DNA from: a virus
Lineage: Duplodnaviria > Caudoviricetes
IMG/VR virus record: IMGVR_UViG_3300012038_000181
Span: 8,533-72,532 of that record
Reading direction: 5' to 3' (one strand)
DNA: 64,000 bases
Below the pieces are notes generated by a model. The model saw nothing but the letters and a program-made list of their open reading frames with translations. It did not search any database and was not told the DNA's origin. Numbering within the stretch: position 1 is the stretch's first letter; each line of letters begins with the position of its first letter. The position numbers and the translations under genes are program-made. This document shows positions 1 to 64,000 of this stretch, piece after piece.

Positions 1-103
1 TTACACGGGAGTCAGCGGATTCTCTGGCTACAGTGGAGCGAGCGGCTTCAGTGGCTACTCTGGATACTCTGGCAAGTCTGGATTCTCTGGATTCAGTGCG
101 TAG
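1..103 (+). CDS. 3' end of a Ser-Gly-(Phe/Tyr) repeat tail-associated protein (truncated at window start)
   Basis: Frame from base 2 reads YTGVSGFSGYSGASGFSGYSGYSGKSGFSGFSA* with TAG at 101-103; same repeat type as genes at 62.4-64 kb. Confidence 0.8.
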   Translation, partial: YTGVSGFSGYSGASGFSGYSGYSGKSGFSGFSA

Positions 104-113
104 AGCGGTGAAC

Positions 114-143
114 GCGGGGTGGTTTCACACACTGCCACCCCGC
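114..143 (+). terminator. GC-rich hairpin, possible terminator or processing site
   Basis: GCGGGGTGG (114-122) and CCACCCCGC (135-143) form a perfect 9-bp stem; no clear U-tract follows. Confidence 0.4.
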
Positions 144-166
144 ACTAATACTCGGAGGTCACTCCT

Positions 167-484
167 ATGGCGACAAGCGCAGCTCCATTTGGGACAGCAC
201 TAGAGATAATTCGTTCCGTTACGGTCACCACTATTATTACTGATGGGGCGACTAACCTTGTGACCTCTCCGTCAGGCGGAGCGAAGACCGTCACGCTCCC
301 ATCTATTGCCAACATGATTGCCAGTCAAAACCTGCTGATTTTTATTAACAATGCGGCGGGGGGCGGCGGCAACATTACCGTCGCGGCGGCAGGGAGTGAT
401 GCCATCATCGGGCAAACAGCGGTAGCAGTTGGTACGGGAGTTACCTACCGTCACGATGGCCGCGCAACCTGGTATTCCACATAA
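167..484 (+). CDS. small virion/tail-associated protein
   Basis: 105 aa, GGAGG RBS, T/G/A-rich beta composition with a TVTLP motif typical of fibre tip modules. Confidence 0.6.
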   Translation: MATSAAPFGTALEIIRSVTVTTIITDGATNLVTSPSGGAKTVTLPSIANMIASQNLLIFINNAAGGGGNITVAAAGSDAIIGQTAVAVGTGVTYRHDGRATWYST

Positions 485-519
485 GGCGACGATATGACCT
501 CGACATCGCAGAAGTTTTT
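484..519 (+). repeat. imperfect direct repeat, copy 1 (RBS region plus first codons of gene 1249-1632)
   Basis: AGGCGACGATATGA (484-497) and ATCGCAGAAGTTTTT (505-519) recur at 1239-1252 and 1257-1271. Confidence 0.9.
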
Positions 520-1156
520 ACTCTACGTGTTTCCAAGTTTGGCGATGTACGATTTTGGCGATACCCGAAATTGAGAGATTAAATTGTTTAGCAAGTTTAC
601 CAAAACTCGATTGGCCCGTAGCGTAAGTGGTGCGAATTTCACGTACTTGCGCTTCGCTCAATCGTGCATGATGGGAATCCTCGCCAACGATCATAGAAAC
701 AATTTTAAGACGGCCCGAAAGCACTTCTTCCAAAGGGTGTCGTTCCAATCTGCCGTACAGCACTTGATAAGACAGTCCCAAGTGTTGTGCCCATTCCGCA
801 ATCGAACGAGTCTCACCGTTGAAAGTAATCGACGTAGGATGGCGTCGGTTGTCCACTTGCTCCTTACGAGTGGCCCATCGCACGTTATTAGGCTCGTAGT
901 TTCCGTTCTTATCGGGGTAGCGATCTATTGTATGTTTAGGGGTGGGGCGAAGCCCAACATCCCTAATGAAGCACGCAAAAGAATCAATCCATTCTTGACA
1001 GACGGTGATACCGCGTCCGCCGTAGTAAGAATAGGCTTGATTGTTTGGATTCAAGCATCGTTGCTTCATAGAATCCCAAGTGTGGTATTCAGGACTTCCC
1101 GAAAGCCCGTGAGATTCGTGGTGTTGACGAATTTGTGGAGTATAGTTACTCGGCAT
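518..1156 (-). CDS. free-standing HNH homing endonuclease with C-terminal NUMOD1-like HTH
   Basis: Motifs EYHTWDSMKQRC, YGGRGITVCQEW, TIDRYPDKNGNYEPNNVRWATRKEQVDNRR; AAGGAG RBS; opposite strand to its operon. Confidence 0.9.
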   Translation of the reverse strand: MPSNYTPQIRQHHESHGLSGSPEYHTWDSMKQRCLNPNNQAYSYYGGRGITVCQEWIDSFACFIRDVGLRPTPKHTIDRYPDKNGNYEPNNVRWATRKEQVDNRRHPTSITFNGETRSIAEWAQHLGLSYQVLYGRLERHPLEEVLSGRLKIVSMIVGEDSHHARLSEAQVREIRTTYATGQSSFGKLAKQFNLSISGIAKIVHRQTWKHVE

Positions 1157-1238
1157 GATCTAGTCTCCTTAATAGACAGATTGTGTTGGGCTATGTCGGG
1201 GGTCACATCCCGCATGGCCCTATCATTTTACCACAAAG

Positions 1239-1271
1239 AGGCGACGATATGAGTGGATCGCAGAAGTTTTT
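1239..1271 (+). repeat. imperfect direct repeat, copy 2 (functional start of downstream gene)
   Basis: Matches 484-519; contains ATG at 1249. Confidence 0.9.
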
Positions 1272-1632
1272 CAGCGAGGTTTGTTCATTAACAGAGCGCA
1301 CGCCGACAAGCGTAGCGTCGTTGATGATTGCCGCAGGCTATGGCAGAGAGAAAGATGCAAATAACGACATCACGACCCAACCGTCACTAGACGGGTTCAT
1401 TGGTTCGCAGTGTTTCATCATCCCGCAGACTGCGGGCATCTATATAGGTCACGATCAGTATGTCTCGAACACGGCGTTGAGTGGGCCACCAAGAATGTAT
1501 AAAGGGGTTCCCGTAGCAAGTGGTGATAATTACAACGTGGTGAATCCTATGCGTGGGATAGTTGATGCAAACGCTATCTGGTTGTTCTCGACCACGACGC
1601 AGGAAATTGGCATCGTATTTGTGGCAACGTAA
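1249..1632 (+). CDS. hypothetical beta-rich protein, probably virion-associated
   Basis: ORF-track frame 1183-1632; start moved to MSGSQKFF at 1249 after GAGG; lies in tail module. Confidence 0.65.
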   Translation: MSGSQKFFSEVCSLTERTPTSVASLMIAAGYGREKDANNDITTQPSLDGFIGSQCFIIPQTAGIYIGHDQYVSNTALSGPPRMYKGVPVASGDNYNVVNPMRGIVDANAIWLFSTTTQEIGIVFVAT

Positions 1633-1724
1633 TTTTCAAGGGCGCACAACAACAGCCCTATATTTGGCGCGGATTGCGGTCTTCTTCCTTTTCACCGTAG
1701 GCCGCGCCTTTAGTTTTTTAGATT

Positions 1725-4385
1725 ATGGCAAAAACCATCATAGAGGCGATAAATAGCGCATCGACTTACCAGTTTGAAGGCGATACCGCGGAGTTACGGC
1801 TGTATCCAACTCAGACCTTTCTTGCTTCTACGGGGCAGATGGTCGGGCAAGGTTCGCCGTGGAACACTGAGAGTTGGTATTTACCCGTCACTTGTGATGT
1901 GCAGCCTACGGGCGTGCTTTATGTCCCATCCTTTGAAATAGATTCCACTACCGATGGTCAGCCGCGCACTTCCAAATACATAGCAGCTTTATTTGACGAA
2001 GGTGGAGCTTATATAGGGCCATTCCCGTTAATGAATCCGAACGGGTTTGCCATTCCGCCTCCTGAACTGATGCCTACCCCGACGTGGGGGCAGTTACAGA
2101 TTTACAACCGACTTCCTACGCTTCTCTATCCACCACAGACCTATCCGACGCGAGATGAGATGTACGCGGCGATTGCTGCTGCGCTCGGAGAACAAGGGCC
2201 AAAGGCGTCAGAAACCGTAGTCGGGATTACGGCGTTAAGCGAAGACCCGACAGACCCGCAGTTTCCGATTGCGGTCTCAGTGACCGATCCTATATGGGAA
2301 GAATTTGTTGATGGTGGCCCTAACGCTTCCATCACGGTTAAGGGGCTTACCAAACTAGATGTTGCGCCTGCTAGTGCGACCGATCCTATCGCAGTTGGTG
2401 TTAATTCTCCTCGTGTGGCCCAAAAAGCCATTGTAGCTACAGGAGTCGAGGTGACGGATACGGCAGCACTTCAGGCGGCTATTACGAGTTTAGGTGCCGC
2501 AGGTGGAGTGATCCGCACCCTAAGTTCACTTGCTACTCCGCTAAAAATTGATGGGACGGGAATCACATTTCCGGCTTTAACTAACACAATCACATTTGAG
2601 GTGTTTGGGTATTGGGATTTGTCTGGTTCAGATCACACGCTGACCTTTCCCAATGGGGTAAATTGGGTCGGGCTTGGTGGAGCGGCAAATCTTCAATTTC
2701 AACACGCAGGCCCGACGGCGGGGATTATTCCGCCAACTGGTAATGTGACAACTCTGAAATTAACTGGAGCCAATAATCAGTTAATTCAAAATCTGGCTAT
2801 TGATAGTTGTTCAGGAATTGGAATTTACATGGATGGAGTGAGTGCGTTAGGAGCACTCAAGACGCTGGAAAACGTAGCGGTTGTAGCATCTACAGCGGTG
2901 ACTTCACAGCCGATTCAGATAGATGCTGTCTTTTGGGTTTGGATGCGCGATTGTTCATTCCTTTCGACCTCGACATCGCTGCATTCAATACGGATTACGA
3001 CATCTAGTGCTGCTCATAGTGCTGCGGGGTTGATCTACATTGACGATACCATAATTGCAGGGAAAGGAATCAAGGTTGACGCGCAGGTAAATGTAAGCAG
3101 ACAAGGAAATATATTCCTAACAAACGTACACGCTGAGTCGTTAAGCGACAGTTTACTCACCTTGGACGGAACGAATGGGCCAATCGCTAACATTGCGCTC
3201 AACCAAGTAGGCGTATCGGACTCGGTAAGCCTGCCCTATATTTTCAACGTAGTTGCTGGCCCTATAAAGAACATTTTCGTTAGAGACTCGGATAATTTAG
3301 CTACTGAAGCTGGAAGTACGCTGTGGGTTAATAACACAGCCAGCATAAATAATTTAGTCATTGAGGGCGGCAGAGATTTTGAATATGTGACGGGATGGTC
3401 GCTAGGAACCGCGCAACGTAATTACGTCTTAACGAGGGACGGACAAGTAGACAGTTCGTGGTTGGGTCAAGGCGCGGCCATGAGTCCGAGTTTAATTCCG
3501 TATACAAGTTTGGCGGTAAATCAAGACGCGTCAGCATGGGGTGGGTTGACAGGAACCGCGACGGTGACTACTGGAATAATTGCTCCAGACGGTACAGCGA
3601 CCGCCGCCACTCTTTCTTCTGCGGGCGGGGAACGCGCCCGTCGAGTGTATGCTGTGAGTGGCAGGTCAGCGGCTGTTGGTGATTGGGTTATGGTGGGTGT
3701 TTGGATGCGATCCGAAGACGCAACAGTCCCGTCTTATACTGGAAGCGTTTTTGCTACAAATTCAGGTAGCGGGCCAGCGACATTTGATTCAACCCTCACA
3801 ACTCTGGGGCTGTCAAACGATCCTTCGCAAAGATTAAGCGCATCATGGGTTCCTGTTGTAGTGGCTGGCAAGATAACCACGTCACCCTCTGCGACTTATG
3901 ATTTCATCATGGATTTGAAGTGTGATTCCACTCACCCGACTTCCTATTGGATGCCTTTTATTATTCACATTCCAGCGGCAACTTTGACAGATGCTGAAGT
4001 AATAAGGTTCAAACGGTATCTAACGAACGTGGTATCGAGTGTTCCTACAGGATCGTTGGCGATGTACCCGCACCAAAGTTTCTACGCGGGGAGGGTTATT
4101 TCGCAAGTCATTACCACCTTCGCAGACGCCGATACAACCCCCTCAGTGGCTGCCGGAAATGAGTTCACGGCAACGAATACGGCCCCCACGTCCATCACTA
4201 CGTTTGACGACGGAGTGAACGGTCAAACCATTACTATTCTTTTTACCAATGGTAATTCAACGATTGTTAATGGAGCGTCAGTCAAATTGTTGGCGGCAGG
4301 TAACTTTGTGGGTAGTGCCGACGATACCTTAACGCTCACACGTAGAGGCGGAACCTGGTACGAAATCGGAAGAAGCGTGAACTAG
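1725..4385 (+). CDS. tail spike/fibre with beta-helix (pectin-lyase-like) body; no signal peptide
   Basis: 886 aa; two fibre-type repeats (ASETVVGITAL, ASITVKGLTKL), beta-helix-like middle, C-terminal ADTTPSV...TLTL...WYEIGRS module. Confidence 0.75.
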   Translation: MAKTIIEAINSASTYQFEGDTAELRLYPTQTFLASTGQMVGQGSPWNTESWYLPVTCDVQPTGVLYVPSFEIDSTTDGQPRTSKYIAALFDEGGAYIGPFPLMNPNGFAIPPPELMPTPTWGQLQIYNRLPTLLYPPQTYPTRDEMYAAIAAALGEQGPKASETVVGITALSEDPTDPQFPIAVSVTDPIWEEFVDGGPNASITVKGLTKLDVAPASATDPIAVGVNSPRVAQKAIVATGVEVTDTAALQAAITSLGAAGGVIRTLSSLATPLKIDGTGITFPALTNTITFEVFGYWDLSGSDHTLTFPNGVNWVGLGGAANLQFQHAGPTAGIIPPTGNVTTLKLTGANNQLIQNLAIDSCSGIGIYMDGVSALGALKTLENVAVVASTAVTSQPIQIDAVFWVWMRDCSFLSTSTSLHSIRITTSSAAHSAAGLIYIDDTIIAGKGIKVDAQVNVSRQGNIFLTNVHAESLSDSLLTLDGTNGPIANIALNQVGVSDSVSLPYIFNVVAGPIKNIFVRDSDNLATEAGSTLWVNNTASINNLVIEGGRDFEYVTGWSLGTAQRNYVLTRDGQVDSSWLGQGAAMSPSLIPYTSLAVNQDASAWGGLTGTATVTTGIIAPDGTATAATLSSAGGERARRVYAVSGRSAAVGDWVMVGVWMRSEDATVPSYTGSVFATNSGSGPATFDSTLTTLGLSNDPSQRLSASWVPVVVAGKITTSPSATYDFIMDLKCDSTHPTSYWMPFIIHIPAATLTDAEVIRFKRYLTNVVSSVPTGSLAMYPHQSFYAGRVISQVITTFADADTTPSVAAGNEFTATNTAPTSITTFDDGVNGQTITILFTNGNSTIVNGASVKLLAAGNFVGSADDTLTLTRRGGTWYEIGRSVN

Positions 4386-4393
4386 GGAGATTT

Positions 4394-4723
4394 ATGAGAT
4401 TCAAAGTTGTGCTGTTTACCGCAGTTTTGGTTACGTCATTATTTGTAGCTACAAGTGCTCAAGCACCTTCAGACCCGAAACTTGATGCTGATTCACAGGC
4501 GAAGTTGAAGGTTGCATTTGATAACTGGCAGAAGGCGTTAGAAGCGGCAGAAGTCGCTAAGTTGAGTTTCAATGCCACGATGTATCAGGTTATGGCTGAG
4601 GCGAAAGTAAGTCCAAAGGAATATCAGTTGTCGATTGAAAAAGGAGCGTTTGTGTTGACAAAGGTGGAAGTAGCTAAAGCCCCTGAAGTTCAGAAAGCCC
4701 CCGCGAATAAACCGAAGGAATAA
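4394..4723 (+). CDS. exported hypothetical protein (Sec signal peptide)
   Basis: MRFKVVLFTAVLVTSLFVATSA|Q; helical mature part with K/A/P-rich tail. Confidence 0.7.
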   Translation: MRFKVVLFTAVLVTSLFVATSAQAPSDPKLDADSQAKLKVAFDNWQKALEAAEVAKLSFNATMYQVMAEAKVSPKEYQLSIEKGAFVLTKVEVAKAPEVQKAPANKPKE

Positions 4724-4727
4724 TGTA

Positions 4728-6053
4728 ATGAAAAGACTTCTCTTGCTCGTTCTCTTACTTGTTTGTCCCTTGATTGCGGAAGCGCAAGTCACTTCTACTC
4801 CAGTGGTTTTTGTAACTGTTGCTCCCACAGTTTGCCAACCCAAGAAGCTCTACTCGCTCACTACAAATGGAAATCTCTATGAGCGTTTAGGCTCATCGGG
4901 CACCGCTTGTACCTTGATAGTGAACGCTGCGGGAGGCGTGATTTCGGGATCAGGTACTACCAACACAATGACTAAGTGGACGAGCGCAACTGCGTTGGGA
5001 AACGCCTTAATGACTGATGATGGCTCGCTTATCGTGGCGGCTGTTACGCCAACTACGGGGAATGGATTTACAGTATCCGGCGCAACCGTTACTTCAGGCA
5101 ACTTAGTTTCCATTGCTGCGTCAGGCACGGCAGCGGCGAGTAACACCAAGACCGCTTTGAGTGTCGCCACGAGCGGAGCAAATGCAACGAACGCGATGAC
5201 TACGTTTGGAGCGGTGATCTCCAATACAAGTACTAACGGTACATCGGGAACTAACGTCGCGCTTCAGTTGACTGCTAGTGGGGCCACCACCGCGAACACT
5301 GCGCTGAATATTACCGCAGGGCAAATCCTTGGAGCCGATGGTACGGCGGCGAGTCCTGAATATAGTTTCGGGACTGAGACCGGAATGGGCATGACTAGAA
5401 CCAGTTCAGGCATTCTAGGCTTCTATGTCTCAGGTATTCGTCAGTTTGATATTCGAGCGGCGGGAGCTGTCTATATCCCGCTGAATACAGCGACATTTTC
5501 TTTGGGAACTAACGCGGATGTCAGGCTTTCTCGACAAGCTGACGGGGTACTTCAGATAGGCGCGGCAGCAGGTAACGCCACAGGCTCGCTACTAGCCACC
5601 AACGGGACTTTTACTGGCACTATTACTAACGCGGGCATTGCATCTGATGCGGCAACCACTAACAATACAGTTTGCACAACTACGACCACGAATGTCTTTA
5701 CAAAAGGATCGGGCGTCGGAGGTTTGTGTTTGGGTACGTCATCGGCTCGATTCAAGAATCACATTCAGGGTCTTACTGATGGCCTTGCGGTCGTTACGCA
5801 ACTTCAGCCGAAACGATTCTTTTACAATAAAGGTTATGGTAACTCAGGGGCTAAAGAGAGTATCGGGTTTGTTGCTGAAGATGTTCAGAAGATTGCTCCA
5901 CGATTGGTAGCATTAGACGCTAAGGGGCAACCATCATCCGTAGATTATCTCGGCATAGTGCCAATGCTGGTCAACGCGATCAGGGAGCAGCAAGCCGAGA
6001 TTCAGTTACTCAAGCAGCAAGTAAAGTCTTTGACGCGCAAGCGTAAGCATTGA
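4728..6053 (+). CDS. signal-peptide-bearing fibre protein with C-terminal peptidase S74 (intramolecular chaperone) domain
   Basis: MKRLLLLVLLLVCPLIAEA|Q; T/G/A/S-rich shaft; TSSARFKNHI...LQPKRFFY...IGFVAEDV...VDYLGIVPMLVNAIREQQAEI. Confidence 0.85.
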   Translation: MKRLLLLVLLLVCPLIAEAQVTSTPVVFVTVAPTVCQPKKLYSLTTNGNLYERLGSSGTACTLIVNAAGGVISGSGTTNTMTKWTSATALGNALMTDDGSLIVAAVTPTTGNGFTVSGATVTSGNLVSIAASGTAAASNTKTALSVATSGANATNAMTTFGAVISNTSTNGTSGTNVALQLTASGATTANTALNITAGQILGADGTAASPEYSFGTETGMGMTRTSSGILGFYVSGIRQFDIRAAGAVYIPLNTATFSLGTNADVRLSRQADGVLQIGAAAGNATGSLLATNGTFTGTITNAGIASDAATTNNTVCTTTTTNVFTKGSGVGGLCLGTSSARFKNHIQGLTDGLAVVTQLQPKRFFYNKGYGNSGAKESIGFVAEDVQKIAPRLVALDAKGQPSSVDYLGIVPMLVNAIREQQAEIQLLKQQVKSLTRKRKH

Positions 6054-6079
6054 CGTACCCGTAGGCATAGGCGTAGGAT
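6050..6079 (+). promoter_or_regulatory. sigma70-type promoter with phased TAGG repeats
   Basis: TTGACG (6050-6055), N18, TAGGAT (6074-6079); TAGG at 6062, 6068, 6074. Confidence 0.65.
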
Positions 6080-6089
6080 GGTTTTTGAA

Positions 6090-6251
6090 ATGCCCTATAC
6101 AAGTAAAACCATCTCGCTTCACCACCAAGTTTGGGAGTTCCTTGAGTGCCAGAAAAAGGTGTATGGATCGTACAACAAGGCGTTGAAAGCACTGCTCATT
6201 GACAAGCCAAAGGTTAGCAAGCGAGACAAAAAGAAAGAGGAAATAAAATGA
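6090..6251 (+). CDS. small ribbon-helix-helix/antitoxin-like DNA-binding protein
   Basis: Hand translation MPYTSKTISLHHQVWEFLECQKKVYGSYNKALKALLIDKPKVSKRDKKKEEIK (53 aa); ATGA overlap with next gene; similar to 35374 ORF. Confidence 0.6.
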   Translation: MPYTSKTISLHHQVWEFLECQKKVYGSYNKALKALLIDKPKVSKRDKKKEEIK

Positions 6252-6841
6252 AGGCTCTTTTGCTCGTACTCGCGTTTGCTTTACCAATCTTTGCTCAAGA
6301 ATCCAATGTCCACGTCGCAGGTGTCTTGCAAGCGACTGCTAACTTAGGTTTCGGTAATCCAATCTACGGCGCACAAGTCGGTGGAGATTATCGCATCAAC
6401 AAGGTAGTGCTCTCAGGTGACTTCTCAGTGTTACGGCTCAAGAAGAACGTAGGCGGCTCAGGAATGCAGTTTACCGCCAAAGAGGGCGTCAGGGTCTACC
6501 TCAACAAGAAGTTCTTCGTGCAAGGCGTCTCGCGTCAATGGAAGTATGATGTAGAGCAATTCGGTAAGTCAGGAGTAGATATTGGTGGTGGAGGAGGGGT
6601 TTTCTTTCTCGGTGAAAATATGGCAGGGACGTTTGCTGCTAACTATTTACACAACGTCCACGAGACACAGCGACCAAGTGGAGTGGATTCCAAGCAGAAA
6701 ACGGTTGACGCAGAGTTACGATTGTACCTTCAGCATCATGTGTTCTTCGCGCCAAGGTTAGCGGTCTCAAGATTCAAGTCAGGAAACACGAATTTGACGG
6801 GCGTGAGTGTCGCGGTACAAGTTGGATTCTGGTTTAAGTAG
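6248..6841 (+). CDS. outer-membrane beta-barrel protein
   Basis: Signal MKALLLVLAFALPIFA|Q; alternating amphipathic strands; ends VQVGFWFK (aromatic C-terminal motif). Confidence 0.7.
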   Translation: MKALLLVLAFALPIFAQESNVHVAGVLQATANLGFGNPIYGAQVGGDYRINKVVLSGDFSVLRLKKNVGGSGMQFTAKEGVRVYLNKKFFVQGVSRQWKYDVEQFGKSGVDIGGGGGVFFLGENMAGTFAANYLHNVHETQRPSGVDSKQKTVDAELRLYLQHHVFFAPRLAVSRFKSGNTNLTGVSVAVQVGFWFK

Positions 6842-6853
6842 GTTACTGAGAAT

Positions 6854-8185
6854 ATGAAGAACTTTCTCGTTGGCGTAATCCTAATCTTGGCTGCTAGTGG
6901 GGCCGCGTATTCTCAAGCTAGGACTGCAAGCCAAATTCAAACTGCCCCGTTTTCGCAACTGACTACCGACCTTCCTTCGGCCACAGTTCGTGTCTGTATT
7001 AACTGCCAAGCAAATGCGGCTACGGGTGTTTGTGAAAGTGGCGCGTACCAGATGGTGGCAACGAGACTTGACGATGCATGGAAGTGTACGAAGTACGATC
7101 CGAACGAGAACGGCGGTGGCATTTGGGGTTCAATTACAGGAACGCTCTCTAATCAAACCGACCTGCAAACCGCCTTAAACCTGAAAGCGACGTTAGCAAG
7201 TCCCACGTTTACGGGAACAGTAACGATTCCAACTCCGTTTACTTTGGCAGCGGTGTCGGTTTTACCGACCGGAACAGAGTTGAATTTTGTTGACGGGGTT
7301 ACGTCTGCGATTCAAACCCAACTCGATGCGAAGACGCCTACATCGCGCACTGTTTCCACGTCTAGTCCACTTGGGGGCGGTGGAGCGTTATCGGGCAATC
7401 TTACGCTGACTTGCGCTACATGTGTCACTAGTGCTGCACCCTTGACCTCTACCGCGTTAGTTACGGGCGCAGGCAGTCAGGGGTCACAAACTCCTTCTGC
7501 GACCGCTACACTTGATTCCAGCGGTAATCTCTCTACGGCAGGCTCACTAGCTACGGGCGTTGGCGGGGCAGTGGCGGGGAATATTGGGTTAGGTCAGGGA
7601 ACCGCTACTAGTGTGGCTGTAAATACCATTCAGCATCAGGCTCCAACAAGCGTAACGGGTTACAATTTAGTTTATCCTTCAGCAGCAGGTTCGGGACTCC
7701 TTCAGTGGACTAATTCAACCGACGTAATGACTGGTACGTTAAGCGCGTTGACTTCAGGGCGTGTTACCTTCGCTACGACGAATGGGCTGCTCTCCGATGA
7801 TGCTGACTTAACCTTCGCTACCGACACACTTACTGCTACTAAGATTATTGGTTCTACGAGTGCTACGTCAGCAACTTACCTTACGGCAACCAACTGTGCG
7901 GATTCAGCAGGGGCAGCGGCTTGTGGTTCAGCGGCAGCAGGTAGCGTGGTAATTGATGCAGCAGGGACTTCCGTGGTCGTCAGCACGACTGCCGTAACCG
8001 CGAACAGTCAGATTTTTATTCAGGAAGATTCATCGCTCAACACACGACTAAGCGTGACTTGTAATACTGTTACCGGACGACTCTACACGGTTACGGCACG
8101 CACGGCGGCAACGTCATTCACAATTACTACGAGTGCCGCTCCAATAACTGATCCCGCTTGTTTGAGTTATAAAATTGTCAACTAA
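6854..8185 (+). CDS. signal-peptide-bearing tail-fibre-like protein
   Basis: MKNFLVGVILILAASGAAYS|Q; fibre motifs WGSITGTLSNQTDLQTALNLK, LASPTFTGT, TELNFVDGVTSAIQTQLDAK. Confidence 0.75.
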   Translation: MKNFLVGVILILAASGAAYSQARTASQIQTAPFSQLTTDLPSATVRVCINCQANAATGVCESGAYQMVATRLDDAWKCTKYDPNENGGGIWGSITGTLSNQTDLQTALNLKATLASPTFTGTVTIPTPFTLAAVSVLPTGTELNFVDGVTSAIQTQLDAKTPTSRTVSTSSPLGGGGALSGNLTLTCATCVTSAAPLTSTALVTGAGSQGSQTPSATATLDSSGNLSTAGSLATGVGGAVAGNIGLGQGTATSVAVNTIQHQAPTSVTGYNLVYPSAAGSGLLQWTNSTDVMTGTLSALTSGRVTFATTNGLLSDDADLTFATDTLTATKIIGSTSATSATYLTATNCADSAGAAACGSAAAGSVVIDAAGTSVVVSTTAVTANSQIFIQEDSSLNTRLSVTCNTVTGRLYTVTARTAATSFTITTSAAPITDPACLSYKIVN

Positions 8186-8192
8186 GGAGATT

Positions 8193-8600
8193 ATGAGAAA
8201 AAGCGCGATATTCATTGGTGCCATCTTCCTGCTTAGTGCGGGCGTCTACGCTCAACAAACAGGTTCACTAGTCTGGAATCCGAAAGGAGCTGTGACTACA
8301 ATCGACGCGCCCGCGAGTGGGACTTTCACGTTTACGCTGCCAGGAAAGTCGGGGACGTTTGCGCTGCTCTCGGACATCCCAACTACGTTACCGACTCCCG
8401 TTCCTGCTCCAAGCGTCCCGCAATACTTTGGCGCAGTGGTTTTGGTGAATGGGACGGGCTCAGTGACGTTTGCTACGGCAGTAAGTGGATGTCGAGTGTC
8501 GGATAGAAGTGGTAATTCGGTGAAGTACGGCCCGACTGCTAATGCGGCTATCTGGCAATTCTCTGGAGTTGGCCCAACCGTTGATTATGAGTGTCGCTAA
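8193..8600 (+). CDS. small exported fibre-like protein
   Basis: AAGGAG RBS; MRKSAIFIGAIFLLSAGVYA|Q; TFTLPGKSGTFALLSDIP fibre-like motif. Confidence 0.65.
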   Translation: MRKSAIFIGAIFLLSAGVYAQQTGSLVWNPKGAVTTIDAPASGTFTFTLPGKSGTFALLSDIPTTLPTPVPAPSVPQYFGAVVLVNGTGSVTFATAVSGCRVSDRSGNSVKYGPTANAAIWQFSGVGPTVDYECR

Positions 8601-8609
8601 TTGCCAACC

Positions 8610-11156
8610 ATGAGAAGTTTCTTTGCGCTAACCATTCTCCTGCTCGTTAGTACGGCTGCTTACGGACATGGAGTAAGGAAGTCTCCTCCCGTAGTCTTTG
8701 CCTGCACGGGTTCGTCACCTGCGCTTTCCGCGCCCGACACGGGCAATGCAGTTACCAACGGAGCGAACTTCCAACTGTGTATCAACGCCGCAGTTTTAGG
8801 TGATACGATCACACTTACCGCAGGAGCTACTTACAACAGCCCGACAGCAGCAGAAGGATTCAGGTTTCCCAACAAGGGCGCAGGCAGCACGTACATCAAC
8901 ATCGTTTCTTCCAATCCCGCGTCTAGACCCACTGACCTTTCTACCTATCCCTCGCTTGATCCGGCCACAGGCTATCCGCGTCGTGTGACCACAGCAGAAG
9001 CAGTAGGGATGCCTAAGCTAGTAGGCACAGATGAAGGTTATCCTGCTCTGTTCTTTAATCTGAGTTCGCATCACTACAACTTGGTTGGCTTAGAAGTAAC
9101 CAACGCAACAGGGATTCAGTACCAAGTAGGTTTGATTAGAACCGGAGGCGGTGGGCAGGAATCCGTCTTTTCTGATTTCTCTCATCATTTAATCTTCGAT
9201 TATCTGTATGTCCATCCGTGGGAGAACGCGAGTCCGACCGAAGACTATGAATACGGTTCAGTAGAAAAAGCGTTTCTGCTTAATGGTTATGACTTCACAA
9301 TCACCCATTGTGCAGTTCAAGGATTCACAGGTTATAGCGAGTCAAATCACGCTCTGCGACTCGACACTAACGCAATCCTAATCGGCTCAGGTACAGGTGA
9401 TATTCTGATTCAAAACAACCTGTTGGAGTCGATGGCGAATAACATCTTCACAGGTGGTTCGGGAGGCATGATTAACCCCACCCACGCCACCACGATTACC
9501 GGAGCGGTCATCACTCAAGCAGGAGGCTCTTTTACTACTACGTTAGCGAGTACCACCGACTTAGAAGTGGGTGATTTCTTTGCTATCTACAACGAGAATA
9601 TCAACGGACGGGGAAATTGTAATCCGGCTTATCAGGGTGGAATTGTGGGCTGTATCTCACCTCCCTCCAACGCAAAGATTACAGCAATTAATCACGGCAC
9701 CGGAGTAGTTACTGCTTCTGGTGGTCTAAGAATGAACTTAGGCTACCGCAAGAACTACATCAACATCTTCAATTCGTCGGGTAGCTATCCAGCGGGCATG
9801 AGTGGCACCTTTACTCTGACGTGGGAAGGACAAACCACAGGCCCGATTACTTACTCATCGACCAAAGCAACGCTGATGTCGAACATCTCGACCGCGCTCA
9901 TTGCGCTCTCGAATGTTGACGCGGCAGACTTTCAGATGGTGGACGATCCCGATTGGGGTGTCTATGTAAACTTTGGTGAGTATTCAGCCATCGTCGGAGC
10001 TACTTGTCCTTCGGTAGATCAGTTCTGTGGAGACACTTGGGCCTATCCCGCAACCATGACGGAGATGACTGGTAACGGCGCAGGGCTAACGGGTGGTACT
10101 TCCCCGACGCTGTACGTTCACTGGAAAGGTCAAGAGTACGGTAGCGGGCTACGCACTGAGGCAGGAGACGAGCCGGACAATGGTTCAGAAGCATGGTGGG
10201 AAGGTTATGGGCTGAATAACATTCAGATGAAGCAGAACATCATTGCCAAGTACGATGCTTGGTATCAGTGGCAGGGAGCGCAGAAAGGGTATCTAGAGTT
10301 CAAAGCCGGAACTAACATGCTACTGGATGGGAACCTGTTCTTCTGGGACGGAGATGATGAACCGCAAGGGCCGGGCGCGTTAGTTCTAACTCCTCATCAG
10401 GACGGCGGCTGTACGTGGTGCGTGATCACCGATTTGACTGTCTCGAATAATTGGTTTCAAACAGGTGGGTTTGCAGGGATGCAGTTGCAGGACGCGATTT
10501 GGTGGGGGCCAATTTCAGAGAATATTATCTTCACTAATAATCTACAGACCGCACCCCAAACAGGTTCACAGCCAGAGTTTGCTTCGGCTATGTCATCGGG
10601 TTACATGACGATGACTCACAATACTTTTCTGTTGGGTAACACAAGATTCATTCAAGGCTATAGCGCGATGGACGGGGATAGTGGTTCGGCTACGAACATC
10701 ATCAGAGACAACATTGTGCGAGCGGGTACAGGGCTGTACTGCTTAATACCGTTACCTGCTCCTGGTCAAGCCGATGACTGTTGGCCTGGTTCAACTAGTG
10801 AGAACAGGCAGAACTTACTCATAGACGATCAAGGATGGATTGGGCCATTTAGCAATCCGTTTGCAGAGTATTGGACGCAATGGGCTGACTTCTGGCCCAC
10901 GCAGTTCTACAACAACTCGATTAGCAATATTAAGTTTGTGAACGCTCCCGCAACCTTCGGAACGAAGTATGGTAACTACCGACTACAAGCCGATAGTCCC
11001 TATCACAACGCAGCGAGTGACGGAACAGATGTAGGAGTAGACTTCGATGCAATGGCGGTAGCTGCGGGTGTTAATTGGTTTCCCACATCAGCGTCGCTTG
11101 GTAGCGTAGGGGTTTCGGGCAAAGTTTCCGTTGGGGGGCGCGTCATCATCAAGTGA
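8610..11156 (+). CDS. exported right-handed beta-helix (polysaccharide lyase/hydrolase-like) protein
   Basis: MRSFFALTILLLVSTAAYG|H; AAVLGDTITLTAGATY start of helix, N-rich repeats, C-terminal NYRLQADSPY...GTDVGVDF; internal GTFTLTWEGQTTGPITY insert. Confidence 0.7.
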   Translation: MRSFFALTILLLVSTAAYGHGVRKSPPVVFACTGSSPALSAPDTGNAVTNGANFQLCINAAVLGDTITLTAGATYNSPTAAEGFRFPNKGAGSTYINIVSSNPASRPTDLSTYPSLDPATGYPRRVTTAEAVGMPKLVGTDEGYPALFFNLSSHHYNLVGLEVTNATGIQYQVGLIRTGGGGQESVFSDFSHHLIFDYLYVHPWENASPTEDYEYGSVEKAFLLNGYDFTITHCAVQGFTGYSESNHALRLDTNAILIGSGTGDILIQNNLLESMANNIFTGGSGGMINPTHATTITGAVITQAGGSFTTTLASTTDLEVGDFFAIYNENINGRGNCNPAYQGGIVGCISPPSNAKITAINHGTGVVTASGGLRMNLGYRKNYINIFNSSGSYPAGMSGTFTLTWEGQTTGPITYSSTKATLMSNISTALIALSNVDAADFQMVDDPDWGVYVNFGEYSAIVGATCPSVDQFCGDTWAYPATMTEMTGNGAGLTGGTSPTLYVHWKGQEYGSGLRTEAGDEPDNGSEAWWEGYGLNNIQMKQNIIAKYDAWYQWQGAQKGYLEFKAGTNMLLDGNLFFWDGDDEPQGPGALVLTPHQDGGCTWCVITDLTVSNNWFQTGGFAGMQLQDAIWWGPISENIIFTNNLQTAPQTGSQPEFASAMSSGYMTMTHNTFLLGNTRFIQGYSAMDGDSGSATNIIRDNIVRAGTGLYCLIPLPAPGQADDCWPGSTSENRQNLLIDDQGWIGPFSNPFAEYWTQWADFWPTQFYNNSISNIKFVNAPATFGTKYGNYRLQADSPYHNAASDGTDVGVDFDAMAVAAGVNWFPTSASLGSVGVSGKVSVGGRVIIK

Positions 11157-11207
11157 CGATTAATTTCCGCATCTACTCGTTTCATATCTGAATCAAAGGT
11201 TGGCATC

Positions 11208-11729
11208 TTAGGTGTCCTTTCGGAGAGTTTCTAGTTGGGCCTCAAACTCAGGCACTAAGTTTTGCAGTTCAAGACGCGTGTATTTGTGGCCCTTCGCCCA
11301 ATCTCGATAGAGTTCATCAAACGCATCTACTCCAAACTTCTTTACAAACCACAGATGGTAAGACGCGGCAGCGGTCATAGCCGCTTTGTAGTTGCAGGGC
11401 CAACATTGTCGAAAGACGTTTCGCAAGTCCCATCGGGTAGCGTAGGAGCGTCGAGATAGAACATGGCCCGTGGTTGGCTTCTCTACCGAACCGCACTCAA
11501 CGCACCTTTCGTACATCACGAGCATGATTTGGAAGACTAACCCGTCAATCGTCTTAATTAGCTTCTTCCGAGTGGTAACTTTGCTGCGTTTTGAGGCTCT
11601 TTTGCGCGACGTTGACGCTGGAGACGTTTTTCTGAGAGGGGCAGACCGTTTGATTGCACTTCTTGGCTTGGAAGGCTTAGAACGAGCCTTCAAAAGTGCT
11701 TCTTCGTAATTTTGTGGCTGAAGGCTCAT
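11208..11729 (-). CDS. ninG: NinG/Rap-like recombination endonuclease
   Basis: RCVECG...TTGHVLSRRSYATRWDLRNVFRQCWPCN motif; start set at the TAATG overlap. Confidence 0.8.
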   Translation of the reverse strand: MSLQPQNYEEALLKARSKPSKPRSAIKRSAPLRKTSPASTSRKRASKRSKVTTRKKLIKTIDGLVFQIMLVMYERCVECGSVEKPTTGHVLSRRSYATRWDLRNVFRQCWPCNYKAAMTAAASYHLWFVKKFGVDAFDELYRDWAKGHKYTRLELQNLVPEFEAQLETLRKDT

Positions 11730-11944
11730 TAGTCGATCCGTTTCCAAGTAAGAATAACTATCTTGCGGGGCAACAGTTCTTTTTCAAGACGCTTGATTGT
11801 TCTCTCAATGGCTTCTTGATTATTCAATGGTGATGTTAGGGTAGAAAAAGCAAAGCCGCCCGATGGAATCTCTTGGGGGCCAAAGATTAGATAGGGAATG
11901 TAGTACCGATACGTCTCATCTGCCACGCTAAACTCTCCTTCCAT
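11729..11944 (-). CDS. hypothetical protein
   Basis: Fills operon gap; stop overlaps ninG start. Confidence 0.5.
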   Translation of the reverse strand: MEGEFSVADETYRYYIPYLIFGPQEIPSGGFAFSTLTSPLNNQEAIERTIKRLEKELLPRKIVILTWKRID

Positions 11945-12285
11945 TAGGTAAGCGAGCATCACCTTGAATCAACTCTAAGGCTGCTACTGCTCCTGCGTCT
12001 TCAAGTTCAATTACTGTTATATCAAGTACGGTGGCGATGTGGTGCTCCAACGATGCGCCCTTGGATTTCTCCCATCCATCCAACATGCAGATGTGGTCAC
12101 ACTCCACTAGACCGAGAATATCCTTCACCATCGCATTGCGATAGGTCTCGCTGACATCGTTCAACTCAGCGGGGCTAACCACCTCAAACCCCTTCTCGCG
12201 CAATTTCTCAGCGGCAGAATGAAAAGCGGGATAATTTCAAATCGGGATAACCCGTCATTGGGCCTGCGAGATAGACACGCGCCAT
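11928..12285 (-). pseudogene. DUF4406-family protein interrupted by a 1-nt insertion
   Basis: AAGGAG-ATG MARVYLAGPMTGYPDL, then GAT TTG AAA TTA; removing one A gives DLNYPAFHSAAEKLREKGFEVVSPAE...LDGWEKSKGASLE. Confidence 0.8.
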
Positions 12286-12383
12286 TTTAGTTGACTCCTT
12301 TGCGTAGGTAGTTCTGAGGTCTGATGGTGAAGTAGTTCATGGATTCCTTCTTTGAAGGGTGAGTGGGGCAACTCACCTTCGGG

Positions 12384-12623
12384 TTAGTGATTCACGTAAC
12401 AGCCGACTTGATTCATGCAACTGCGATACTCCTGCACTTCGTAGTAGTGGCAGTAATCAAAACCGTGTTCAACGCGACAGATCGCAAAGTTGATCTCCGC
12501 TACTGCGTTACAAGCCGTGTGCTGTGTCTCACAGAAGTTATCCGCTGCGACGGGTGCAGGGGCTAAAGAGGTAGCGATAAAAGCTACTACCAAGAGCGTG
12601 AAGATTAAGAGTGGTCGTTTCAT
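12384..12623 (-). CDS. small exported cysteine-rich protein
   Basis: Signal MKRPLLIFTLLVVAFIATSLAPAPVAA; six Cys in about 50 mature residues; GAAAGG RBS. Confidence 0.75.
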   Translation of the reverse strand: MKRPLLIFTLLVVAFIATSLAPAPVAADNFCETQHTACNAVAEINFAICRVEHGFDYCHYYEVQEYRSCMNQVGCYVNH

Positions 12624-12656
12624 TTAGTTACCTTTCTGTGTTTGAATAAAGCCGTG

Positions 12657-12869
12657 TTACGCGGTTCGTTCAATGTAGTATTGCGCAAATCTCTCGTTGC
12701 GCTTCTCAACCATGCGCGTCTGAATCGGCCAACCTTCTTGTCGGAGCGAAAAAACAGCTCCTCCGACATTCCACAGACGGAATTTCTTGAGGCAGTCTTG
12801 CTTGCTGAGATAGTCACCCGAAAGTAAGGCTTGGAGCAACTTGCGTCTTTTAGCTACTTTATCGCTCAT
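12657..12869 (-). CDS. small winged-HTH protein (HTH_39-like)
   Basis: LLQALLSGDYLS...GGAVFSLRQEGWPIQT pattern. Confidence 0.6.
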   Translation of the reverse strand: MSDKVAKRRKLLQALLSGDYLSKQDCLKKFRLWNVGGAVFSLRQEGWPIQTRMVEKRNERFAQYYIERTA

Positions 12870-13048
12870 CGTGTTTTCCTTCCCGATTTTGTGCAGCGTC
12901 GTTTCATTTGGTCTATTTGCGCCCGTGAGAACAGCGGTACGCGCCCCACGGTACGCACGGGGCCGAGCTTCAACTTCTTAATCACACGGCGCACTTGGCG
13001 CGTGCTTAATCGCAGCTCGTCAGCAATGTCCTTAATCTCAATCATCAT
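12866..13048 (-). CDS. excisionase/MerR-like HTH DNA-binding protein
   Basis: IKDIADELRLSTRQVRRVIKK...VGRVPLFSRAQI. Confidence 0.65.
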   Translation of the reverse strand: MMIEIKDIADELRLSTRQVRRVIKKLKLGPVRTVGRVPLFSRAQIDQMKRRCTKSGRKTR

Positions 13049-13760
13049 GGCGATTGTCCTCTCAAGTGGACTTAAAGTCAACTCCTAAATCAAATAATTT
13101 GCGTTAAATTTTGATCTTACGGTAGAATGTGGGGGTTAAAAGCAAAGCGGCCAAGAAGATGAATTCTTGACCGCAGTTTCGCCGGATATGCTTACGGCGT
13201 GTGGAACGTATGAATCAATCTTACCATACAACCCCAGCAGTCACGCAAGGTTTCTCCACGGCTAATGAACTCCTAGAGTCTAGCTCTGAAAATCAAGCCG
13301 CGCTCAAAGGCGATGAGCGGTCTAATCTGACCATCGAAGGGTGGTCACGTACTGCAATACAAACTGACTTTCTTGGGAAGAAAAACCAAGTTTTCCCTCG
13401 CAACGGGCGAGTAGTATATCTCGCTACGCGGACGTGCAGCCGCGTATTCACGGGTTTACGTCGAGGTAGAGACACGTGGTGCTGCCCCTCTGTGGCAGAT
13501 TGTGTGTAAAAAAGTCAGAGAGTAATAGCGCGGTCTTAGACGCTAAACAACTTTCAAAGAGCATATCCAATTACGCAAGACTATCGCTTCCAAGTGGTGC
13601 TCTATCTATTACTACACACCACCAACGGAAGGAAAACCCGTTCTCTGCTTAGATTCAAAGATTAAACGGAAGGGGCGATCAATCGGCCTTGTCAAGAGAG
13701 CCTTGGGATACCCCTTCCGTCGATGACCGCCCTTCCCCAAAGGTCGGTCAAAGGTCAATT

Positions 13761-13961
13761 TTACTTCTTTCCGATGAGGTAGTGCGGATCGCTTTTATGA
13801 AGCACGTCATCCACGCACAGCATTGGCTTAACATCCTTTTCGTGCTGATTGACCAAGTGCTGAGTTGGCCCTAATTTGCTCTCAGCGACCTTCTGACGGG
13901 CAATGTCGCGGGCATGGGGCTTCTCACTATCTACGACTCTTAATCTTAGTTTAGCGGGCAT
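13761..13961 (-). CDS. hypothetical protein
   Basis: 66-aa ORF at the end of a tightly packed leftward operon. Confidence 0.55.
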   Translation of the reverse strand: MPAKLRLRVVDSEKPHARDIARQKVAESKLGPTQHLVNQHEKDVKPMLCVDDVLHKSDPHYLIGKK

Positions 13962-13964
13962 TAT

Positions 13965-14186
13965 TTACCTCCAAGCTAGTCCAATGAGAAATCCAAGCAT
14001 CCCCCCAAGCAGGGAGATAAGCACCAGAACCAAGGCATACAACCAAGTGGGAATCTCACGGGGGCCATAAACCGTCAACATGTCCCCATTCTTTAGGTTA
14101 GGCGGTACGCGATCTACAGTGAGCACCACCTGGGCATGGGGTTTCATTACATAATCAAGTACTTGGAAACGTGGTTTAGCAGTCAT
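13965..14186 (-). CDS. small membrane protein
   Basis: C-terminal hydrophobic helix WLYALVLVLISLLGGMLGFLIGLAW. Confidence 0.6.
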   Translation of the reverse strand: MTAKPRFQVLDYVMKPHAQVVLTVDRVPPNLKNGDMLTVYGPREIPTWLYALVLVLISLLGGMLGFLIGLAWR

Positions 14187-14674
14187 TATTCGCTCTCCTT
14201 TAGTTTTAGAGCAGTGCGGGCGTCCGCTAAAGCTCCCCGATCAACCTGCATCAACACGTAGCGCATTCGTGGATCATCAAACTCAACTCCTGAGTTCACG
14301 ATTTCTTGTAACGCCTCCGCTATCTCTGCTCCCCTTTGTAGTCCAGCAGCGTAGCCCTCTGCTCGTTCGTCTACTGGCCCACTGGCTGAGTCAGTAGCAG
14401 GAGCGGCGATGATTCCTAATACATCGTGTTGCTTCAATCCATCAGCGACAGCGTTTACCTCATCGGCAGATGCGTTCTCAGGCAACAAACCCTTTGCCTC
14501 TCTCACATAGTTGTCGTCAGCAGGAGCGGGTGTAGTGGCGATTATGATTGCTGGTGGTTGTGCTGACTTCGCAATGAACGCTTGGGCATGTTTGATGCCT
14601 TCCGCAAATCCTTCCTTGTATCCCGCATCATAGTCAGCGTTGAACATCGGACGTATCGAAGTGGTAAGGCTCAT
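14186..14674 (-). CDS. mosaic hypothetical protein
   Basis: 162 aa, overlapping start/stop with both neighbours; APA(T)D linker motifs. Confidence 0.6.
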   Translation of the reverse strand: MSLTTSIRPMFNADYDAGYKEGFAEGIKHAQAFIAKSAQPPAIIIATTPAPADDNYVREAKGLLPENASADEVNAVADGLKQHDVLGIIAAPATDSASGPVDERAEGYAAGLQRGAEIAEALQEIVNSGVEFDDPRMRYVLMQVDRGALADARTALKLKESE

Positions 14675-15220
14675 TTGATTTCCTTCCTAATCGCCTCCAT
14701 GATCTTCTCTGCCGCGTTTGACGCGCCCCTGTCGGCATCATCGTTCGTGTAATGCTCCCGAACTTCTGCCGCGACCTTAAACGACTCCGCTATCTCTGCT
14801 GCTCTTTGTAGTCCAGCGGAATGACCGATACCAAGCGCATTAGTGATGGCGGTTTCCGTGGCATCATTCTCAGCACGTAGACGGCGTATCTCTGCTATTA
14901 GAGTGTCCCGTTCGTTGACCGCTTTGACGATGAGTGCGGCGTTAGCTTCGTTCTCGTCGGAAGTGCATTGCGGCCATCCTCCCTCAATCTGAGCGATGCT
15001 TTCACCTGTCGGCGTAACACTGACATCCTTTGGGTGATCCAACATCGCGCCCCCGTAATCATAGATGGCCCACGGACGTGGAGACGCCCCTTCAATAGCT
15101 TCTAGGTCTAGTTGAGTCTCTACTACTGAGGGAGCGGGAGTGTTGAAGCCGCATATTCGGCGTGGGCCTGACTCGAAACAATCGGCGGTATGCTTGGTGC
15201 GCTACTGAGTTATCTGACAT
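14671..15220 (-). pseudogene. Ead/Ea22-like protein, apparently frameshifted near the 5' end
   Basis: The 14671-15045 frame extends upstream without a start (KHTADCF...LDLEAIEGASPRPW...NAALIVKAVNER); ATG at 15220 is 1 nt out of frame. Confidence 0.55.
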
Positions 15221-15349
15221 CTAGTCGCAAAGTCCTTTCCCAATAGTGAGTCCGACTAATATCCCGCATCCGGTCCAAATGAACCAAAGAAAAATGAACA
15301 GCGGAATTGCAATGGATTTGTTAGTTGATACAGGTTTGTTATCTGACAT
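15221..15349 (-). CDS. 42-aa single-pass membrane peptide
   Basis: Hand translation MSDNKPVSTNKSIAIPLFIFLWFIWTGCGILVGLTIGKGLCD*; abuts both neighbours. Confidence 0.6.
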   Translation of the reverse strand: MSDNKPVSTNKSIAIPLFIFLWFIWTGCGILVGLTIGKGLCD

Positions 15350-15536
15350 TAGTTGGACTCCTTAAATCCGCTTTGCAATGACGGCAGTTCGTCGGGTATT
15401 CCTTCCGAGTAAAGCCGTGTTCGCTCCTGAACTCCGGTACGTTTATCGATCCGCATTCCTTACACACGATGCAGTCTAAGACCGGAGTTGGCGCAAAGCG
15501 TCCGTTGGCGCGGCGTGGGATAAGTTGCCTGCCCAC
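15339..15536 (-). CDS. zinc-ribbon protein
   Basis: CKEC...CRHC; basic N-terminus RRANGRF. Confidence 0.6.
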   Translation of the reverse strand: MGRQLIPRRANGRFAPTPVLDCIVCKECGSINVPEFRSEHGFTRKEYPTNCRHCKADLRSPTNVR

Positions 15537-15540
15537 CTAG

Positions 15541-16500
15541 TTACTCCTTCTCTGCTGTACGAGCAGCGGCCAATCTGCGAATCATCACCAACAACGCAGG
15601 CTCGAATCCGCTTACATATCCATCGTGCAAGTTGAGTTGCGCCTGAACGCCATCAGCCAACGCTATCGCTTCGCGGGCTAAGTCATCTTCGCTAACGCTG
15701 CTGGTAGTGGTAGGCCGTATTCGGTGGATCGGGTTCTGACAGTTACAGTAATCGCGCACACCACTACCGCCTTCGCTACATCCATACATCCGCGCTGCCT
15801 TACTTTGATCGTCGTGGCCGCAGTCTGGACACTTGCTGCTGGCTGAGTCAGCGGGAGCAGTCTTTAATCGGTTAGCGGCGTGGTCTGCGGCGTCCTCAGA
15901 CTCGTAGCGGGCGTGTACTTCCCACGTCTCACCGCCTATGTGTTCAACGATCAACTGCGTAGGCTTGTCAGCGGGAGCGGCTGCTAGGTGCTTGGAGAGC
16001 AACGGTTCAATTCGATTCGTTGCGGCGTTCTTACTCCATCCTCCAAGAAAATCGTCCATGTTGTAGAGAATCAACCGCGTAGCTTCGTGCCCTGCCCCGT
16101 TGGTAAACAACTCGGTGGCAATTTCCTCTGCCAATGCTCTAGCGTCTACTGTAGTTGCTGGTACAGGGGCGGCGGGGTGGACTTCTTCGTAGTGCGTGCC
16201 TCTGTCGATGTATTGCGCTCCGCATCTATGTTGAGTCTCGATCCACGCTCGGCATCTTTCGCACCAAAGCCAATTAAGTAAATGGTGGGCCTCTCTCCCA
16301 ATCAACTCACCTGGGGGAGAGACGCGGGCTTCGATTCCCCAATGGTTAGCGAACGCCTTGCTGACGCACTCTTGGCAGTACATAAGGTCTTCAGTGACGT
16401 TGAGGACTTCATCTGTCTTGCCGCAACCCGTACAGGCATCAGTCCCGATGTAGTTTGCGATGGTCATTTCGTCCGGTGCTGGTTGGTTATCTGTAGTCAT
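15541..16500 (-). CDS. mosaic hypothetical protein with several Cys-rich modules
   Basis: Start MTTDNQ after GAAAGG; CTGC/CQEC, CERC, CPDC modules separated by APA linkers. Confidence 0.6.
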   Translation of the reverse strand: MTTDNQPAPDEMTIANYIGTDACTGCGKTDEVLNVTEDLMYCQECVSKAFANHWGIEARVSPPGELIGREAHHLLNWLWCERCRAWIETQHRCGAQYIDRGTHYEEVHPAAPVPATTVDARALAEEIATELFTNGAGHEATRLILYNMDDFLGGWSKNAATNRIEPLLSKHLAAAPADKPTQLIVEHIGGETWEVHARYESEDAADHAANRLKTAPADSASSKCPDCGHDDQSKAARMYGCSEGGSGVRDYCNCQNPIHRIRPTTTSSVSEDDLAREAIALADGVQAQLNLHDGYVSGFEPALLVMIRRLAAARTAEKE

Positions 16501-16804
16501 GGTTGCCTTTCTTGGAACACTCGAATGAATGCTCGGTTCCGTGGTTATCTCGAAGGGTGCATTGATGATCTCTTTCCATGTTACGCTCGCAGCCGCCGCA
16601 TCCAGCGATACATCGCTTGGGTTTAGGGTCATGTGCCTTTAGAAACTTCTGCAACTTCACGGTTACTAACTCACTGTGCCTTAACGCTCCCCTCGCTATA
16701 GCGAGAACGCGATCATCGTTTAAGGAAGCAACCGCGTCGCTAATGAAGGCGTAACCCTGATCGCTCTCGACAAGTTTGAATAATTGATGGCCCAACTTCC
16801 CCAT
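16487..16804 (-). CDS. hypothetical protein
   Basis: 105-aa ORF abutting its neighbours in the operon. Confidence 0.5.
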   Translation of the reverse strand: MGKLGHQLFKLVESDQGYAFISDAVASLNDDRVLAIARGALRHSELVTVKLQKFLKAHDPKPKRCIAGCGGCERNMERDHQCTLRDNHGTEHSFECSKKGNHDYR

Positions 16805-17071
16805 CTACTTCCCTTCCTTTCCTGCTGCTGCGGTTTCAAACAATTTGATTAACCGTAAGGTGTCAATATTCCCATCCCAACAATCAGCAAGTTGACGATC
16901 AGTAATCTCAATCGCTTCTTTCCACACCTTTGCTCGCTCTGCTGCTAGAGCGGTGGCAATCGCGGTGATTAAGGTATCGTCGTCGCTTTCCCAATCGTCA
17001 CGTTGCTTTACGACAATCCCTTTTGCGACTGCTCTATCTTCATCGTTAGGTACTGCATTGATGTCTGTCAT
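16805..17071 (-). CDS. hypothetical protein
   Basis: AAGGAG RBS before MTDINAV. Confidence 0.55.
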   Translation of the reverse strand: MTDINAVPNDEDRAVAKGIVVKQRDDWESDDDTLITAIATALAAERAKVWKEAIEITDRQLADCWDGNIDTLRLIKLFETAAAGKEGK

Positions 17072-17328
17072 TGAGACTCCTTCGTCTTTCGTTCCCACGT
17101 AGTCCAGCGCCCGCGAGACTGAGCGCATATTTGATTACGAGCATGATAACCATCTGATTCCATCCATCCGGCGAACACGTCCCACGGCTTATCGCCCTTC
17201 TGAATTGTGTCGCCTTCGTCAATAAGGGAGTACCCGTTTTCGGGGGTGATCGGATCGCCGTAACAGTCTCGACCGTAGCGCGGTTGGGCCATCAACTCGA
17301 ACCGATCAAACTCATCTAGCGTTCTCAT
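17068..17328 (-). CDS. hypothetical protein
   Basis: Start MRTLDEF lies within the 19-bp RBS repeat. Confidence 0.55.
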   Translation of the reverse strand: MRTLDEFDRFELMAQPRYGRDCYGDPITPENGYSLIDEGDTIQKGDKPWDVFAGWMESDGYHARNQICAQSRGRWTTWERKTKESQ

Positions 17329-17537
17329 TCCCTCTCCTTCGGCTCCCAATAGAGTTCCAGCCAATCGTAAAAGCGTGGCAGTGCGGAATCATCGTGGAAC
17401 GGATCAAACGCGGTCCCTCGAATCTTCTCCGCTAAACTAGGCCGTTCCATTTCCAGCGTGTTAAATGCGGTCTGTCCTAGACGCCATTGTTTAGGGCACA
17501 TCTCACTAACTAACTGCTTAAAGTGCTCAAGTGTCAT
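17325..17537 (-). CDS. hypothetical protein between the RBS repeats
   Basis: MTLEHF...WRLGQTAFNTL; AAGGAG RBS. Confidence 0.65.
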   Translation of the reverse strand: MTLEHFKQLVSEMCPKQWRLGQTAFNTLEMERPSLAEKIRGTAFDPFHDDSALPRFYDWLELYWEPKERE

Positions 17538-17552
17538 TCCCTCTCCTTCGGC
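17325..17552 (-). repeat. 19-bp perfect direct repeats (RBS plus ATG) flanking a 70-aa gene
   Basis: TCATTCCCTCTCCTTCGGC at 17325-17343 and 17534-17552. Confidence 0.9.
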
Positions 17553-17567
17553 CTGTAGAGTTCAGCC

Positions 17568-17741
17568 TTACTTTCCTTCTGATAGCCGCTTGGTTTCGTT
17601 TACCACGACTCGCTGGTAGGCCGCAGACACAAGGCGTTCTAGTAAGCGATATTGTTTCTCGCCCGTCTTTTCGGCAATCTTGCGTACCAACATCAACGTG
17701 CGTGGCGTAATCTTCGTGGTAATTAAAGTCTCAGTAGTCAT
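17568..17741 (-). CDS. small ribbon-helix-helix-like protein with its own promoter
   Basis: MTTETLITTKITPRTLMLVRKIAEKTGEKQYRLLERLVSAAYQRV...; TAGACA-N17-TATAAA at 17777-17749 just upstream (near-leaderless). Confidence 0.55.
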   Translation of the reverse strand: MTTETLITTKITPRTLMLVRKIAEKTGEKQYRLLERLVSAAYQRVVVNETKRLSEGK

Positions 17742-17787
17742 GGGTAACTTTATACACCTTCACAAGAAATCTGTCTACACCTTTTTT

Positions 17788-18081
17788 CTACCACACCGAC
17801 CATTTGAATGTCCGATCTGCCTTCTTCCAGTATGGAAGTATCAACAGCGGGAGTTCCTTGAATTCAACTTGCTGCTCTCGTTCTGCTTCGCGGTCATACA
17901 CGTCTTGTTTGGCTCGTAGCAGAGAGAGTTGATAGTCATGCTCATAGCGGGCTAAGAGGTTGTGACTTTGCAGATCATCTGTGCCCCTGGGAGTGGCACG
18001 TTTATTTAGTGGCTCACCACATTCTCGGCAGTTGACTTCATTCGGGGTGGCGATGTTGCAAGTAGCGCAGAGGACTAGCAT
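17788..18081 (-). CDS. zinc-ribbon hypothetical protein
   Basis: CATC...CRECG. Confidence 0.55.
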   Translation of the reverse strand: MLVLCATCNIATPNEVNCRECGEPLNKRATPRGTDDLQSHNLLARYEHDYQLSLLRAKQDVYDREAEREQQVEFKELPLLILPYWKKADRTFKWSVW

Positions 18082-18326
18082 CGGGTTTCTCCTTTTTGGT
18101 GATAGTCGGTACGGAAAGAAACGGGGAGCGTGGCGTTCGTGCGCTTGGCAAGTAGTCGCAAGTTTTTCTTGTACTCAGTGGCGCGTCGGACGTTACAGCC
18201 GCGACAGTAGATAGACTTCCCCGTTCGGTCGCCCCGTGTGTCGTAGTAGGCGTTACGGCCAAAGGCTTCGTCGGGTAACATGGTTCCGTAGTGTTCGCAT
18301 TGGGGATCGCGGCAGAGTCTACTCAT
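18075..18326 (-). CDS. Cys-rich hypothetical protein
   Basis: MSRLCRDPQC...KSIYCRGC. Confidence 0.55.
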   Translation of the reverse strand: MSRLCRDPQCEHYGTMLPDEAFGRNAYYDTRGDRTGKSIYCRGCNVRRATEYKKNLRLLAKRTNATLPVSFRTDYHQKGETRC

Positions 18327-18792
18327 GGTTGCACGCCGCTCCGTAAGTGTAGTCGCGCCCAAGTACGGGGTGTCGCTTCTCGAACAAGTAGGTTCCGGTT
18401 CCATTGCACTTCGGACAAACGGATGACCCGCGATAGTCGTACTGCCCGATTCTTGGTAATGCATGGCGTTCGGTTTCCTTGATGGTCTTCCACGCGGCAC
18501 AAACCTCCGACACGTCCATCAAAAAACTTGAGTTTCGGTTACGGCGAGCATGGACAAACATTTCTGCTACGCGGTGTTCGGGAACCACGTCTTGCAACGC
18601 TTCCGTCCACGTCGCTACCATCAACTCAAACTCGACGCCTTCAGGACGCGACGGATTCCCCGCGAACATCTTGGTTAACTGTTCCGCTACTTTCATCCCG
18701 TAACTTTTGGACAACCGAGAGGAGTCCGTTGAAAGAGGCTGACCTTCGCTCATTAGCCGTTGTAAATCCGTTGTTGGGTTTATTCGATCCAT
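18319..18792 (-). CDS. putative helicase loader (lambda P/G39P-like position and fold)
   Basis: Directly follows the initiator; ATWTEALQDV...ARRNRNSSF pattern; C-terminal CPKC; start uncertain. Confidence 0.45.
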   Translation of the reverse strand: MDRINPTTDLQRLMSEGQPLSTDSSRLSKSYGMKVAEQLTKMFAGNPSRPEGVEFELMVATWTEALQDVVPEHRVAEMFVHARRNRNSSFLMDVSEVCAAWKTIKETERHALPRIGQYDYRGSSVCPKCNGTGTYLFEKRHPVLGRDYTYGAACNHE

Positions 18793-19486
18793 TGGTTTCC
18801 TTTCGTGTTTCTAGTTCTCGTAGTCGATTACGAAACGTGGCGTCCCAATCCAGCTTGCGACCCCGCGCACCTGCGACCCCGCACCAATAATCTCGGAACT
18901 CCGCGAGCGCGGCGTCAACGTCTACGTGCGCGGCGTTAGACTCCGACCAAAGCCTTAAATCCGGCGATAAGGAAAAATCACTTGGTAGCCTCGTTCCGCG
19001 AGCCTCAGCGGAGCGCGTAGCGCGAGGCACTGTTGTTGTCTTTTCTTTTGTATTAGAAGATGAAATAGAAGATGAAGAAGAAAAAGAAGTGTTGAACGAG
19101 TCCGGTTGCCCTTTGGTTGCACCACCCTGTTGCGGGGTTATGTCTTTGCGCTTCTTGCGTTTGTGAGCACTCGCCTTGCCGCCCTTCGCAGATTTCTCGC
19201 GCCAAATCTTTTGCTTTTCGCGTTCAATTTCAAGCCTAGTGTGAACCATCCTTGAACCATTTGTGGGGTCTATTTTGAATCGCGCTAGCACCACCCTTAT
19301 ATCGGTGGTTGAACCACCCTTGCAGAGCATAGAGATAGCACTAGGTTCGGCGGGTATGCTTCCCTCACGCCAACAGTAGGCGAGCAGCCGAATGTAGATA
19401 CCTTCTTGTCGTAGCGTCATCAACTGAACATGCTCGTCTGCGAGATATTCAGCTGCATAAAACTGAAACGCGGGGGAAGATGCCAT
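18641..19486 (-). CDS. replication initiator, YdaU/DUF1376 family
   Basis: MASSPAFQFYAAEYLAD...EGIYIRLLAYCWREGSIP; Ser-rich linker; C-terminal RGTRLPSDF...KLDWDATFRN. Confidence 0.85.
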   Translation of the reverse strand: MASSPAFQFYAAEYLADEHVQLMTLRQEGIYIRLLAYCWREGSIPAEPSAISMLCKGGSTTDIRVVLARFKIDPTNGSRMVHTRLEIEREKQKIWREKSAKGGKASAHKRKKRKDITPQQGGATKGQPDSFNTSFSSSSSISSSNTKEKTTTVPRATRSAEARGTRLPSDFSLSPDLRLWSESNAAHVDVDAALAEFRDYWCGVAGARGRKLDWDATFRNRLRELETRKETNGSNKPNNGFTTANERRSASFNGLLSVVQKLRDESSGTVNQDVRGESVAS

Positions 19487-19776
19487 CAGAGTTTCTCCTT
19501 TGGCAATGTGAGCGGATACAAGATTTCATAACAGAGCATTTTGGAGCCGTTTTTGGGTAACGGTGGTGTGCGAGGTTTTAGTAGTCCTAGATGTACCATG
19601 TGCTCTAGGCGTGTTTCGAGTTTACGTGGGCCTAATGTGGTTGCCTCACGGAGCCAATCCTCACTGCAGGTAGCAATGCGGCGGGGGCTAGATATGCAAT
19701 GAAGAACGGAAAGAACTACTTTGTTGCGGCCTTTGACTTGGGGGTCAAGGATTATCTGCTTAAGTTCATTGGACAT
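19486..19776 (-). CDS. winged-HTH-like protein
   Basis: Precedes the initiator with a TGATG overlap; LREATTLGPRKLETRLEHMVHLGLL helix pattern. Confidence 0.45.
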   Translation of the reverse strand: MSNELKQIILDPQVKGRNKVVLSVLHCISSPRRIATCSEDWLREATTLGPRKLETRLEHMVHLGLLKPRTPPLPKNGSKMLCYEILYPLTLPKEKL

Positions 19777-19978
19777 AGAAAACGACCTTTCACCGTCGCG
19801 CTCGCGTTTGGCTCGACCTTCTGCCAGTCTCCTCAAAAGACAGAAATCGTGTGCGAAACGCGACTGTGAAAAGTCGCTAAGGAGACGTTAACGCTGGAGC
19901 CAGCAGCGCGTCAATTCAGTTGTCAAAAAGCGAAGGGATTGTAACACTCTAAACACGAACGCTACAATCCCTTTTTCG

Positions 19979-20599
19979 CTAGAAGGGAATGTCGTCAGTG
20001 TCGTCTCCGAGTGGTGGTGCGGATGCCTTCTTAGGTTCCGGTGCGCCATTCTCGATGTAACTCCACTCCTCTGACTTCTTAATGATCGCCTTGATGCCAT
20101 CACTCAATTCGTCAAACTTCTCATGGTCGAAGTTTTCTTCATCAAGCCAAAAGGTTGAAGACGGGTGTACCTGTGGCGGGCAAGTCGTGTTCTTAGGCAA
20201 TCCTGAGACGGTAGCAACCTTTGTTTTGCCGTTCTCTCTCGACACTATGGTCAAGAGACACGGAACGCCTAGAATCGACTCTAAATCGAATTTCTGGAGT
20301 TCGGCGTCAGTGAAACCTCTACCACGCCACGCTTCCAAATCAGCCCTCAAGTTAGCCTTCTCGCCAAGCGAGTTGGTGTAGAAGCGACTGGTAGTGATCG
20401 GGCGCATCTCGTTCTCGATACTAATGAGTTCTTCGGGCAGTTCCCAGGTCACCAAGATTTGATTGCGTCGGGTTGGTTGGCCCATGTACTCGCCGTGCTG
20501 TGTACCTAAATCGGTGATGCGAATACAGCGGGCTATGTGTGTTCCTTGTGGTGCGGGAGTGAAAGAACCTCCACCTGAATCGTTCGCGTATCTTCCCAT
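19979..20599 (-). CDS. phage SSB-like protein (NGO0469-type)
   Basis: PQGTHIARCIRITDLGTQ...WEL...SLGEKANLRADLEAWRG; acidic DDTDDIPF tail. Confidence 0.8.
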   Translation of the reverse strand: MGRYANDSGGGSFTPAPQGTHIARCIRITDLGTQHGEYMGQPTRRNQILVTWELPEELISIENEMRPITTSRFYTNSLGEKANLRADLEAWRGRGFTDAELQKFDLESILGVPCLLTIVSRENGKTKVATVSGLPKNTTCPPQVHPSSTFWLDEENFDHEKFDELSDGIKAIIKKSEEWSYIENGAPEPKKASAPPLGDDTDDIPF

Positions 20600-20625
20600 T
20601 TCTACTTATTCTCCTTCTTCTGCTT

Positions 20626-20985
20626 TTAAGTTCTGTGTCGTTGTTGTATTTGCCATTCATCGCGCAGGTTTGCGCCCATTGATTGACAGGCTGAAAGCTG
20701 TTCCTTTGTTATATCAAGAACAGTTTTCAAGTATTTGTACTTCACGTCAGCGGTCAAAAACCGCTTGTATTCCCCTTGACACTTACCGTCTGCAATAGCC
20801 TTCTTTTGCTGAACGGTTCCCTCTGCTCGTAAAACTTCTTGACCGTGTTTATCTTCGTAAATCCCGCGACTGGTAGCGTACTCATCTCCCGCCTTGTAAA
20901 TCTCCGTAACTACTTCGTTAGCACGTTGAATCAGCCGCCAGATTTCTTCGTTTACGTCCGATGGTTTTAGGGGCGTTTGCCTCAT
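20626..20985 (-). CDS. coiled-coil recombination-region protein
   Basis: 119 aa helical ORF between the nuclease and SSB. Confidence 0.55.
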   Translation of the reverse strand: MRQTPLKPSDVNEEIWRLIQRANEVVTEIYKAGDEYATSRGIYEDKHGQEVLRAEGTVQQKKAIADGKCQGEYKRFLTADVKYKYLKTVLDITKEQLSACQSMGANLRDEWQIQQRHRT

Positions 20986-21773
20986 GCCTTAACCACTCCT
21001 TCGCCAATCGCTACGCAAGTTTCGATGAAACTGCAATAACCGCACGGCCACTTGCTGTAAGGCACTTCTTTGAGTGGGTCACGGATGATCGCCCCGCAGT
21101 ATTCGCGTTCAGGTATTTTACCCTCACGAGCGAGTGTAACGATAGCTTTTAATCGTGCAATTTCACGCTGAATTTCTTCCTCAAAGTCTGAGACTTTGAA
21201 TCTCCACTCTGCTATAATTCTCTCGTCCTTTGTGGCAGTTTTGCGAGCATAAACGATGCAAAGATAGTCACAGTTAATTGATTTGGCAGAGATGCCTACT
21301 TGCAGAACGTGTTCGGGTTTTGGCCCCTCTGCTTTTTGGTCTTTCTTGTTCCATCGACCATTAGATTTAAGACGGTCGCCTGTGGCTAACTTGAAACCAA
21401 AGTCGGACGTGGATTTAATTTCACAGCACACGCTCTTTGAATCATCTGATGGATATTTCAAGTCGGCGCGACAAGTAATAAAGTCTTCGATAACTCCGTT
21501 GACTTCCTTTTCTGCGTCAGGAATCTTGGCGAGCATGGCCGCTTGGATTTTGTCGTGAATAGCATCGCCCACGTAGAAGTTGAACAACGAGTCTCCGGTC
21601 ATTGGGCTAGACGCTTCAACGCCAAGCACGCGGAATCCGATAGCACGGGCGCAACCACCAGCGGATGACGCATTCGCATGTAACTGATCGGCCAAAAGAG
21701 ACGGAGCACGCTCGCGCTGATCGCGTTCGGCAACAAGGTGTTCAAAGAGAATATCTTGAATCTTAGGTAGCAT
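20982..21773 (-). CDS. PD-(D/E)XK Cas4-like exonuclease
   Basis: ASSAGGCAR, GDAIHD, RADL...EIKS, QV motif, terminal CGYCSF...C. Confidence 0.8.
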   Translation of the reverse strand: MLPKIQDILFEHLVAERDQRERAPSLLADQLHANASSAGGCARAIGFRVLGVEASSPMTGDSLFNFYVGDAIHDKIQAAMLAKIPDAEKEVNGVIEDFITCRADLKYPSDDSKSVCCEIKSTSDFGFKLATGDRLKSNGRWNKKDQKAEGPKPEHVLQVGISAKSINCDYLCIVYARKTATKDERIIAEWRFKVSDFEEEIQREIARLKAIVTLAREGKIPEREYCGAIIRDPLKEVPYSKWPCGYCSFIETCVAIGEGVVKA

Positions 21774-21959
21774 TTATTTCCTCTTGGTCAGCCCCTACGC
21801 ATTCAGCGCAAAGGGAATCGGGCGAACAATGTTCATTAGGCCACACACCAACATCATAAACATCTTCAAAAACGCGCCAAGGTTCCTGCTCACCGTACTG
21901 AGAGGTTTCAACCTCACGGCGGGATAGATCGTCAACAAGGGACTTAGTTGATTGGTACA

Positions 21960-22226
21960 TTACGCGGCGTCTCCTTTCACCTCGACACATTTCGCCCCCT
22001 TACAGCCCTCAAGCGCATCGAACATCTCTTGAATCTTGATTACCTCTCGCTTGCCGTTCCACTCTACGGTTATCGTCTCAGCCACGTTAAGCACCAAGAG
22101 AAAGTCCGCTTGTGGCGCAGGGGGAGCAGTGATAGTGATGGTGTCAGCCTTTAGTTTCTGCGCTTGGGCGGTCATGCTTCCGACCATCACGGCAAATAAC
22201 GCTTGTACTGCGGTTCTTCGATTCAT
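21960..22226 (-). CDS. small exported protein
   Basis: MNRRTAVQALFAVMVGSMTAQA|Q signal-like N-terminus. Confidence 0.5.
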   Translation of the reverse strand: MNRRTAVQALFAVMVGSMTAQAQKLKADTITITAPPAPQADFLLVLNVAETITVEWNGKREVIKIQEMFDALEGCKGAKCVEVKGDAA

Positions 22227-22523
22227 CGGTAATACTCCTCTAAACTAATTCCCAACCCTTTTGCATCTTCAGCGGCAAAACAATCTTGGCACACGAGCTT
22301 TCCACCTTCCATTACTCCACAGTAAACATCTGTACATCTGAACCATCCTTTATGCTCAGGACAGAAATGCCGTTGAGAAGGAAAGATTGCTGAATGTAGA
22401 ACAGCAGCGCGTGTAGTCATTAGCTCACCGCCCACAGTAAAGCCGCATAAGCGACGACAATTAAAATCACTACTGCTAGTCCAAAGCAGTCTTGTTGAAA
22501 GTTACTTTTGTCCATTTTGTCTC

Positions 22524-23051
22524 CTACCGATCCACAAACCAAACGAATATCAAGATGCCGCCAACGGTCACCATGATTATCAGCACTGTGACTATTAGAC
22601 CGCCAATCCAATCCCACAAAAGAACGTGGTGAGCCTTCCACCAAACGCCCTCAAACACTCCGAGCATTGCGCCCGCCTCTCCCTGCTCTTGTTGGGTAAT
22701 TTGTTGAATTGCGGTCTGGTACTGAAACGATGTAACATCCATCTTTTCAATCTCGTGCAATCGTCCCTGAAGGCTCTTTAACGCTTCCATATTGCGGTCG
22801 AAGCTGTTGTCGGGCGTAGGGTAGATGAGGGCGTTGTGTTGCCCCTCTAACCCTTGACTCTCTAGTGCCACCACGTAGCGATCTACATACTCGGCTTTCT
22901 TAGCAATCGTTGAACTCTTATCAGCTAAGTTCCAATACGCACCAATGGCTAAGTTGTAAGCGTAGTCGGCGCGTATCGCAGCGACTCCCATAATCGTACC
23001 CACAATCAGTGAAACAACCACTAAGACTGAACCAATAACGAGTTTTTTCAT
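22524..23051 (-). CDS. two-TM membrane protein
   Basis: Hydrophobic N- and C-terminal helices around a soluble loop; GGAGG RBS. Confidence 0.7.
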   Translation of the reverse strand: MKKLVIGSVLVVVSLIVGTIMGVAAIRADYAYNLAIGAYWNLADKSSTIAKKAEYVDRYVVALESQGLEGQHNALIYPTPDNSFDRNMEALKSLQGRLHEIEKMDVTSFQYQTAIQQITQQEQGEAGAMLGVFEGVWWKAHHVLLWDWIGGLIVTVLIIMVTVGGILIFVWFVDR

Positions 23052-23164
23052 TTACCAAACCTCCCGCAAGATATTAAACCCCACCACCATGAACCAGAGG
23101 ACGACTAGTACGATGCCTACGCGGGCAACGGTAGGTAAGTTGAAGAAGCTATCCAGTAAGCGGT

Positions 23165-23416
23165 TCATTCGTCGTAATCCCCTCTCAGGTTTCTTGGTTC
23201 ATCATCTACTTCAGTAGCCCGACGCTTCCACTTGGCTATTGCTTCGTCTCGGTCATAGGAAGTAGGGCCAGCGGCTTCACAGCGGGTACACATCACATAG
23301 AAGAAATCCTTCCCTACCGCCAAGCCGCTCTCAGGGTCTCGTTCTATATCCATATCCCGTGCTACATCTAAGTCAGATGAGCCGCAGAAGGGGCAGAATC
23401 CTAAGTTTTTATTCAT
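23165..23416 (-). CDS. lar: Lar-family restriction alleviation protein
   Basis: CPFCGS...YVMCTRCEAAGP...EAIAKWKRRA. Confidence 0.8.
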   Translation of the reverse strand: MNKNLGFCPFCGSSDLDVARDMDIERDPESGLAVGKDFFYVMCTRCEAAGPTSYDRDEAIAKWKRRATEVDDEPRNLRGDYDE

Positions 23417-23560
23417 CGTGGATTCCTATCAAGGCATTTTTGGCAAACATAGATGGTCGAATAATAGCCAACGCTCTCGTCATTATCGTCCACGGGGTAG
23501 GTATTGACATTCTCCGCGCCACAATGCTCACAAGCGTGGATGACATCTTCTTCTGGCTCG

Positions 23561-23761
23561 TCACTCATTGCTCATCCGTCCTCTCAGATCGTCTGCAACA
23601 GACCTCATCCCAACTTGGTTGGCTTCAAACAGAAGTCGCTGCCCCAACATCCCTATTCTGGTAATCAAGGCAATCTCACCTATTCCCTTCGCCTGCCGAT
23701 TTAACTCAATCAGCGTCTCAAGCCATTCCTCAAGTATTTCTGGAAATTCACGGTTAGCCAT
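23561..23761 (-). CDS. hypothetical protein, first gene of the leftward arm
   Basis: GAAAGG RBS before MANREF; the ORF-track TTG start at 23821 is part of a -35 box. Confidence 0.6.
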   Translation of the reverse strand: MANREFPEILEEWLETLIELNRQAKGIGEIALITRIGMLGQRLLFEANQVGMRSVADDLRGRMSNE

Positions 23762-23791
23762 GTTTGGTTTCCTTTCAATCGAAGCAAGCGA

Positions 23792-23871
23792 ACCATACGC
23801 TCTAGCTTTACTATCTGTCAAGCACTTTCTGAATTATTTTCTTGACTAGTGGTAAAGTGATGTTCTAGGAT
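23792..23871. promoter_or_regulatory. back-to-back divergent promoters
   Basis: Minus strand TTGACA (23821-23816), N18, TATGGT (23797-23792); plus strand TTGACT (23842-23847), N18, TAGGAT (23866-23871). Confidence 0.7.
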
Positions 23872-23879
23872 GTAGTGCG

Positions 23880-24065
23880 ATGGCATACTTAAGCATACCC
23901 GAAACAGCCGAACGGATCGGCGTGTCGCGCCAAGCGGTGTACGACATGATCAAGCGTGAAGAATTAAAGACTGTCTTTATCGCGGGGCATCAAGTTGTGA
24001 GCGCGAGAGTGGCCGATAGAATCAAGGCAGAACGCGCAGCCAAGACCAACGGCAAAGAAAAGTGA
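23880..24065 (+). CDS. Cro/excisionase-like HTH protein, probably leaderless
   Basis: LSIPETAERIGVSRQAVYDMIKREEL; ATG 8 nt after the -10 box, no SD. Confidence 0.75.
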   Translation: MAYLSIPETAERIGVSRQAVYDMIKREELKTVFIAGHQVVSARVADRIKAERAAKTNGKEK

Positions 24066-24163
24066 ATCAATGATCCAGCTCATCAAATTATCATCTATTG
24101 CTTTGGGGTTGACGTTGGCGGTTGGCTTGGTGGCTTTACTGAGGGAACGAACGAGATAAAAGC

Positions 24164-24379
24164 ATGAACGGAATTGAGTATCTATACACCGAAGGCAAGA
24201 TAGGGGATCGTCTTACCGCTGTGCCTGTTCGAATCTCAGGCTCAACAACGATTGTTGGCGAGATTAGGCCCGTCGATGGCGGTTGGCAGTATTTACCAAA
24301 ACAGCAAAAGACTGGCAGTGATGTGTTCGCAACCATGGCCGAATGCCAACGAGATATAGAAGGGGATAACTCTCAGTAG
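24164..24379 (+). CDS. hypothetical protein
   Basis: 71-aa ORF in the rightward operon. Confidence 0.55.
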   Translation: MNGIEYLYTEGKIGDRLTAVPVRISGSTTIVGEIRPVDGGWQYLPKQQKTGSDVFATMAECQRDIEGDNSQ

Positions 24380-24420
24380 CGACGGTAACGGATCGAAAGA
24401 CATTTAGGGAGCGTGCAGCG

Positions 24421-24612
24421 ATGGAGTGGACGAAACTGAAAGCACTAGAAACACTGATCCGCGAAGGTCAGCGCGACAACGTAACCAAAGCAGGCTTGCA
24501 GCGCGTCGAAGCGGCGTGTAAGACGTTGGAATTAGACGTAGCGGAGACGGCGGCGATCAAGTTAGTGCTGGAGTTCCCTGCTCCGCCCAACACAAAAAAG
24601 GACGAGTCTTAA
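24421..24612 (+). CDS. hypothetical protein
   Basis: GGAG RBS; 63 aa. Confidence 0.55.
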   Translation: MEWTKLKALETLIREGQRDNVTKAGLQRVEAACKTLELDVAETAAIKLVLEFPAPPNTKKDES

Positions 24613-24767
24613 TGTGGCGACGGTTTAAGTGTTGGGTCATAGGCCACGACTGGAAGGGCGATCCGAAGGATGCCACAATCCATCTGTGTTTCAGGTGTTG
24701 GCAGACTCGGAAGTGTTTCATCTGTCCGCAATGCGGGTCGATAGTTACTCAGGAAGCCAAAGGGTAA
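24612..24767 (+). CDS. small Cys/His protein (DUF1660-like)
   Basis: Hand translation MWRRFKCWVIGHDW...CFRC...CPQCG; TAATG overlap. Confidence 0.55.
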   Translation: MWRRFKCWVIGHDWKGDPKDATIHLCFRCWQTRKCFICPQCGSIVTQEAKG

Positions 24768-24935
24768 ACTTAATGGCTGAACCAGAGAAACCAGCAAGCG
24801 AGAAGGGGCACATCTTTACGACTTGCGTTCTTATAGCAACTATTTGGATAGCGTCTTGGATGGGAAGTTGCGGTGCCGATAGTAAATTCAAGAAACTGCA
24901 CGACCGCTTAGACAGAATGGAAAGGTGCAAGTGAG

Positions 24936-25130
24936 ATGGCAGTCAAGAGAACGACATTTGCGGAGTTTAAGATCGCCCACGAAGGACGCGGAGACTCGGT
25001 AATGCAGCTCGCGTACTACGCTCAACTTCTCTCTGACGACAAAGAGCTTCAGGAAGCGGGTGCGGCGGCGATAGCGGCAGAAGATAAGTTCCATGAGTTG
25101 CTACATGATCGCGGTTTCAATCGCGGCTGA
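24936..25130 (+). CDS. hypothetical protein
   Basis: 64-aa ORF in the operon. Confidence 0.55.
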   Translation: MAVKRTTFAEFKIAHEGRGDSVMQLAYYAQLLSDDKELQEAGAAAIAAEDKFHELLHDRGFNRG

Positions 25131-25305
25131 ACGCTATCAACGAAACTGTTAAGGAGTGAGAATGGAAACTGTTCCGATTATTAGTGACGCATTCCTAGCC
25201 GTGCAACCGCAAGCCACCGCGCCAAATGGTGACTATCGAAGCTGCTCACCTTCAAGGAGTGAGTTGTTAGTGCGGCAATTTGAGGAGCAACAAAAGAGTT
25301 GAGCA

Positions 25306-25512
25306 GTGAAACGTGATCTACACCATACGCAACGAGACCTGGCAGAGCGCAACGATGCTCTGTTAGTTAAGTGTCCTTACTGTAAGGCAGTGGTCGGAGA
25401 GTTATGTTGGGGCATAAGTTCATCATCAGGCAAGCCCGTAAAGAAGCCGCACGTACCTCATAAACAACGGGTGTTAGCGTTAGTAGCACAGAGATTGAAA
25501 GAAAAAGAATGA
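25306..25512 (+). CDS. zinc-finger hypothetical protein
   Basis: CPYCKA...C...H...R pattern. Confidence 0.55.
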   Translation: MKRDLHHTQRDLAERNDALLVKCPYCKAVVGELCWGISSSSGKPVKKPHVPHKQRVLALVAQRLKEKE

Positions 25513-25685
25513 ATCCTCATCTCTTCGTTTGAAGTGCCTAGTACTCTGACGTAACTTTGCGTTCAAACAGCGTCCCGTGACCCTCAGAGCAGGAATACAA
25601 ACAAGTCGATAGATACCTCTCACAGTCCCGACAAATGCGCTCATAGCAGCCGCAATCTCTCGCCGGAAGGGTTGTTACCACACCG

Positions 25686-26198
25686 CTACAACAGATTACG
25701 CTCTTGCCACGTCTCAATCTTAAATTCGGTGTCTTTGGCTTCTTTGACGAGCCGTCGATAGAACGCTGCCCGCGTTTCATATTTGATATGTCCTGACTTG
25801 GTTCCTATGTCTGTGCGAAACACGTAGATCGGAAGTTCGCGCTTCTTAGCCATCTTAATCATGTGCTTAGTGCCCGTTGAGCGTCCGTCCCAAATCGCTA
25901 TTAGAGCCTCAGCATGAACAGCCATTAACTCGTTGCGTCTCAGACCTGCTCTAGCGTCGTACTTCTGCCCCCACTTATTTCTCTTTATGAGCGCGTTCGG
26001 GTGTGTTAAATTCGTCCAATCCGGCTCAAATTGCTCAACCGGAACTGAATTTCGTTCAGCCCACATCATTGCAAAGGTATCAACGCCCTTAGCACAGCCT
26101 GAAATGACTTCTGTAACTTCAAATCCTGAATCTTCAATCGCCCATTCAATGACTTCAGGATCAGTTACATCTCTAGAGCCAGCGATAACAACCTTCAT
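25686..26198 (-). CDS. SLOG-family (DUF2493/YspA-like) protein
   Basis: MKVVIAGSR, VISGCAKGVD, RNELMA...LIAIWDGRSTGTKHMI. Confidence 0.85.
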   Translation of the reverse strand: MKVVIAGSRDVTDPEVIEWAIEDSGFEVTEVISGCAKGVDTFAMMWAERNSVPVEQFEPDWTNLTHPNALIKRNKWGQKYDARAGLRRNELMAVHAEALIAIWDGRSTGTKHMIKMAKKRELPIYVFRTDIGTKSGHIKYETRAAFYRRLVKEAKDTEFKIETWQERNLL

Positions 26199-26304
26199 CT
26201 TCAGCAACCTCTTAAATCTTGATCTTTAAGATGCCCCCACTTACAAACAATACTACCATTGTGTTTTTAGTTGAACATTTCCTTTAACCTCTGAACCGAG
26301 TAAG

Positions 26305-26545
26305 AGTTACACGAATAATGTAAAACTTACATACCATCTACTATGTAAGAATTACACGGTTGTAGGTTTACTGAGGATTTCGATTGAAAATAATTTGCTC
26401 CGAACGGCTAAAAAGTGAAGATTTCGCTTGACAGCTTTTTGGGGAAACGCGGAGAGAAACGCAACTGTGTAATTTTTACATACCTCATGGTGTTTCACGA
26501 CTTGGTTACAAAAGGATTGCCAATTAGACCACCTACGGTCATAAT
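26305..26545 (+). promoter_or_regulatory. putative late promoter region of the lysis operon
   Basis: TTGCCA (26517-26522), N17, CATAAT (26540-26545); upstream TTGACA (26428) and several TTACA/TGTAA inverted boxes. Confidence 0.6.
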
Positions 26546-26588
26546 GCGCGGCGAAATGAAGCAAACCCCTAAAGGAGCCTCCACCTAA

Positions 26589-26861
26589 ATGTTTCAGCGC
26601 GAACCCGCAGTAATCTTCAACGGAGTAGCGGAACTGTTACGACAGCTCGTTCCCTTGCTCATTGTGTTTGGATTTATCCATTGGACAGACGTACAGATTG
26701 CCGCCGTGTTTGCCTTTTCTAGTGTGGCTCTGACGTTTCTCACGACCATCGCTACTCGCTCGCAAACAGTTTCGACGCAGACAGCAAACGCGCAGATTGA
26801 AACCGCGCTACGACTGCCCGCCTCAACTCCGGTAGCGCAAGTTGTTGAGCAGACCAAATAA
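26589..26861 (+). CDS. holin-like protein
   Basis: 90 aa, two TM segments, REPA motif, first gene of the lysis region, AAGGAG RBS. Confidence 0.65.
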   Translation: MFQREPAVIFNGVAELLRQLVPLLIVFGFIHWTDVQIAAVFAFSSVALTFLTTIATRSQTVSTQTANAQIETALRLPASTPVAQVVEQTK

Positions 26862-27032
26862 AAGTTTGTGGTTGCAGGTGAGCCAATGAAACGAGATGGT
26901 GAAAACGAAGGGAAAAATCAAACCGTCGGGTTCTAAGAATCACACGTTAGAAGACCTATAGTGGAGCGACACTAAACCAAATACGGACGGCACTGTGACC
27001 ACAATTTAACCAAAGAAAGCAGGTGATTTGAT

Positions 27033-27641
27033 TTGTTGAGACGTTCAAGACCTTACATCGCAAGTCTCTTAATGGTAGTAATCCTCGCCTGTAGTCCCGC
27101 AACCCTCGCTAATTACGCTGAATCAGTTGGTAAGTACGCACTCAAGACCAAACCTATCTTCCAGACCCTAATCGACTCAGGGAGTCTCCCGAACAACAAC
27201 ATCCTGGCACGCATTGATCAAGTATCACGAGACTCCAAGATACTCGCTGACGCGATCCGCGCAGGAGTGCATACCTCGATACTGACTGCGACCGCAGCCG
27301 TGATCAATGGCATTGAAGCCTTGATTGAGCAGGATGCGGAGTTAATCAAGAATCCACAGACTAGAGCGAAGGTTATCGGGTTTTTAGTAGCGGCAGAGAT
27401 AGCTATTGGAATCATTACCGACTCGTTCCCTGACACACATCACGCATACGCCTATGCTACTCAGGAGCAAGCAAAGGCTCTGGAAGTAGTGAAGGCTTTT
27501 AAGAAAAAGGTTCGTTGTCGCATGGCGGGAAGTGTCTACGACGAAGTAGATAAGAAACAGCGTGGCGCGGGACAATTTGCTCCCTTCAGGATGTGTGAGA
27601 AGTATCCTGACAAGACGGTGGTGGAGAGGATAAAACCGTGA
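27033..27641 (+). CDS. putative lipoprotein
   Basis: Basic n-region, hydrophobic stretch, ILA|C lipobox-like site. Confidence 0.5.
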   Translation: MLRRSRPYIASLLMVVILACSPATLANYAESVGKYALKTKPIFQTLIDSGSLPNNNILARIDQVSRDSKILADAIRAGVHTSILTATAAVINGIEALIEQDAELIKNPQTRAKVIGFLVAAEIAIGIITDSFPDTHHAYAYATQEQAKALEVVKAFKKKVRCRMAGSVYDEVDKKQRGAGQFAPFRMCEKYPDKTVVERIKP

Positions 27642-27792
27642 TGACCGAACAAAAGAAGATTGAGCGGCTAGCAGAGAACATCAAGCGGATCGTGAACAAC
27701 CCAATAGGCATTTACCGAGGTCGTGAAGAACTCCGACTAAAGGTAATCAACGGCACGGTAGCGAGTGCCTTGACAACGATCAAAAAGAAGTA

Positions 27793-28104
27793 ATGTGGGC
27801 ACACGTAATCATCATCGGTTTGTTGCTGGCAGTCTTACTACAGCGTCAAACAAAACTATCAACCTTAAAGAGAATCGAGGCAAAGATGAGTACTCAAGAA
27901 GAAAAATTGCAGGCCATAGCAGCGTCCCTTCCCGCGATTGCGGCAGGGATTGACACGTTGCAAGCGCAAGTAGCAGAACTCAAAGAGGGCAATCCTGATC
28001 TCAACGATGAGATTGCGGCAATTGAAACAACCTTAGCGACGATTGCCGCAGACTTGAATCCACCTGCTCCTGAGCCGGAACCCGAACCAACACCAGAGCC
28101 TTAA
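27793..28104 (+). CDS. TM plus coiled-coil protein with PE-rich tail (spanin-like candidate)
   Basis: N-terminal hydrophobic helix, heptad region, PAPEPEPEPTPEP tail. Confidence 0.5.
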   Translation: MWAHVIIIGLLLAVLLQRQTKLSTLKRIEAKMSTQEEKLQAIAASLPAIAAGIDTLQAQVAELKEGNPDLNDEIAAIETTLATIAADLNPPAPEPEPEPTPEP

Positions 28105-28111
28105 CAAAGAT

Positions 28112-28486
28112 TTGCGAGAATTGGCGGTGGGCCTAGGACTCCGAAGACGAACCGAATGGCAAGCAATACAGCAATGGCACGTTGATTCTCGCAAGTACAT
28201 CCACATGTTCAAGATCAACCTGGAAAGATTCGATGCCCGCGAACTTGGCGCATTGCTCGCCTTGGCTACCGTGTGCATTGTAGTCACAGTAACCGTGATA
28301 GGAATGCTTTTTAGACCACCCCATCCAGACGGGAGAGAAGCCTTGTATCACACCGTTAGCGGCTTGACTGGCTTGGCCGCAGGGTTATTAGGTGGTGGTG
28401 CAGCCGGATTTGCTCTTGCCGCTAAGAAGGCTGAGAAAGAGAAAGAAACCAAAGATGAGCGACCTAACGCTGACGCAGTTAGCTAA
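28112..28486 (+). CDS. two-TM membrane protein (second holin/antiholin candidate)
   Basis: Two hydrophobic segments and a charged C-tail directly before the endolysin; start probably MFKINL. Confidence 0.5.
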   Translation: MRELAVGLGLRRRTEWQAIQQWHVDSRKYIHMFKINLERFDARELGALLALATVCIVVTVTVIGMLFRPPHPDGREALYHTVSGLTGLAAGLLGGGAAGFALAAKKAEKEKETKDERPNADAVS

Positions 28487-28985
28487 CATCGCAAGTAGCT
28501 GTCCAGTCCCTAAGCTGGAAATCTATTTGCCCTTCCTCAACGAAGCAATGGCTGAAGGCGAAATCAACACACCTCTCCGACAGTCAATGTTTCTCGCTCA
28601 ACTACTGCATGAGTCCGGCGATTTCAAATGGATGGAAGAAATAGCATCAGGCGCAGCCTATGAAGGACGCAAAGACTTAGGGAATACACACACCGGAGAC
28701 GGTAAACGCTTCAAGGGCAGAGGCCCAATCCAATTAACAGGTAGAGCCAACTACAAGGCCGCAGGAGACGCGCTAGGCGTGGACTTTATCAACAGTCCTG
28801 AGATAGCAGCGTTCCCTGAATACGGCTTTAGAACCGCAGTCTGGTTCTGGGGTACACGTAACTTGAATGTCCCGTCTGACGCAGGAGACATCAAGACTGT
28901 AACCAAGAAGATCAACGGGGGCTTCAACGGTCTTGAGGATAGAAAAGCGCGATACGCAAAAGCAAAGAAGGTGCTCGGTGTATGA
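28455..28985 (+). CDS. endolysin, glycoside hydrolase family 19
   Basis: FLAQLLHESG, YEGRKDLGN, DGKRFKGRGPIQLTGRANY, TKKINGGFNGLEDR. Confidence 0.93.
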   Translation: MSDLTLTQLANIASSCPVPKLEIYLPFLNEAMAEGEINTPLRQSMFLAQLLHESGDFKWMEEIASGAAYEGRKDLGNTHTGDGKRFKGRGPIQLTGRANYKAAGDALGVDFINSPEIAAFPEYGFRTAVWFWGTRNLNVPSDAGDIKTVTKKINGGFNGLEDRKARYAKAKKVLGV

Positions 28986-29173
28986 CGTTGGAGATAGCCG
29001 ACATCGCCGCGTTAACAGGCATGATGGTAGTAGTTACCGGAGCCTTGGCCGTAATCACGAGATATTATGTGAAGGCAGAAATTCAACAAGCGGTAAATGA
29101 ATTGCGCTTGGAGTTATCCAAGGAAAGAGCAAGTATTTTGGAGTCACGAGTAGGAGAGAATAACAAGGCTTAA
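28982..29173 (+). CDS. small single-TM protein
   Basis: One hydrophobic helix plus short coiled coil; ATGA overlap with the endolysin. Confidence 0.55.
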   Translation: MTLEIADIAALTGMMVVVTGALAVITRYYVKAEIQQAVNELRLELSKERASILESRVGENNKA

Positions 29174-29382
29174 AATCAACGGGAACGACACCAGATAAAG
29201 CGTTCTCACCCCTGAGAATTATCCGATGCCGCCCCCGATTAGGTTGCCAATGTATACAGTAAGCGAGTAGAACGTAACTGAGAAAAGGTTACAAAATCAA
29301 GTATTAAACGTACAAAGGGTAGTGGAATAGAACCTTTTTGAAACTGATTTGAACCCGACTATGGCATATATTTGTCGCCATT

Positions 29383-29877
29383 ATGCGAGCCGAACACTTG
29401 AGCGATAACGTGAATGTACATCTCCATGCAACTAGAGCAGCAGAACGGGTTAAGACCAACGGACGGATGCCACAAATGTTGGATACGTCACAACCTTTTG
29501 CCAATCACGGGGATAGTGTATGGAAACGCTTTAAGGAACGCTGGTTTAAATGGGAGTACAACCTTACCGTGGCAGGAAGAACGATAGAAAAAGGGTGGGT
29601 CGTCCCTCAACCTCTCGGTATTGCCCTCATTCTCGTAATGATCAGCGGTACTAGCGTGTTGTATTGGCGCATTATTGACAGCCAGGCATCGCAAGACAGA
29701 GAAGTCACTGAGAAGCTGCAAGCCCAACGCGATCTCCTCATAGAAGTCAAAACAACGCTAGCAATCAAGGCTGAGGCCGACAGAGAGAAGCAGCGCAAGA
29801 ACGAAGAAGACGATCAGCTTCAAGATATGCAGATTCAGGACTTAAAGGACAAGCTCTTGGTACTCAACTCGAAATGA
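29383..29877 (+). CDS. single-TM coiled-coil protein
   Basis: LGIALILVMISGTSVLYW followed by a heptad region; start uncertain. Confidence 0.55.
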   Translation: MRAEHLSDNVNVHLHATRAAERVKTNGRMPQMLDTSQPFANHGDSVWKRFKERWFKWEYNLTVAGRTIEKGWVVPQPLGIALILVMISGTSVLYWRIIDSQASQDREVTEKLQAQRDLLIEVKTTLAIKAEADREKQRKNEEDDQLQDMQIQDLKDKLLVLNSK

Positions 29878-29900
29878 GGTTAGCTTAAATGGGTGGGCAG

Positions 29901-30581
29901 TCAAGATCGTTGCCGCAGTCGGCGCACATTCCATCCGGTCTTGTCGGTATCGACAGGAATAGTGAGCGTGTCTTCCGTACTCCATCCGTCAATCAGGCGG
30001 TTCCAGATATTAGTTTGACTGATTCCCAACTCGGTCGCCCACTGAGAAATCGTTTGAACTTTCCCTCGAAATCTCAAGCGGCGATTGGTTCGCTTATTGT
30101 TGGTCTGTTCTGGCATAGTGGCCCATACGCAGTTATCAGGAGAGTAGCCGAGTTCGTTGTTTTCGCGCTCAAGCGAGTGATTAGCGGAAGGACGTTTGCC
30201 CATATCACTCAGAAAGTTAGCAGCCGTTTTCCATCGGTCGCAGACCGTAATACCCCGCGCTCCGTAGTTGTGGTATTCGACATTCTTAGGGTTCCCGCAG
30301 CGATCCATCATGTGCGCCCAAGCGGCATACTCAGGAGTCTTGGTCATACCATGTTTGAACTGTCGCGCTATTTGCAGTTCTGTTTTATGACATCCGCAGG
30401 AAACGCTAGATTCATTCTTCAGCGTATTGCCGCGCACTATCTTCTCTTTCCCACACGCACAGCGACACAGCCAACGCGGAACGGTGCTTCCGCCTTTGGC
30501 ATACTTGTAAATGGCTTTATCGTGAAATTTAAGCACAGTCCAGCGTCCGAACGATTGGCCTGTAATGTCTTGTATCTGCAT
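29901..30581 (-). CDS. free-standing HNH homing endonuclease
   Basis: GQSFGRWTVL...WLCRCACG, EYAAWAHMMDRC, YGARGITVCDRW, SLERENNELGYSPDNCVWAT...NNKR. Confidence 0.9.
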   Translation of the reverse strand: MQIQDITGQSFGRWTVLKFHDKAIYKYAKGGSTVPRWLCRCACGKEKIVRGNTLKNESSVSCGCHKTELQIARQFKHGMTKTPEYAAWAHMMDRCGNPKNVEYHNYGARGITVCDRWKTAANFLSDMGKRPSANHSLERENNELGYSPDNCVWATMPEQTNNKRTNRRLRFRGKVQTISQWATELGISQTNIWNRLIDGWSTEDTLTIPVDTDKTGWNVRRLRQRS

Positions 30582-30616
30582 GCATTAAGCATAGCATAAC
30601 AAAGGAGAAATGGGAA

Positions 30617-30850
30617 GTGGGGGGCCAGTCTTGCAAATTGAAAATCATTCTCAACGGTGGCGTGGTTGAATCCGTCGCTCACAAACTCTGCTATGCAGTC
30701 GAAGAAACCCCTGCGGACGCTATCGACTATGATTACGGGATTAAGATCGTGGAACAGTTGAACAAGGCTGAGGATGCCATGTTCGCCGCCCAACGATTAT
30801 TCCTTGAGTCGCAAGACTTCCACGGGCCGTGGCCTAAATCTCTTTCGTAG
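30617..30850 (+). CDS. hypothetical protein (HNH target gene with regenerated start)
   Basis: AAGGAG RBS 9 nt before GTG; begins MGGQS, same as the orphan start at 29889. Confidence 0.65.
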   Translation: MGGQSCKLKIILNGGVVESVAHKLCYAVEETPADAIDYDYGIKIVEQLNKAEDAMFAAQRLFLESQDFHGPWPKSLS

Positions 30851-31024
30851 TTACCCCTTAATCGGCCAACCAAAGGCAGCGATACCAAGTAACGCCAAGA
30901 GAACCCACAGCAAAAGACTGTAGCCAAAGGGTCGATAGTTAGGCGCACTTGTCGGTGGATAGATAAACCAACCAAAGATTAACGTCAGCAGCATCAAAAT
31001 CCAGAATAATAAAGCTATAGTCAA
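30851..31024 (-). CDS. small two-TM membrane protein
   Basis: AGGAG RBS before TTG; TIALLFWILMLL...LLLWVLLALLGIAAFGWP. Confidence 0.65.
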   Translation of the reverse strand: MTIALLFWILMLLTLIFGWFIYPPTSAPNYRPFGYSLLLWVLLALLGIAAFGWPIKG

Positions 31025-31234
31025 AATAGTTTCTCCTAGTCGAGATATGGGACTACTAAAGGGGTGAGGCCCAAGTATAGCACTACATCCAAGTTCCGAG
31101 TTGGTAATGCTTAGGCGGCAGCGGTTCGTCAATAATGCGCCTATCCTTTGCAATCCAGCGAGCAAGCCGATCAATCGGTACGCCTAGCAACGCTCGCACA
31201 AAGCAGAACACCATTACATTAAACCAAAGGTATC

Positions 31235-31429
31235 TCATGTTGTTACCGCCTTTCTCGGTCTACCTAAAGCCCTCGGATAGTTCCTTACCTGGTCAGCTTG
31301 TTTCTCAGTCAGAACGAAGACTCTCCCGATCTGTTTCGGTTTAATGTTCAAGAGTTTAATCCTATTGGTAAGTTGTCGTTGTTTAACCTTTAGTTCAGCT
31401 TCTAAGTCCTTAGTAGTGATATAATTCAT
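31235..31429 (-). CDS. excisionase/MerR-like HTH protein
   Basis: MNYITTKDLEAELKVKQRQL...QIGRVFVLTEKQAD...GRPRK; resembles the 12866 ORF. Confidence 0.65.
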   Translation of the reverse strand: MNYITTKDLEAELKVKQRQLTNRIKLLNIKPKQIGRVFVLTEKQADQVRNYPRALGRPRKAVTT

Positions 31430-31824
31430 GCTGATACGGCCTCTGCTTTCTTGAATGTCTCCCACGTTGGCTCGTTGAGAGCAGCAAAGGCATCAAAGGA
31501 AATCTTGTTGCCAATAGCAACGGCCATGTCTCCACCTTGTTCTTTGGTGGTGTAAATCATGCCGCTATCAGGATCAACCACGATGATCGGATACGAGTTG
31601 TCCCAAACTTTTGTTGTGATACCAAAGCCCGTTTCATCACCTTGACAGCCATCAGTCATGGCATCAAAGATAATCCGTGAAAGGTACTGAGTGTCACCCC
31701 ATCGCACACGCCGCGAGATTGCCTTGTGAAGCATTGCGGGCAGTTGATAGCCTCCTGAGTGTGTGTAAAGAACAACGGCACTCCCATCACCTTGTAGAAT
31801 TGCGATATTTGCTCTGTCTCCCAT
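31426..31824 (-). CDS. conserved phage hypothetical protein
   Basis: MGDRANI...VVLYTHSGG...YLSRIIF pattern. Confidence 0.65.
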   Translation of the reverse strand: MGDRANIAILQGDGSAVVLYTHSGGYQLPAMLHKAISRRVRWGDTQYLSRIIFDAMTDGCQGDETGFGITTKVWDNSYPIIVVDPDSGMIYTTKEQGGDMAVAIGNKISFDAFAALNEPTWETFKKAEAVSA

Positions 31825-31827
31825 TGT

Positions 31828-32274
31828 CTACCTTCTTTCTGCTACTTCTTCTAGTAGCGTGTCTAGATCGTTTAGAATGCTTTCGTCGTCCGATGGAAAC
31901 TCAGACCGTTTTGTCGTCATGGACTCCATCAAGTCACGCTCGCGCAACGGATCAATCGTGGCCTTCTCTGCGATTTGCTCGCCTTGTGAGACGTTTTCAG
32001 CTATTGGTTGAGGGTTAGTACCCTGTAAGGCTTGGCGAGCCTTTAGCATTACTTCAGGCGTTAAATCGACGCAAGAATCGACAGCGTTGTAAAGATCGCC
32101 CAAAGCGGATTCTAGTTCACTAATACGTGCTAGTAGTTGCTCTGTAGTCGGCTTAGTAGTTGCTTGCTGAACGCGCCATCTATCTAAAAACCGTTGTTCA
32201 TCGGTCGTGCGCTCATTCCAAACCTTGTCGTAAATCCGATCTGCTTCTCTCCTATCTGCAATTAGGTTGTCCAT
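31828..32274 (-). CDS. hypothetical protein
   Basis: AAGGAG RBS; 148 aa. Confidence 0.6.
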   Translation of the reverse strand: MDNLIADRREADRIYDKVWNERTTDEQRFLDRWRVQQATTKPTTEQLLARISELESALGDLYNAVDSCVDLTPEVMLKARQALQGTNPQPIAENVSQGEQIAEKATIDPLRERDLMESMTTKRSEFPSDDESILNDLDTLLEEVAERR

Positions 32275-32358
32275 TTCTTCTCCTTCTGCGTTAGTAAGTT
32301 AAGATTCCAAAGCGGCTGAATTGATAACCGTAGCAGCCGCTACTACGGACTTGAAGGT

Positions 32359-32535
32359 TTAGCTCAAAAGGTCGTACACGTTAAGAACTATCTCGTTACC
32401 TTCACACCGTTCAGCATTTGCAGCCTCTTGAGTAGGAAATTTGCGCGCATTCTCTAGGCTGTGTGTATAGCTAGACTTGCTACCCTCACGAGCCACATAG
32501 CCGCCACCTTGATCCGTTCGTTTGATTACGTACAT
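32359..32535 (-). CDS. small hypothetical protein
   Basis: Hand translation MYVIKRTDQGGGYVAREGSKSSYTHSLENARKF...; AAGGAG RBS. Confidence 0.6.
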   Translation of the reverse strand: MYVIKRTDQGGGYVAREGSKSSYTHSLENARKFPTQEAANAERCEGNEIVLNVYDLLS

Positions 32536-32614
32536 TTGCCTATCTCCTTCTAAGTTTAAGATTTAGCGATAGTTTACGTGTACCGCTAACACGGGCAGAA
32601 TAGGATCAGTTATC

Positions 32615-33433
32615 CTACCTGCTGGAATAACTGCGGGCTTGTGCTTTGATTTCGTAGTCAAAGGGAAACTCTGATGCTACGTCTAACAATTTGCTTGCAA
32701 AGTCGTCCGTTACCTTGTCGCGCCATCCAAACGTCAAGATTTTTGTGTGATCGTAATAGATAGCGTTATCGGTCGGGATGTCGTGATCCATGAGCCAAAG
32801 CATTACATCGCGGTTTTCGGTTGCTTTGCGTATTGTTTGATCACATTGATCAACTACGTCTTGCCTACGCTTGGCTTTCAAGTCGGCTTGTCGTTCCGCT
32901 AACGGCTTTTTAGGTGCAGGAATGGTTAGCGGCTTGGCTTCCGGTAGTTCGGGTAGGTTGTCGCCAAACAATGCGGCCATGTCTTCGCGCCATTTAGCCA
33001 TCAACGCGGGAAAGCGAGCGACTAGAAACGATTGTAATTCCACGTCCGTTAGCGTCTCAAGATTCACTTCAGCGTCGGATTCTAACGCGCCATAAACTAT
33101 GGTAGACTTGAGGTATTCCAGGTTGCGAGCATTCTCCATGCCTACGCAAAAACCAGCGTGATACTCGGCGTTAGCTAGATAGTGCATAGGGCCATCTGTA
33201 CTCGTAAGATGCCAACGCACCAAAGGAGCTAATTCAGGAAAGAACTGCTCAACTTCGTCGTGCATACAACCACCGGCAACCCACCTATTACCTTCTCGAA
33301 GGTCGCCTCTGATGCTGAAATATGGGTGTTGATTGCCAATGCTGTGAAGTTCGGCTTTTGCTGTGAATGTGCCTTTATCCGGCAAACCTGCCTTGATGAA
33401 AGTCTTGACTGCGTAAGTTTTATCGTTTGCCAT
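32615..33433 (-). CDS. conserved phage hypothetical protein (early region)
   Basis: 272 aa; PYFSI.G...GGCMHDE...FPELAPL.RWHL...GPMHYLAN. Confidence 0.7.
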   Translation of the reverse strand: MANDKTYAVKTFIKAGLPDKGTFTAKAELHSIGNQHPYFSIRGDLREGNRWVAGGCMHDEVEQFFPELAPLVRWHLTSTDGPMHYLANAEYHAGFCVGMENARNLEYLKSTIVYGALESDAEVNLETLTDVELQSFLVARFPALMAKWREDMAALFGDNLPELPEAKPLTIPAPKKPLAERQADLKAKRRQDVVDQCDQTIRKATENRDVMLWLMDHDIPTDNAIYYDHTKILTFGWRDKVTDDFASKLLDVASEFPFDYEIKAQARSYSSR

Positions 33434-33784
33434 GATGCTGATCCTCTCGATGATTTTTGTACTCTCTTAGAGTAAATAAAGGGTTAGATACCGAGGTCTT
33501 CGACTTTCTTACTTGCGGTATAAAGCGCGTTTGACGCACTTTCCCAGGGTTTAGCTGTCGCGTTATCTTGCCAATTAACCTTGATAGGCATCCCAGAAGT
33601 AAGGCACATAAAGCATTTCGCCTTCAAACTTGCCAGGGTTACGAATGATGCCATTATCATCAATGTTGTACTCGGAAGTGATTTGTTCGCGTGTCATTAG
33701 TTTATCTACTCCTTTGTTGTTTCAATCTCGAACATTTGAGAGAACGCGGCAAAGTTTCAATAAACTCTGCCGGATTGCCTCAAA

Positions 33785-34042
33785 TTAGATATAATGCTCA
33801 CCACGAAACGCGTCGTAATTAACACGTTGACACTCGTTGTACATGCGCTCGATAGCGTTACAATTCGCGTCATCGTAAACCTTCCACCAGCCCTGAGAGC
33901 TGTAGTACTCTTCGTCTGTTAAGACTTGCGCGACCATTGCATCAGCAATAGCATGGCGACGATCATCGCGGACTTGCTCTTCCAGCCAAGCGGTCAAGTG
34001 TTTACGGACATAAGGATCAGAAAGTTGTTTAATAGAATCCAT
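33785..34042 (-). CDS. hypothetical protein, first gene of the early operon
   Basis: AAGGAG RBS, downstream of a strong promoter. Confidence 0.6.
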   Translation of the reverse strand: MDSIKQLSDPYVRKHLTAWLEEQVRDDRRHAIADAMVAQVLTDEEYYSSQGWWKVYDDANCNAIERMYNECQRVNYDAFRGEHYI

Positions 34043-34081
34043 AGCGTATCTCCTTTATCAAGTAAGCATCGAACAAACATA

Positions 34082-34111
34082 CTTATACTCTTGAGAGTAA
34101 TCATCTGTCAA
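34082..34111 (-). promoter_or_regulatory. near-consensus leftward (early) promoter
   Basis: TTGACA (34111-34106), N18, TATAAG (34087-34082). Confidence 0.75.
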
Positions 34112-34180
34112 TACAATTCTTCTCTCAAGAGCATTATTAAAGCGCGATACTGTTCGCCCTTTGTACGCCAATAAAAGAAC

Positions 34181-34210
34181 TTGCCAAAATATTGAGTAAA
34201 TTGCTAAGGT
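34181..34210 (+). promoter_or_regulatory. promoter for terS
   Basis: TTGCCA, N18, TAAGGT with TG extension; ATG 10 nt downstream, no SD. Confidence 0.5.
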
Positions 34211-34220
34211 TTAGCGCAAG

Positions 34221-34667
34221 ATGGCCACAGAGACCGCGCAACTAGAAATCCGGCGAGCACAGTACCGTGATTACCCAGAAGACCTAAAAGCCGCTGTAAT
34301 CGCCGCAATTGAGAACAACGGCGGCAATGTCCTCGCTACCTCAAAGCTTTTCAATCTTCCCAGGGATACCGTCAACTATTGGTGGAAACACTCAGACCGC
34401 TTTGTTGAAGTTAAACAAGCTAGCTCTGCCAATCTTGCCGATAAATACGAACAATTAGCCCATTCTTACGTCGAATCTCTTTCAGAACATGATCAATCTT
34501 TAGTGACCGCAAGAGATAAAATCTACATTGCTTCAACCGCAACACAGATGACGCAGCTCTTGAGAGGTGAGCCGACCGCAATTGTTGGACAGGTTGAGCG
34601 CACAGATGTGACAGTGATCCTGCAATCCGCCTTGAGCGATGCAATCGACATAACACCTACAGACTGA
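34221..34667 (+). CDS. putative terminase small subunit
   Basis: N-terminal HTH (AAIENNGGNVLATSKLFNLPRDTVNYW), helical middle, QLLRGEPT motif. Confidence 0.55.
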   Translation: MATETAQLEIRRAQYRDYPEDLKAAVIAAIENNGGNVLATSKLFNLPRDTVNYWWKHSDRFVEVKQASSANLADKYEQLAHSYVESLSEHDQSLVTARDKIYIASTATQMTQLLRGEPTAIVGQVERTDVTVILQSALSDAIDITPTD

Positions 34668-34974
34668 GCAAGTTAAACCTCGAACAACAAAATAACATAT
34701 GGTCTATTATCAGACCCAACGCGCTAAGTGTATGCGTATCAGTGTGTTGTGAGTGTGACCATCGAGCGTGACCGATGCTCTAGAGCGTGTGTGTACGTGT
34801 TACATGCGGTCAAGTTCTTGATAATTGAGGGTTTAGGGGTGGGGTGAGGGATCGATCTTTCCGGCTGGATTGCCAGGTCGAGGTACGTCAGGTTCGCGGG
34901 GCAGTGCGTCTTGCCAGATCGTCACGAAGCGTATTGAGAGAGATGTCTTGGGAGAGGGACTTCTGAAATACCTA

Positions 34975-35038
34975 TTGACATAGGACTAGGATTAGGTATA
35001 GGATTAGGCCGTTCTATTCATATAGGAGGAGGTATAGG
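34975..35038 (+). promoter_or_regulatory. promoter overlaid by phased TAGG hexamer repeats
   Basis: TTGACA (34975-34980), N18, TAGGAT (34999-35004); TAGG at 34981, 34987, 34993, 34999, 35005, 35023, 35035. Confidence 0.7.
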
Positions 35039-35039
35039 A

Positions 35040-35390
35040 ATGGCGTTTCAAGAGTTCAGGAAGACGGATGGGAATTCGGAGCCAAAGGTGACTCTCCGAG
35101 CAAATAGTAATTCGGCAGAGGTGAGCGGGGCGGTTCGGGGATTAATGGGGAGTCCGGCGCGGGTAAAATGGCTTTGGGACGCTGAGGCTGGGAGGATTGG
35201 GCTGCGAGTGTCAGAGAACGGAGAAGCGGGGTATCCGCTACGGAAGTCAAGGCAAGGACATGTCTCGTTGTTGAGTTCGGGGGCTTTTGTAAACCGCTAC
35301 GGCGTTCCTGCTGGTGTTTATCAGTACGTTTCGACCGAGAGTGGGGTGTACATCTTTGAGCGCGAGGGAGAAAATGGGCTTTCAAAGTAA
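35040..35390 (+). CDS. hypothetical protein, possibly AbrB-like
   Basis: GGAGG RBS; PKVTL...VKWLWD...IGL pattern. Confidence 0.55.
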   Translation: MAFQEFRKTDGNSEPKVTLRANSNSAEVSGAVRGLMGSPARVKWLWDAEAGRIGLRVSENGEAGYPLRKSRQGHVSLLSSGAFVNRYGVPAGVYQYVSTESGVYIFEREGENGLSK

Positions 35391-35805
35391 GACGTACTCG
35401 CTTTCGGATGAAGTGATCGAGGCGATTGAAGCGGAAAAGGCAGCGGGAGTTAGCCCGAATCAGTTTCTCCGGCGACTTTTGGGTATTGAGAAGTCTGAGA
35501 TGCCAATGAAGCAGGGGCCGTTACGCTCCGATAAGGGCCATCCGGCGGCAATTCAGCCACAACCGAGTGTTAGGGAGCCTAAACCGATAGCGGGGCGGCA
35601 GAAATGCCTTCACTGCGGCGACTTGGATGCGTTGCCGGAAGGGAGTCCCGTTTGGCGAACGTGTATTCCGTGTAATCGGGGTGGTCATAAGCCGTGGGAA
35701 GCGTGTCCCGTGTGTGCGCGAAAGGCTCACGCGGCGAAAGTGGCATCGGAAAGTACGGTTTGCGATCCTGACGCCGTGGATTTTGATCCATATCAGCCTG
35801 CGTAG
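35374..35805 (+). CDS. RHH-like DNA-binding protein with C-terminal Zn-binding domain
   Basis: MGFQSKTYSLSDEVIEAIEAEKAAGVSPNQFLRRLL; CLHC, CIPC..GH, CPVC. Confidence 0.6.
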   Translation: MGFQSKTYSLSDEVIEAIEAEKAAGVSPNQFLRRLLGIEKSEMPMKQGPLRSDKGHPAAIQPQPSVREPKPIAGRQKCLHCGDLDALPEGSPVWRTCIPCNRGGHKPWEACPVCARKAHAAKVASESTVCDPDAVDFDPYQPA

Positions 35806-35867
35806 TTCAAAGAACTGGCTAATTTTACCAAAAGAGAAGGACGTAAACAAGAAATGAGCGAGAAAAA

Positions 35868-36107
35868 ATGAGCAGTTCAAACGATATTGAGGTAATGATC
35901 CACTATTTTTGCACGATGTCACCGCATCCGCGTCTTGATGCGCCCGTCGTGGCTGACGCGGTTCGCCGTTTGGTTGCCGCTGGCCTGCTAGAAGAAGATA
36001 CGGGCAGCTATCAGCCGACCGAGGGTGGTCACATGTATATGGATGCACTGCGAGCAGTTCCGTGGCCCGTGCGGGGTTGGGTTGTTCCGAAGGTAGACAG
36101 CAATTAA
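35868..36107 (+). CDS. hypothetical protein
   Basis: 79-aa ORF in the operon. Confidence 0.55.
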   Translation: MSSSNDIEVMIHYFCTMSPHPRLDAPVVADAVRRLVAAGLLEEDTGSYQPTEGGHMYMDALRAVPWPVRGWVVPKVDSN

Positions 36108-36122
36108 GTGTTAGGGGGAGCA

Positions 36123-36443
36123 ATGAGTCGAATTGATGAAATCAGAGCGCGTAGAGCGGCAATTAGTCCCGCGCCGTGGGTTCACATGGGGCCGACCGAT
36201 AACGAAGATCGGCGGGGCGAATTGCGCCAATACGTAGCCCGCACTGTGGGTTGTGGCGACGTGCCGCCCGAAAAGTTCGTCATCACAATCCTGCACTGTG
36301 GAAACGAACAGCGGGACGTATCTGACGCTAAATTCATCGCCGCTGCGCCTGAAGACATTGACTTCTTGTTGGCTGAAATAGAGCGATTGTCAAAGAGCAA
36401 GAACGCTGAAACTACTGAGCATATTAGCATAAAAGAGGGATAA
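36123..36443 (+). CDS. Ead/Ea22-like protein
   Basis: IDEIRARRAAISPAPW...DAKFIAAAPEDIDFLLAEIERL. Confidence 0.7.
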   Translation: MSRIDEIRARRAAISPAPWVHMGPTDNEDRRGELRQYVARTVGCGDVPPEKFVITILHCGNEQRDVSDAKFIAAAPEDIDFLLAEIERLSKSKNAETTEHISIKEG

Positions 36444-36860
36444 ATGAGCGAAGAAATGAGTGTCGAGACCAAGTTGATTGCGCGGTATCAGCAGTGTGTT
36501 TACCGAATTTGGGATTTATTTCCGAACGATCCGTTGCCCGATGGTGATCCGGCGCACTTTCTGTGTGAGCGGTTGGAATCAATTCTTGATCGCGGCTTGC
36601 TTGTTCCTAAAAACGATGCTGATGGGGATAAATTCAGTGCAAATTTCCTTGAAGCGTTCGCGTCCGAGTCGCCCGAAACTCAGTGGAAGTTGATTGAGCA
36701 GCGGCGCAAGTTAGATCGTTCGCGGCAGCAATTTGATCGGGCACATGAAGATCAAGAAAAGCGTTTGCAAGAGCGGTGGTTAATGGTTCCCGTGTGGCGG
36801 CGAGCAATCATTTTGGCTGCGGAATGGGTTCAACTCAAGTTCACGCCTAAATATTTCTGA
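36444..36860 (+). CDS. hypothetical coiled-coil protein
   Basis: 138 aa, GAGG RBS. Confidence 0.55.
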   Translation: MSEEMSVETKLIARYQQCVYRIWDLFPNDPLPDGDPAHFLCERLESILDRGLLVPKNDADGDKFSANFLEAFASESPETQWKLIEQRRKLDRSRQQFDRAHEDQEKRLQERWLMVPVWRRAIILAAEWVQLKFTPKYF

Positions 36861-36979
36861 GTTGTCAAACAACCAGGAGCATTTTACCACGTAACAAGGG
36901 GGATAATCAGGCTTTATCATCCTAAAATCAGAAAGGACTGCTGCTTAGAGTAAATTTGTACGGAAAAGTTGGAGATGAG

Positions 36980-37009
36980 GGGCACCTTTCGCGGTGCCCT
37001 TCGTCTTTT
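36980..37009 (+). terminator. intrinsic terminator
   Basis: GGGCACC-TTTCGC-GGTGCCC followed by TTCGTCTTTT. Confidence 0.7.
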
Positions 37010-37153
37010 AGGAAGCGGTATAGAGCTTTATTCAGAGCCTTCAAACCAAGACCAGAAGCAACACTCGCTGAAATGCGCTCGCGCTGAGGCGGAAGCCAAC
37101 TTAAAACCTCTTGTCTACTTGTATATCACGACAAAGTTTTCCACAGTCACCGA

Positions 37154-37334
37154 AAGTTACACAGTGTAACTTAATGTAACAGGGATTGCAAAAATCTAAG
37201 GAAATTAAGGGTTTACGATTTTACTTGACAAGGTTTTTGGAAATCGTCGGAAATTGTTAAGAAGTTACTTGAATGTAACTTTAAGTAACACTCAATTCAA
37301 ACCTATTGACGCCAAAATGACACAAGCGTACACT
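37154..37334 (+). promoter_or_regulatory. putative late promoter of the head operon
   Basis: TTGACG (37306-37311), N17, TACACT (37329-37334); palindromes AAGTTACACAGTGTAACTT (37154-37172) and AAGTTACTTGAATGTAACTT (37262-37281). Confidence 0.65.
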
Positions 37335-37381
37335 CCGCTTCGTGCAGCTAGCCACGCAACCAGCGTTTGCGGCTGTGATTA

Positions 37382-38938
37382 ATGAGTCAGTCAGAAAGTT
37401 CTATTGGGGCTAATACCAGCGCACCGTCCGACGCTGGAGTCACATCGACCGTGGGAGCACCTGAAAGCTCAAGCCCATCCACGCAGGACACATCTCTCGC
37501 TCCACAGAGCACGGCTAGCACTCCTACTGCTGAGAATGTTCAAGGTAGTCAACCTTCAAGCGATACTGAGACCGATTTTCTCGACCAGTTACCTTCTATT
37601 GACGAATTGAAGGCGCAGGCAGGACAAGGAATCAAGTACGCCGATGCGTTGGCAAGTCTGAAGGGGGCATTTGACCCGCTAAAGGCCAATTATAAAGAAC
37701 TTCAATCTAAATATCAGCCTTATCAAGACGTTTTATCGCGTTTTGAGCAGCCTGAACAACTGCAAGAAGTTCTGGGATTCCGAGACAGCATAATTGCGTG
37801 GGAGAACGATCCCGTAACAGGGGAACCCGTACCTGCGCCGAATGTGCAGTTTTTACAGGAAAAGTACCGCTCACACGCGGACTATCTCGTTGCTGATTTA
37901 TTGAATTTGCCTACGGTTGACCCTGAAACGGGTCGAGAAGTACCACGGGCGGATTTGATTCTTGAAGCGTGGCGGGATTCGCCTGAAAGACGTGCCCATG
38001 TAGCCAAAGTCTTGGGATTAGTTGAGCCATCGGCTATCGCCCCACAGTGGCAACCTACTGAAGAAGAATTAAGCCTGGTTCGTCCTGAATTGCAGGATGT
38101 TTATCGGAAATTGCCTTACGAAGAACGTGAGGAATTGAAGCTGAACAGCCCTGAATTCATCAATCGAGCGTTGGAGAAAGAGCAATTCCAACAACAACTC
38201 ATTGAGCGCGACAAGCAAACGCAAGAAGCGCAGAAACAACAGGCCCAACAGCGTGAACAATACCTCAATTCCCAAGCCCAACAAGCGGGAACTGAGTATG
38301 TGAACACGCAACTTAATCAGGCGTTGACCACTTTCCATGAATCGGTTGTGCAACAGTGCAACTTCATCAAACCGCTTGATCCGGCAAACCTCCCACAAGG
38401 GGTTACGCCTGAGCAGGCCGCGCAAATGAACCAGCAAATTGCTGCGTCTAACAAAGCTGAGGCTGCTCAGATAACAGGACTCGTAGTGAGCCTGTTTAAC
38501 CCGCAGACACAGGCTTATGTACTGCCGCTCTTGAAAGAGATTGGGGCGGTGGACGACAAGATGTTGAGTCAGATGGAAAAAGCGGCAAGCGCGTTTGGAA
38601 ACAACGGCAGAAATTACGGGAACCTGAATTATCGTCAACAGTTACAGACGAACGGCAACGGTTATCAGCCGAGTGCGGATGTAACGGGGATGAATAATGA
38701 AGCCCAGAGAGCGTTGAAAACCATGATTGGCTACGCGAACCAGATTCGCGGGAAATTGATGGAGCAACGCAGTAATTTCTTTAGTTTGAAGGCCACTGAG
38801 CATAATCAAACCTTGAACGGCGCAGGAACGGTGCGACCCCCCATCAACGGAACGGGCTACAATCCTACTACCGCGCCTCCGGCTCAATTACCCTCTGGAA
38901 AACTAACCAGAGCGGATATTGACCGCCTCTACGGTTAA
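37382..38938 (+). CDS. capsid scaffolding protein (putative)
   Basis: 518 aa, disordered S/T/Q-rich N-terminus, Q/E coiled coils, directly before the capsid gene. Confidence 0.65.
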   Translation: MSQSESSIGANTSAPSDAGVTSTVGAPESSSPSTQDTSLAPQSTASTPTAENVQGSQPSSDTETDFLDQLPSIDELKAQAGQGIKYADALASLKGAFDPLKANYKELQSKYQPYQDVLSRFEQPEQLQEVLGFRDSIIAWENDPVTGEPVPAPNVQFLQEKYRSHADYLVADLLNLPTVDPETGREVPRADLILEAWRDSPERRAHVAKVLGLVEPSAIAPQWQPTEEELSLVRPELQDVYRKLPYEEREELKLNSPEFINRALEKEQFQQQLIERDKQTQEAQKQQAQQREQYLNSQAQQAGTEYVNTQLNQALTTFHESVVQQCNFIKPLDPANLPQGVTPEQAAQMNQQIAASNKAEAAQITGLVVSLFNPQTQAYVLPLLKEIGAVDDKMLSQMEKAASAFGNNGRNYGNLNYRQQLQTNGNGYQPSADVTGMNNEAQRALKTMIGYANQIRGKLMEQRSNFFSLKATEHNQTLNGAGTVRPPINGTGYNPTTAPPAQLPSGKLTRADIDRLYG

Positions 38939-38951
38939 ATAGGAGAGAATC

Positions 38952-40253
38952 ATGCCAGAAGTCGATACCGTATCTAATTGGGTGGATTTCTATGCCCAAC
39001 AGCTAATCCGCGCAAAGGATTGGTCAATTCTAGCCGCCCCGTTCTGGAATTCCCTTGGGGAAGTAACGACCGCCGAAGAAGTTTCCCAACGTGGCGCACG
39101 TCTTTATTTCGTCAAGAACCAAGCAGGCGGCGTTTCGTTGCCGACCATTGCTAATCCCGACAACAACCGCGCAATTCCACCGCAGTCAGACAGCATGTGG
39201 GCAGTTCCACAGATGTCCACTATCGCAGCGGTGCTTGATTATTCCCTGATGGTGGATGCAGGTGGCGCAAATGGCCCCAAGAAGGCCAACGCCATGTTCT
39301 CCATTCAGGAAATCATCTCACAGACCGTGGATGCCTTTGCCCAACGGCAAGAGTTCTTTGCCTGTGGCAACGGTTCGGACGCAATGGCGTTCTCAGCGGG
39401 CAGCATTGCCGCCCCAGGCGCGGGTCAGACCTTGACTTGCACCACCACCGCCGCCGCAACCCCAGGACAGACCAAAGGCGCAGTGAGACTGAAAGCCAAT
39501 CAGTATTATCAGTCCTACGACACCACGACAGGTTTGGCCGAAGGAACCTTCTTGGTCACGAGTTCCAACAACAAGACGACCGCAACCATCACCTTGTTGA
39601 GCGGCATCATCACGAGCGGTAATCCAATCTGTGATGTGGGCGGCTACAACGGTGCGCCCGTAGGAGTTTCGGGACTGATTGACGACAACAACCGTGTCAT
39701 TCAGGGTCGAGATTCCAGCGTGGACACTCTGCTTAACTGCCCAAGCGTTGACTTGAACGGAACAAAGTTCACTGTCAGCGACCGTGAGACAGTGAAGACC
39801 CAACTCGTAGTTCGCAACTTGAGCAAATCGGAGCGCGGCGGTCTAAACAACCTCGTCACTCCAGGCTTGATGAGCGACCTCCGCAAACAAGGCTACGGCT
39901 TCCACCGCACCAACGGCGACGAACCCGTAGTTGACATCGCAGGCGGCTACAAAGATGCAGATGGTACACGCATCATGGAGATGTCGAATTGGGAAGAAGA
40001 TCGTTCAACCTTCTGGAAGGGCGACGCGCTTCAGAAGCACACCCAATTCCCCGTAGGCGATCTGATGCCCAACGGCAACAACCTCGACTGGTGGAACCTC
40101 CCAGGCGTCAACGGCACCGGATCACGGAGCTACTACCGCCAGTGGGGAACTTCCTGGACTTGCGCATTGGTGAACCCCAACTGCGTGACCACCGTGAAGC
40201 GAGCGTCCCTAACCGGAATCGTTACCCAGGTTTCAATCGGAGCCGGAAACTAA
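38952..40253 (+). CDS. major capsid protein
   Basis: 433 aa, AGGAG RBS, C-ending codon bias, position after scaffold, central T/G-rich insertion domain. Confidence 0.75.
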   Translation: MPEVDTVSNWVDFYAQQLIRAKDWSILAAPFWNSLGEVTTAEEVSQRGARLYFVKNQAGGVSLPTIANPDNNRAIPPQSDSMWAVPQMSTIAAVLDYSLMVDAGGANGPKKANAMFSIQEIISQTVDAFAQRQEFFACGNGSDAMAFSAGSIAAPGAGQTLTCTTTAAATPGQTKGAVRLKANQYYQSYDTTTGLAEGTFLVTSSNNKTTATITLLSGIITSGNPICDVGGYNGAPVGVSGLIDDNNRVIQGRDSSVDTLLNCPSVDLNGTKFTVSDRETVKTQLVVRNLSKSERGGLNNLVTPGLMSDLRKQGYGFHRTNGDEPVVDIAGGYKDADGTRIMEMSNWEEDRSTFWKGDALQKHTQFPVGDLMPNGNNLDWWNLPGVNGTGSRSYYRQWGTSWTCALVNPNCVTTVKRASLTGIVTQVSIGAGN

Positions 40254-40264
40254 GGAGGAATCGC

Positions 40265-40516
40265 ATGGCTTACACAACCGCAGCCGCTCCTTATCAGATT
40301 GGCCCTGGATCGAATGATAATTCGTCGGGGATGATCTTTGAGGACATCACTGTTACAGGTGCAGGTGACACAACCGGAACCTACACCACCAAGTATGTGA
40401 AGCAGCCCGTTTATGTTTTAGGCCCGTTTACTTACAGTATTTCGGGTCAAGTGGTCACGCTTGGCAGCGCGTCCTTAACAGGAGTTGAGGCCGCACGGAT
40501 CATTGGATTCGCATGA
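40265..40516 (+). CDS. small capsid-associated/decoration protein
   Basis: AAGGAGG RBS; MAYTTAAAPY...IIGFA (83 aa), beta-rich. Confidence 0.65.
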   Translation: MAYTTAAAPYQIGPGSNDNSSGMIFEDITVTGAGDTTGTYTTKYVKQPVYVLGPFTYSISGQVVTLGSASLTGVEAARIIGFA

Positions 40517-41253
40517 TCATCAATCCGCGCGACGGGGCGGAAAGTTGGAACGTCAACGAGCCGCCCCCAAGCAACTTCGATAAAGCCGCGTATCAGCAGA
40601 AAATCGACCAGATCGTCGGGACTAAAGATACGCGGCCCATCATTAAACTCGCGTGGGCACCAGAAGAATTTCGTTGGTGGCCCATTCGGGTAGATGAAGA
40701 AGAACCCAAGGGTTATGTCTTTCCAATCTTTCATGCTTACACGACCGCGCAAGGGGAGTTGGTAGCTGCGCCTCGGTGGGTATTGTTAGAACGTATCGAG
40801 CCTGCTCAGTATGCTCCGACACCGCAGTTTTGGGAGAGCAAGCGGTATCAGTTTGATGACGGTTCATTGTGGGACTTGACGGGGCCAGTGCCCGACGAGA
40901 AGTACATTGAATTACGCTGCCACTCGCACCATGACGGAATCTGCTGTGCGTGCATTGGAACAACTTGTGAATGCGGGATTGAGTATGCTCATTGTTGGGG
41001 CAGGTACGCAGAACCGGATGAGTATCTATTAAATTGGATACGGCAAAAGAATTGGGAAGCGCAACGTGATAATGACGTGCAACCCGATGCTGATGCGCGC
41101 TACTTTTCCGCTCCGCAAGGTCAGGCTGATTACAAGTCAGAGATTGTGAATCGGCAGGAGCAACAAAAAGAAGATCGGCGCAAGTACAACGATTACATGT
41201 TAGACCATTGGGAACGTAAACCCGTTTCGACCGTAGGCCCAACTAGGGCATAA
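40513..41253 (+). CDS. hypothetical protein with a Cys/His cluster
   Basis: 246 aa; CHSHHDGICCACIGTTCECG. Confidence 0.7.
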   Translation: MIINPRDGAESWNVNEPPPSNFDKAAYQQKIDQIVGTKDTRPIIKLAWAPEEFRWWPIRVDEEEPKGYVFPIFHAYTTAQGELVAAPRWVLLERIEPAQYAPTPQFWESKRYQFDDGSLWDLTGPVPDEKYIELRCHSHHDGICCACIGTTCECGIEYAHCWGRYAEPDEYLLNWIRQKNWEAQRDNDVQPDADARYFSAPQGQADYKSEIVNRQEQQKEDRRKYNDYMLDHWERKPVSTVGPTRA

Positions 41254-41261
41254 AGGACATT

Positions 41262-42497
41262 TTGATGTCGCAAGTTTTAGAAGTTTCGGCAGGTTATCCG
41301 GTAGAAGGTCGGCCCTTTGAGCCGCCACAACTCAGTCGGCAGAACGAGCAGCCCCGTTACATCACCTTTGTTGGCAGTCTCGTTGAGGCAGGTGTCGCGC
41401 TTGACCGTCCGTGGACAAAAGGTGGGGGCATTGAAATCGGCAATCCTTGTCTGCGTTACACGAAGAACTTTGTCCGCAAGGGACGGATTACTCCGGTATT
41501 GAAAGATGTTCACGATTGGGTGACTCAAGATTATTGGGAGAAAGCCACGGGCAGGGACGCGAGTTACTTTCCGCGCCAAGTTCCCGCAGGTTATGTCTCG
41601 CCGCTGAACGAGAGTGGACACCCTAGCCCTATTCGAGCCATGTACGGCAAGATCGCGGTGCCTGGTGAGCAGATGGATTCGATCCTCAATGGTTCAGCCA
41701 ACATCCTTGACCGCACGCGACGGGGAGTGGTGGAACTGACGGAGTTAGTGGGACATGACTACAACCCGCAGGACTTGGGTGACGGGATTGTTACCGACCC
41801 GACAGTGTGGAAGATTCAACGCACCATCCTGCCTGATTATCCCTTCATTATGAAAGATGGTCAGCCAACCGTGTTGTTGGATGACATTGAGGAAGTCTTG
41901 CTTGACGCACAGCGACACACTTCACTGCGGTCGATTGTGGACAAGTACCTGACTTCGTTAAATCAGTTCCGCGACTTTGCGAAAGGCTCAGTTGATCAAA
42001 CTCATTATCGAATGAAAGAGTCGGCGGTGAAGTCGGATTCAGGCTACATCTGGAAGTACACGGAACTTGATTTCGTGCTGATGGAGCAGTTGGGTGTAGC
42101 ACGGCAGGATCGGGAGATTCGCCAAGCGAACAAGACTCAACCAAACGAGCGGTTGGAGAACATGTTCGAGCAGTGGTTGGCGATTCAGATTGAGGAGAAG
42201 CAGGCCAACCTTGAGCGGCAGAAACAGTTCACAGTTGACCAGAACACGATGGCCGCAGCCCCGATTCAAGACAAAGGATTTGACGGGGCATCTGGTTATT
42301 CAGGCTATTCAGGGGAAGTGGTAACTAATGTCACAGCCCAAGGCCAAGAGGAAATCGCCGTAGCAATGGCTGATACGATGCACACTTGCGAGTGTGGGAA
42401 AGAATTCGACACCGCGCAGGGTATCTCAATGCACAAGGCTCGTTGGTGTGAACTGCTGAAGACACCTGACGCCGAAAGTACACAGTCGGAGGCATAA
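41262..42497 (+). CDS. hypothetical protein with C-terminal zinc finger
   Basis: 411 aa; CECGKEFDTAQGISMHKARWC. Confidence 0.7.
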   Translation: MMSQVLEVSAGYPVEGRPFEPPQLSRQNEQPRYITFVGSLVEAGVALDRPWTKGGGIEIGNPCLRYTKNFVRKGRITPVLKDVHDWVTQDYWEKATGRDASYFPRQVPAGYVSPLNESGHPSPIRAMYGKIAVPGEQMDSILNGSANILDRTRRGVVELTELVGHDYNPQDLGDGIVTDPTVWKIQRTILPDYPFIMKDGQPTVLLDDIEEVLLDAQRHTSLRSIVDKYLTSLNQFRDFAKGSVDQTHYRMKESAVKSDSGYIWKYTELDFVLMEQLGVARQDREIRQANKTQPNERLENMFEQWLAIQIEEKQANLERQKQFTVDQNTMAAAPIQDKGFDGASGYSGYSGEVVTNVTAQGQEEIAVAMADTMHTCECGKEFDTAQGISMHKARWCELLKTPDAESTQSEA

Positions 42498-42517
42498 CCA
42501 TTCCGTCACTTTATGGC

Positions 42518-43261
42518 ATGATGGACAATGTTCGTTTGAGGCTTGGCGATAGTCGCGCTCAAGCCCCAAACGATGCCCAACTGTTGAATCAAGTCTGTTC
42601 GCAGGTAAGGAACCTACAGAGATTCAAACGGGTGACGGGGAACCCGTGGAACTTCAACGACCTCATCTTAGAGACCAACGCCAACGACTCGACGTATCAG
42701 ATAGCTCTGACGGATTTCGGATACCCGCTAGCAGTTTTGACGTGGGCGCCGGAACTCTCCACATGGACGCCTCGCTTAATCAAAATTTACGAACCGCAGA
42801 ACTTGGCGTTGGACATTCCCATTAGGGGTAATGACCAGCTAGCCTCATTTTCGTATTTGCCATGGGACGGAAGCAACGCCACGGCACAAAGATGTGCCTT
42901 TTATTGGCGCAATAACGTGCCTTTTATCGAGTTTTGGCCTGCTCCGACAACTTCGATAGCGAATTACAAAATCCGCTACATCCAGAATAGTGACGGGTTA
43001 GATACGGCGGCATTAAGCGAGTCTCCGTTGAGCAATGACGAGTCCGATTTAGCCGAAATCAGAAGCGCGATTGCATTGCTTCCTTTGACTCAGTGGATGG
43101 CTGATGCAGGCGATGGGATTGGCTACAATCAGATGAAGCGGAAGGAATTAGCGATAAGTCTAAGCGCAGAAGAAAGAGAAGCCACCCGCTTGTTTGAGGC
43201 TATCGCCCGCGTAACTTCTGGCCCCGTGATCAGACAACGATGGAATCCGACAGTGGGCTAA
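42518..43261 (+). CDS. head-tail adaptor-like protein (putative)
   Basis: 247 aa; VRLRLGD N-helix, YQIALTDF and IEFWPAP motifs typical of adaptor proteins. Confidence 0.45.
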   Translation: MMDNVRLRLGDSRAQAPNDAQLLNQVCSQVRNLQRFKRVTGNPWNFNDLILETNANDSTYQIALTDFGYPLAVLTWAPELSTWTPRLIKIYEPQNLALDIPIRGNDQLASFSYLPWDGSNATAQRCAFYWRNNVPFIEFWPAPTTSIANYKIRYIQNSDGLDTAALSESPLSNDESDLAEIRSAIALLPLTQWMADAGDGIGYNQMKRKELAISLSAEEREATRLFEAIARVTSGPVIRQRWNPTVG

Positions 43262-43540
43262 ATGCAGACCTCACCACTCCGCAACGGCGACAAACTTCCC
43301 GATCATCCCGACTCCACTACCTCTCTAACAGTAACCAAATACGGACGAGTCTTTGACGCGACTGATGGGCTAGAGTTGCTGCCTAATCTCCATCGAACTG
43401 AACAGATGATGCTCAAGGGTGGAGAGCGTGGTGGTCTAAGTCACATGTACCGCTATGCAGTCATTGATGGTCGGATTTATCACACGAGACCAAGTGTTAT
43501 AATCATGGTAGAGACCACTGATGCCGAAACTGACTCGTGA
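43262..43540 (+). CDS. hypothetical protein
   Basis: 92-aa ORF overlapping the terL start. Confidence 0.5.
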   Translation: MQTSPLRNGDKLPDHPDSTTSLTVTKYGRVFDATDGLELLPNLHRTEQMMLKGGERGGLSHMYRYAVIDGRIYHTRPSVIIMVETTDAETDS

Positions 43541-45566
43541 AGAAACCAAAACCCTCTTTGCCGCGTTAGAAATCCAATCGCTCGCGGAGATCACCGATGA
43601 TTGGGTAGGCCAGTTTCTCTCCAAACTCAATGACCCCGTAAAGAAAGCCGCATGGAATCAGCTTCTCGGAATCATCGAAGAATTCCGTCCTGAAGAATAC
43701 AAACGCCTCAACAACTTCGCCAAGAACAACAAGGGAATGCTGCTGGAGTTCCAAGGATGGGAACGCTGGCTCAAGACCCTCGGAGCGCAGACCTTTACCC
43801 GTGATTTCGCCCCGATTCAGAAACGCTTCTGGGATTGGAATTGGCGAGCCTTACTGAAGATTCGCAAGAACATTCCCCTTGATCCAAAAGAGACAGTTGG
43901 TTTTCTTCCTTGGAGCCGTGAGACCGGAAAGTCGAGTACGGTTGAGTGGGCGTGCATTGCCGAAGGAGCCTTGTTACGTGGCGGGTATGTAATCTTCTAC
44001 AGCGGTAAACAGTCGCAAGCTGAAGAACACGTTACTTCAATCCGTGACCGCATCGAGTCAGAACATGTCAGCGACCTCTACCCGTGGCTAGGCAAGCCAA
44101 AACTCGGCGCACATGGAAACAAGTTCGGGTGGGGCAAAGAGTTCCTGATGACGAGCGGTGGTTGGGCCATCCGACCCGTTGGCGCAGACGTAGCGATACG
44201 CGGCGGTAAGACACTCAACCTTAGACCAACGCTCATTGTAGTGGACGATTTAGACGAACTAGGGGAATCACCCGTAGTAGTTGAGCACAAGGAACAGATT
44301 CTCACTCGCTCAATCCTGCCAATGGGGAATGACAAGACCCGTGTGCTTGTCCCGCAGAATCCGATTCATCCGAACTCGGTAGTCAACCGAATGTTGACGG
44401 GCGTGTCAATGGCTCTGTCACCTTTGATTCGTACGGTCTTTGGAGAATTAAACGACGATGGATCAATGTCCCCCCGTCCCGTTCCTGCCATGCGGAACTT
44501 TGCTTCGGAAGTGCGACAAGGCGAAGATGGGCCATATTCAGTAATCACGCAGGGAGAATCAAACTGGCCTGGGATTGACACCGAAGGTTGGAACCGCACG
44601 CTGAACCGTGTTGGCCCACCCGCCTTCATGTCCGAGTATCAGCATGACATGACGGTCTCGCAGGAAGAAAGAGTGCTTCCTGAATACGATGACCGCAATT
44701 TGAAGATTCATGTTATTACGTGGTCACAGTATGAGGCCAAGTATGGTATGCGACGAATCCCTTCTGATTGGCCCTGTTCAGCAGGATTAGATATTGGTTA
44801 TACGGGTTCCCATAAATCAGCATGGTCATTCATCTCTAAAGTCCCGCAAGCGTATGAACTCGCGGGCGCGATCTTTCGCTATCGGGGCAGAACCTTCACG
44901 GGCACGGGCATAGATGAGCAAGCGGTGAGTGTGCGGAGCGAGTTATGGCCGCAAGAAAACGTCGAGATTCACTTGATGTCACATGAGAAGCTAGGTGAAC
45001 GGAATGTCTTGAATCAGAAACACGGTTGGCACTTCCAACCTTGTGATTCAGCGAAGACCGCAGGCATCGCACAATGGCGTCATTTCCTCAAACCAGACCG
45101 AACCCAACCACACCCCTTCCATCGGGATGAAAAGGCGTTAGATGGACTGTGGAAGCTAGGAAGGCCCGCTTGGTTCGACATCGTGGACGACCGACAGTTT
45201 CATGCACCGATTGATGATCTGGGAATGAAGCGACACAGAGACGGTGCGTTTAATTGGCGTCAAGTTCCCATCAAACTTACCGACAAGGGTTTGACCATTG
45301 AGCAGCCCGCTAAAGTGGACGACGATGAGGTCGATTCTACACGTCAATTGCTGACCCGCTTCGGAAATCCTGATAAGCCAATGACGCAAGCACAACGAGT
45401 GCAGTCGTTGATACCGACAGCGTTTCGGCAGGCAGAATTAGCCAAGACTGATATGCACCCAAACGAGCAATACATGGCAAATCAGATGGCTACATTTCTA
45501 GCCAAGAGACAGTTAGGATTGGATAAACCGAAGTTGGTAGACGCTTTCGGTCAGCCCCTTCGCTAA
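43521..45566 (+). CDS. terL: terminase large subunit
   Basis: Walker A WSRETGKS, Walker B LIVVDDLDE, nuclease GLDIG and DDEVDS. Confidence 0.9.
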   Translation: MPKLTREETKTLFAALEIQSLAEITDDWVGQFLSKLNDPVKKAAWNQLLGIIEEFRPEEYKRLNNFAKNNKGMLLEFQGWERWLKTLGAQTFTRDFAPIQKRFWDWNWRALLKIRKNIPLDPKETVGFLPWSRETGKSSTVEWACIAEGALLRGGYVIFYSGKQSQAEEHVTSIRDRIESEHVSDLYPWLGKPKLGAHGNKFGWGKEFLMTSGGWAIRPVGADVAIRGGKTLNLRPTLIVVDDLDELGESPVVVEHKEQILTRSILPMGNDKTRVLVPQNPIHPNSVVNRMLTGVSMALSPLIRTVFGELNDDGSMSPRPVPAMRNFASEVRQGEDGPYSVITQGESNWPGIDTEGWNRTLNRVGPPAFMSEYQHDMTVSQEERVLPEYDDRNLKIHVITWSQYEAKYGMRRIPSDWPCSAGLDIGYTGSHKSAWSFISKVPQAYELAGAIFRYRGRTFTGTGIDEQAVSVRSELWPQENVEIHLMSHEKLGERNVLNQKHGWHFQPCDSAKTAGIAQWRHFLKPDRTQPHPFHRDEKALDGLWKLGRPAWFDIVDDRQFHAPIDDLGMKRHRDGAFNWRQVPIKLTDKGLTIEQPAKVDDDEVDSTRQLLTRFGNPDKPMTQAQRVQSLIPTAFRQAELAKTDMHPNEQYMANQMATFLAKRQLGLDKPKLVDAFGQPLR

Positions 45567-45573
45567 AACTTTG

Positions 45574-45602
45574 TTGTACCACAGGTAATAACAGTATAGA
45601 AT
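45574..45602 (+). promoter_or_regulatory. internal promoter
   Basis: TTGTAC, N17, TAGAAT; ATG 7 nt downstream. Confidence 0.5.
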
Positions 45603-45609
45603 CGCGCCG

Positions 45610-45783
45610 ATGCCCTACAAGTCTGACGCGCAAAGACGATTTTTTCATTCTAGTGGAGCGGCAAAGGCAGGGATTACGCTCAAACAGGTGAAAGAATTTG
45701 ACAGCGCAAGTAAGGGTATGAAGTTACCAGAAAAGAAGATTAAAAAGCGTGGCTTGAAGCACGTAAAAATTGGGGGAAAATAA
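45610..45783 (+). CDS. small basic phage protein
   Basis: Hand translation MPYKSDAQRRFFH...EFDSASKGMKLPEK (57 aa), a recurrent phage head-region motif. Confidence 0.7.
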   Translation: MPYKSDAQRRFFHSSGAAKAGITLKQVKEFDSASKGMKLPEKKIKKRGLKHVKIGGK

Positions 45784-45785
45784 TC

Positions 45786-46145
45786 ATGGCAGGACTCACG
45801 ACGTACACCGCAGATAACAGGCAGACAAGCGCATTGGTTGGTTATGCAATTTTGCAAGCCTATGTTTGCGGCTATCTTACAAACTCGAATGTTACTGGCG
45901 CAGCTACAGCAGATGAGTTGATCGCCTTCGTGAACGCCGCTGTAGTTACCCCTGGTGGCGAGTCCTTTTCACAGCGTAATTCTATCGCTCGCGCACTCGC
46001 CGTAGGCAAGGCACTTGGCGATCTTTCGGACGCCCGTGTTGCCGCCGCAACGAGCGTGAACGATCTCGCCGTTACCTACACATGGGTTTCACTTGATAGC
46101 GCAGCGAGCATCACAGGCCACCTCGGAACGAATTTGATCCCATGA
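45786..46145 (+). CDS. hypothetical virion-region protein
   Basis: 119 aa, Ala-rich. Confidence 0.6.
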   Translation: MAGLTTYTADNRQTSALVGYAILQAYVCGYLTNSNVTGAATADELIAFVNAAVVTPGGESFSQRNSIARALAVGKALGDLSDARVAAATSVNDLAVTYTWVSLDSAASITGHLGTNLIP

Positions 46146-46154
46146 GGTAACAGT

Positions 46155-46514
46155 ATGGCTGAAGTAGATAGTTTAGCCCGCGCCGCGTGGGAAGCGACTC
46201 GTTCGGAACACGCTGTCCCTTATGACGAGTTAGAGCCTGCGTATCGAGACAACTTAATCAGACGGGCAGAAGCGGTCTTAGGTGGTGAACAGCCTGCTGG
46301 CCCGTGGGAAGTCTATGAGAAGCAAGTATGTGAATTGGCCTCAACGAATACGATGGCGATGGCGGCAGAGATTCCTGAAGAAGTAAAAGAGGAATTAGTA
46401 GAAGAGGTTCAGGAAGAAGCCAAGCCCAAGAAAGCAACAAAGAAAGCCGCGCCAAAGAAAGTAGCTACCAAGAAGCCAATTAAGGTAGTCAAGCCCGTAG
46501 CCAAGAAAAAGTGA
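46155..46514 (+). CDS. protein with an acidic segment and histone-H1-like tail
   Basis: EEVKEELVEEVQEE followed by AKPKKATKKAAPKKVATKKPIKVVKPVAKKK. Confidence 0.65.
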   Translation: MAEVDSLARAAWEATRSEHAVPYDELEPAYRDNLIRRAEAVLGGEQPAGPWEVYEKQVCELASTNTMAMAAEIPEEVKEELVEEVQEEAKPKKATKKAAPKKVATKKPIKVVKPVAKKK

Positions 46515-46927
46515 AACGACTATTTCGCATCCTACATTGGCAAGCCCGCTGTCGTTTTTGGCGCACGCAAGCCGAAGCAGCCAAGCGAGAAGTCGCACGC
46601 CTCCAATTATCTCTCTTAGCTGAACGTTATCGAAATTTACAACGTGAAGATATGTTTGTAAGTGCGAGTGTGATGGGAGCGAGAGGGATGTACGGAGTTG
46701 CCCCGCGTGGTGGGCCTGCATTGGCTGAACCGACTCAACCTAAAGTTCCGGCAGTTGATCCTTATCAATTAAGCGGAGCGGACTTGATGGAGTTTGAGAC
46801 GTTCTGGAAGCCGGATGCAGAAGCGGCAGGGATTTCGTTAGTTGTAGCCAAGCAAAAGTTTATTCAGGAAGTAGTAATACCTCGTCGCGCACCATTGCAA
46901 GACGATCCTTTTTCGAGGGCTAACTAA
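46511..46927 (+). CDS. hypothetical protein
   Basis: 138-aa ORF between terL and portal. Confidence 0.55.
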   Translation: MKRLFRILHWQARCRFWRTQAEAAKREVARLQLSLLAERYRNLQREDMFVSASVMGARGMYGVAPRGGPALAEPTQPKVPAVDPYQLSGADLMEFETFWKPDAEAAGISLVVAKQKFIQEVVIPRRAPLQDDPFSRAN

Positions 46928-46946
46928 GCCAACAAGTGAGCAGTGA

Positions 46947-49565
46947 TTGAACGATTCCCGTGAGTCCCCGAACTTTACCCCGCTCTCGGTCGCCACAGCT
47001 CGTGGGGCGCAAAACTTCGCGCCTGCCAAACCAATCCATGATGTTCTTCAATCTCGCCAATTAAGCGAAAAACGCACGCCTTCAAAACTCGAAGCAGGCA
47101 TTAAAGAACTTTACTCTCACTATCTAAACAAGGAAAGTGCGGCTTGGAATAGCCTCATTTCTATGGCTCAGTTAGTTTCCCTTTTTCGCAAGGGTTCTCA
47201 GCTATTACAACGCCGTCCCTTTGGTGCTCCTGGATACTACGTTAGACCACTCACAGACAATGATGACACGGTAATGAAGCAGACAGCGATGAACCTGATG
47301 GGGTTCTTTTCGCAAGCGTGTGAGTCGAAAGTCATTGCTTCAAATCCGAATGTGAATATGCGTCCTGGTGATGACACGCCGGAAGCCATTGCCGCCGCGC
47401 AAGCGTGTCGTCCGGTAGTGGATTACTACGAGACTGAGTGGTACACCGTTCCCTTTGTCCGCCGTGAGGCAATCCGCTTTTTGACTGATGGAGTTGTGAT
47501 TCATCAAGTCAGGTGGAATCCGTTTCTTGGTGGTTATGAAGTCAATGAGCGGGAGGTTACGCATGAGGACGTAACGATTGACGAAGGTGGCGGTCAATGT
47601 CTTGATTGCCAATTTGAAGGCTCGCACGAAGCGTTTCAAGGCGAGTATTCGGCGCAATGTCCTGAGTGTGAAAGTCCGGCAGTAGATGTAAGAGACCCGA
47701 TAAAGCAGAAGTTAGCAAGGATCGGGATGGGTCAATCGAAGCCCGTGGGTGAGCCGGAAATCGTTTCATCATCTTTCATGTCGTGGCGTTGGGACTTGAC
47801 GAAAGATTTGGAGTTATCGACATGGGCCATTAAGCGTCAGTACATCGGGCAAGGCGCAATCAAGTTGATGTTAGGGGATGTGACCATCCCCGATTCACAG
47901 AGTTCCGAAGCTCACGGTTTGGATGTGATGTACGCCCTCGCCTACAGTGGACAAGCTTTTGCGGGCCAAAGTTCAAGTCAGTACACAAACACATCGTTAG
48001 TTGATAAGAAACCAACTCTCGCAGAGTTTTGGTTAAGCCCTGAAGACCAAGCCATGATTGAGACCGAAGGTGGCGAGACAATCTGTGGGCAGACGCTTCC
48101 TAAAGGTCGCTTGAGTGAATTCTTTGGCGGTAAACCGATTTGCGTAGTTGGTTTGAACGATATGTCCCTGATTATAGGGATGTATGCGAACGAGTCTCAG
48201 CAGAAGGAAGTCGTGACCGCACAGTGGTTCATGGATGCGGATTCAGGCGCAGGACGCGGCATGGAAGATACCGCCGCCGTACAGCGAAGATTCAACGCGG
48301 TCGATGGGCAGATTTATCAAGGGCTTGCGACTACGGCGACTCCCGCAGTGTTTACCGACATGTCGTTGATTAAGGAAGATCAGGGAAGGTACTTGTTTGC
48401 CCCAGGTCACAACATCGACATCTCGCTGGCGTTGTTACCACCCAACATGAAGTTGCAGGATGCAATCTATGTGGGAAATCCTGGAGCAGTCAGTCAACAA
48501 TTTGTTCAGTACGGCTCTCAGTTCTTGCGGGAGATGGCCCAGATTTCCTCCCTCGTTACCGAGTTTACGAACGGGTTGATTGGAGTGGACAATCGGACAG
48601 CGACGGGCGCACAGATAACGGCTCAGTTAGCTAATTCGTTGTATGGGCCAATGCTCGCTTCCAAAGGTCAGATGAGGGTTGATATTGCGAAGAAGATCGT
48701 TCGTTTGGTGGCTGAACACGACTTCTCAGGAAGGTACTATCCAGGTAAAGGCGCAGCGAAGGGGAGAATGGTTGGCGGACAGGATTTGAAGTCGAAAGTG
48801 GTCTTTGAGTTGGTGCCTAACAGCGAGTTGCCCGTAAGTCCATTTACTGAGCAGACAGACATCAGAGTGTTTGGAGAATCTTTTGGGGGACTGCTAGGTG
48901 CCGCACAGTTGCAGGCACAGTTTCCGCGCTTCTTCAGGGCCGTTGCGAAGCCGTTTAACATCGCCTTCGATTCTGAGGACGAAGATGATGTATCGACGCT
49001 GTGTTTGAAGCGACTTGAGAGCATGAGAATGAATTTGGAAGCGGGTGTAACTGACCCTGCGGTATTAGTGCAGATGGTCAAGCCTCCCGTAAGTAAGGTT
49101 GAGCCAAAACACGCTGAGAAAGCGGAATGGTACAGCGACTATTTAGACTTGGAGAGAGGTCAAACTGCCCCGTTGGAATTACGCGAAGCGATTGAACAAA
49201 TGTATTGGTCTCATTTGAACTTACAAACTGAGAAGTCCATGCCGCAGTCCTTTAATCAAGGTTTGGTTGCCGCCGCAGGCGCAGCACCCGCCGCGATTGG
49301 GGGAGCGTTGTTGCAAGGTCAAGAGCAGCAAGCAGAACCTCAAGTTGAGGACAAAACGGCAGAGTTGGAAGCGAAGGCCGCGATGGAGTCAGAGAAGCGA
49401 CAGACCGAGTTGCAGACGAAACAGATGGAATCGGAGACAGCAATCGGAGTGGCGACAATTCAGGGGCAATCGCAACTTGCTAACACAAAACTCGCGGGCG
49501 AGAACCAAATTAAGGTGGAAAAAAGTAAGCCTAGACCAAAACCCGCAGCAAGGAAGTCGGCATAA
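46947..49565 (+). CDS. portal protein (putative) with zinc-ribbon insertion
   Basis: 872 aa after terL; helical C-terminal crown and Q/E-rich tail; CLDC...CPEC insert. Confidence 0.7.
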   Translation: MNDSRESPNFTPLSVATARGAQNFAPAKPIHDVLQSRQLSEKRTPSKLEAGIKELYSHYLNKESAAWNSLISMAQLVSLFRKGSQLLQRRPFGAPGYYVRPLTDNDDTVMKQTAMNLMGFFSQACESKVIASNPNVNMRPGDDTPEAIAAAQACRPVVDYYETEWYTVPFVRREAIRFLTDGVVIHQVRWNPFLGGYEVNEREVTHEDVTIDEGGGQCLDCQFEGSHEAFQGEYSAQCPECESPAVDVRDPIKQKLARIGMGQSKPVGEPEIVSSSFMSWRWDLTKDLELSTWAIKRQYIGQGAIKLMLGDVTIPDSQSSEAHGLDVMYALAYSGQAFAGQSSSQYTNTSLVDKKPTLAEFWLSPEDQAMIETEGGETICGQTLPKGRLSEFFGGKPICVVGLNDMSLIIGMYANESQQKEVVTAQWFMDADSGAGRGMEDTAAVQRRFNAVDGQIYQGLATTATPAVFTDMSLIKEDQGRYLFAPGHNIDISLALLPPNMKLQDAIYVGNPGAVSQQFVQYGSQFLREMAQISSLVTEFTNGLIGVDNRTATGAQITAQLANSLYGPMLASKGQMRVDIAKKIVRLVAEHDFSGRYYPGKGAAKGRMVGGQDLKSKVVFELVPNSELPVSPFTEQTDIRVFGESFGGLLGAAQLQAQFPRFFRAVAKPFNIAFDSEDEDDVSTLCLKRLESMRMNLEAGVTDPAVLVQMVKPPVSKVEPKHAEKAEWYSDYLDLERGQTAPLELREAIEQMYWSHLNLQTEKSMPQSFNQGLVAAAGAAPAAIGGALLQGQEQQAEPQVEDKTAELEAKAAMESEKRQTELQTKQMESETAIGVATIQGQSQLANTKLAGENQIKVEKSKPRPKPAARKSA

Positions 49566-49568
49566 GTC

Positions 49569-50987
49569 ATGGCCTTTACTGACAGACTACGGAAACGAAT
49601 CAGCAGCCCGACCGGATTTGCGGGCGGCACGTTGGAAGAACAACTTCTGCGAGCCGCGCAAGAGTCGGGAGATGTAAACGCTCCGCGAGTTGATGTGCGT
49701 GAAGCTGCATTAGGACAAGGCATGACTCCACAGCCTGAACGTGGTGGGTTTATTCGTGGCCCACAGCTGACAATGGCTGATGAAGCAATGGCCCGTGCTA
49801 CTGAACCTCAACCCGCGTTAGCGCAGCCAATGGCGCGTCCACGTTCATTCAAAGATGCGTTATCACGACCCGCGCAAGTCCCGACGGGAAGTTTTGAGCC
49901 ACCACAGCCCACTCAGACAACGGATTTAGGACAAGGAAGCGTGTTTACCGAAGGCGGTACGAATGATGTGCGTGCGCGTAGAACTCAACCACGAGATTTC
50001 ATTGCTGATGATGAAGCGTATTTACGTGATCTAAGAAACAAGCCCCGCACTTGGCGAGACAAGTTAGTAGACGTGACAGACGCTCTGAATGTGGTTGCGG
50101 GGGGACAGAAAAGAATTCTCCCAACCAAGCGTGAGCGAGAAATCGGAGAGGTAGAGAACAGAATTGGACAAGGGTTGGCGATAGATAGAGCGCAAAGCTC
50201 AAGAGCAAGTGAGCGGGGGCAAATATCCACACGGGTAGTGAATGAAGGTGAGTATCCCGATGTGGAAGCAGGAACAGAGATTCGGGTACGAATTGACCAA
50301 CGCACGGGCGAGCTTACAGACATGATAGGGGCGAATAAACGCCCCGTGGTAGCGGGTCTGCCAAAAAAGGGAGCAGAGAGAGCACCCCATTATGAAAAGG
50401 ACGCAGAGGGCTACTTAATCACCGTGCAAGAGGGTCGGGCGAAGCGGGTAACAGATGAAAAAGGCGAACCCGTTCAGGTGAAAAAGAGTGGTGACGAAGA
50501 ATTCGTGGAAGTGGAAATCAACGGGCGGAAGTTGAAGGTCACGCCTTCTCAGGCATTGAACTACTACGGGCAAATTGGCAAGCAGGAAAACGAACGTACT
50601 GCGGAACAGCGAGAAGTAGACGCCAAACGCAATGCTGCCTTGAAGCGAGCAGCGGATTTCAAGTCTTTTGGAGAGATTTACGACAATAATGCAGACGAGA
50701 AGGAGAAGGAGTTAGTTCGCTTACGGGAGCGTCCTGAAGGAGTGCTACCTTCTCAAGTGAGTGCGTTGACAGCAGAAATAAATCGTCTGCGACAGCAAGC
50801 AGAAAGTTCACGGGCAGATGCGTTGAAGGCGCGTTCCGATGCTGAGTCGCTACCATCTGCGGAACAAACACCTACTGCCACAACCAAGAAGCTTGATCCT
50901 GCTGTAGAAAAGAAAATCAGGGATGCGGCATCTGCCAAAGGTCTTGATCCTAACATCGCTATTCAACGCGCTTTAGAGCGTCAATAA
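49569..50987 (+). CDS. internal virion/ejection protein (putative)
   Basis: 472 aa, charged low-complexity helical protein directly before the giant ORF. Confidence 0.55.
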   Translation: MAFTDRLRKRISSPTGFAGGTLEEQLLRAAQESGDVNAPRVDVREAALGQGMTPQPERGGFIRGPQLTMADEAMARATEPQPALAQPMARPRSFKDALSRPAQVPTGSFEPPQPTQTTDLGQGSVFTEGGTNDVRARRTQPRDFIADDEAYLRDLRNKPRTWRDKLVDVTDALNVVAGGQKRILPTKREREIGEVENRIGQGLAIDRAQSSRASERGQISTRVVNEGEYPDVEAGTEIRVRIDQRTGELTDMIGANKRPVVAGLPKKGAERAPHYEKDAEGYLITVQEGRAKRVTDEKGEPVQVKKSGDEEFVEVEINGRKLKVTPSQALNYYGQIGKQENERTAEQREVDAKRNAALKRAADFKSFGEIYDNNADEKEKELVRLRERPEGVLPSQVSALTAEINRLRQQAESSRADALKARSDAESLPSAEQTPTATTKKLDPAVEKKIRDAASAKGLDPNIAIQRALERQ

Positions 50988-53900
50988 ATGCCCGATGAAT
51001 ACGACGTACTCTTAGATTCTGTCCTGCCAAAACCTCGGCGGGTTAAGTCAAACTACGACGTTTCAAACCGGAAACAATCTACTTATGAGCCTGATGAGGC
51101 TCTAAACCTGATTGCGAAGTACGAGAGTGGCGACCGCAATGTCCGCAACTATCGCTACGATCCGACCCACACCGCGCAGGGTAATTTCCAGATAGTAAAC
51201 AAAACGTGGCGTGGTGCTGCGCCTCAAGCGAACGTGGATTTGAAGCAGTATCCCACTGCTGAGACCGCGCCAAGGGATGTGCAAGCGCGGGTAGCAAAGC
51301 ACCTTTATAAGACACGCGGGTTTGCTGATTGGGCACCATATAATCCGAGACTCAAAGCAGCCATTGAACGTGGTGAGCGATTTGGACAGTCAGCACAGCC
51401 CCGTGCAAGGTTAAGAGCGCAACCGCAAAAGAAGCGCGATGCCTATGACGATTTGCTTGATGAAGTAGCCCCAACGCAGAAAACAACCCCGCGAGTGGCT
51501 GATGAATACGACAAGTTACTTGATGAAGTAACACCTTCGGGACAGACCCAACCTGCCGACTTGAAGCTAAACCGTGTCAACAACCTACCCCCAACTCCAG
51601 CTACAACCCCCGTAGAATCTCGGCAACAGTCTGTCCCGAAACCGACATCCTTTTGGGGAATGGATTTGCAACGTCCCTCAAAACTAGAAGCGGGCGTACG
51701 AGTCGGTGGCCCACGTTTAGAGGCAGGCGCAAAGGTTGGTGAGGAACAACTGTCACCCGCGGGTTTAGGGAGTGGAGACTTCCGTCGCGCTCAAGCATCC
51801 CAAGCCCGACAAGACCGACTCAATCAAGGTCGTGGTGCGGGAGAATTACGACGCGCTGAAGGCAAACTTCCACAAGGGGGTATGGCAGCAGCAGAGTTCC
51901 GTCGCCAAGAGCAAGCGGAGATGGGCCGCTTGAACCGCATACGAGGGCAGGTAGCCGCTGAACAGACCGCAGGGGAGCAACAGATAGGTCGTGCCCCAAA
52001 CACTGCTCAGACACGCTTATTTGACCCGAAACTGACCAATGAAGAAGAAGTTTTGCGTCGAATCAGCCAAGAGCAAGGAGTAGAGCAAGCCGATGCTGCC
52101 GCGAGAGCCGAACGCGAGCGGTTACAAGGACAGTTTACCGAGTCTGATAAGCAGCAACTACTTGGTCTTGCTGCCCAACTCAAAGGACGTGACGGTGGGG
52201 TCAAGCGGGGCATGGACGTAGCTATCCAACGGGGCATGTCTAGTGCTTTGTATAAACTCGCGGGAGCGGTTGATTTAGGTGGTTTGATTGATGTTCTCCC
52301 TAGCATACGTGGAGTTCGTTCATCGGTTGTGGACAATCTACGTCGCAAGGCACTCGCAGGTGAGTTGGCCTTGGAAGACATTCAAGATTTGCCAAAGCCT
52401 GCCCGTGAGAAGGTGGCAGAGTTCCTGACCGAAACGGCGATTGGGTTGACGGAGTTGGCGGTAGTACCTGGGGGTATCGCAACCAAGTTTGCCACGCTTG
52501 CGGGCACAGAGGCGCAAGGACGAAATCGTCCACTAGGAGAGGTTTTACAAGAGACGGGCAAGGGCGCGGCAATGGGAGCCGTTCAGAAGTTTGGTGAAGG
52601 CATTGCGCCTGCAACCGCAAGCCGTGTACGAAGACTTGGAACAGCAGCACCCGTAGTTGGTTTAGGTAGTGGAGCAGTCGAACTAGCGACGGGTGGAACC
52701 CCTGAACAAGCGGCTCAATCGGCACTAACGAATGCTGTGTTTCAAGGTGCCGTAGAACTAGGCCGTGCGCCAAAGGCGCGTCCTAGACGACTTGGTGAAA
52801 CCCAAACTAAAGTTCCCGATATTGAAGGTATTTTAGCCAAGCGTGAACAAGATATTCGTCCTTCAGAAGAAGTAAATGTCCCTGAGCGTCCTGAGACGAT
52901 TCAAGCACAACTAGCAGCCGTACAGCAGGGCACAAGACCCGCTGTGTTAGTGACGAGAGGTGAGAAACAACCCAACACTCCGAGAGGAATGAGCGCGGTT
53001 AGAACAAGTGAAGGAACCTTCTACTACGACCCGAAACAAGTTAGTCGGGAAACACTTTTGGCGAAGGTCAAAGATGGAACTTACGGTGAAGTTCTTGGAC
53101 ACGTGGAACCCAAGTCGGAAGTGACTACAGAAGCGGTGGTAGCGCGTGCTGCTGATGGAACCGAAGTACAAGCATCGGCTGTTTCACCTGAGAACGTAGC
53201 GAAGCAAGCGGAAGTGTTACAGACACAGCACCCTGAAGCCACGATTGAAACGGGTGGCAATGAATTAGCGCAGAAAGTCATTCAGGATCGGGTTGCACCT
53301 GAAGTAAGAGGCTTTGATGATGTTCCTTTAACTGAGCGAGAAAGAGTGGAACTAGACACCTTCTTTGATGTGGAATCGGGAATTCCTGAAGGTGGGCGAG
53401 TACCACCTAAACCTGCCAAGTTGGACATTCTGAGTGAGACTGAAGTCGCCCCCAAACCCACAGCGGCAGCACCTATTGAGCCAGTAGTAGCTAAACCTAA
53501 AACTCCAGTTACGGAAACACCTGTTACGCCAGAGAAGTCTCCGTCGTCAATGACGCAAGACGAATTGTTTACAGCATATCGGCAAAACATGAAGGAGCGC
53601 ACGGCGGCGATTGAGTCTAATGATTCTGAAGGCATAAAACGCACCGCAGATCGTATGGTTGAAATTGCTCGCTATGGCGGCGATCCTGAAATGTCTGTCG
53701 AGGGGCAACGAGCAGCAAGGCAACTCAATCTTGAACCTTGGCAGAAAACAAAGACAGAATATCTCGATGAAGTGGCACGGGGCATTAAAGAGACTACCGC
53801 AAAAGATATTGCACGGGCTAGTAAAAAAGAAGGTGGTATAAATCGAACACAGAAGTTTCTGCTAGAGGCTCAAACTAATCGTTTAGCGAAGGAAAATCGT

Positions 53901-56900
53901 TATGCCCGCGAGGTGCATAAACGAGCGGTTGAGCAAGCCATCCGAGAAGGCAAATCTATTCCCCCTGAAGTGTTAGCCGACTACCCTGACTTAGCACCAA
54001 AGACCGCTGAAACTCCTCGCGCAGCAACACCTGAACTCCAACGTCATGCTGATAAGGCGGCAAGCCTTCGTGCGGAACTTGAAGCGGGGGGACAGAGTGA
54101 ACTTGCACGAGCGGCACTAGAGCGACAAATCAAGAAGCTAGACACCAAAGCAACGGGCGTTCAGGAAAGAAGGTCGGGCGCAGACCCGATGGACTTGATT
54201 GACGACATCATCATCTACGGCGACAAGTTAATTCGCAAAGGCAAAGCAGCATTTGATGAGTGGGCCAAAGATGTACGGGAGAAGTTTGGTAAGGATGCTG
54301 ACCCGCATCTGCGTGAAATCTATTCACAACTAAAGGGCGGACGTGACGCTACATCTATCAAGAATGAGGCTAGTAACGAACTACGTGCGGAACTTGATTT
54401 GGCCGAAATGGAGCGTCCTGAACGTAAGTCATGGGAAACAGCGATTGAGAATGCCCAACAGAAGGGGCTGATTGAGCGAGCCGACAAGATTGCCGACGAA
54501 GTGATTCAGGGTGGACGGGAAAGAGGCTTGGACTACGAAGAAGCCGCCGCACTCTTGGTGAAGATTCGAGAAGCAGAAAACCGATGGGAAGAAGCCTACC
54601 GCAACGATCCTAACGATCCTGCTCTAGTCAAAATCAAAGCAGAACTCGATAAGTATTCACAAGCAGTGGATATAGGTGGCACTGAGGTTGCTCGTGCTTT
54701 GGGCATCCGTCGCGCCATGATGGACAAGAGTTTTCGTCTAATCAGCCTGATTCGCACAGCAGAGAAGGCCAAAGGGCGCAAAGTCACCGCCGAAGAAGTG
54801 GCTCGTTACGATGAGTTAGTCAAAGAGCGTGATGCGGCTCTGAAAGCACGCGATGAAGCCTTAGCCAAGGTAGATGCGGAACGCTCCCAAGAGACTACTG
54901 AGAAGTTTGTCCAAGAAGAAAAGATCAAGATACGTCGTCAAGGTCGGCGGCGTTCTCAAGAGAAGTTGCTTGCTGAACGAGTGGAACTGAAAAAGGAAAT
55001 CTCTGCTCTATTTGCCAAGATTACGCCTAAAACCTCAAATCTCACGATGGGTGGTATTGCGGACTTGAATCCCAAGGATTTAGGCGATCTAACGCGAGCC
55101 TTGACGAATCTGGCTCGCAACTACATTGAATCAGGTGTGATTAAGTCGGCAGATTTAGTTGATGCCGTACATAGCGAAATCAAGGATGTAGCGGATTTAA
55201 GCAAGCGAGAAGTGAGTGATGTGATTTCTGGCTATGGTCGGATTCGTAAATCCACTACTGATCCGATTGAGCAGAAACTACATGAGATTAAATCCATCCT
55301 AGCCGCCACGTCAGGCAAAGCCGATGTGTTGGAAAAAGGGATGCGCCCACTCAGACGGGGACAGCAACGCGAGAAGCCCACTGAAGATCAACGTCATGCC
55401 CTCCGAGAACTTAACGAAGCCATGCGTGAACGGGGAGTCGAATTGGGGCAACGACCTCAGAATGTAGCCACACAACAAGCGACTCCCTTGGATAAAGCTA
55501 AGACCACGGTACGGAATCGCATTGAGCAACTACAAGGATGGTTAGCCGAAGGCAAGCGAGAAGTTGAAGGACGCACCGCTATTATTCCTGACGCCGAGTT
55601 GAAGCAGTTGCAGGCCGAACGAGCGGGGCTAGAGCGAGCGGCTAAGTTGTTGGATGACCCTGCTGCCGACCAAAAGGCGATTGAGAAGCGACTAACGGAA
55701 ATCAACAAGTCCATCACTTCGTTGCAAGAGAAAGGTCGTTCAGGTCAGGTAGGGCCGACGATGAAAGAAGGAGATGCTTCACGATGGTCTGCTGAGATAG
55801 GACAGATGGAGAAAGAGCGAGCCGCATTACGCAGAGTGGTGACTGACATGCGTAACACGGCAGCAAAAGCGGCTAAAGAAGCGGCAGCAACGGGCGAGTC
55901 CCAAACCCCGTTTCATGGCGCAGAACAATCATGGACAGAATTTGAGGCAGAAGCCAAGCGTAGTCTTGCTCGCGTGAAAGAGTTGGACAAGCAGGCGGCT
56001 GAGTGGGAGCGCAAGCGGTTGGCGCGAGAGTATGAGCAGCAAGCAAAGACCAAGACTTCACCTAAGTACAACGACGCGGTTCGCCGCGCAGAGCGGGAAG
56101 TACAAGCGGCAGAAAACAAGTTCCGTAAAGAGATGGAGCGCGAGCGTGGAGGTCATCATATCCGCAATATCAGCGGTATGATGAAGGCTTCTTTGCTTGG
56201 GCCAAAGACTACCATAAAGAACTTCTTTGGCACGTTTGGATGGGGAGCCTTTGAAGAAGAAGGGCGGATATTCGCATCCCTGATGGATGGGGTAATCATG
56301 CCCACAGCCCGCAAGGGGGCTCACGCAATAACGGGACGTGGAGAGGAACGGCTGACCCAACGGGGAATCATGGGTTTGTCACCTTCAGCGGTGATTTCAT
56401 CCCTGCGTCATGGAGCCAAAGAAGGTGGACGCCAAGCGTGGGACATTCTGCGACGTGGTATGTCTGATGAGCAAATGGAACGCCACCAAGTCAGCGAGAT
56501 TGATTTTGGACGCACGGGCAATAAGAAGATTGATGCAGGGCTGCAAACACTGGAGTTGAGTTTTAATTCAGTCTTTCGCTTCTTATCCGCTTCTGACCGT
56601 TTGTTCTACGAAGCCAATCATCGTCGTAACGTGATAGACCGTGCTGAAGTGATTGCCAGAAATGAAGGATTGCGGGGGGCGGAAGCCAAGCAGCGAGCGA
56701 AGGAACTCGTGGCAGCAACAGAAATGATTAAGGAGAAGACCTTACGCGGGGAAAGAATCTCAGAACTTGTAGCGCAACTTGACGCTGATGCGAAGTACGA
56801 CGCTTTAGAAAGCACGTTCAACAACGACAACACGATTACGACTAGAATTAAACGTGCTCGTGCTACGGTAATAAATCCGCGCAGTAAACTATCCGCGAAG

Positions 56901-57914
56901 GGCGCAGACCGCCTGAACGCTTTGGGTAATCTTGGTTTGGACTTTCTTGTACCCTTCGACCGTACTCCGACCAACATTGTAGCGCGGCTCGTAGAAGCCT
57001 CTCCGTTGGGTTACACGAAGAATGCCGCACAAATTGGTCTTGCTCTCAAGCGTGGCGGGTTTGACGTGGCAGCACAACGTAACTTCTCGCGTACCTTTGG
57101 ACGAGCCACAGCGGGCACGATGAACATGGCCCTTGGAGCCTTGTTGTACGACAAGGTAATTACGATTGATGATCACGATCAAGCGTTCTTAGACCTTGGG
57201 TTCACGAAGATCAACTTGAACACGATTTCGCCTCTCGGAAACCTGATTGGGTTCGGGGCACGGATGATGAAGGCGTATCGTAAAGGTGAAGAAACGGCAG
57301 ACACGAAAGATGATGCCTCAAAGTGGGATTACGTGAAGCCTGCTTTGAAAGAAGTCTCAAATGTCCCGATTTTACGAGCCTCGCAGCCCCTTGCTGAAGC
57401 AGCCCAAGACCCCGAACGTAATTTCTCCAAAGTGGCAGCACGATATGTAGGCATGGCAGTACCGTTTAGCGGTGCCCAACGTGACTTAGCCAAGTTGCTT
57501 GACCCTGAAGAATACCGCTATCCCAAAGGCTTTAAGGATACCGTGCGGCAGGGCGTCCCCTTCTTGCGTGAACGGGTAGATGTCAGCCGTTCCCCATTGT
57601 TTGAGGGAGTAACATCTTCCACTCCTGCCACGAAGGAAGTACGACGACTAGCGATGAGACTCACGGGAGTCCAGATTGGGCCAGAGGAAACCGCTGAAGA
57701 ATTTGAGGCGCGTCGTAAAGAAATCGCTCCGGTAATGCAGCGGGCGATAGATACCCTGGTAGAGACTGATAAGTACCAAAAGTTGTCCGATGAAGAAAAG
57801 CGAGACGCTATTAAAGAAGCGATGGCTGCGGTGCGAGCGTCTTGGACGCGTCAACAACCTGAGAAGCGCGAGAAAGCAGAACGACCACAGAGGGAATACC
57901 AATTCCAACGATGA
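50988..57914 (+). CDS. large internal virion/ejection protein with N-terminal lysozyme-like (Rpf-type transglycosylase) domain
   Basis: 2308 aa, R/E/K/A helical; LIAKYESG...AQGNFQIVNKTW...AETAPRDVQARVAKHLYKTRGFADW; C-terminal PFDRTPTNI motif. Confidence 0.75.
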   Translation: MPDEYDVLLDSVLPKPRRVKSNYDVSNRKQSTYEPDEALNLIAKYESGDRNVRNYRYDPTHTAQGNFQIVNKTWRGAAPQANVDLKQYPTAETAPRDVQARVAKHLYKTRGFADWAPYNPRLKAAIERGERFGQSAQPRARLRAQPQKKRDAYDDLLDEVAPTQKTTPRVADEYDKLLDEVTPSGQTQPADLKLNRVNNLPPTPATTPVESRQQSVPKPTSFWGMDLQRPSKLEAGVRVGGPRLEAGAKVGEEQLSPAGLGSGDFRRAQASQARQDRLNQGRGAGELRRAEGKLPQGGMAAAEFRRQEQAEMGRLNRIRGQVAAEQTAGEQQIGRAPNTAQTRLFDPKLTNEEEVLRRISQEQGVEQADAAARAERERLQGQFTESDKQQLLGLAAQLKGRDGGVKRGMDVAIQRGMSSALYKLAGAVDLGGLIDVLPSIRGVRSSVVDNLRRKALAGELALEDIQDLPKPAREKVAEFLTETAIGLTELAVVPGGIATKFATLAGTEAQGRNRPLGEVLQETGKGAAMGAVQKFGEGIAPATASRVRRLGTAAPVVGLGSGAVELATGGTPEQAAQSALTNAVFQGAVELGRAPKARPRRLGETQTKVPDIEGILAKREQDIRPSEEVNVPERPETIQAQLAAVQQGTRPAVLVTRGEKQPNTPRGMSAVRTSEGTFYYDPKQVSRETLLAKVKDGTYGEVLGHVEPKSEVTTEAVVARAADGTEVQASAVSPENVAKQAEVLQTQHPEATIETGGNELAQKVIQDRVAPEVRGFDDVPLTERERVELDTFFDVESGIPEGGRVPPKPAKLDILSETEVAPKPTAAAPIEPVVAKPKTPVTETPVTPEKSPSSMTQDELFTAYRQNMKERTAAIESNDSEGIKRTADRMVEIARYGGDPEMSVEGQRAARQLNLEPWQKTKTEYLDEVARGIKETTAKDIARASKKEGGINRTQKFLLEAQTNRLAKENRYAREVHKRAVEQAIREGKSIPPEVLADYPDLAPKTAETPRAATPELQRHADKAASLRAELEAGGQSELARAALERQIKKLDTKATGVQERRSGADPMDLIDDIIIYGDKLIRKGKAAFDEWAKDVREKFGKDADPHLREIYSQLKGGRDATSIKNEASNELRAELDLAEMERPERKSWETAIENAQQKGLIERADKIADEVIQGGRERGLDYEEAAALLVKIREAENRWEEAYRNDPNDPALVKIKAELDKYSQAVDIGGTEVARALGIRRAMMDKSFRLISLIRTAEKAKGRKVTAEEVARYDELVKERDAALKARDEALAKVDAERSQETTEKFVQEEKIKIRRQGRRRSQEKLLAERVELKKEISALFAKITPKTSNLTMGGIADLNPKDLGDLTRALTNLARNYIESGVIKSADLVDAVHSEIKDVADLSKREVSDVISGYGRIRKSTTDPIEQKLHEIKSILAATSGKADVLEKGMRPLRRGQQREKPTEDQRHALRELNEAMRERGVELGQRPQNVATQQATPLDKAKTTVRNRIEQLQGWLAEGKREVEGRTAIIPDAELKQLQAERAGLERAAKLLDDPAADQKAIEKRLTEINKSITSLQEKGRSGQVGPTMKEGDASRWSAEIGQMEKERAALRRVVTDMRNTAAKAAKEAAATGESQTPFHGAEQSWTEFEAEAKRSLARVKELDKQAAEWERKRLAREYEQQAKTKTSPKYNDAVRRAEREVQAAENKFRKEMERERGGHHIRNISGMMKASLLGPKTTIKNFFGTFGWGAFEEEGRIFASLMDGVIMPTARKGAHAITGRGEERLTQRGIMGLSPSAVISSLRHGAKEGGRQAWDILRRGMSDEQMERHQVSEIDFGRTGNKKIDAGLQTLELSFNSVFRFLSASDRLFYEANHRRNVIDRAEVIARNEGLRGAEAKQRAKELVAATEMIKEKTLRGERISELVAQLDADAKYDALESTFNNDNTITTRIKRARATVINPRSKLSAKGADRLNALGNLGLDFLVPFDRTPTNIVARLVEASPLGYTKNAAQIGLALKRGGFDVAAQRNFSRTFGRATAGTMNMALGALLYDKVITIDDHDQAFLDLGFTKINLNTISPLGNLIGFGARMMKAYRKGEETADTKDDASKWDYVKPALKEVSNVPILRASQPLAEAAQDPERNFSKVAARYVGMAVPFSGAQRDLAKLLDPEEYRYPKGFKDTVRQGVPFLRERVDVSRSPLFEGVTSSTPATKEVRRLAMRLTGVQIGPEETAEEFEARRKEIAPVMQRAIDTLVETDKYQKLSDEEKRDAIKEAMAAVRASWTRQQPEKREKAERPQREYQFQR

Positions 57915-58056
57915 GGAAATTCTGACACAGAAAGCGCGTTCATTGGTACAATCCGACTTGTTTAGGAGTCTACCCCGAATGAAATGGCTAACTCGCATCG
58001 CCTTGTTGCTACGCCGTTATACATGGGATTGGGGTGTTCGTAAGGTAGGAGAATAA

Positions 58057-58296
58057 ATGCCGAACAATTACTTTCGTGATCCACAGTCGCCCTTTAGCGC
58101 ACCACAAATGGAAATGCCTGAATGGGTGCAGATGCCAGAGGCCGAAACTCCTGATATGAGCGGGCTGTTTCAAGGGCTGAAGGAGCGAATGCAAGGTGGT
58201 GGTAAAGCCAATTCCGCCCCAATGACAGTTTCAGGTAAAGCGATGCCTTCAATGTCGGGTAAAGCGGGTGGTAGTGGAGGGGGCGGTTCACTTTGA
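58057..58296 (+). CDS. small M/G/P-rich protein
   Basis: AGGAG RBS; low-complexity, ejection-protein-like. Confidence 0.55.
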   Translation: MPNNYFRDPQSPFSAPQMEMPEWVQMPEAETPDMSGLFQGLKERMQGGGKANSAPMTVSGKAMPSMSGKAGGSGGGGSL

Positions 58297-58985
58297 GTTT
58301 GACAAGCAACATCATTGTTCGACAAGCCTATGTCCGCATCGGCGCGTTTGAAGGGAATGCGGCCCAAATTGCCACGGACTACGCGAGTGACGCTGCGCTT
58401 GCTGATGCAAATACAGAATCCTTTCCGCTCCAATCCATGTACGACATCTTGGTTGGGGTAGAGAATGAAATGGCTACGGCGGTAGCAATGAATGTCAACA
58501 ACACCTTGAGAAACGTGCTTGGTGACATAGTTACAGTAACTTCAGGTAGTTTAATTCCCGCAATCAGTGATGAAGACTTGCCGATTATCGGAGAGTGGGG
58601 CCAAGTGAGAACGTCCGCAGGAATTGAACTCACTCCCGCAATGCACGAGGATGAAATTAGAGCTATCGTCAATGGCCCATCAGGTTTATTCAAGACGAAT
58701 TACTACAGTTACGCACTTAGACCACCACGTATTTACGCGACTCAAACAGACCTTGTGATTGATGTTTGTGTCTTTGACATCGACGCACGACAAACAGCCA
58801 TTAACGCGAACGAAGATTTACTATTCCAGCAGATGCAGAACGCTTATTTCAGTGGACTAATGGCGAACCTGAAGAATGAAGACCCTGCGTACACTTCATT
58901 AAGCAATGAATATGCACCTGCTTATCAAGCATGGTTACTAGCACAGAATCCGCCTCGTGATGTTGTGGGTCAAGCTGCCGCATGA
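58293..58985 (+). CDS. tail/neck structural protein (putative)
   Basis: 230 aa in the tail operon, overlapping start/stop. Confidence 0.45.
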   Translation: MSLTSNIIVRQAYVRIGAFEGNAAQIATDYASDAALADANTESFPLQSMYDILVGVENEMATAVAMNVNNTLRNVLGDIVTVTSGSLIPAISDEDLPIIGEWGQVRTSAGIELTPAMHEDEIRAIVNGPSGLFKTNYYSYALRPPRIYATQTDLVIDVCVFDIDARQTAINANEDLLFQQMQNAYFSGLMANLKNEDPAYTSLSNEYAPAYQAWLLAQNPPRDVVGQAAA

Positions 58986-59536
58986 GCCAAACTTATTCAT
59001 ACATCCGTGAACAAGTGGTGCAGGGAGTCATTCGTGGCTCGCTTGCTAACCCGATTTCTTTAGACCGCGTTCGCGCACAATTCGATGCCGCCTTCTTCTC
59101 TATCAACTCGACCGTAGCTCAGGCTTACGCAGCAAGAGAGGATCGGCGGGAACTCTTACGGGTAGCGACGACTCTAACTTTCACAGCGGGAGACGCAGAC
59201 CTTCCCGAAGCGGTGCTTAAAGGCTACATCGAAGATGCGACCTTCACGGTGACGGGAAGAAAGTATTCATATCGTCGTTATCCCGATTGGTTACGTGGCG
59301 GCGATCCACGCTTGGGAATGTGGACGCAAATAGGCGAAACACTCAAAGCCAAGACTCCTACTCCGGTAGTTGCTTTAACGGGAGATGTGGAATTCAGTTC
59401 AATCTGCTCTCCTGCAATTCCTTCCACTGAATCATCTACTTACGTTGCGCCGGATGACTTTTATAGCGATTTCATCGCGGCAATGGTGCAGTACATCGTC
59501 GGACAAACGATGGAAACAGCGGCCAAGACCGCGTAG
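58982..59536 (+). CDS. tail adaptor-like protein (putative)
   Basis: 184 aa preceding the nozzle-like gene. Confidence 0.45.
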   Translation: MSQTYSYIREQVVQGVIRGSLANPISLDRVRAQFDAAFFSINSTVAQAYAAREDRRELLRVATTLTFTAGDADLPEAVLKGYIEDATFTVTGRKYSYRRYPDWLRGGDPRLGMWTQIGETLKAKTPTPVVALTGDVEFSSICSPAIPSTESSTYVAPDDFYSDFIAAMVQYIVGQTMETAAKTA

Positions 59537-59543
59537 AAAATGA

Positions 59544-61616
59544 ATGAGCCTAGACCCCATCATTTTGGGTGCCGCCCCTTTTCATCCGACAAGCCCTCGC
59601 ACCGGACTCAGTGGACGCTCGCTGCTCAGGATGCAAAATCTAATTTTGAGTGGCGCGGACGAGAATATCTACCTGCAAGTCTATAAAGGCTCCCTCGACT
59701 TAGAAGAAACAATCCCTGGCTTAGACATCACGGGCACTATCTCTGCCGCTGCGGGTGTCACCACCATCGTAGGTGTAGGAACTCTCTTTACTACTGAACT
59801 CCAGACCGGCCAAGGTTTTTGGGCAGGTGATAGTCCGTTAGTGGTCAATCGGGTGATTGATGATACCAACCTGACGGTGTGGGTTGGGCCACTAACGACT
59901 CTTGCGGGCGCGACCGCTACCCGAATGCCCGTGCTGTTCACAGTGAACACGCAGCGGGGCACTCTCAGTGCTCGTGGGAACGCGCTGGAATCAGATTCAG
60001 GAACTATCTTCGCAACAGGTGTGGGGACACTCTTAATTGACGGACAGCCCTTGCAAGGTTCGTCAATGGTGCTCACAGGCAGTCCCGCCGTTGCGATATT
60101 TGACCCCACCACGGGAAACTATGCGGTCTATCCGGTAGGGTTTGATGCTCCAACTCCTGCTCCTGTTTTGGGTGATGTGGTCGGTGGCGAGCAAGGCATG
60201 GTGGCGGGTGATTACAGCGTTCGTCTGACGGGGGCAAGTTCAATCACCGAAGGAGAAAGTAATCCTGGGGTGCGGGCGAATGTAAGCCTCTCATCGGATG
60301 GTGATCAAATTGAGGTTGATATTTCTGGAGTCACGTTTGATGTTGCCGCAGGGGTAGATCAAGTCAACGCTTACGCGACTCAGTTGAATGTCGTAAACGT
60401 CAATCAAGGCCCGTGGAACTTCGTGCTGAGTCATTTATTAGCCGATGGGAACACTTTCAATCTTGATTACTTGAACGCCGCTATTGCCCGACAGGGAGAA
60501 CTTGAGTTCGATAACGACCCGCCTCCCGACGCGGGCTTTGTGGCTACGCTTCAGAGTTACATCCAATGGGTAAGTTGCTACGGCAAGTGGGGTGGGCCTC
60601 CTGGCCCCGTGTTAGTTCCTGCGAAGCCGAACAACATTGAAGCGGCTCCCGCGAATTGGGTAGTTACCTCATCGCCGCCTGACGTGATTCTTGATGTAGT
60701 GACCTCTCAGGCAAGACTTTATTTCCCTTGCCACAATTCTTTACAGCAAGGCATTTATGCGCCGACAGGTGATCCGTTAGTTCCACCAACCCAGATACGT
60801 GCCTTTTGGAGTTTAGGATTCTCCAGTTTTCAACAGTTGGTCTTTGCTCAAGACTTGTTAGTGGGATATTCGCATGGTGGGCCAACTCGTTCATCAGCCA
60901 ATGTGGAGATTGTCAACACACAGTTTCTTGGTGCCCAAGTCGCAGAAATTATTCAGAATTGGGAGAGTGCATACGTTAAGGTGGGTTGGGATTCTGATCC
61001 GATGGTCAATGCAATTTGTTTCTTTCAGCCTGCCATCAGACAGAACGATGATGGTTGGTGGGAAACAGATGTTTTGGTATGGGGACTCAATCAAATTGAC
61101 TGGATCGGCGCGGTTACATTGACAGACACCGACAGAGACATGGTGGTGTGTTCTGTGTCTAACGTGAATAACGTACTAACCTTCCTTGCAGGGGGACGCA
61201 TTGATGAGATGGGCACGCTTCAGTTTGACACCTTTGAGTGGAACAAGATTGCAGGAGAAGAAGTTCCTTACTACGCAGCGTGGCAGTTGCAATCGGGGGG
61301 TATTTTAGATCGCAACAAGACTGTGCGAGCGGTGCGTGCTGATGGTAAGTTTACTAACGGGTTGTTGCAGATTTACGGCTTCGACAGTGAGACACCTAAG
61401 AATTTGAGTGACCTTGAAACAGGGGAGAATGCTCAAGGAGAGATTAGCTTAGGCACGACGACAGATGTGGAGACCACCCAAAGAGACAGACTGAACTTTC
61501 CAAGTAACTTTGTGTTCACAGCGCGAGTAAGCGGAACTTACAACGGCGAAGATGAATTGGTTGATCGCATCAACGGGGTCGTGTTAGAGACAATGGCCCA
61601 AGGAGTACGCAGATAA
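59544..61616 (+). CDS. tail nozzle/tubular protein B-like (P22 gp10-type position)
   Basis: 690 aa, beta-rich, with the C-terminal barrel pattern of podovirus tail hubs; no tape-measure or tail-tube gene seen. Confidence 0.5.
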   Translation: MSLDPIILGAAPFHPTSPRTGLSGRSLLRMQNLILSGADENIYLQVYKGSLDLEETIPGLDITGTISAAAGVTTIVGVGTLFTTELQTGQGFWAGDSPLVVNRVIDDTNLTVWVGPLTTLAGATATRMPVLFTVNTQRGTLSARGNALESDSGTIFATGVGTLLIDGQPLQGSSMVLTGSPAVAIFDPTTGNYAVYPVGFDAPTPAPVLGDVVGGEQGMVAGDYSVRLTGASSITEGESNPGVRANVSLSSDGDQIEVDISGVTFDVAAGVDQVNAYATQLNVVNVNQGPWNFVLSHLLADGNTFNLDYLNAAIARQGELEFDNDPPPDAGFVATLQSYIQWVSCYGKWGGPPGPVLVPAKPNNIEAAPANWVVTSSPPDVILDVVTSQARLYFPCHNSLQQGIYAPTGDPLVPPTQIRAFWSLGFSSFQQLVFAQDLLVGYSHGGPTRSSANVEIVNTQFLGAQVAEIIQNWESAYVKVGWDSDPMVNAICFFQPAIRQNDDGWWETDVLVWGLNQIDWIGAVTLTDTDRDMVVCSVSNVNNVLTFLAGGRIDEMGTLQFDTFEWNKIAGEEVPYYAAWQLQSGGILDRNKTVRAVRADGKFTNGLLQIYGFDSETPKNLSDLETGENAQGEISLGTTTDVETTQRDRLNFPSNFVFTARVSGTYNGEDELVDRINGVVLETMAQGVRR

Positions 61617-62053
61617 TGGCTACTATAGGGGATGGGATCGAATCCTTAGCAATTGAGCAAGACCCAGGAATAGCCCAATTACAAGCAGCACAATACGGTG
61701 CTCAATTACAGCAGACACAAGTGAGTTTGCCCGCGACGGGATTCGTGGCTGAGATTAACGGTGAAGATGGCGCAATCACGATTCAACCTGGAACTAGCAC
61801 AGCGGGGGTGACGGTTGTTGTAACCAATGGGTTAGGAACAATTTCTATTGGCGTAACGATTCCCGTAATCGCTCAACTACAAGCTCTTGCCACTATCCAG
61901 TGCAACTTCACGGCGGTAGTCGCACCTGCTGTTACTGACGATTCAGGCGACGGATACGCGGTGGGAAGTTTTTGGGTCGATACCGCACTTGATGATGCGT
62001 ATATCTGCTGTGACGCTACTTTAGGTGCGGCAGTCTGGAAGCAGATAACTTAG
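61616..62053 (+). CDS. tail-associated protein
   Basis: C-terminal APAVTDDSGDGYAVGSFWVDT...AAVW motif found in fibre proteins. Confidence 0.55.
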   Translation: MATIGDGIESLAIEQDPGIAQLQAAQYGAQLQQTQVSLPATGFVAEINGEDGAITIQPGTSTAGVTVVVTNGLGTISIGVTIPVIAQLQALATIQCNFTAVVAPAVTDDSGDGYAVGSFWVDTALDDAYICCDATLGAAVWKQIT

Positions 62054-62063
62054 AGGTAAGACT

Positions 62064-62393
62064 ATGGTAGGCAACTGGAATCCTTCAATTACAAGAGGCG
62101 GTGGTTGGACGCGCACGCTGACGTTCACTCAATCAGGAGCCATCTTTAGTCTCGTGGACTACGAAGCTGAGATGACGCTAACCCCTGGAACGGGCACGAC
62201 AGTTACGCTCTCGACCGACAACGGGAAACTCACCATAAATGGAGCAGCGGGAACCTTAACGACTGAACTTACCGCTGCTGAAGTTGCCGCTATTGATTGG
62301 TCGCAGGGCGTGGTGCAATCGGTCTTGACCGTCATTTCCCCTGAAGATACAGGTGAAGCAATCGAGCTAACCGGAATCGCTAATCTTGTCTGA
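62064..62393 (+). CDS. small beta-sandwich tail protein
   Basis: ITRGGGWTRTL...LSTDNGKLTINGAAGTL. Confidence 0.55.
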   Translation: MVGNWNPSITRGGGWTRTLTFTQSGAIFSLVDYEAEMTLTPGTGTTVTLSTDNGKLTINGAAGTLTTELTAAEVAAIDWSQGVVQSVLTVISPEDTGEAIELTGIANLV

Positions 62394-63030
62394 ACTCCGC
62401 GTCACTGTAAACGAGCCTGTCGTCAAAGTTACCACTACTGGTGACGAAGTAAATGTCCGCATTAACGAAGAACCTATTCGAGTTTTTGAAGGCGTAGTTG
62501 GACTCTCTGGTTACTCCGGTTACTCAGGTGCCTCTCCTGGAGTCAGCGGGTTTAGTGGCTATTCCGGCAAGTCGGGGTTCTCTGCTTATTCGGGCTACAG
62601 TGGTTCATCAGGAGCACCTGGCGGTGATTCGGGATACTCAGGCTATTCTGGTAGGTCGGGGTTCTCAGGCAGGTCAGGCTTCTCAGGTGAGGGGTTTTCT
62701 GGTTACAGTGGCAAGTCGGGTTTTACAGGTATCTCTGGGTTCTCTGGATACAGCGGGCGCAGCGCATTTTCTGGTTACAGCGGATTGAGTGCTTTTTCCG
62801 GTTATTCAGGGGCGAATCCTGGGGCGTCTGGATTTAGTGGTTACTCTGGCGTCTCCGGTTTTAGTGGGTTTTCTGGTATCTCTGGCTTCAGTGGTTATTC
62901 TGGCAAATCCGGCTTTAGTGCTTTCTCTGGTTATTCTGCGACAACTGCTGGTTTTACTGGCACATTCACGGTAAATGGCGGCGCAAATACCGCCAACGTC
63001 ACAAACGGGTTAATCACAAGTGTTACTTAA
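62386..63030 (+). CDS. Ser-Gly-(Phe/Tyr) repeat protein
   Basis: About 145 residues of SGFSGYSG-type triplet repeat between short unique termini. Confidence 0.8.
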   Translation: MSELRVTVNEPVVKVTTTGDEVNVRINEEPIRVFEGVVGLSGYSGYSGASPGVSGFSGYSGKSGFSAYSGYSGSSGAPGGDSGYSGYSGRSGFSGRSGFSGEGFSGYSGKSGFTGISGFSGYSGRSAFSGYSGLSAFSGYSGANPGASGFSGYSGVSGFSGFSGISGFSGYSGKSGFSAFSGYSATTAGFTGTFTVNGGANTANVTNGLITSVT

Positions 63031-63065
63031 AGGGATTTTGAGAGAGATGAGTATGTCAATTTAAT

Positions 63066-64000
63066 ATGGCGATTTCTTCACGCTCCCCCAATCGCATTAC
63101 CGTCACTGAAGACTATACCGTTAAGCACACGGATGATTACGTCACTTTTCAGATAGCCGCCAACAAAACGGCTAATTTACCTCACGCTTCACAGTGTCAG
63201 TTACGTTGCTTCCAAAAGATCATCATCAATCAATTCGGGCTTAGTAGTCTGGTAACGATAGTTCCGCAAGATGGCGACACGTTTGAAGGGGTGAGTTCAA
63301 TTACCTCTGGTCAATGTGTGACCTTAACCAGCGATGGTATATCGAAGTGGTCAAGTGTGTTGGGTGTTTACACTGGTACGACGATGGTGGGCATTTCCGG
63401 CTTCTCTGGCCCACAAGGTTACAGTGGGGTTAGCGGATATTCAGGAGGAGGTGGCACGGGCCTCTCAGGATTTTCTGGCTTCAGTGGCACGAATGGTTCC
63501 GCTGGCGTCAGCGGCTTCAGCGGGTATTCAGGTGGTGGCACGTCGGGGTTTTCTGGCTTCTCAGGGAGCGCAGGCAGCGCGGGTGACGCGGGGACTTCGG
63601 GATTCAGTGGATATTCTGGTTTGAATGGCTCAACGGGACAGACGGGACAAGCGGGTACGAGCGGATTCAGTGGGTATAGCGGCAATAACGGGGCAGCAGG
63701 AGCGGGAGGCGCGTCAGGCTTTAGTGGTTACAGTGGAGCAGGTGTATCCGGTTTCTCTGGGTTTAGTGGAGCGACAAGCACAAGTGGATTTAGTGGCTAC
63801 TCTGGGGTTAGCGGTTTTTCAGGTTATAGCGGAATCAGTGGGTTCAGTGGAACGGCATCTGTCTATGCTCTGGTAAGTGGATCAAATGCAACCACAACGG
63901 GCCAAGCCTTAGTGGACATAACGGGACTTTCCATTGCGTTGTCCGCGAATGCAGTTTATGAGTATCAAGCCGTGCTTTCAGTGCTTACATCTGCTGTTAC
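63066..64000 (+). CDS. fibre-like protein with Ser-Gly-(Phe/Tyr) repeats (runs off the window)
   Basis: Hand translation MAISSRSPNRITVTEDYTVKHTDDYV..., open to the end of the window; missing from the ORF track because no stop is reached. Confidence 0.75.
   Translation, partial: MAISSRSPNRITVTEDYTVKHTDDYVTFQIAANKTANLPHASQCQLRCFQKIIINQFGLSSLVTIVPQDGDTFEGVSSITSGQCVTLTSDGISKWSSVLGVYTGTTMVGISGFSGPQGYSGVSGYSGGGGTGLSGFSGFSGTNGSAGVSGFSGYSGGGTSGFSGFSGSAGSAGDAGTSGFSGYSGLNGSTGQTGQAGTSGFSGYSGNNGAAGAGGASGFSGYSGAGVSGFSGFSGATSTSGFSGYSGVSGFSGYSGISGFSGTASVYALVSGSNATTTGQALVDITGLSIALSANAVYEYQAVLSVLTSAV

Follow-up and report, generated by a model that had tools for sequence, protein, structure and literature searches.

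To our knowledge, tailed-phage particles are held to be built wholly in the cytoplasm. Phages also encode envelope proteins in or near their tail-fibre regions, such as Lom of lambda and the receptor-blocking lipoproteins Llp and Cor of T5, and barrels of the Lom/Ail/OmpX type have 8 strands. In the cultured Cellulophaga phage phi10:1 (KC821618), the consecutive genes gp091-gp094 lie where the tail module ends, in the position that receptor-binding-protein genes take in a siphovirus. Their products carry leaders ending A↓Q (arrow: predicted cleavage), and their GenBank annotation reads 'structural protein, experimental MS/MS proteomics'; a pectate-lyase-type enzyme, gp095, follows. Bdellovibrio bacteriovorus has mosaic adhesive trimer (MAT) fibres, in which a signal peptide and an N-domain precede a trimeric phage-like body, with an S74 self-cleaving chaperone in one subgroup, and which fold outside the cytoplasm (Caulton et al. 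2024, PMC10769870). Porphyromonas gingivalis phages encode secreted proteins obeying the Bacteroidetes Q-rule, in which the signal peptide exposes an N-terminal Gln; this is read as an adaptation to the export and cyclase of the host (Matrishin et al. 2023, PMC10367356; Szczesniak et al. 2023, PMC10653852).

We analysed an uncultured phage record of 72.5 kb (~73 kb); positions are those of the window, the 64,000-nucleotide stretch taken from it. At 4394-11156 (+), six neighbouring genes with export leaders encode four fibre- or enzyme-like proteins, one outer-membrane barrel and one small helper. All six open reading frames were present as an earlier note on this DNA had described them, and the block would be expressed late in infection. 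Directly upstream lies the gene for an 886-aa spike (1725..4385, +), in which our heuristic found no leader, as had been claimed. Only the N-terminal 195 aa of the spike are conserved in the sister phage G003/L012 (79%; TerL 78%). An N-anchor with a swapped binding part is the usual pattern for virions, which suggests that this spike is the particle's own. The phage also encodes four or five leader-less, collagen-like fibre paralogues, whose common N-domain is absent from the exported proteins.

Leaders were called in all open reading frames of the record with our own n/h/c-region heuristic, which is crude and not a trained predictor. It required, in the first ~30 residues, a positive n-region, a hydrophobic h-region of 8-16 residues and small residues at -3/-1. 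All six genes have these Sec/signal-peptidase-I features (heuristic scores 5.1-7.1; 5.9 for 4394 and 6.0 for 8193), also when judged by eye, and in the head/tail block (37-64 kb) not one gene scored as a signal peptide. If ~10 of 75 genes are assumed to be leader-like, the chance of a run of six is p < 7e-5. The ATGs at 4394, 6248 and 8193 have ribosome sites of the GGAG/GAGG type just 5' of them (AAGGAG at 8193), and AAGGA lies 5' of 4728. Since these sites sit just upstream of the start codons, the leaders are translated. The Gln at +1 reported earlier, which is the residue of the Bacteroidetes Q-rule, follows A or S in five of the six genes, while 8610 has G↓H.

The earlier note had made export depend on homologues bearing leaders as well, and they do. 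Leaders are kept on five genes in the sister phage and on three in a second relative of the phage, L115 (identity about 28-77%), and 87 of the 120 best database homologues of 6854 bear them. The leader sequence drifts in these homologues while the leader itself persists. One exception is P0003, a homologue of 8610 (40%), which truly has no leader. This protein, which works without a leader, and the crudeness of our only leader calls would fit an explanation in which the six N-termini are uncleaved anchors, assembly handles or wrong starts of ordinary cytoplasmic tail parts. We consider this very improbable, given the classical n/h/c regions with small -3/-1 residues directly behind ribosome sites, the persistence of drifting leaders, a Gln at +1 that is nearly invariant in the barrel family, and the presence among the six of an outer-membrane barrel, which must be exported. 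Judged by their N-termini, the six are very probably real Sec substrates, and they should mature outside the cytoplasm, the compartment in which particles are built. Export is thus well supported; the fate of the proteins after export is what we infer.

The barrel (6248..6841, +; 197 aa) has the leader …IFA↓QESN and the C-terminus …GFWFK. Its AlphaFold2 model (34 sequences; pLDDT 92.6) has 10 strands, which bears out the beta-barrel first proposed, and Foldseek against the PDB gave only outer-membrane barrels among the matches listed, with OpcA (2vdf) first, then chitoporin, Pla/OmpT, autotransporter beta-domains, OmpX and NspA. An exhaustive search found a family of 41 cluster representatives in which Gln17 hardly varies and the members retain an aromatic C-terminus (G-x-W/Y/H-F). 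With a leader, a closed barrel and a C-terminal aromatic beta-signal, the protein as modelled is an outer-membrane beta-barrel. It is similar in size to Lom and, like Lom, is encoded next to receptor-binding genes and would be exported without being part of the virion. It differs in its 10 strands, its OpcA/OmpT-like topology and its small family of its own, and it had no Pfam or NCBIfam match at E 0.1, including Lom/Ail (PF06316) and OMP_b-brl (PF13505). Unlike 6248, Llp and Cor are lipoproteins. As a lead only, an Atlas neighbour of 6248 has PF13505 on 24% of its members.

The small helical protein of 109 aa at 4394..4723 (+), with the leader …TSA↓QAPS and without Cys, gave no match in Pfam, PHROG or NCBIfam. 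It is homologous to the C-terminal ~90 aa of leader-bearing neighbours of the barrel in the loci L063 and L015 (31-33% identity, E 3e-6 and 1e-4), and a family profile picks up a further member behind the barrel in L062. It has no homologue in the sister phage G003.

The gene at 4728..6053 (+) encodes a 441-aa protein that starts with the leader …AEA↓QVTS and continues with a short N-domain holding two Cys, a fibre body and an intramolecular S74 chaperone at the C-terminus. It was described earlier as an S74-chaperoned fibre, and residues 338-394 indeed match PF13884 over profile positions 1-57 of 58 (E 1e-10; 42 bits, cut-off 22). The protein also matches tail-fibre PHROGs and aligns with the chaperone region of the long tail fibre of phage S16 (6f45), with SSARFK opposite SSDRRIK. 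SSARFK supplies the putative catalytic Ser-x4-Lys dyad (SDxxxK). Leader-bearing homologues were found in the sister phage (L012 8676-9797; 50% over the C-terminal 250 aa) and in L063 (726 aa; 35%, N-domain included).

The next three genes form a conserved trio. The first (6854..8185, +; 443 aa; leader …AYS↓QART) encodes a tail-fibre-repeat protein with a four-Cys N-domain. It has a tail-protein PHROG match at residues 87-141 and a K1-lyase_C match of 21.9 bits, below the cut-off of 27. Its homologues in the sister phage (69%) and L115 (51% over the N-terminus) bear leaders, and its conserved N-part and variable C-part are typical of a virion receptor-binding protein. The second (8193..8600, +; 135 aa; leader …VYA↓QQTG) encodes a small fibre-tip-like protein with one conserved Cys pair, a weak PHROG match to a virion structural protein (E 0.003) and leader-bearing homologues in the sister phage (77%) and L115 (42%). 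In the Atlas it neighbours small viral proteins, which we take as no more than a lead. The third (8610..11156, +; 848 aa; leader …AYG↓HGV), the last gene of the late operon, encodes an enzyme-like protein that is probably a right-handed beta-helix. The beta-helix named in the earlier note holds for its distant homologues (~30% coverage), which carry PF13229 and leaders, while 8610 itself has no Pfam match. P0002 (51%), a closer homologue, has a leader and lies on a phage contig beside an SU10-type adaptor gene; other homologues are proteins of the sister phage (26-33%) and L115 (28%).

The leader-bearing proteins are rich in Cys (1.29% in the six; 18 leader-less late proteins have 0.54%; p 4e-4), and in the fibre-like ones the Cys come in close, conserved pairs. 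Mature 4728 has them at residues 36/61 and 316/334. In 6854 there are ten Cys in close pairs, and the N-terminal four are invariant in five homologues; Cys100/134 of 8193 is invariant in its homologues, and the five pairs of 8610 are conserved. Since P0003 keeps the pairs without having a leader, the pairs alone are no proof of periplasmic folding.

When these proteins are set beside the MAT fibres, the order of signal peptide, N-terminal domain, fibre body and S74 chaperone corresponds, with SDxxxK in the MAT chaperone and SSARFK here. Bdellovibrionota genomes also gave matches to the fibre repeat of 6854. By description, not by sequence, the MAT N-domain is beta-rich and of ~130 aa, whereas the N-parts of our proteins, once mature, are shorter and held by Cys bonds. 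MAT fibres are encoded by chromosomal genes of the predator and stand on its surface, whereas our genes belong to a phage late operon. Because they are phage-borne, they are not MAT genes in the narrow sense by origin, and the resemblance is one of architecture only.

The earlier note took the six genes for one coherent module. Export of all six and their conservation in relatives stand, and in L115 the trio keeps its order. The trio moves as a unit; in that relative it lies amid the genes of the structural operon, closely packed. The barrel and the protein resembling 4394 move independently of the fibres. The barrel closes another operon in L063 and L015 and lies among the early genes of an integrated Acidobacteriota prophage (L067/L068), and leader-bearing fibre blocks occur without a barrel within the stretch examined, phi10:1 included. 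The cluster thus appears to be two separable sets, the trio with the S74 fibre and the barrel with 4394.

This separation bears on the idea that the fibres are anchored on the outer membrane of the infected cell, with the barrel as anchor or translocator, and serve receptor masking, exclusion of other phages or adhesion. MAT fibres, in which a conserved N-domain follows the signal peptide and the tip is of the S74 or another type, do stand on a cell surface (PMC10769870). Both this phage and its sister have the barrel among fibre genes, and in L063 it adjoins leader-bearing S74 and beta-helix genes. Since barrel and fibres also occur apart, the barrel is unlikely to be their general anchor or translocator. 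In the model it is a 180-residue, 10-stranded barrel with short loops, too small for the passage of a trimeric fibre. We found no T9SS C-terminal sorting domain (PF18962, TIGR04183 or PF13585), lipobox or autotransporter-like part in any of the six, and in a phage that is apparently lytic, proteins made from the late operon would have little time in which exclusion could bring a benefit. We regard surface anchoring as improbable.

The reading we favour, tentatively and with somewhat less than even confidence, is that of accessory exported proteins that act on the envelope or are released at lysis, in two separable sets and in an Acidobacteriota host. The trio and the S74 fibre would be exported to the periplasm of the infected cell, where they would fold, trimerise, form disulfides and lose their leaders. 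They would reach the outside upon cell lysis, since nothing suggests a way across the outer membrane. As accessory host-surface proteins, not needed for building the particle, they would bind or cut glycans on the surface of the lysing cell and of cells nearby, and might in this way clear receptors and capsule from debris, for example, or open the matrix for progeny. The barrel and 4394 would be a moron-like pair inserted into the envelope and altering it, for example by exclusion or a change of the surface. We favour accessory over core functions because the phage has its own leader-less spike and fibre family, and because 4394 is missing from G003.

Several observations go against this accessory reading and could point to 4728, 6854, 8193 and 8610 being genuine outer fibres or spikes of the particle. 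They would be exported for disulfide formation, trimmed in the periplasm and docked on finished, DNA-filled particles when holin and endolysin open the cell, with the barrel and 4394 as bystanders. The genes are found inside the tail-fibre region or where it ends, and the L115 trio and the eight leader-bearing genes of L013, flanked by structural genes, fit virion parts better than morons. The homologues found occur in phage-like contexts, and 6854 has the predicted design of a receptor-binding protein. In phi10:1, proteins with the same kind of leader are labelled structural, which weakens the premise of the earlier note that virion fibres fold in the cytoplasm. However, MS/MS of CsCl-banded particles can include envelope debris. 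The phi10:1 proteins, with this support from particle preparations, have no detectable sequence relationship to ours, which are known from genes alone, and that phage has no barrel. The spike and the leader-less fibres are already present, no N-terminal docking domain is common to them and the exported proteins, and no docking partner was identified. Cassette position and content vary between close relatives, and no such assembly route was found in the literature searched. We therefore consider genuine outer fibres a real but rather unlikely alternative.

If the fibres were nevertheless virion parts, tailed phages of several bacterial phyla, here probably Acidobacteriota, would use a two-compartment assembly route, so far visible only as an unremarked annotation in Cellulophaga phage records. 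Either part of the host-recognition gear is completed in another compartment, or many kilobases are commonly spent on exported non-virion glycan-binding proteins, and neither possibility appeared in the literature searched. In host-range prediction and phage engineering, fibre genes are taken to encode virion parts made in the cytoplasm, and recombinant cytoplasmic expression of such disulfide-bonded proteins would fail. The barrels form a small family of phage-borne, 10-stranded outer-membrane proteins in probable Acidobacteriota phages.

The host is probably from the Acidobacteriota of soil, not the Bacteroidota. The grounds for this call are compositional signs and a single prophage whose barrel homologue is 37% identical. 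For the host triose-phosphate isomerase encoded beside that prophage, identity is 85% with Acidobacteriota genomes and 47% with a Bacteroidota genome. In our phage Shine-Dalgarno use reaches 49%, compared with 6-10% in Bacteroidota loci and a Cellulophaga phage; phi10:1, with a Bacteroidota host, makes little use of it. There was no excess of the O-glycosylation sequon, looked for as a sign of a Bacteroidota host. On these grounds we set aside a Q-rule assignment by host. The phages of P. gingivalis differ in this respect from ours, whose host is probably not Bacteroidota, and the secreted products named there are capsid, spanin and unknown genes, not tail fibres (PMC10367356; PMC10653852). 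Among leader-like N-termini, 55% in two Acidobacteriota genomes have a Gln after the h-region, compared with 62% in a Bacteroidota control and 18% in a gammaproteobacterium. The Gln at +1 is probably not a mark of a Bacteroidota host here, and this makes it an unsafe marker of such hosts.

Six neighbouring genes on the + strand (4394-4723, 4728-6053, 6248-6841, 6854-8185, 8193-8600 and 8610-11156, each named below by its start) encode proteins with a predicted Sec/signal-peptidase-I leader. Leaders were called in every ORF of the record with our own simple n/h/c-region scorer, which is crude, and the six genes scored 5.1-7.1. None of the head, portal-side and inner-tail genes scored as leader-bearing, nor did the 886-aa spike encoded just upstream (1725-4385, +). 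Elsewhere in the genome only three to four genes were leader-like, all of them small and one being the lipoprotein-like gene in the lysis cassette. Given that about 10 of 75 genes are leader-like, a run of six has p < 7e-5. Ribosome sites of the GGAG/GAGG type lie closely 5' of the ATGs at 4394, 6248 and 8193, with AAGGA 5' of 4728, and Gln is found at +1 in five of the six leaders. The earlier note had claimed six neighbouring genes with signal peptides, Gln after the cleavage site in five of them and a spike without a signal; the first is borne out by the scores, the improbable run and the ribosome sites, the second by this count and the third by the scorer. Two small leader-bearing ORFs on the - strand lie among the early genes, one of 79 aa that is Cys-rich after the leader (12384-12623) and one of 88 aa with the sequence …TAQA/QKLK (21960-22226).

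The 4728 protein contains a Peptidase_S74 domain that scores above the Pfam cut-off, and its Ser-x4-Lys motif aligns with the chaperone in a long tail fibre of solved structure. 6854 has the common tail-fibre repeat and a K1-lyase C-domain match below threshold. 8610 gave no Pfam match of its own, Beta_helix being present in its distant homologues, and 8193 and 4394 gave no family match. 6248 was modelled from a 34-sequence alignment produced by an exhaustive profile search (41 cluster representatives). The resulting model has a pLDDT of 92.6 and ten antiparallel strands, and supersedes an earlier one built from four sequences (pLDDT 57). Among the Foldseek matches listed against the PDB there were exclusively outer-membrane barrels, with OpcA on top, followed by chitoporin, Pla/OmpT, autotransporter beta-domains, OmpX and NspA. 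Members of the family have a G-x-aromatic-F C-terminus, and their Gln17, the predicted +1 residue, is nearly invariant. Since 6248 is an outer-membrane barrel, at least one of the six proteins must be exported. We consider export of all six well supported and highly probable, while the alternative that the proteins are not exported at all is barely credible. The fibre-like exported proteins contain 1.29% Cys, compared with 0.54% in 18 leader-less late proteins (p 4e-4), and these cysteines stand in close pairs that are conserved among homologues. No T9SS sorting domains or lipoboxes were found in the six proteins.

The IMG/VR record, of which the window spans bases 8533-72532, is 72.5 kb long with a completeness rating of 97%, and its initial 8.7 kb is referred to as L002. 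The + strand from about 37 kb encodes the large terminase (PHROG match) and a row of large genes that gave no family match, among them those for the 872-aa, 472-aa and 2308-aa late proteins. The late operon crosses the record ends, continues with a 1793-aa multi-glycosyltransferase, leader-less collagen-like fibre paralogues, the 886-aa spike and the six leader genes, and terminates at 11156, where - strand genes converge on it. The 1793-aa product is a giant multi-domain glycosyltransferase/methyltransferase (L002 214-5595), kept in a third relative (L115 19022-21719), and might glycosylate proteins of the virion or the fibres, or else glycans of the host. The leader-less paralogues (62386-63030, 63066-63998 and 167-484; L002 7024-7545 and 8120-8635) have a common N-terminal domain of about 100 aa and, except for the 105-aa member at 167-484, collagen-like G-x-S/G-Y-S repeats. 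They are probably the particle's own fibres. HNH genes separate two of them, and an HNH endonuclease gene (518-1156, -) interrupts the late operon by separating the 105-aa fibre-like gene from the late gene that follows; it is absent at the matching place in the sister phage, where L012 5510-6223 is uninterrupted. Megablast found no cultured relatives. Against cultured phages, TerL matched Streptomyces phages only (27% identity across a fifth of the protein) and 6854 had no match. The promoter and terminator scan gave fewer sites than in shuffled sequence, and no tRNA was found in the phage sequence.

The sister phage (74.7 kb, direct terminal repeats, rated complete, TerL 78% identical) is arranged in the same way, its leader-bearing block being the last part of the late operon. 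Its homologues of 4728 (50% identical over the C-terminal 250 aa), 6248 (69%), 8193 (77%), 6854 (69%) and 8610 (26-33%) all keep the leader; 8193 and 6854 are in reversed order, and no 4394 homologue was found in its genome. The third relative, L115, is 78% identical to this phage in the 872-aa portal-side protein and 54% in a 690-aa tail protein. It encodes leader-bearing homologues of 6854, 8193 and 8610 in the same order, tightly packed midway through the structural operon, with a giant internal protein before them and tail genes after them. Because the order is kept at another position, these three genes form a cassette that moves together.

The barrel has other company. In a 104-kb phage contig (L063) an early or middle operon ends with the barrel and a leader-bearing protein that is homologous to 4394 in its C-terminal part, and convergent genes for a leader-bearing S74 fibre and a beta-helix protein lie opposite that operon. 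The barrel is also close to a 4394-like gene in L015 and L062, and in L067/L068 it belongs to the early genes of a prophage in integrated state, where no fibre gene was called in the 20 kb covered. Leader-bearing fibre-like blocks with no barrel in the stretch covered were found in L013 (eight genes), the temperate L014 (three), L003 and L114 (two each) and the cultured Cellulophaga phage phi10:1 (KC821618; four or five). L013 is a different 93-kb phage contig that has a fibre homologue in common with this phage; its eight consecutive leader genes (3729-14796) encode proteins of 135-1019 aa with 2-20 Cys each, and leader-less structural-looking genes stand on both sides. Since barrel and fibre blocks are found apart, the cluster is two sets and not one machine: the S74 fibre 4728 with the trio, and the barrel with the small helical 4394. 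The idea of one coherent module is thus not supported for the whole cluster, though the trio does behave as a unit.

Among the best 120 database homologues of 6854, 87 have a leader by our scorer, most of these with Gln at or adjoining the predicted cleavage site. Fragments account for many of the leader-less entries. P0002, which at 51% is the closest homologue of 8610, has a leader and stands beside a further leader-bearing gene and one for an SU10-type adaptor; no related loci of 8610 were found among viral contigs. A 919-aa homologue (P0003, L004 185-2944), 40% identical to 8610, genuinely lacks a leader, since there are stops in frame ahead of its start. Of the five cysteine pairs of 8610, four are retained in it. 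The leader is therefore optional in this enzyme family, which exists in exported and non-exported forms, and paired cysteines alone are no proof of periplasmic folding.

Gln at +1 is known as the Bacteroidota 'Q-rule' (PMC5837995, PMC10653852). A Bacteroidota host, which this suggested, was rejected on Shine-Dalgarno use, the glycosylation sequon, a prophage neighbourhood and the Gln pattern of Acidobacteriota. GGAG/GAGG sites precede 49% of the genes of this phage and 39-54% of those in L006, L012, L013, L014 and L063, but only 6-10% of those in three loci from Bacteroidota genomes and in phi10:1. The exported proteins showed no enrichment of the Bacteroidota O-glycosylation sequon. A prophage with a barrel homologue (P0150) adjoins SecG, tpiA and pgk, and this TpiA is 85% and 84% identical to those of two Acidobacteriota genomes, 47% to that of a Bacteroidota genome and 44% to that of a Kapaibacterium genome. 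The barrel profile matched one Acidobacteriota genome (E 6e-18) out of 301 sampled, whereas the 401 from Bacteroidota gave just one marginal match (E 8e-4). In 400 kb of two Acidobacteriota genomes (G472 and G599, loci L074-L093), 51 of 92 leader-like N-termini (about 55%) have a small residue and Gln just past the h-region, against 13/21 (62%) in Bacteroidota and 3/17 (18%) in a gammaproteobacterium (controls, L094-L113), the sample being small and the scorer crude. The Q-rule may thus extend to part of the Acidobacteriota, and the original Q-rule paper reports high values outside Bacteroidetes, e.g. in Ignavibacterium (PMC5837995). Together with those values, the four results point to a host that is probably an acidobacterium, judged from relatives and composition. 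These conclusions draw on none of the three unpublished genomes (G457, G560 and G432) present in the sample. A search of genome contigs with 6854 met only its promiscuous fibre repeat, which turned up in Patescibacteria, Bdellovibrionota, Bacteroidota and others, and indicated no host.

The fibre-like proteins could be genuine fibres of the virion, attached to it at lysis. Their genes are located in the tail-fibre region, and within the structural operon in relatives, while 6854 is N-conserved and C-variable like a receptor-binding protein. Moreover, phi10:1 gp091-gp094, all four with A/Q leaders, are described in GenBank as 'structural protein, experimental MS/MS proteomics'; the paper behind this record is reportedly Holmfeldt et al. 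2013. However, this phage encodes a leader-less spike of its own whose N-anchor is conserved, as well as four or five leader-less fibre paralogues whose common N-domain is absent from the exported proteins, and the position and content of the cassette vary among close relatives. We found no N-terminal docking domain common to exported and leader-less fibres. On balance we consider this route rather unlikely. The earlier note had proposed decoration of the infected-cell surface or the addition of fibres from the periplasm at lysis. Display of the fibres through the barrel is very unlikely because fibres and barrel can occur independently, the barrel is small and no outer-membrane sorting signal was found in the six proteins. 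Given the phage's own leader-less spike and fibres, the shifting cassette and the improbability of surface display, we tentatively prefer to see both sets as accessory exported proteins. 4728 and the trio would mature in the periplasm, be released at lysis and then act on surface glycans, and 6248 with 4394 would change the envelope.

The nearest described architecture is that of the mosaic adhesive trimer (MAT) fibres of Bdellovibrio bacteriovorus, which consist of a signal peptide, an N-domain, a trimeric fibre and an S74 tip (PMC10769870). Those fibres are encoded on the chromosome and located on the cell surface, whereas here the genes belong to a phage. The nearest phage precedent is the unremarked annotation in Cellulophaga phage records, and the nearest printed statement concerns Porphyromonas phages, with Q-rule leaders on proteins of unknown function and tail parts unmentioned (PMC10367356, PMC10653852). 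A full-text literature search for exported tail fibres found no paper. The known kinds that come closest are phage-encoded exported envelope proteins and MAT-like exported fibres, and the system would be categorically new only if the exported fibres do join the virion.

4394 and the barrel were also considered as a spanin, which was set aside since there is a separate lysis cassette at 27.0-29.0 kb. This probable cassette (27033-28985, +) lies 16 kb from the exported cluster and encodes a 202-aa lipoprotein-like protein with a lipobox-like ILAC and a 103-aa membrane protein whose membrane helix is N-terminal (27793-28104, +). It also contains a 124-aa ORF, and its endolysin is of the GH19 family (chitinase class I type; 28392-28985, +; Pfam E 2e-14).
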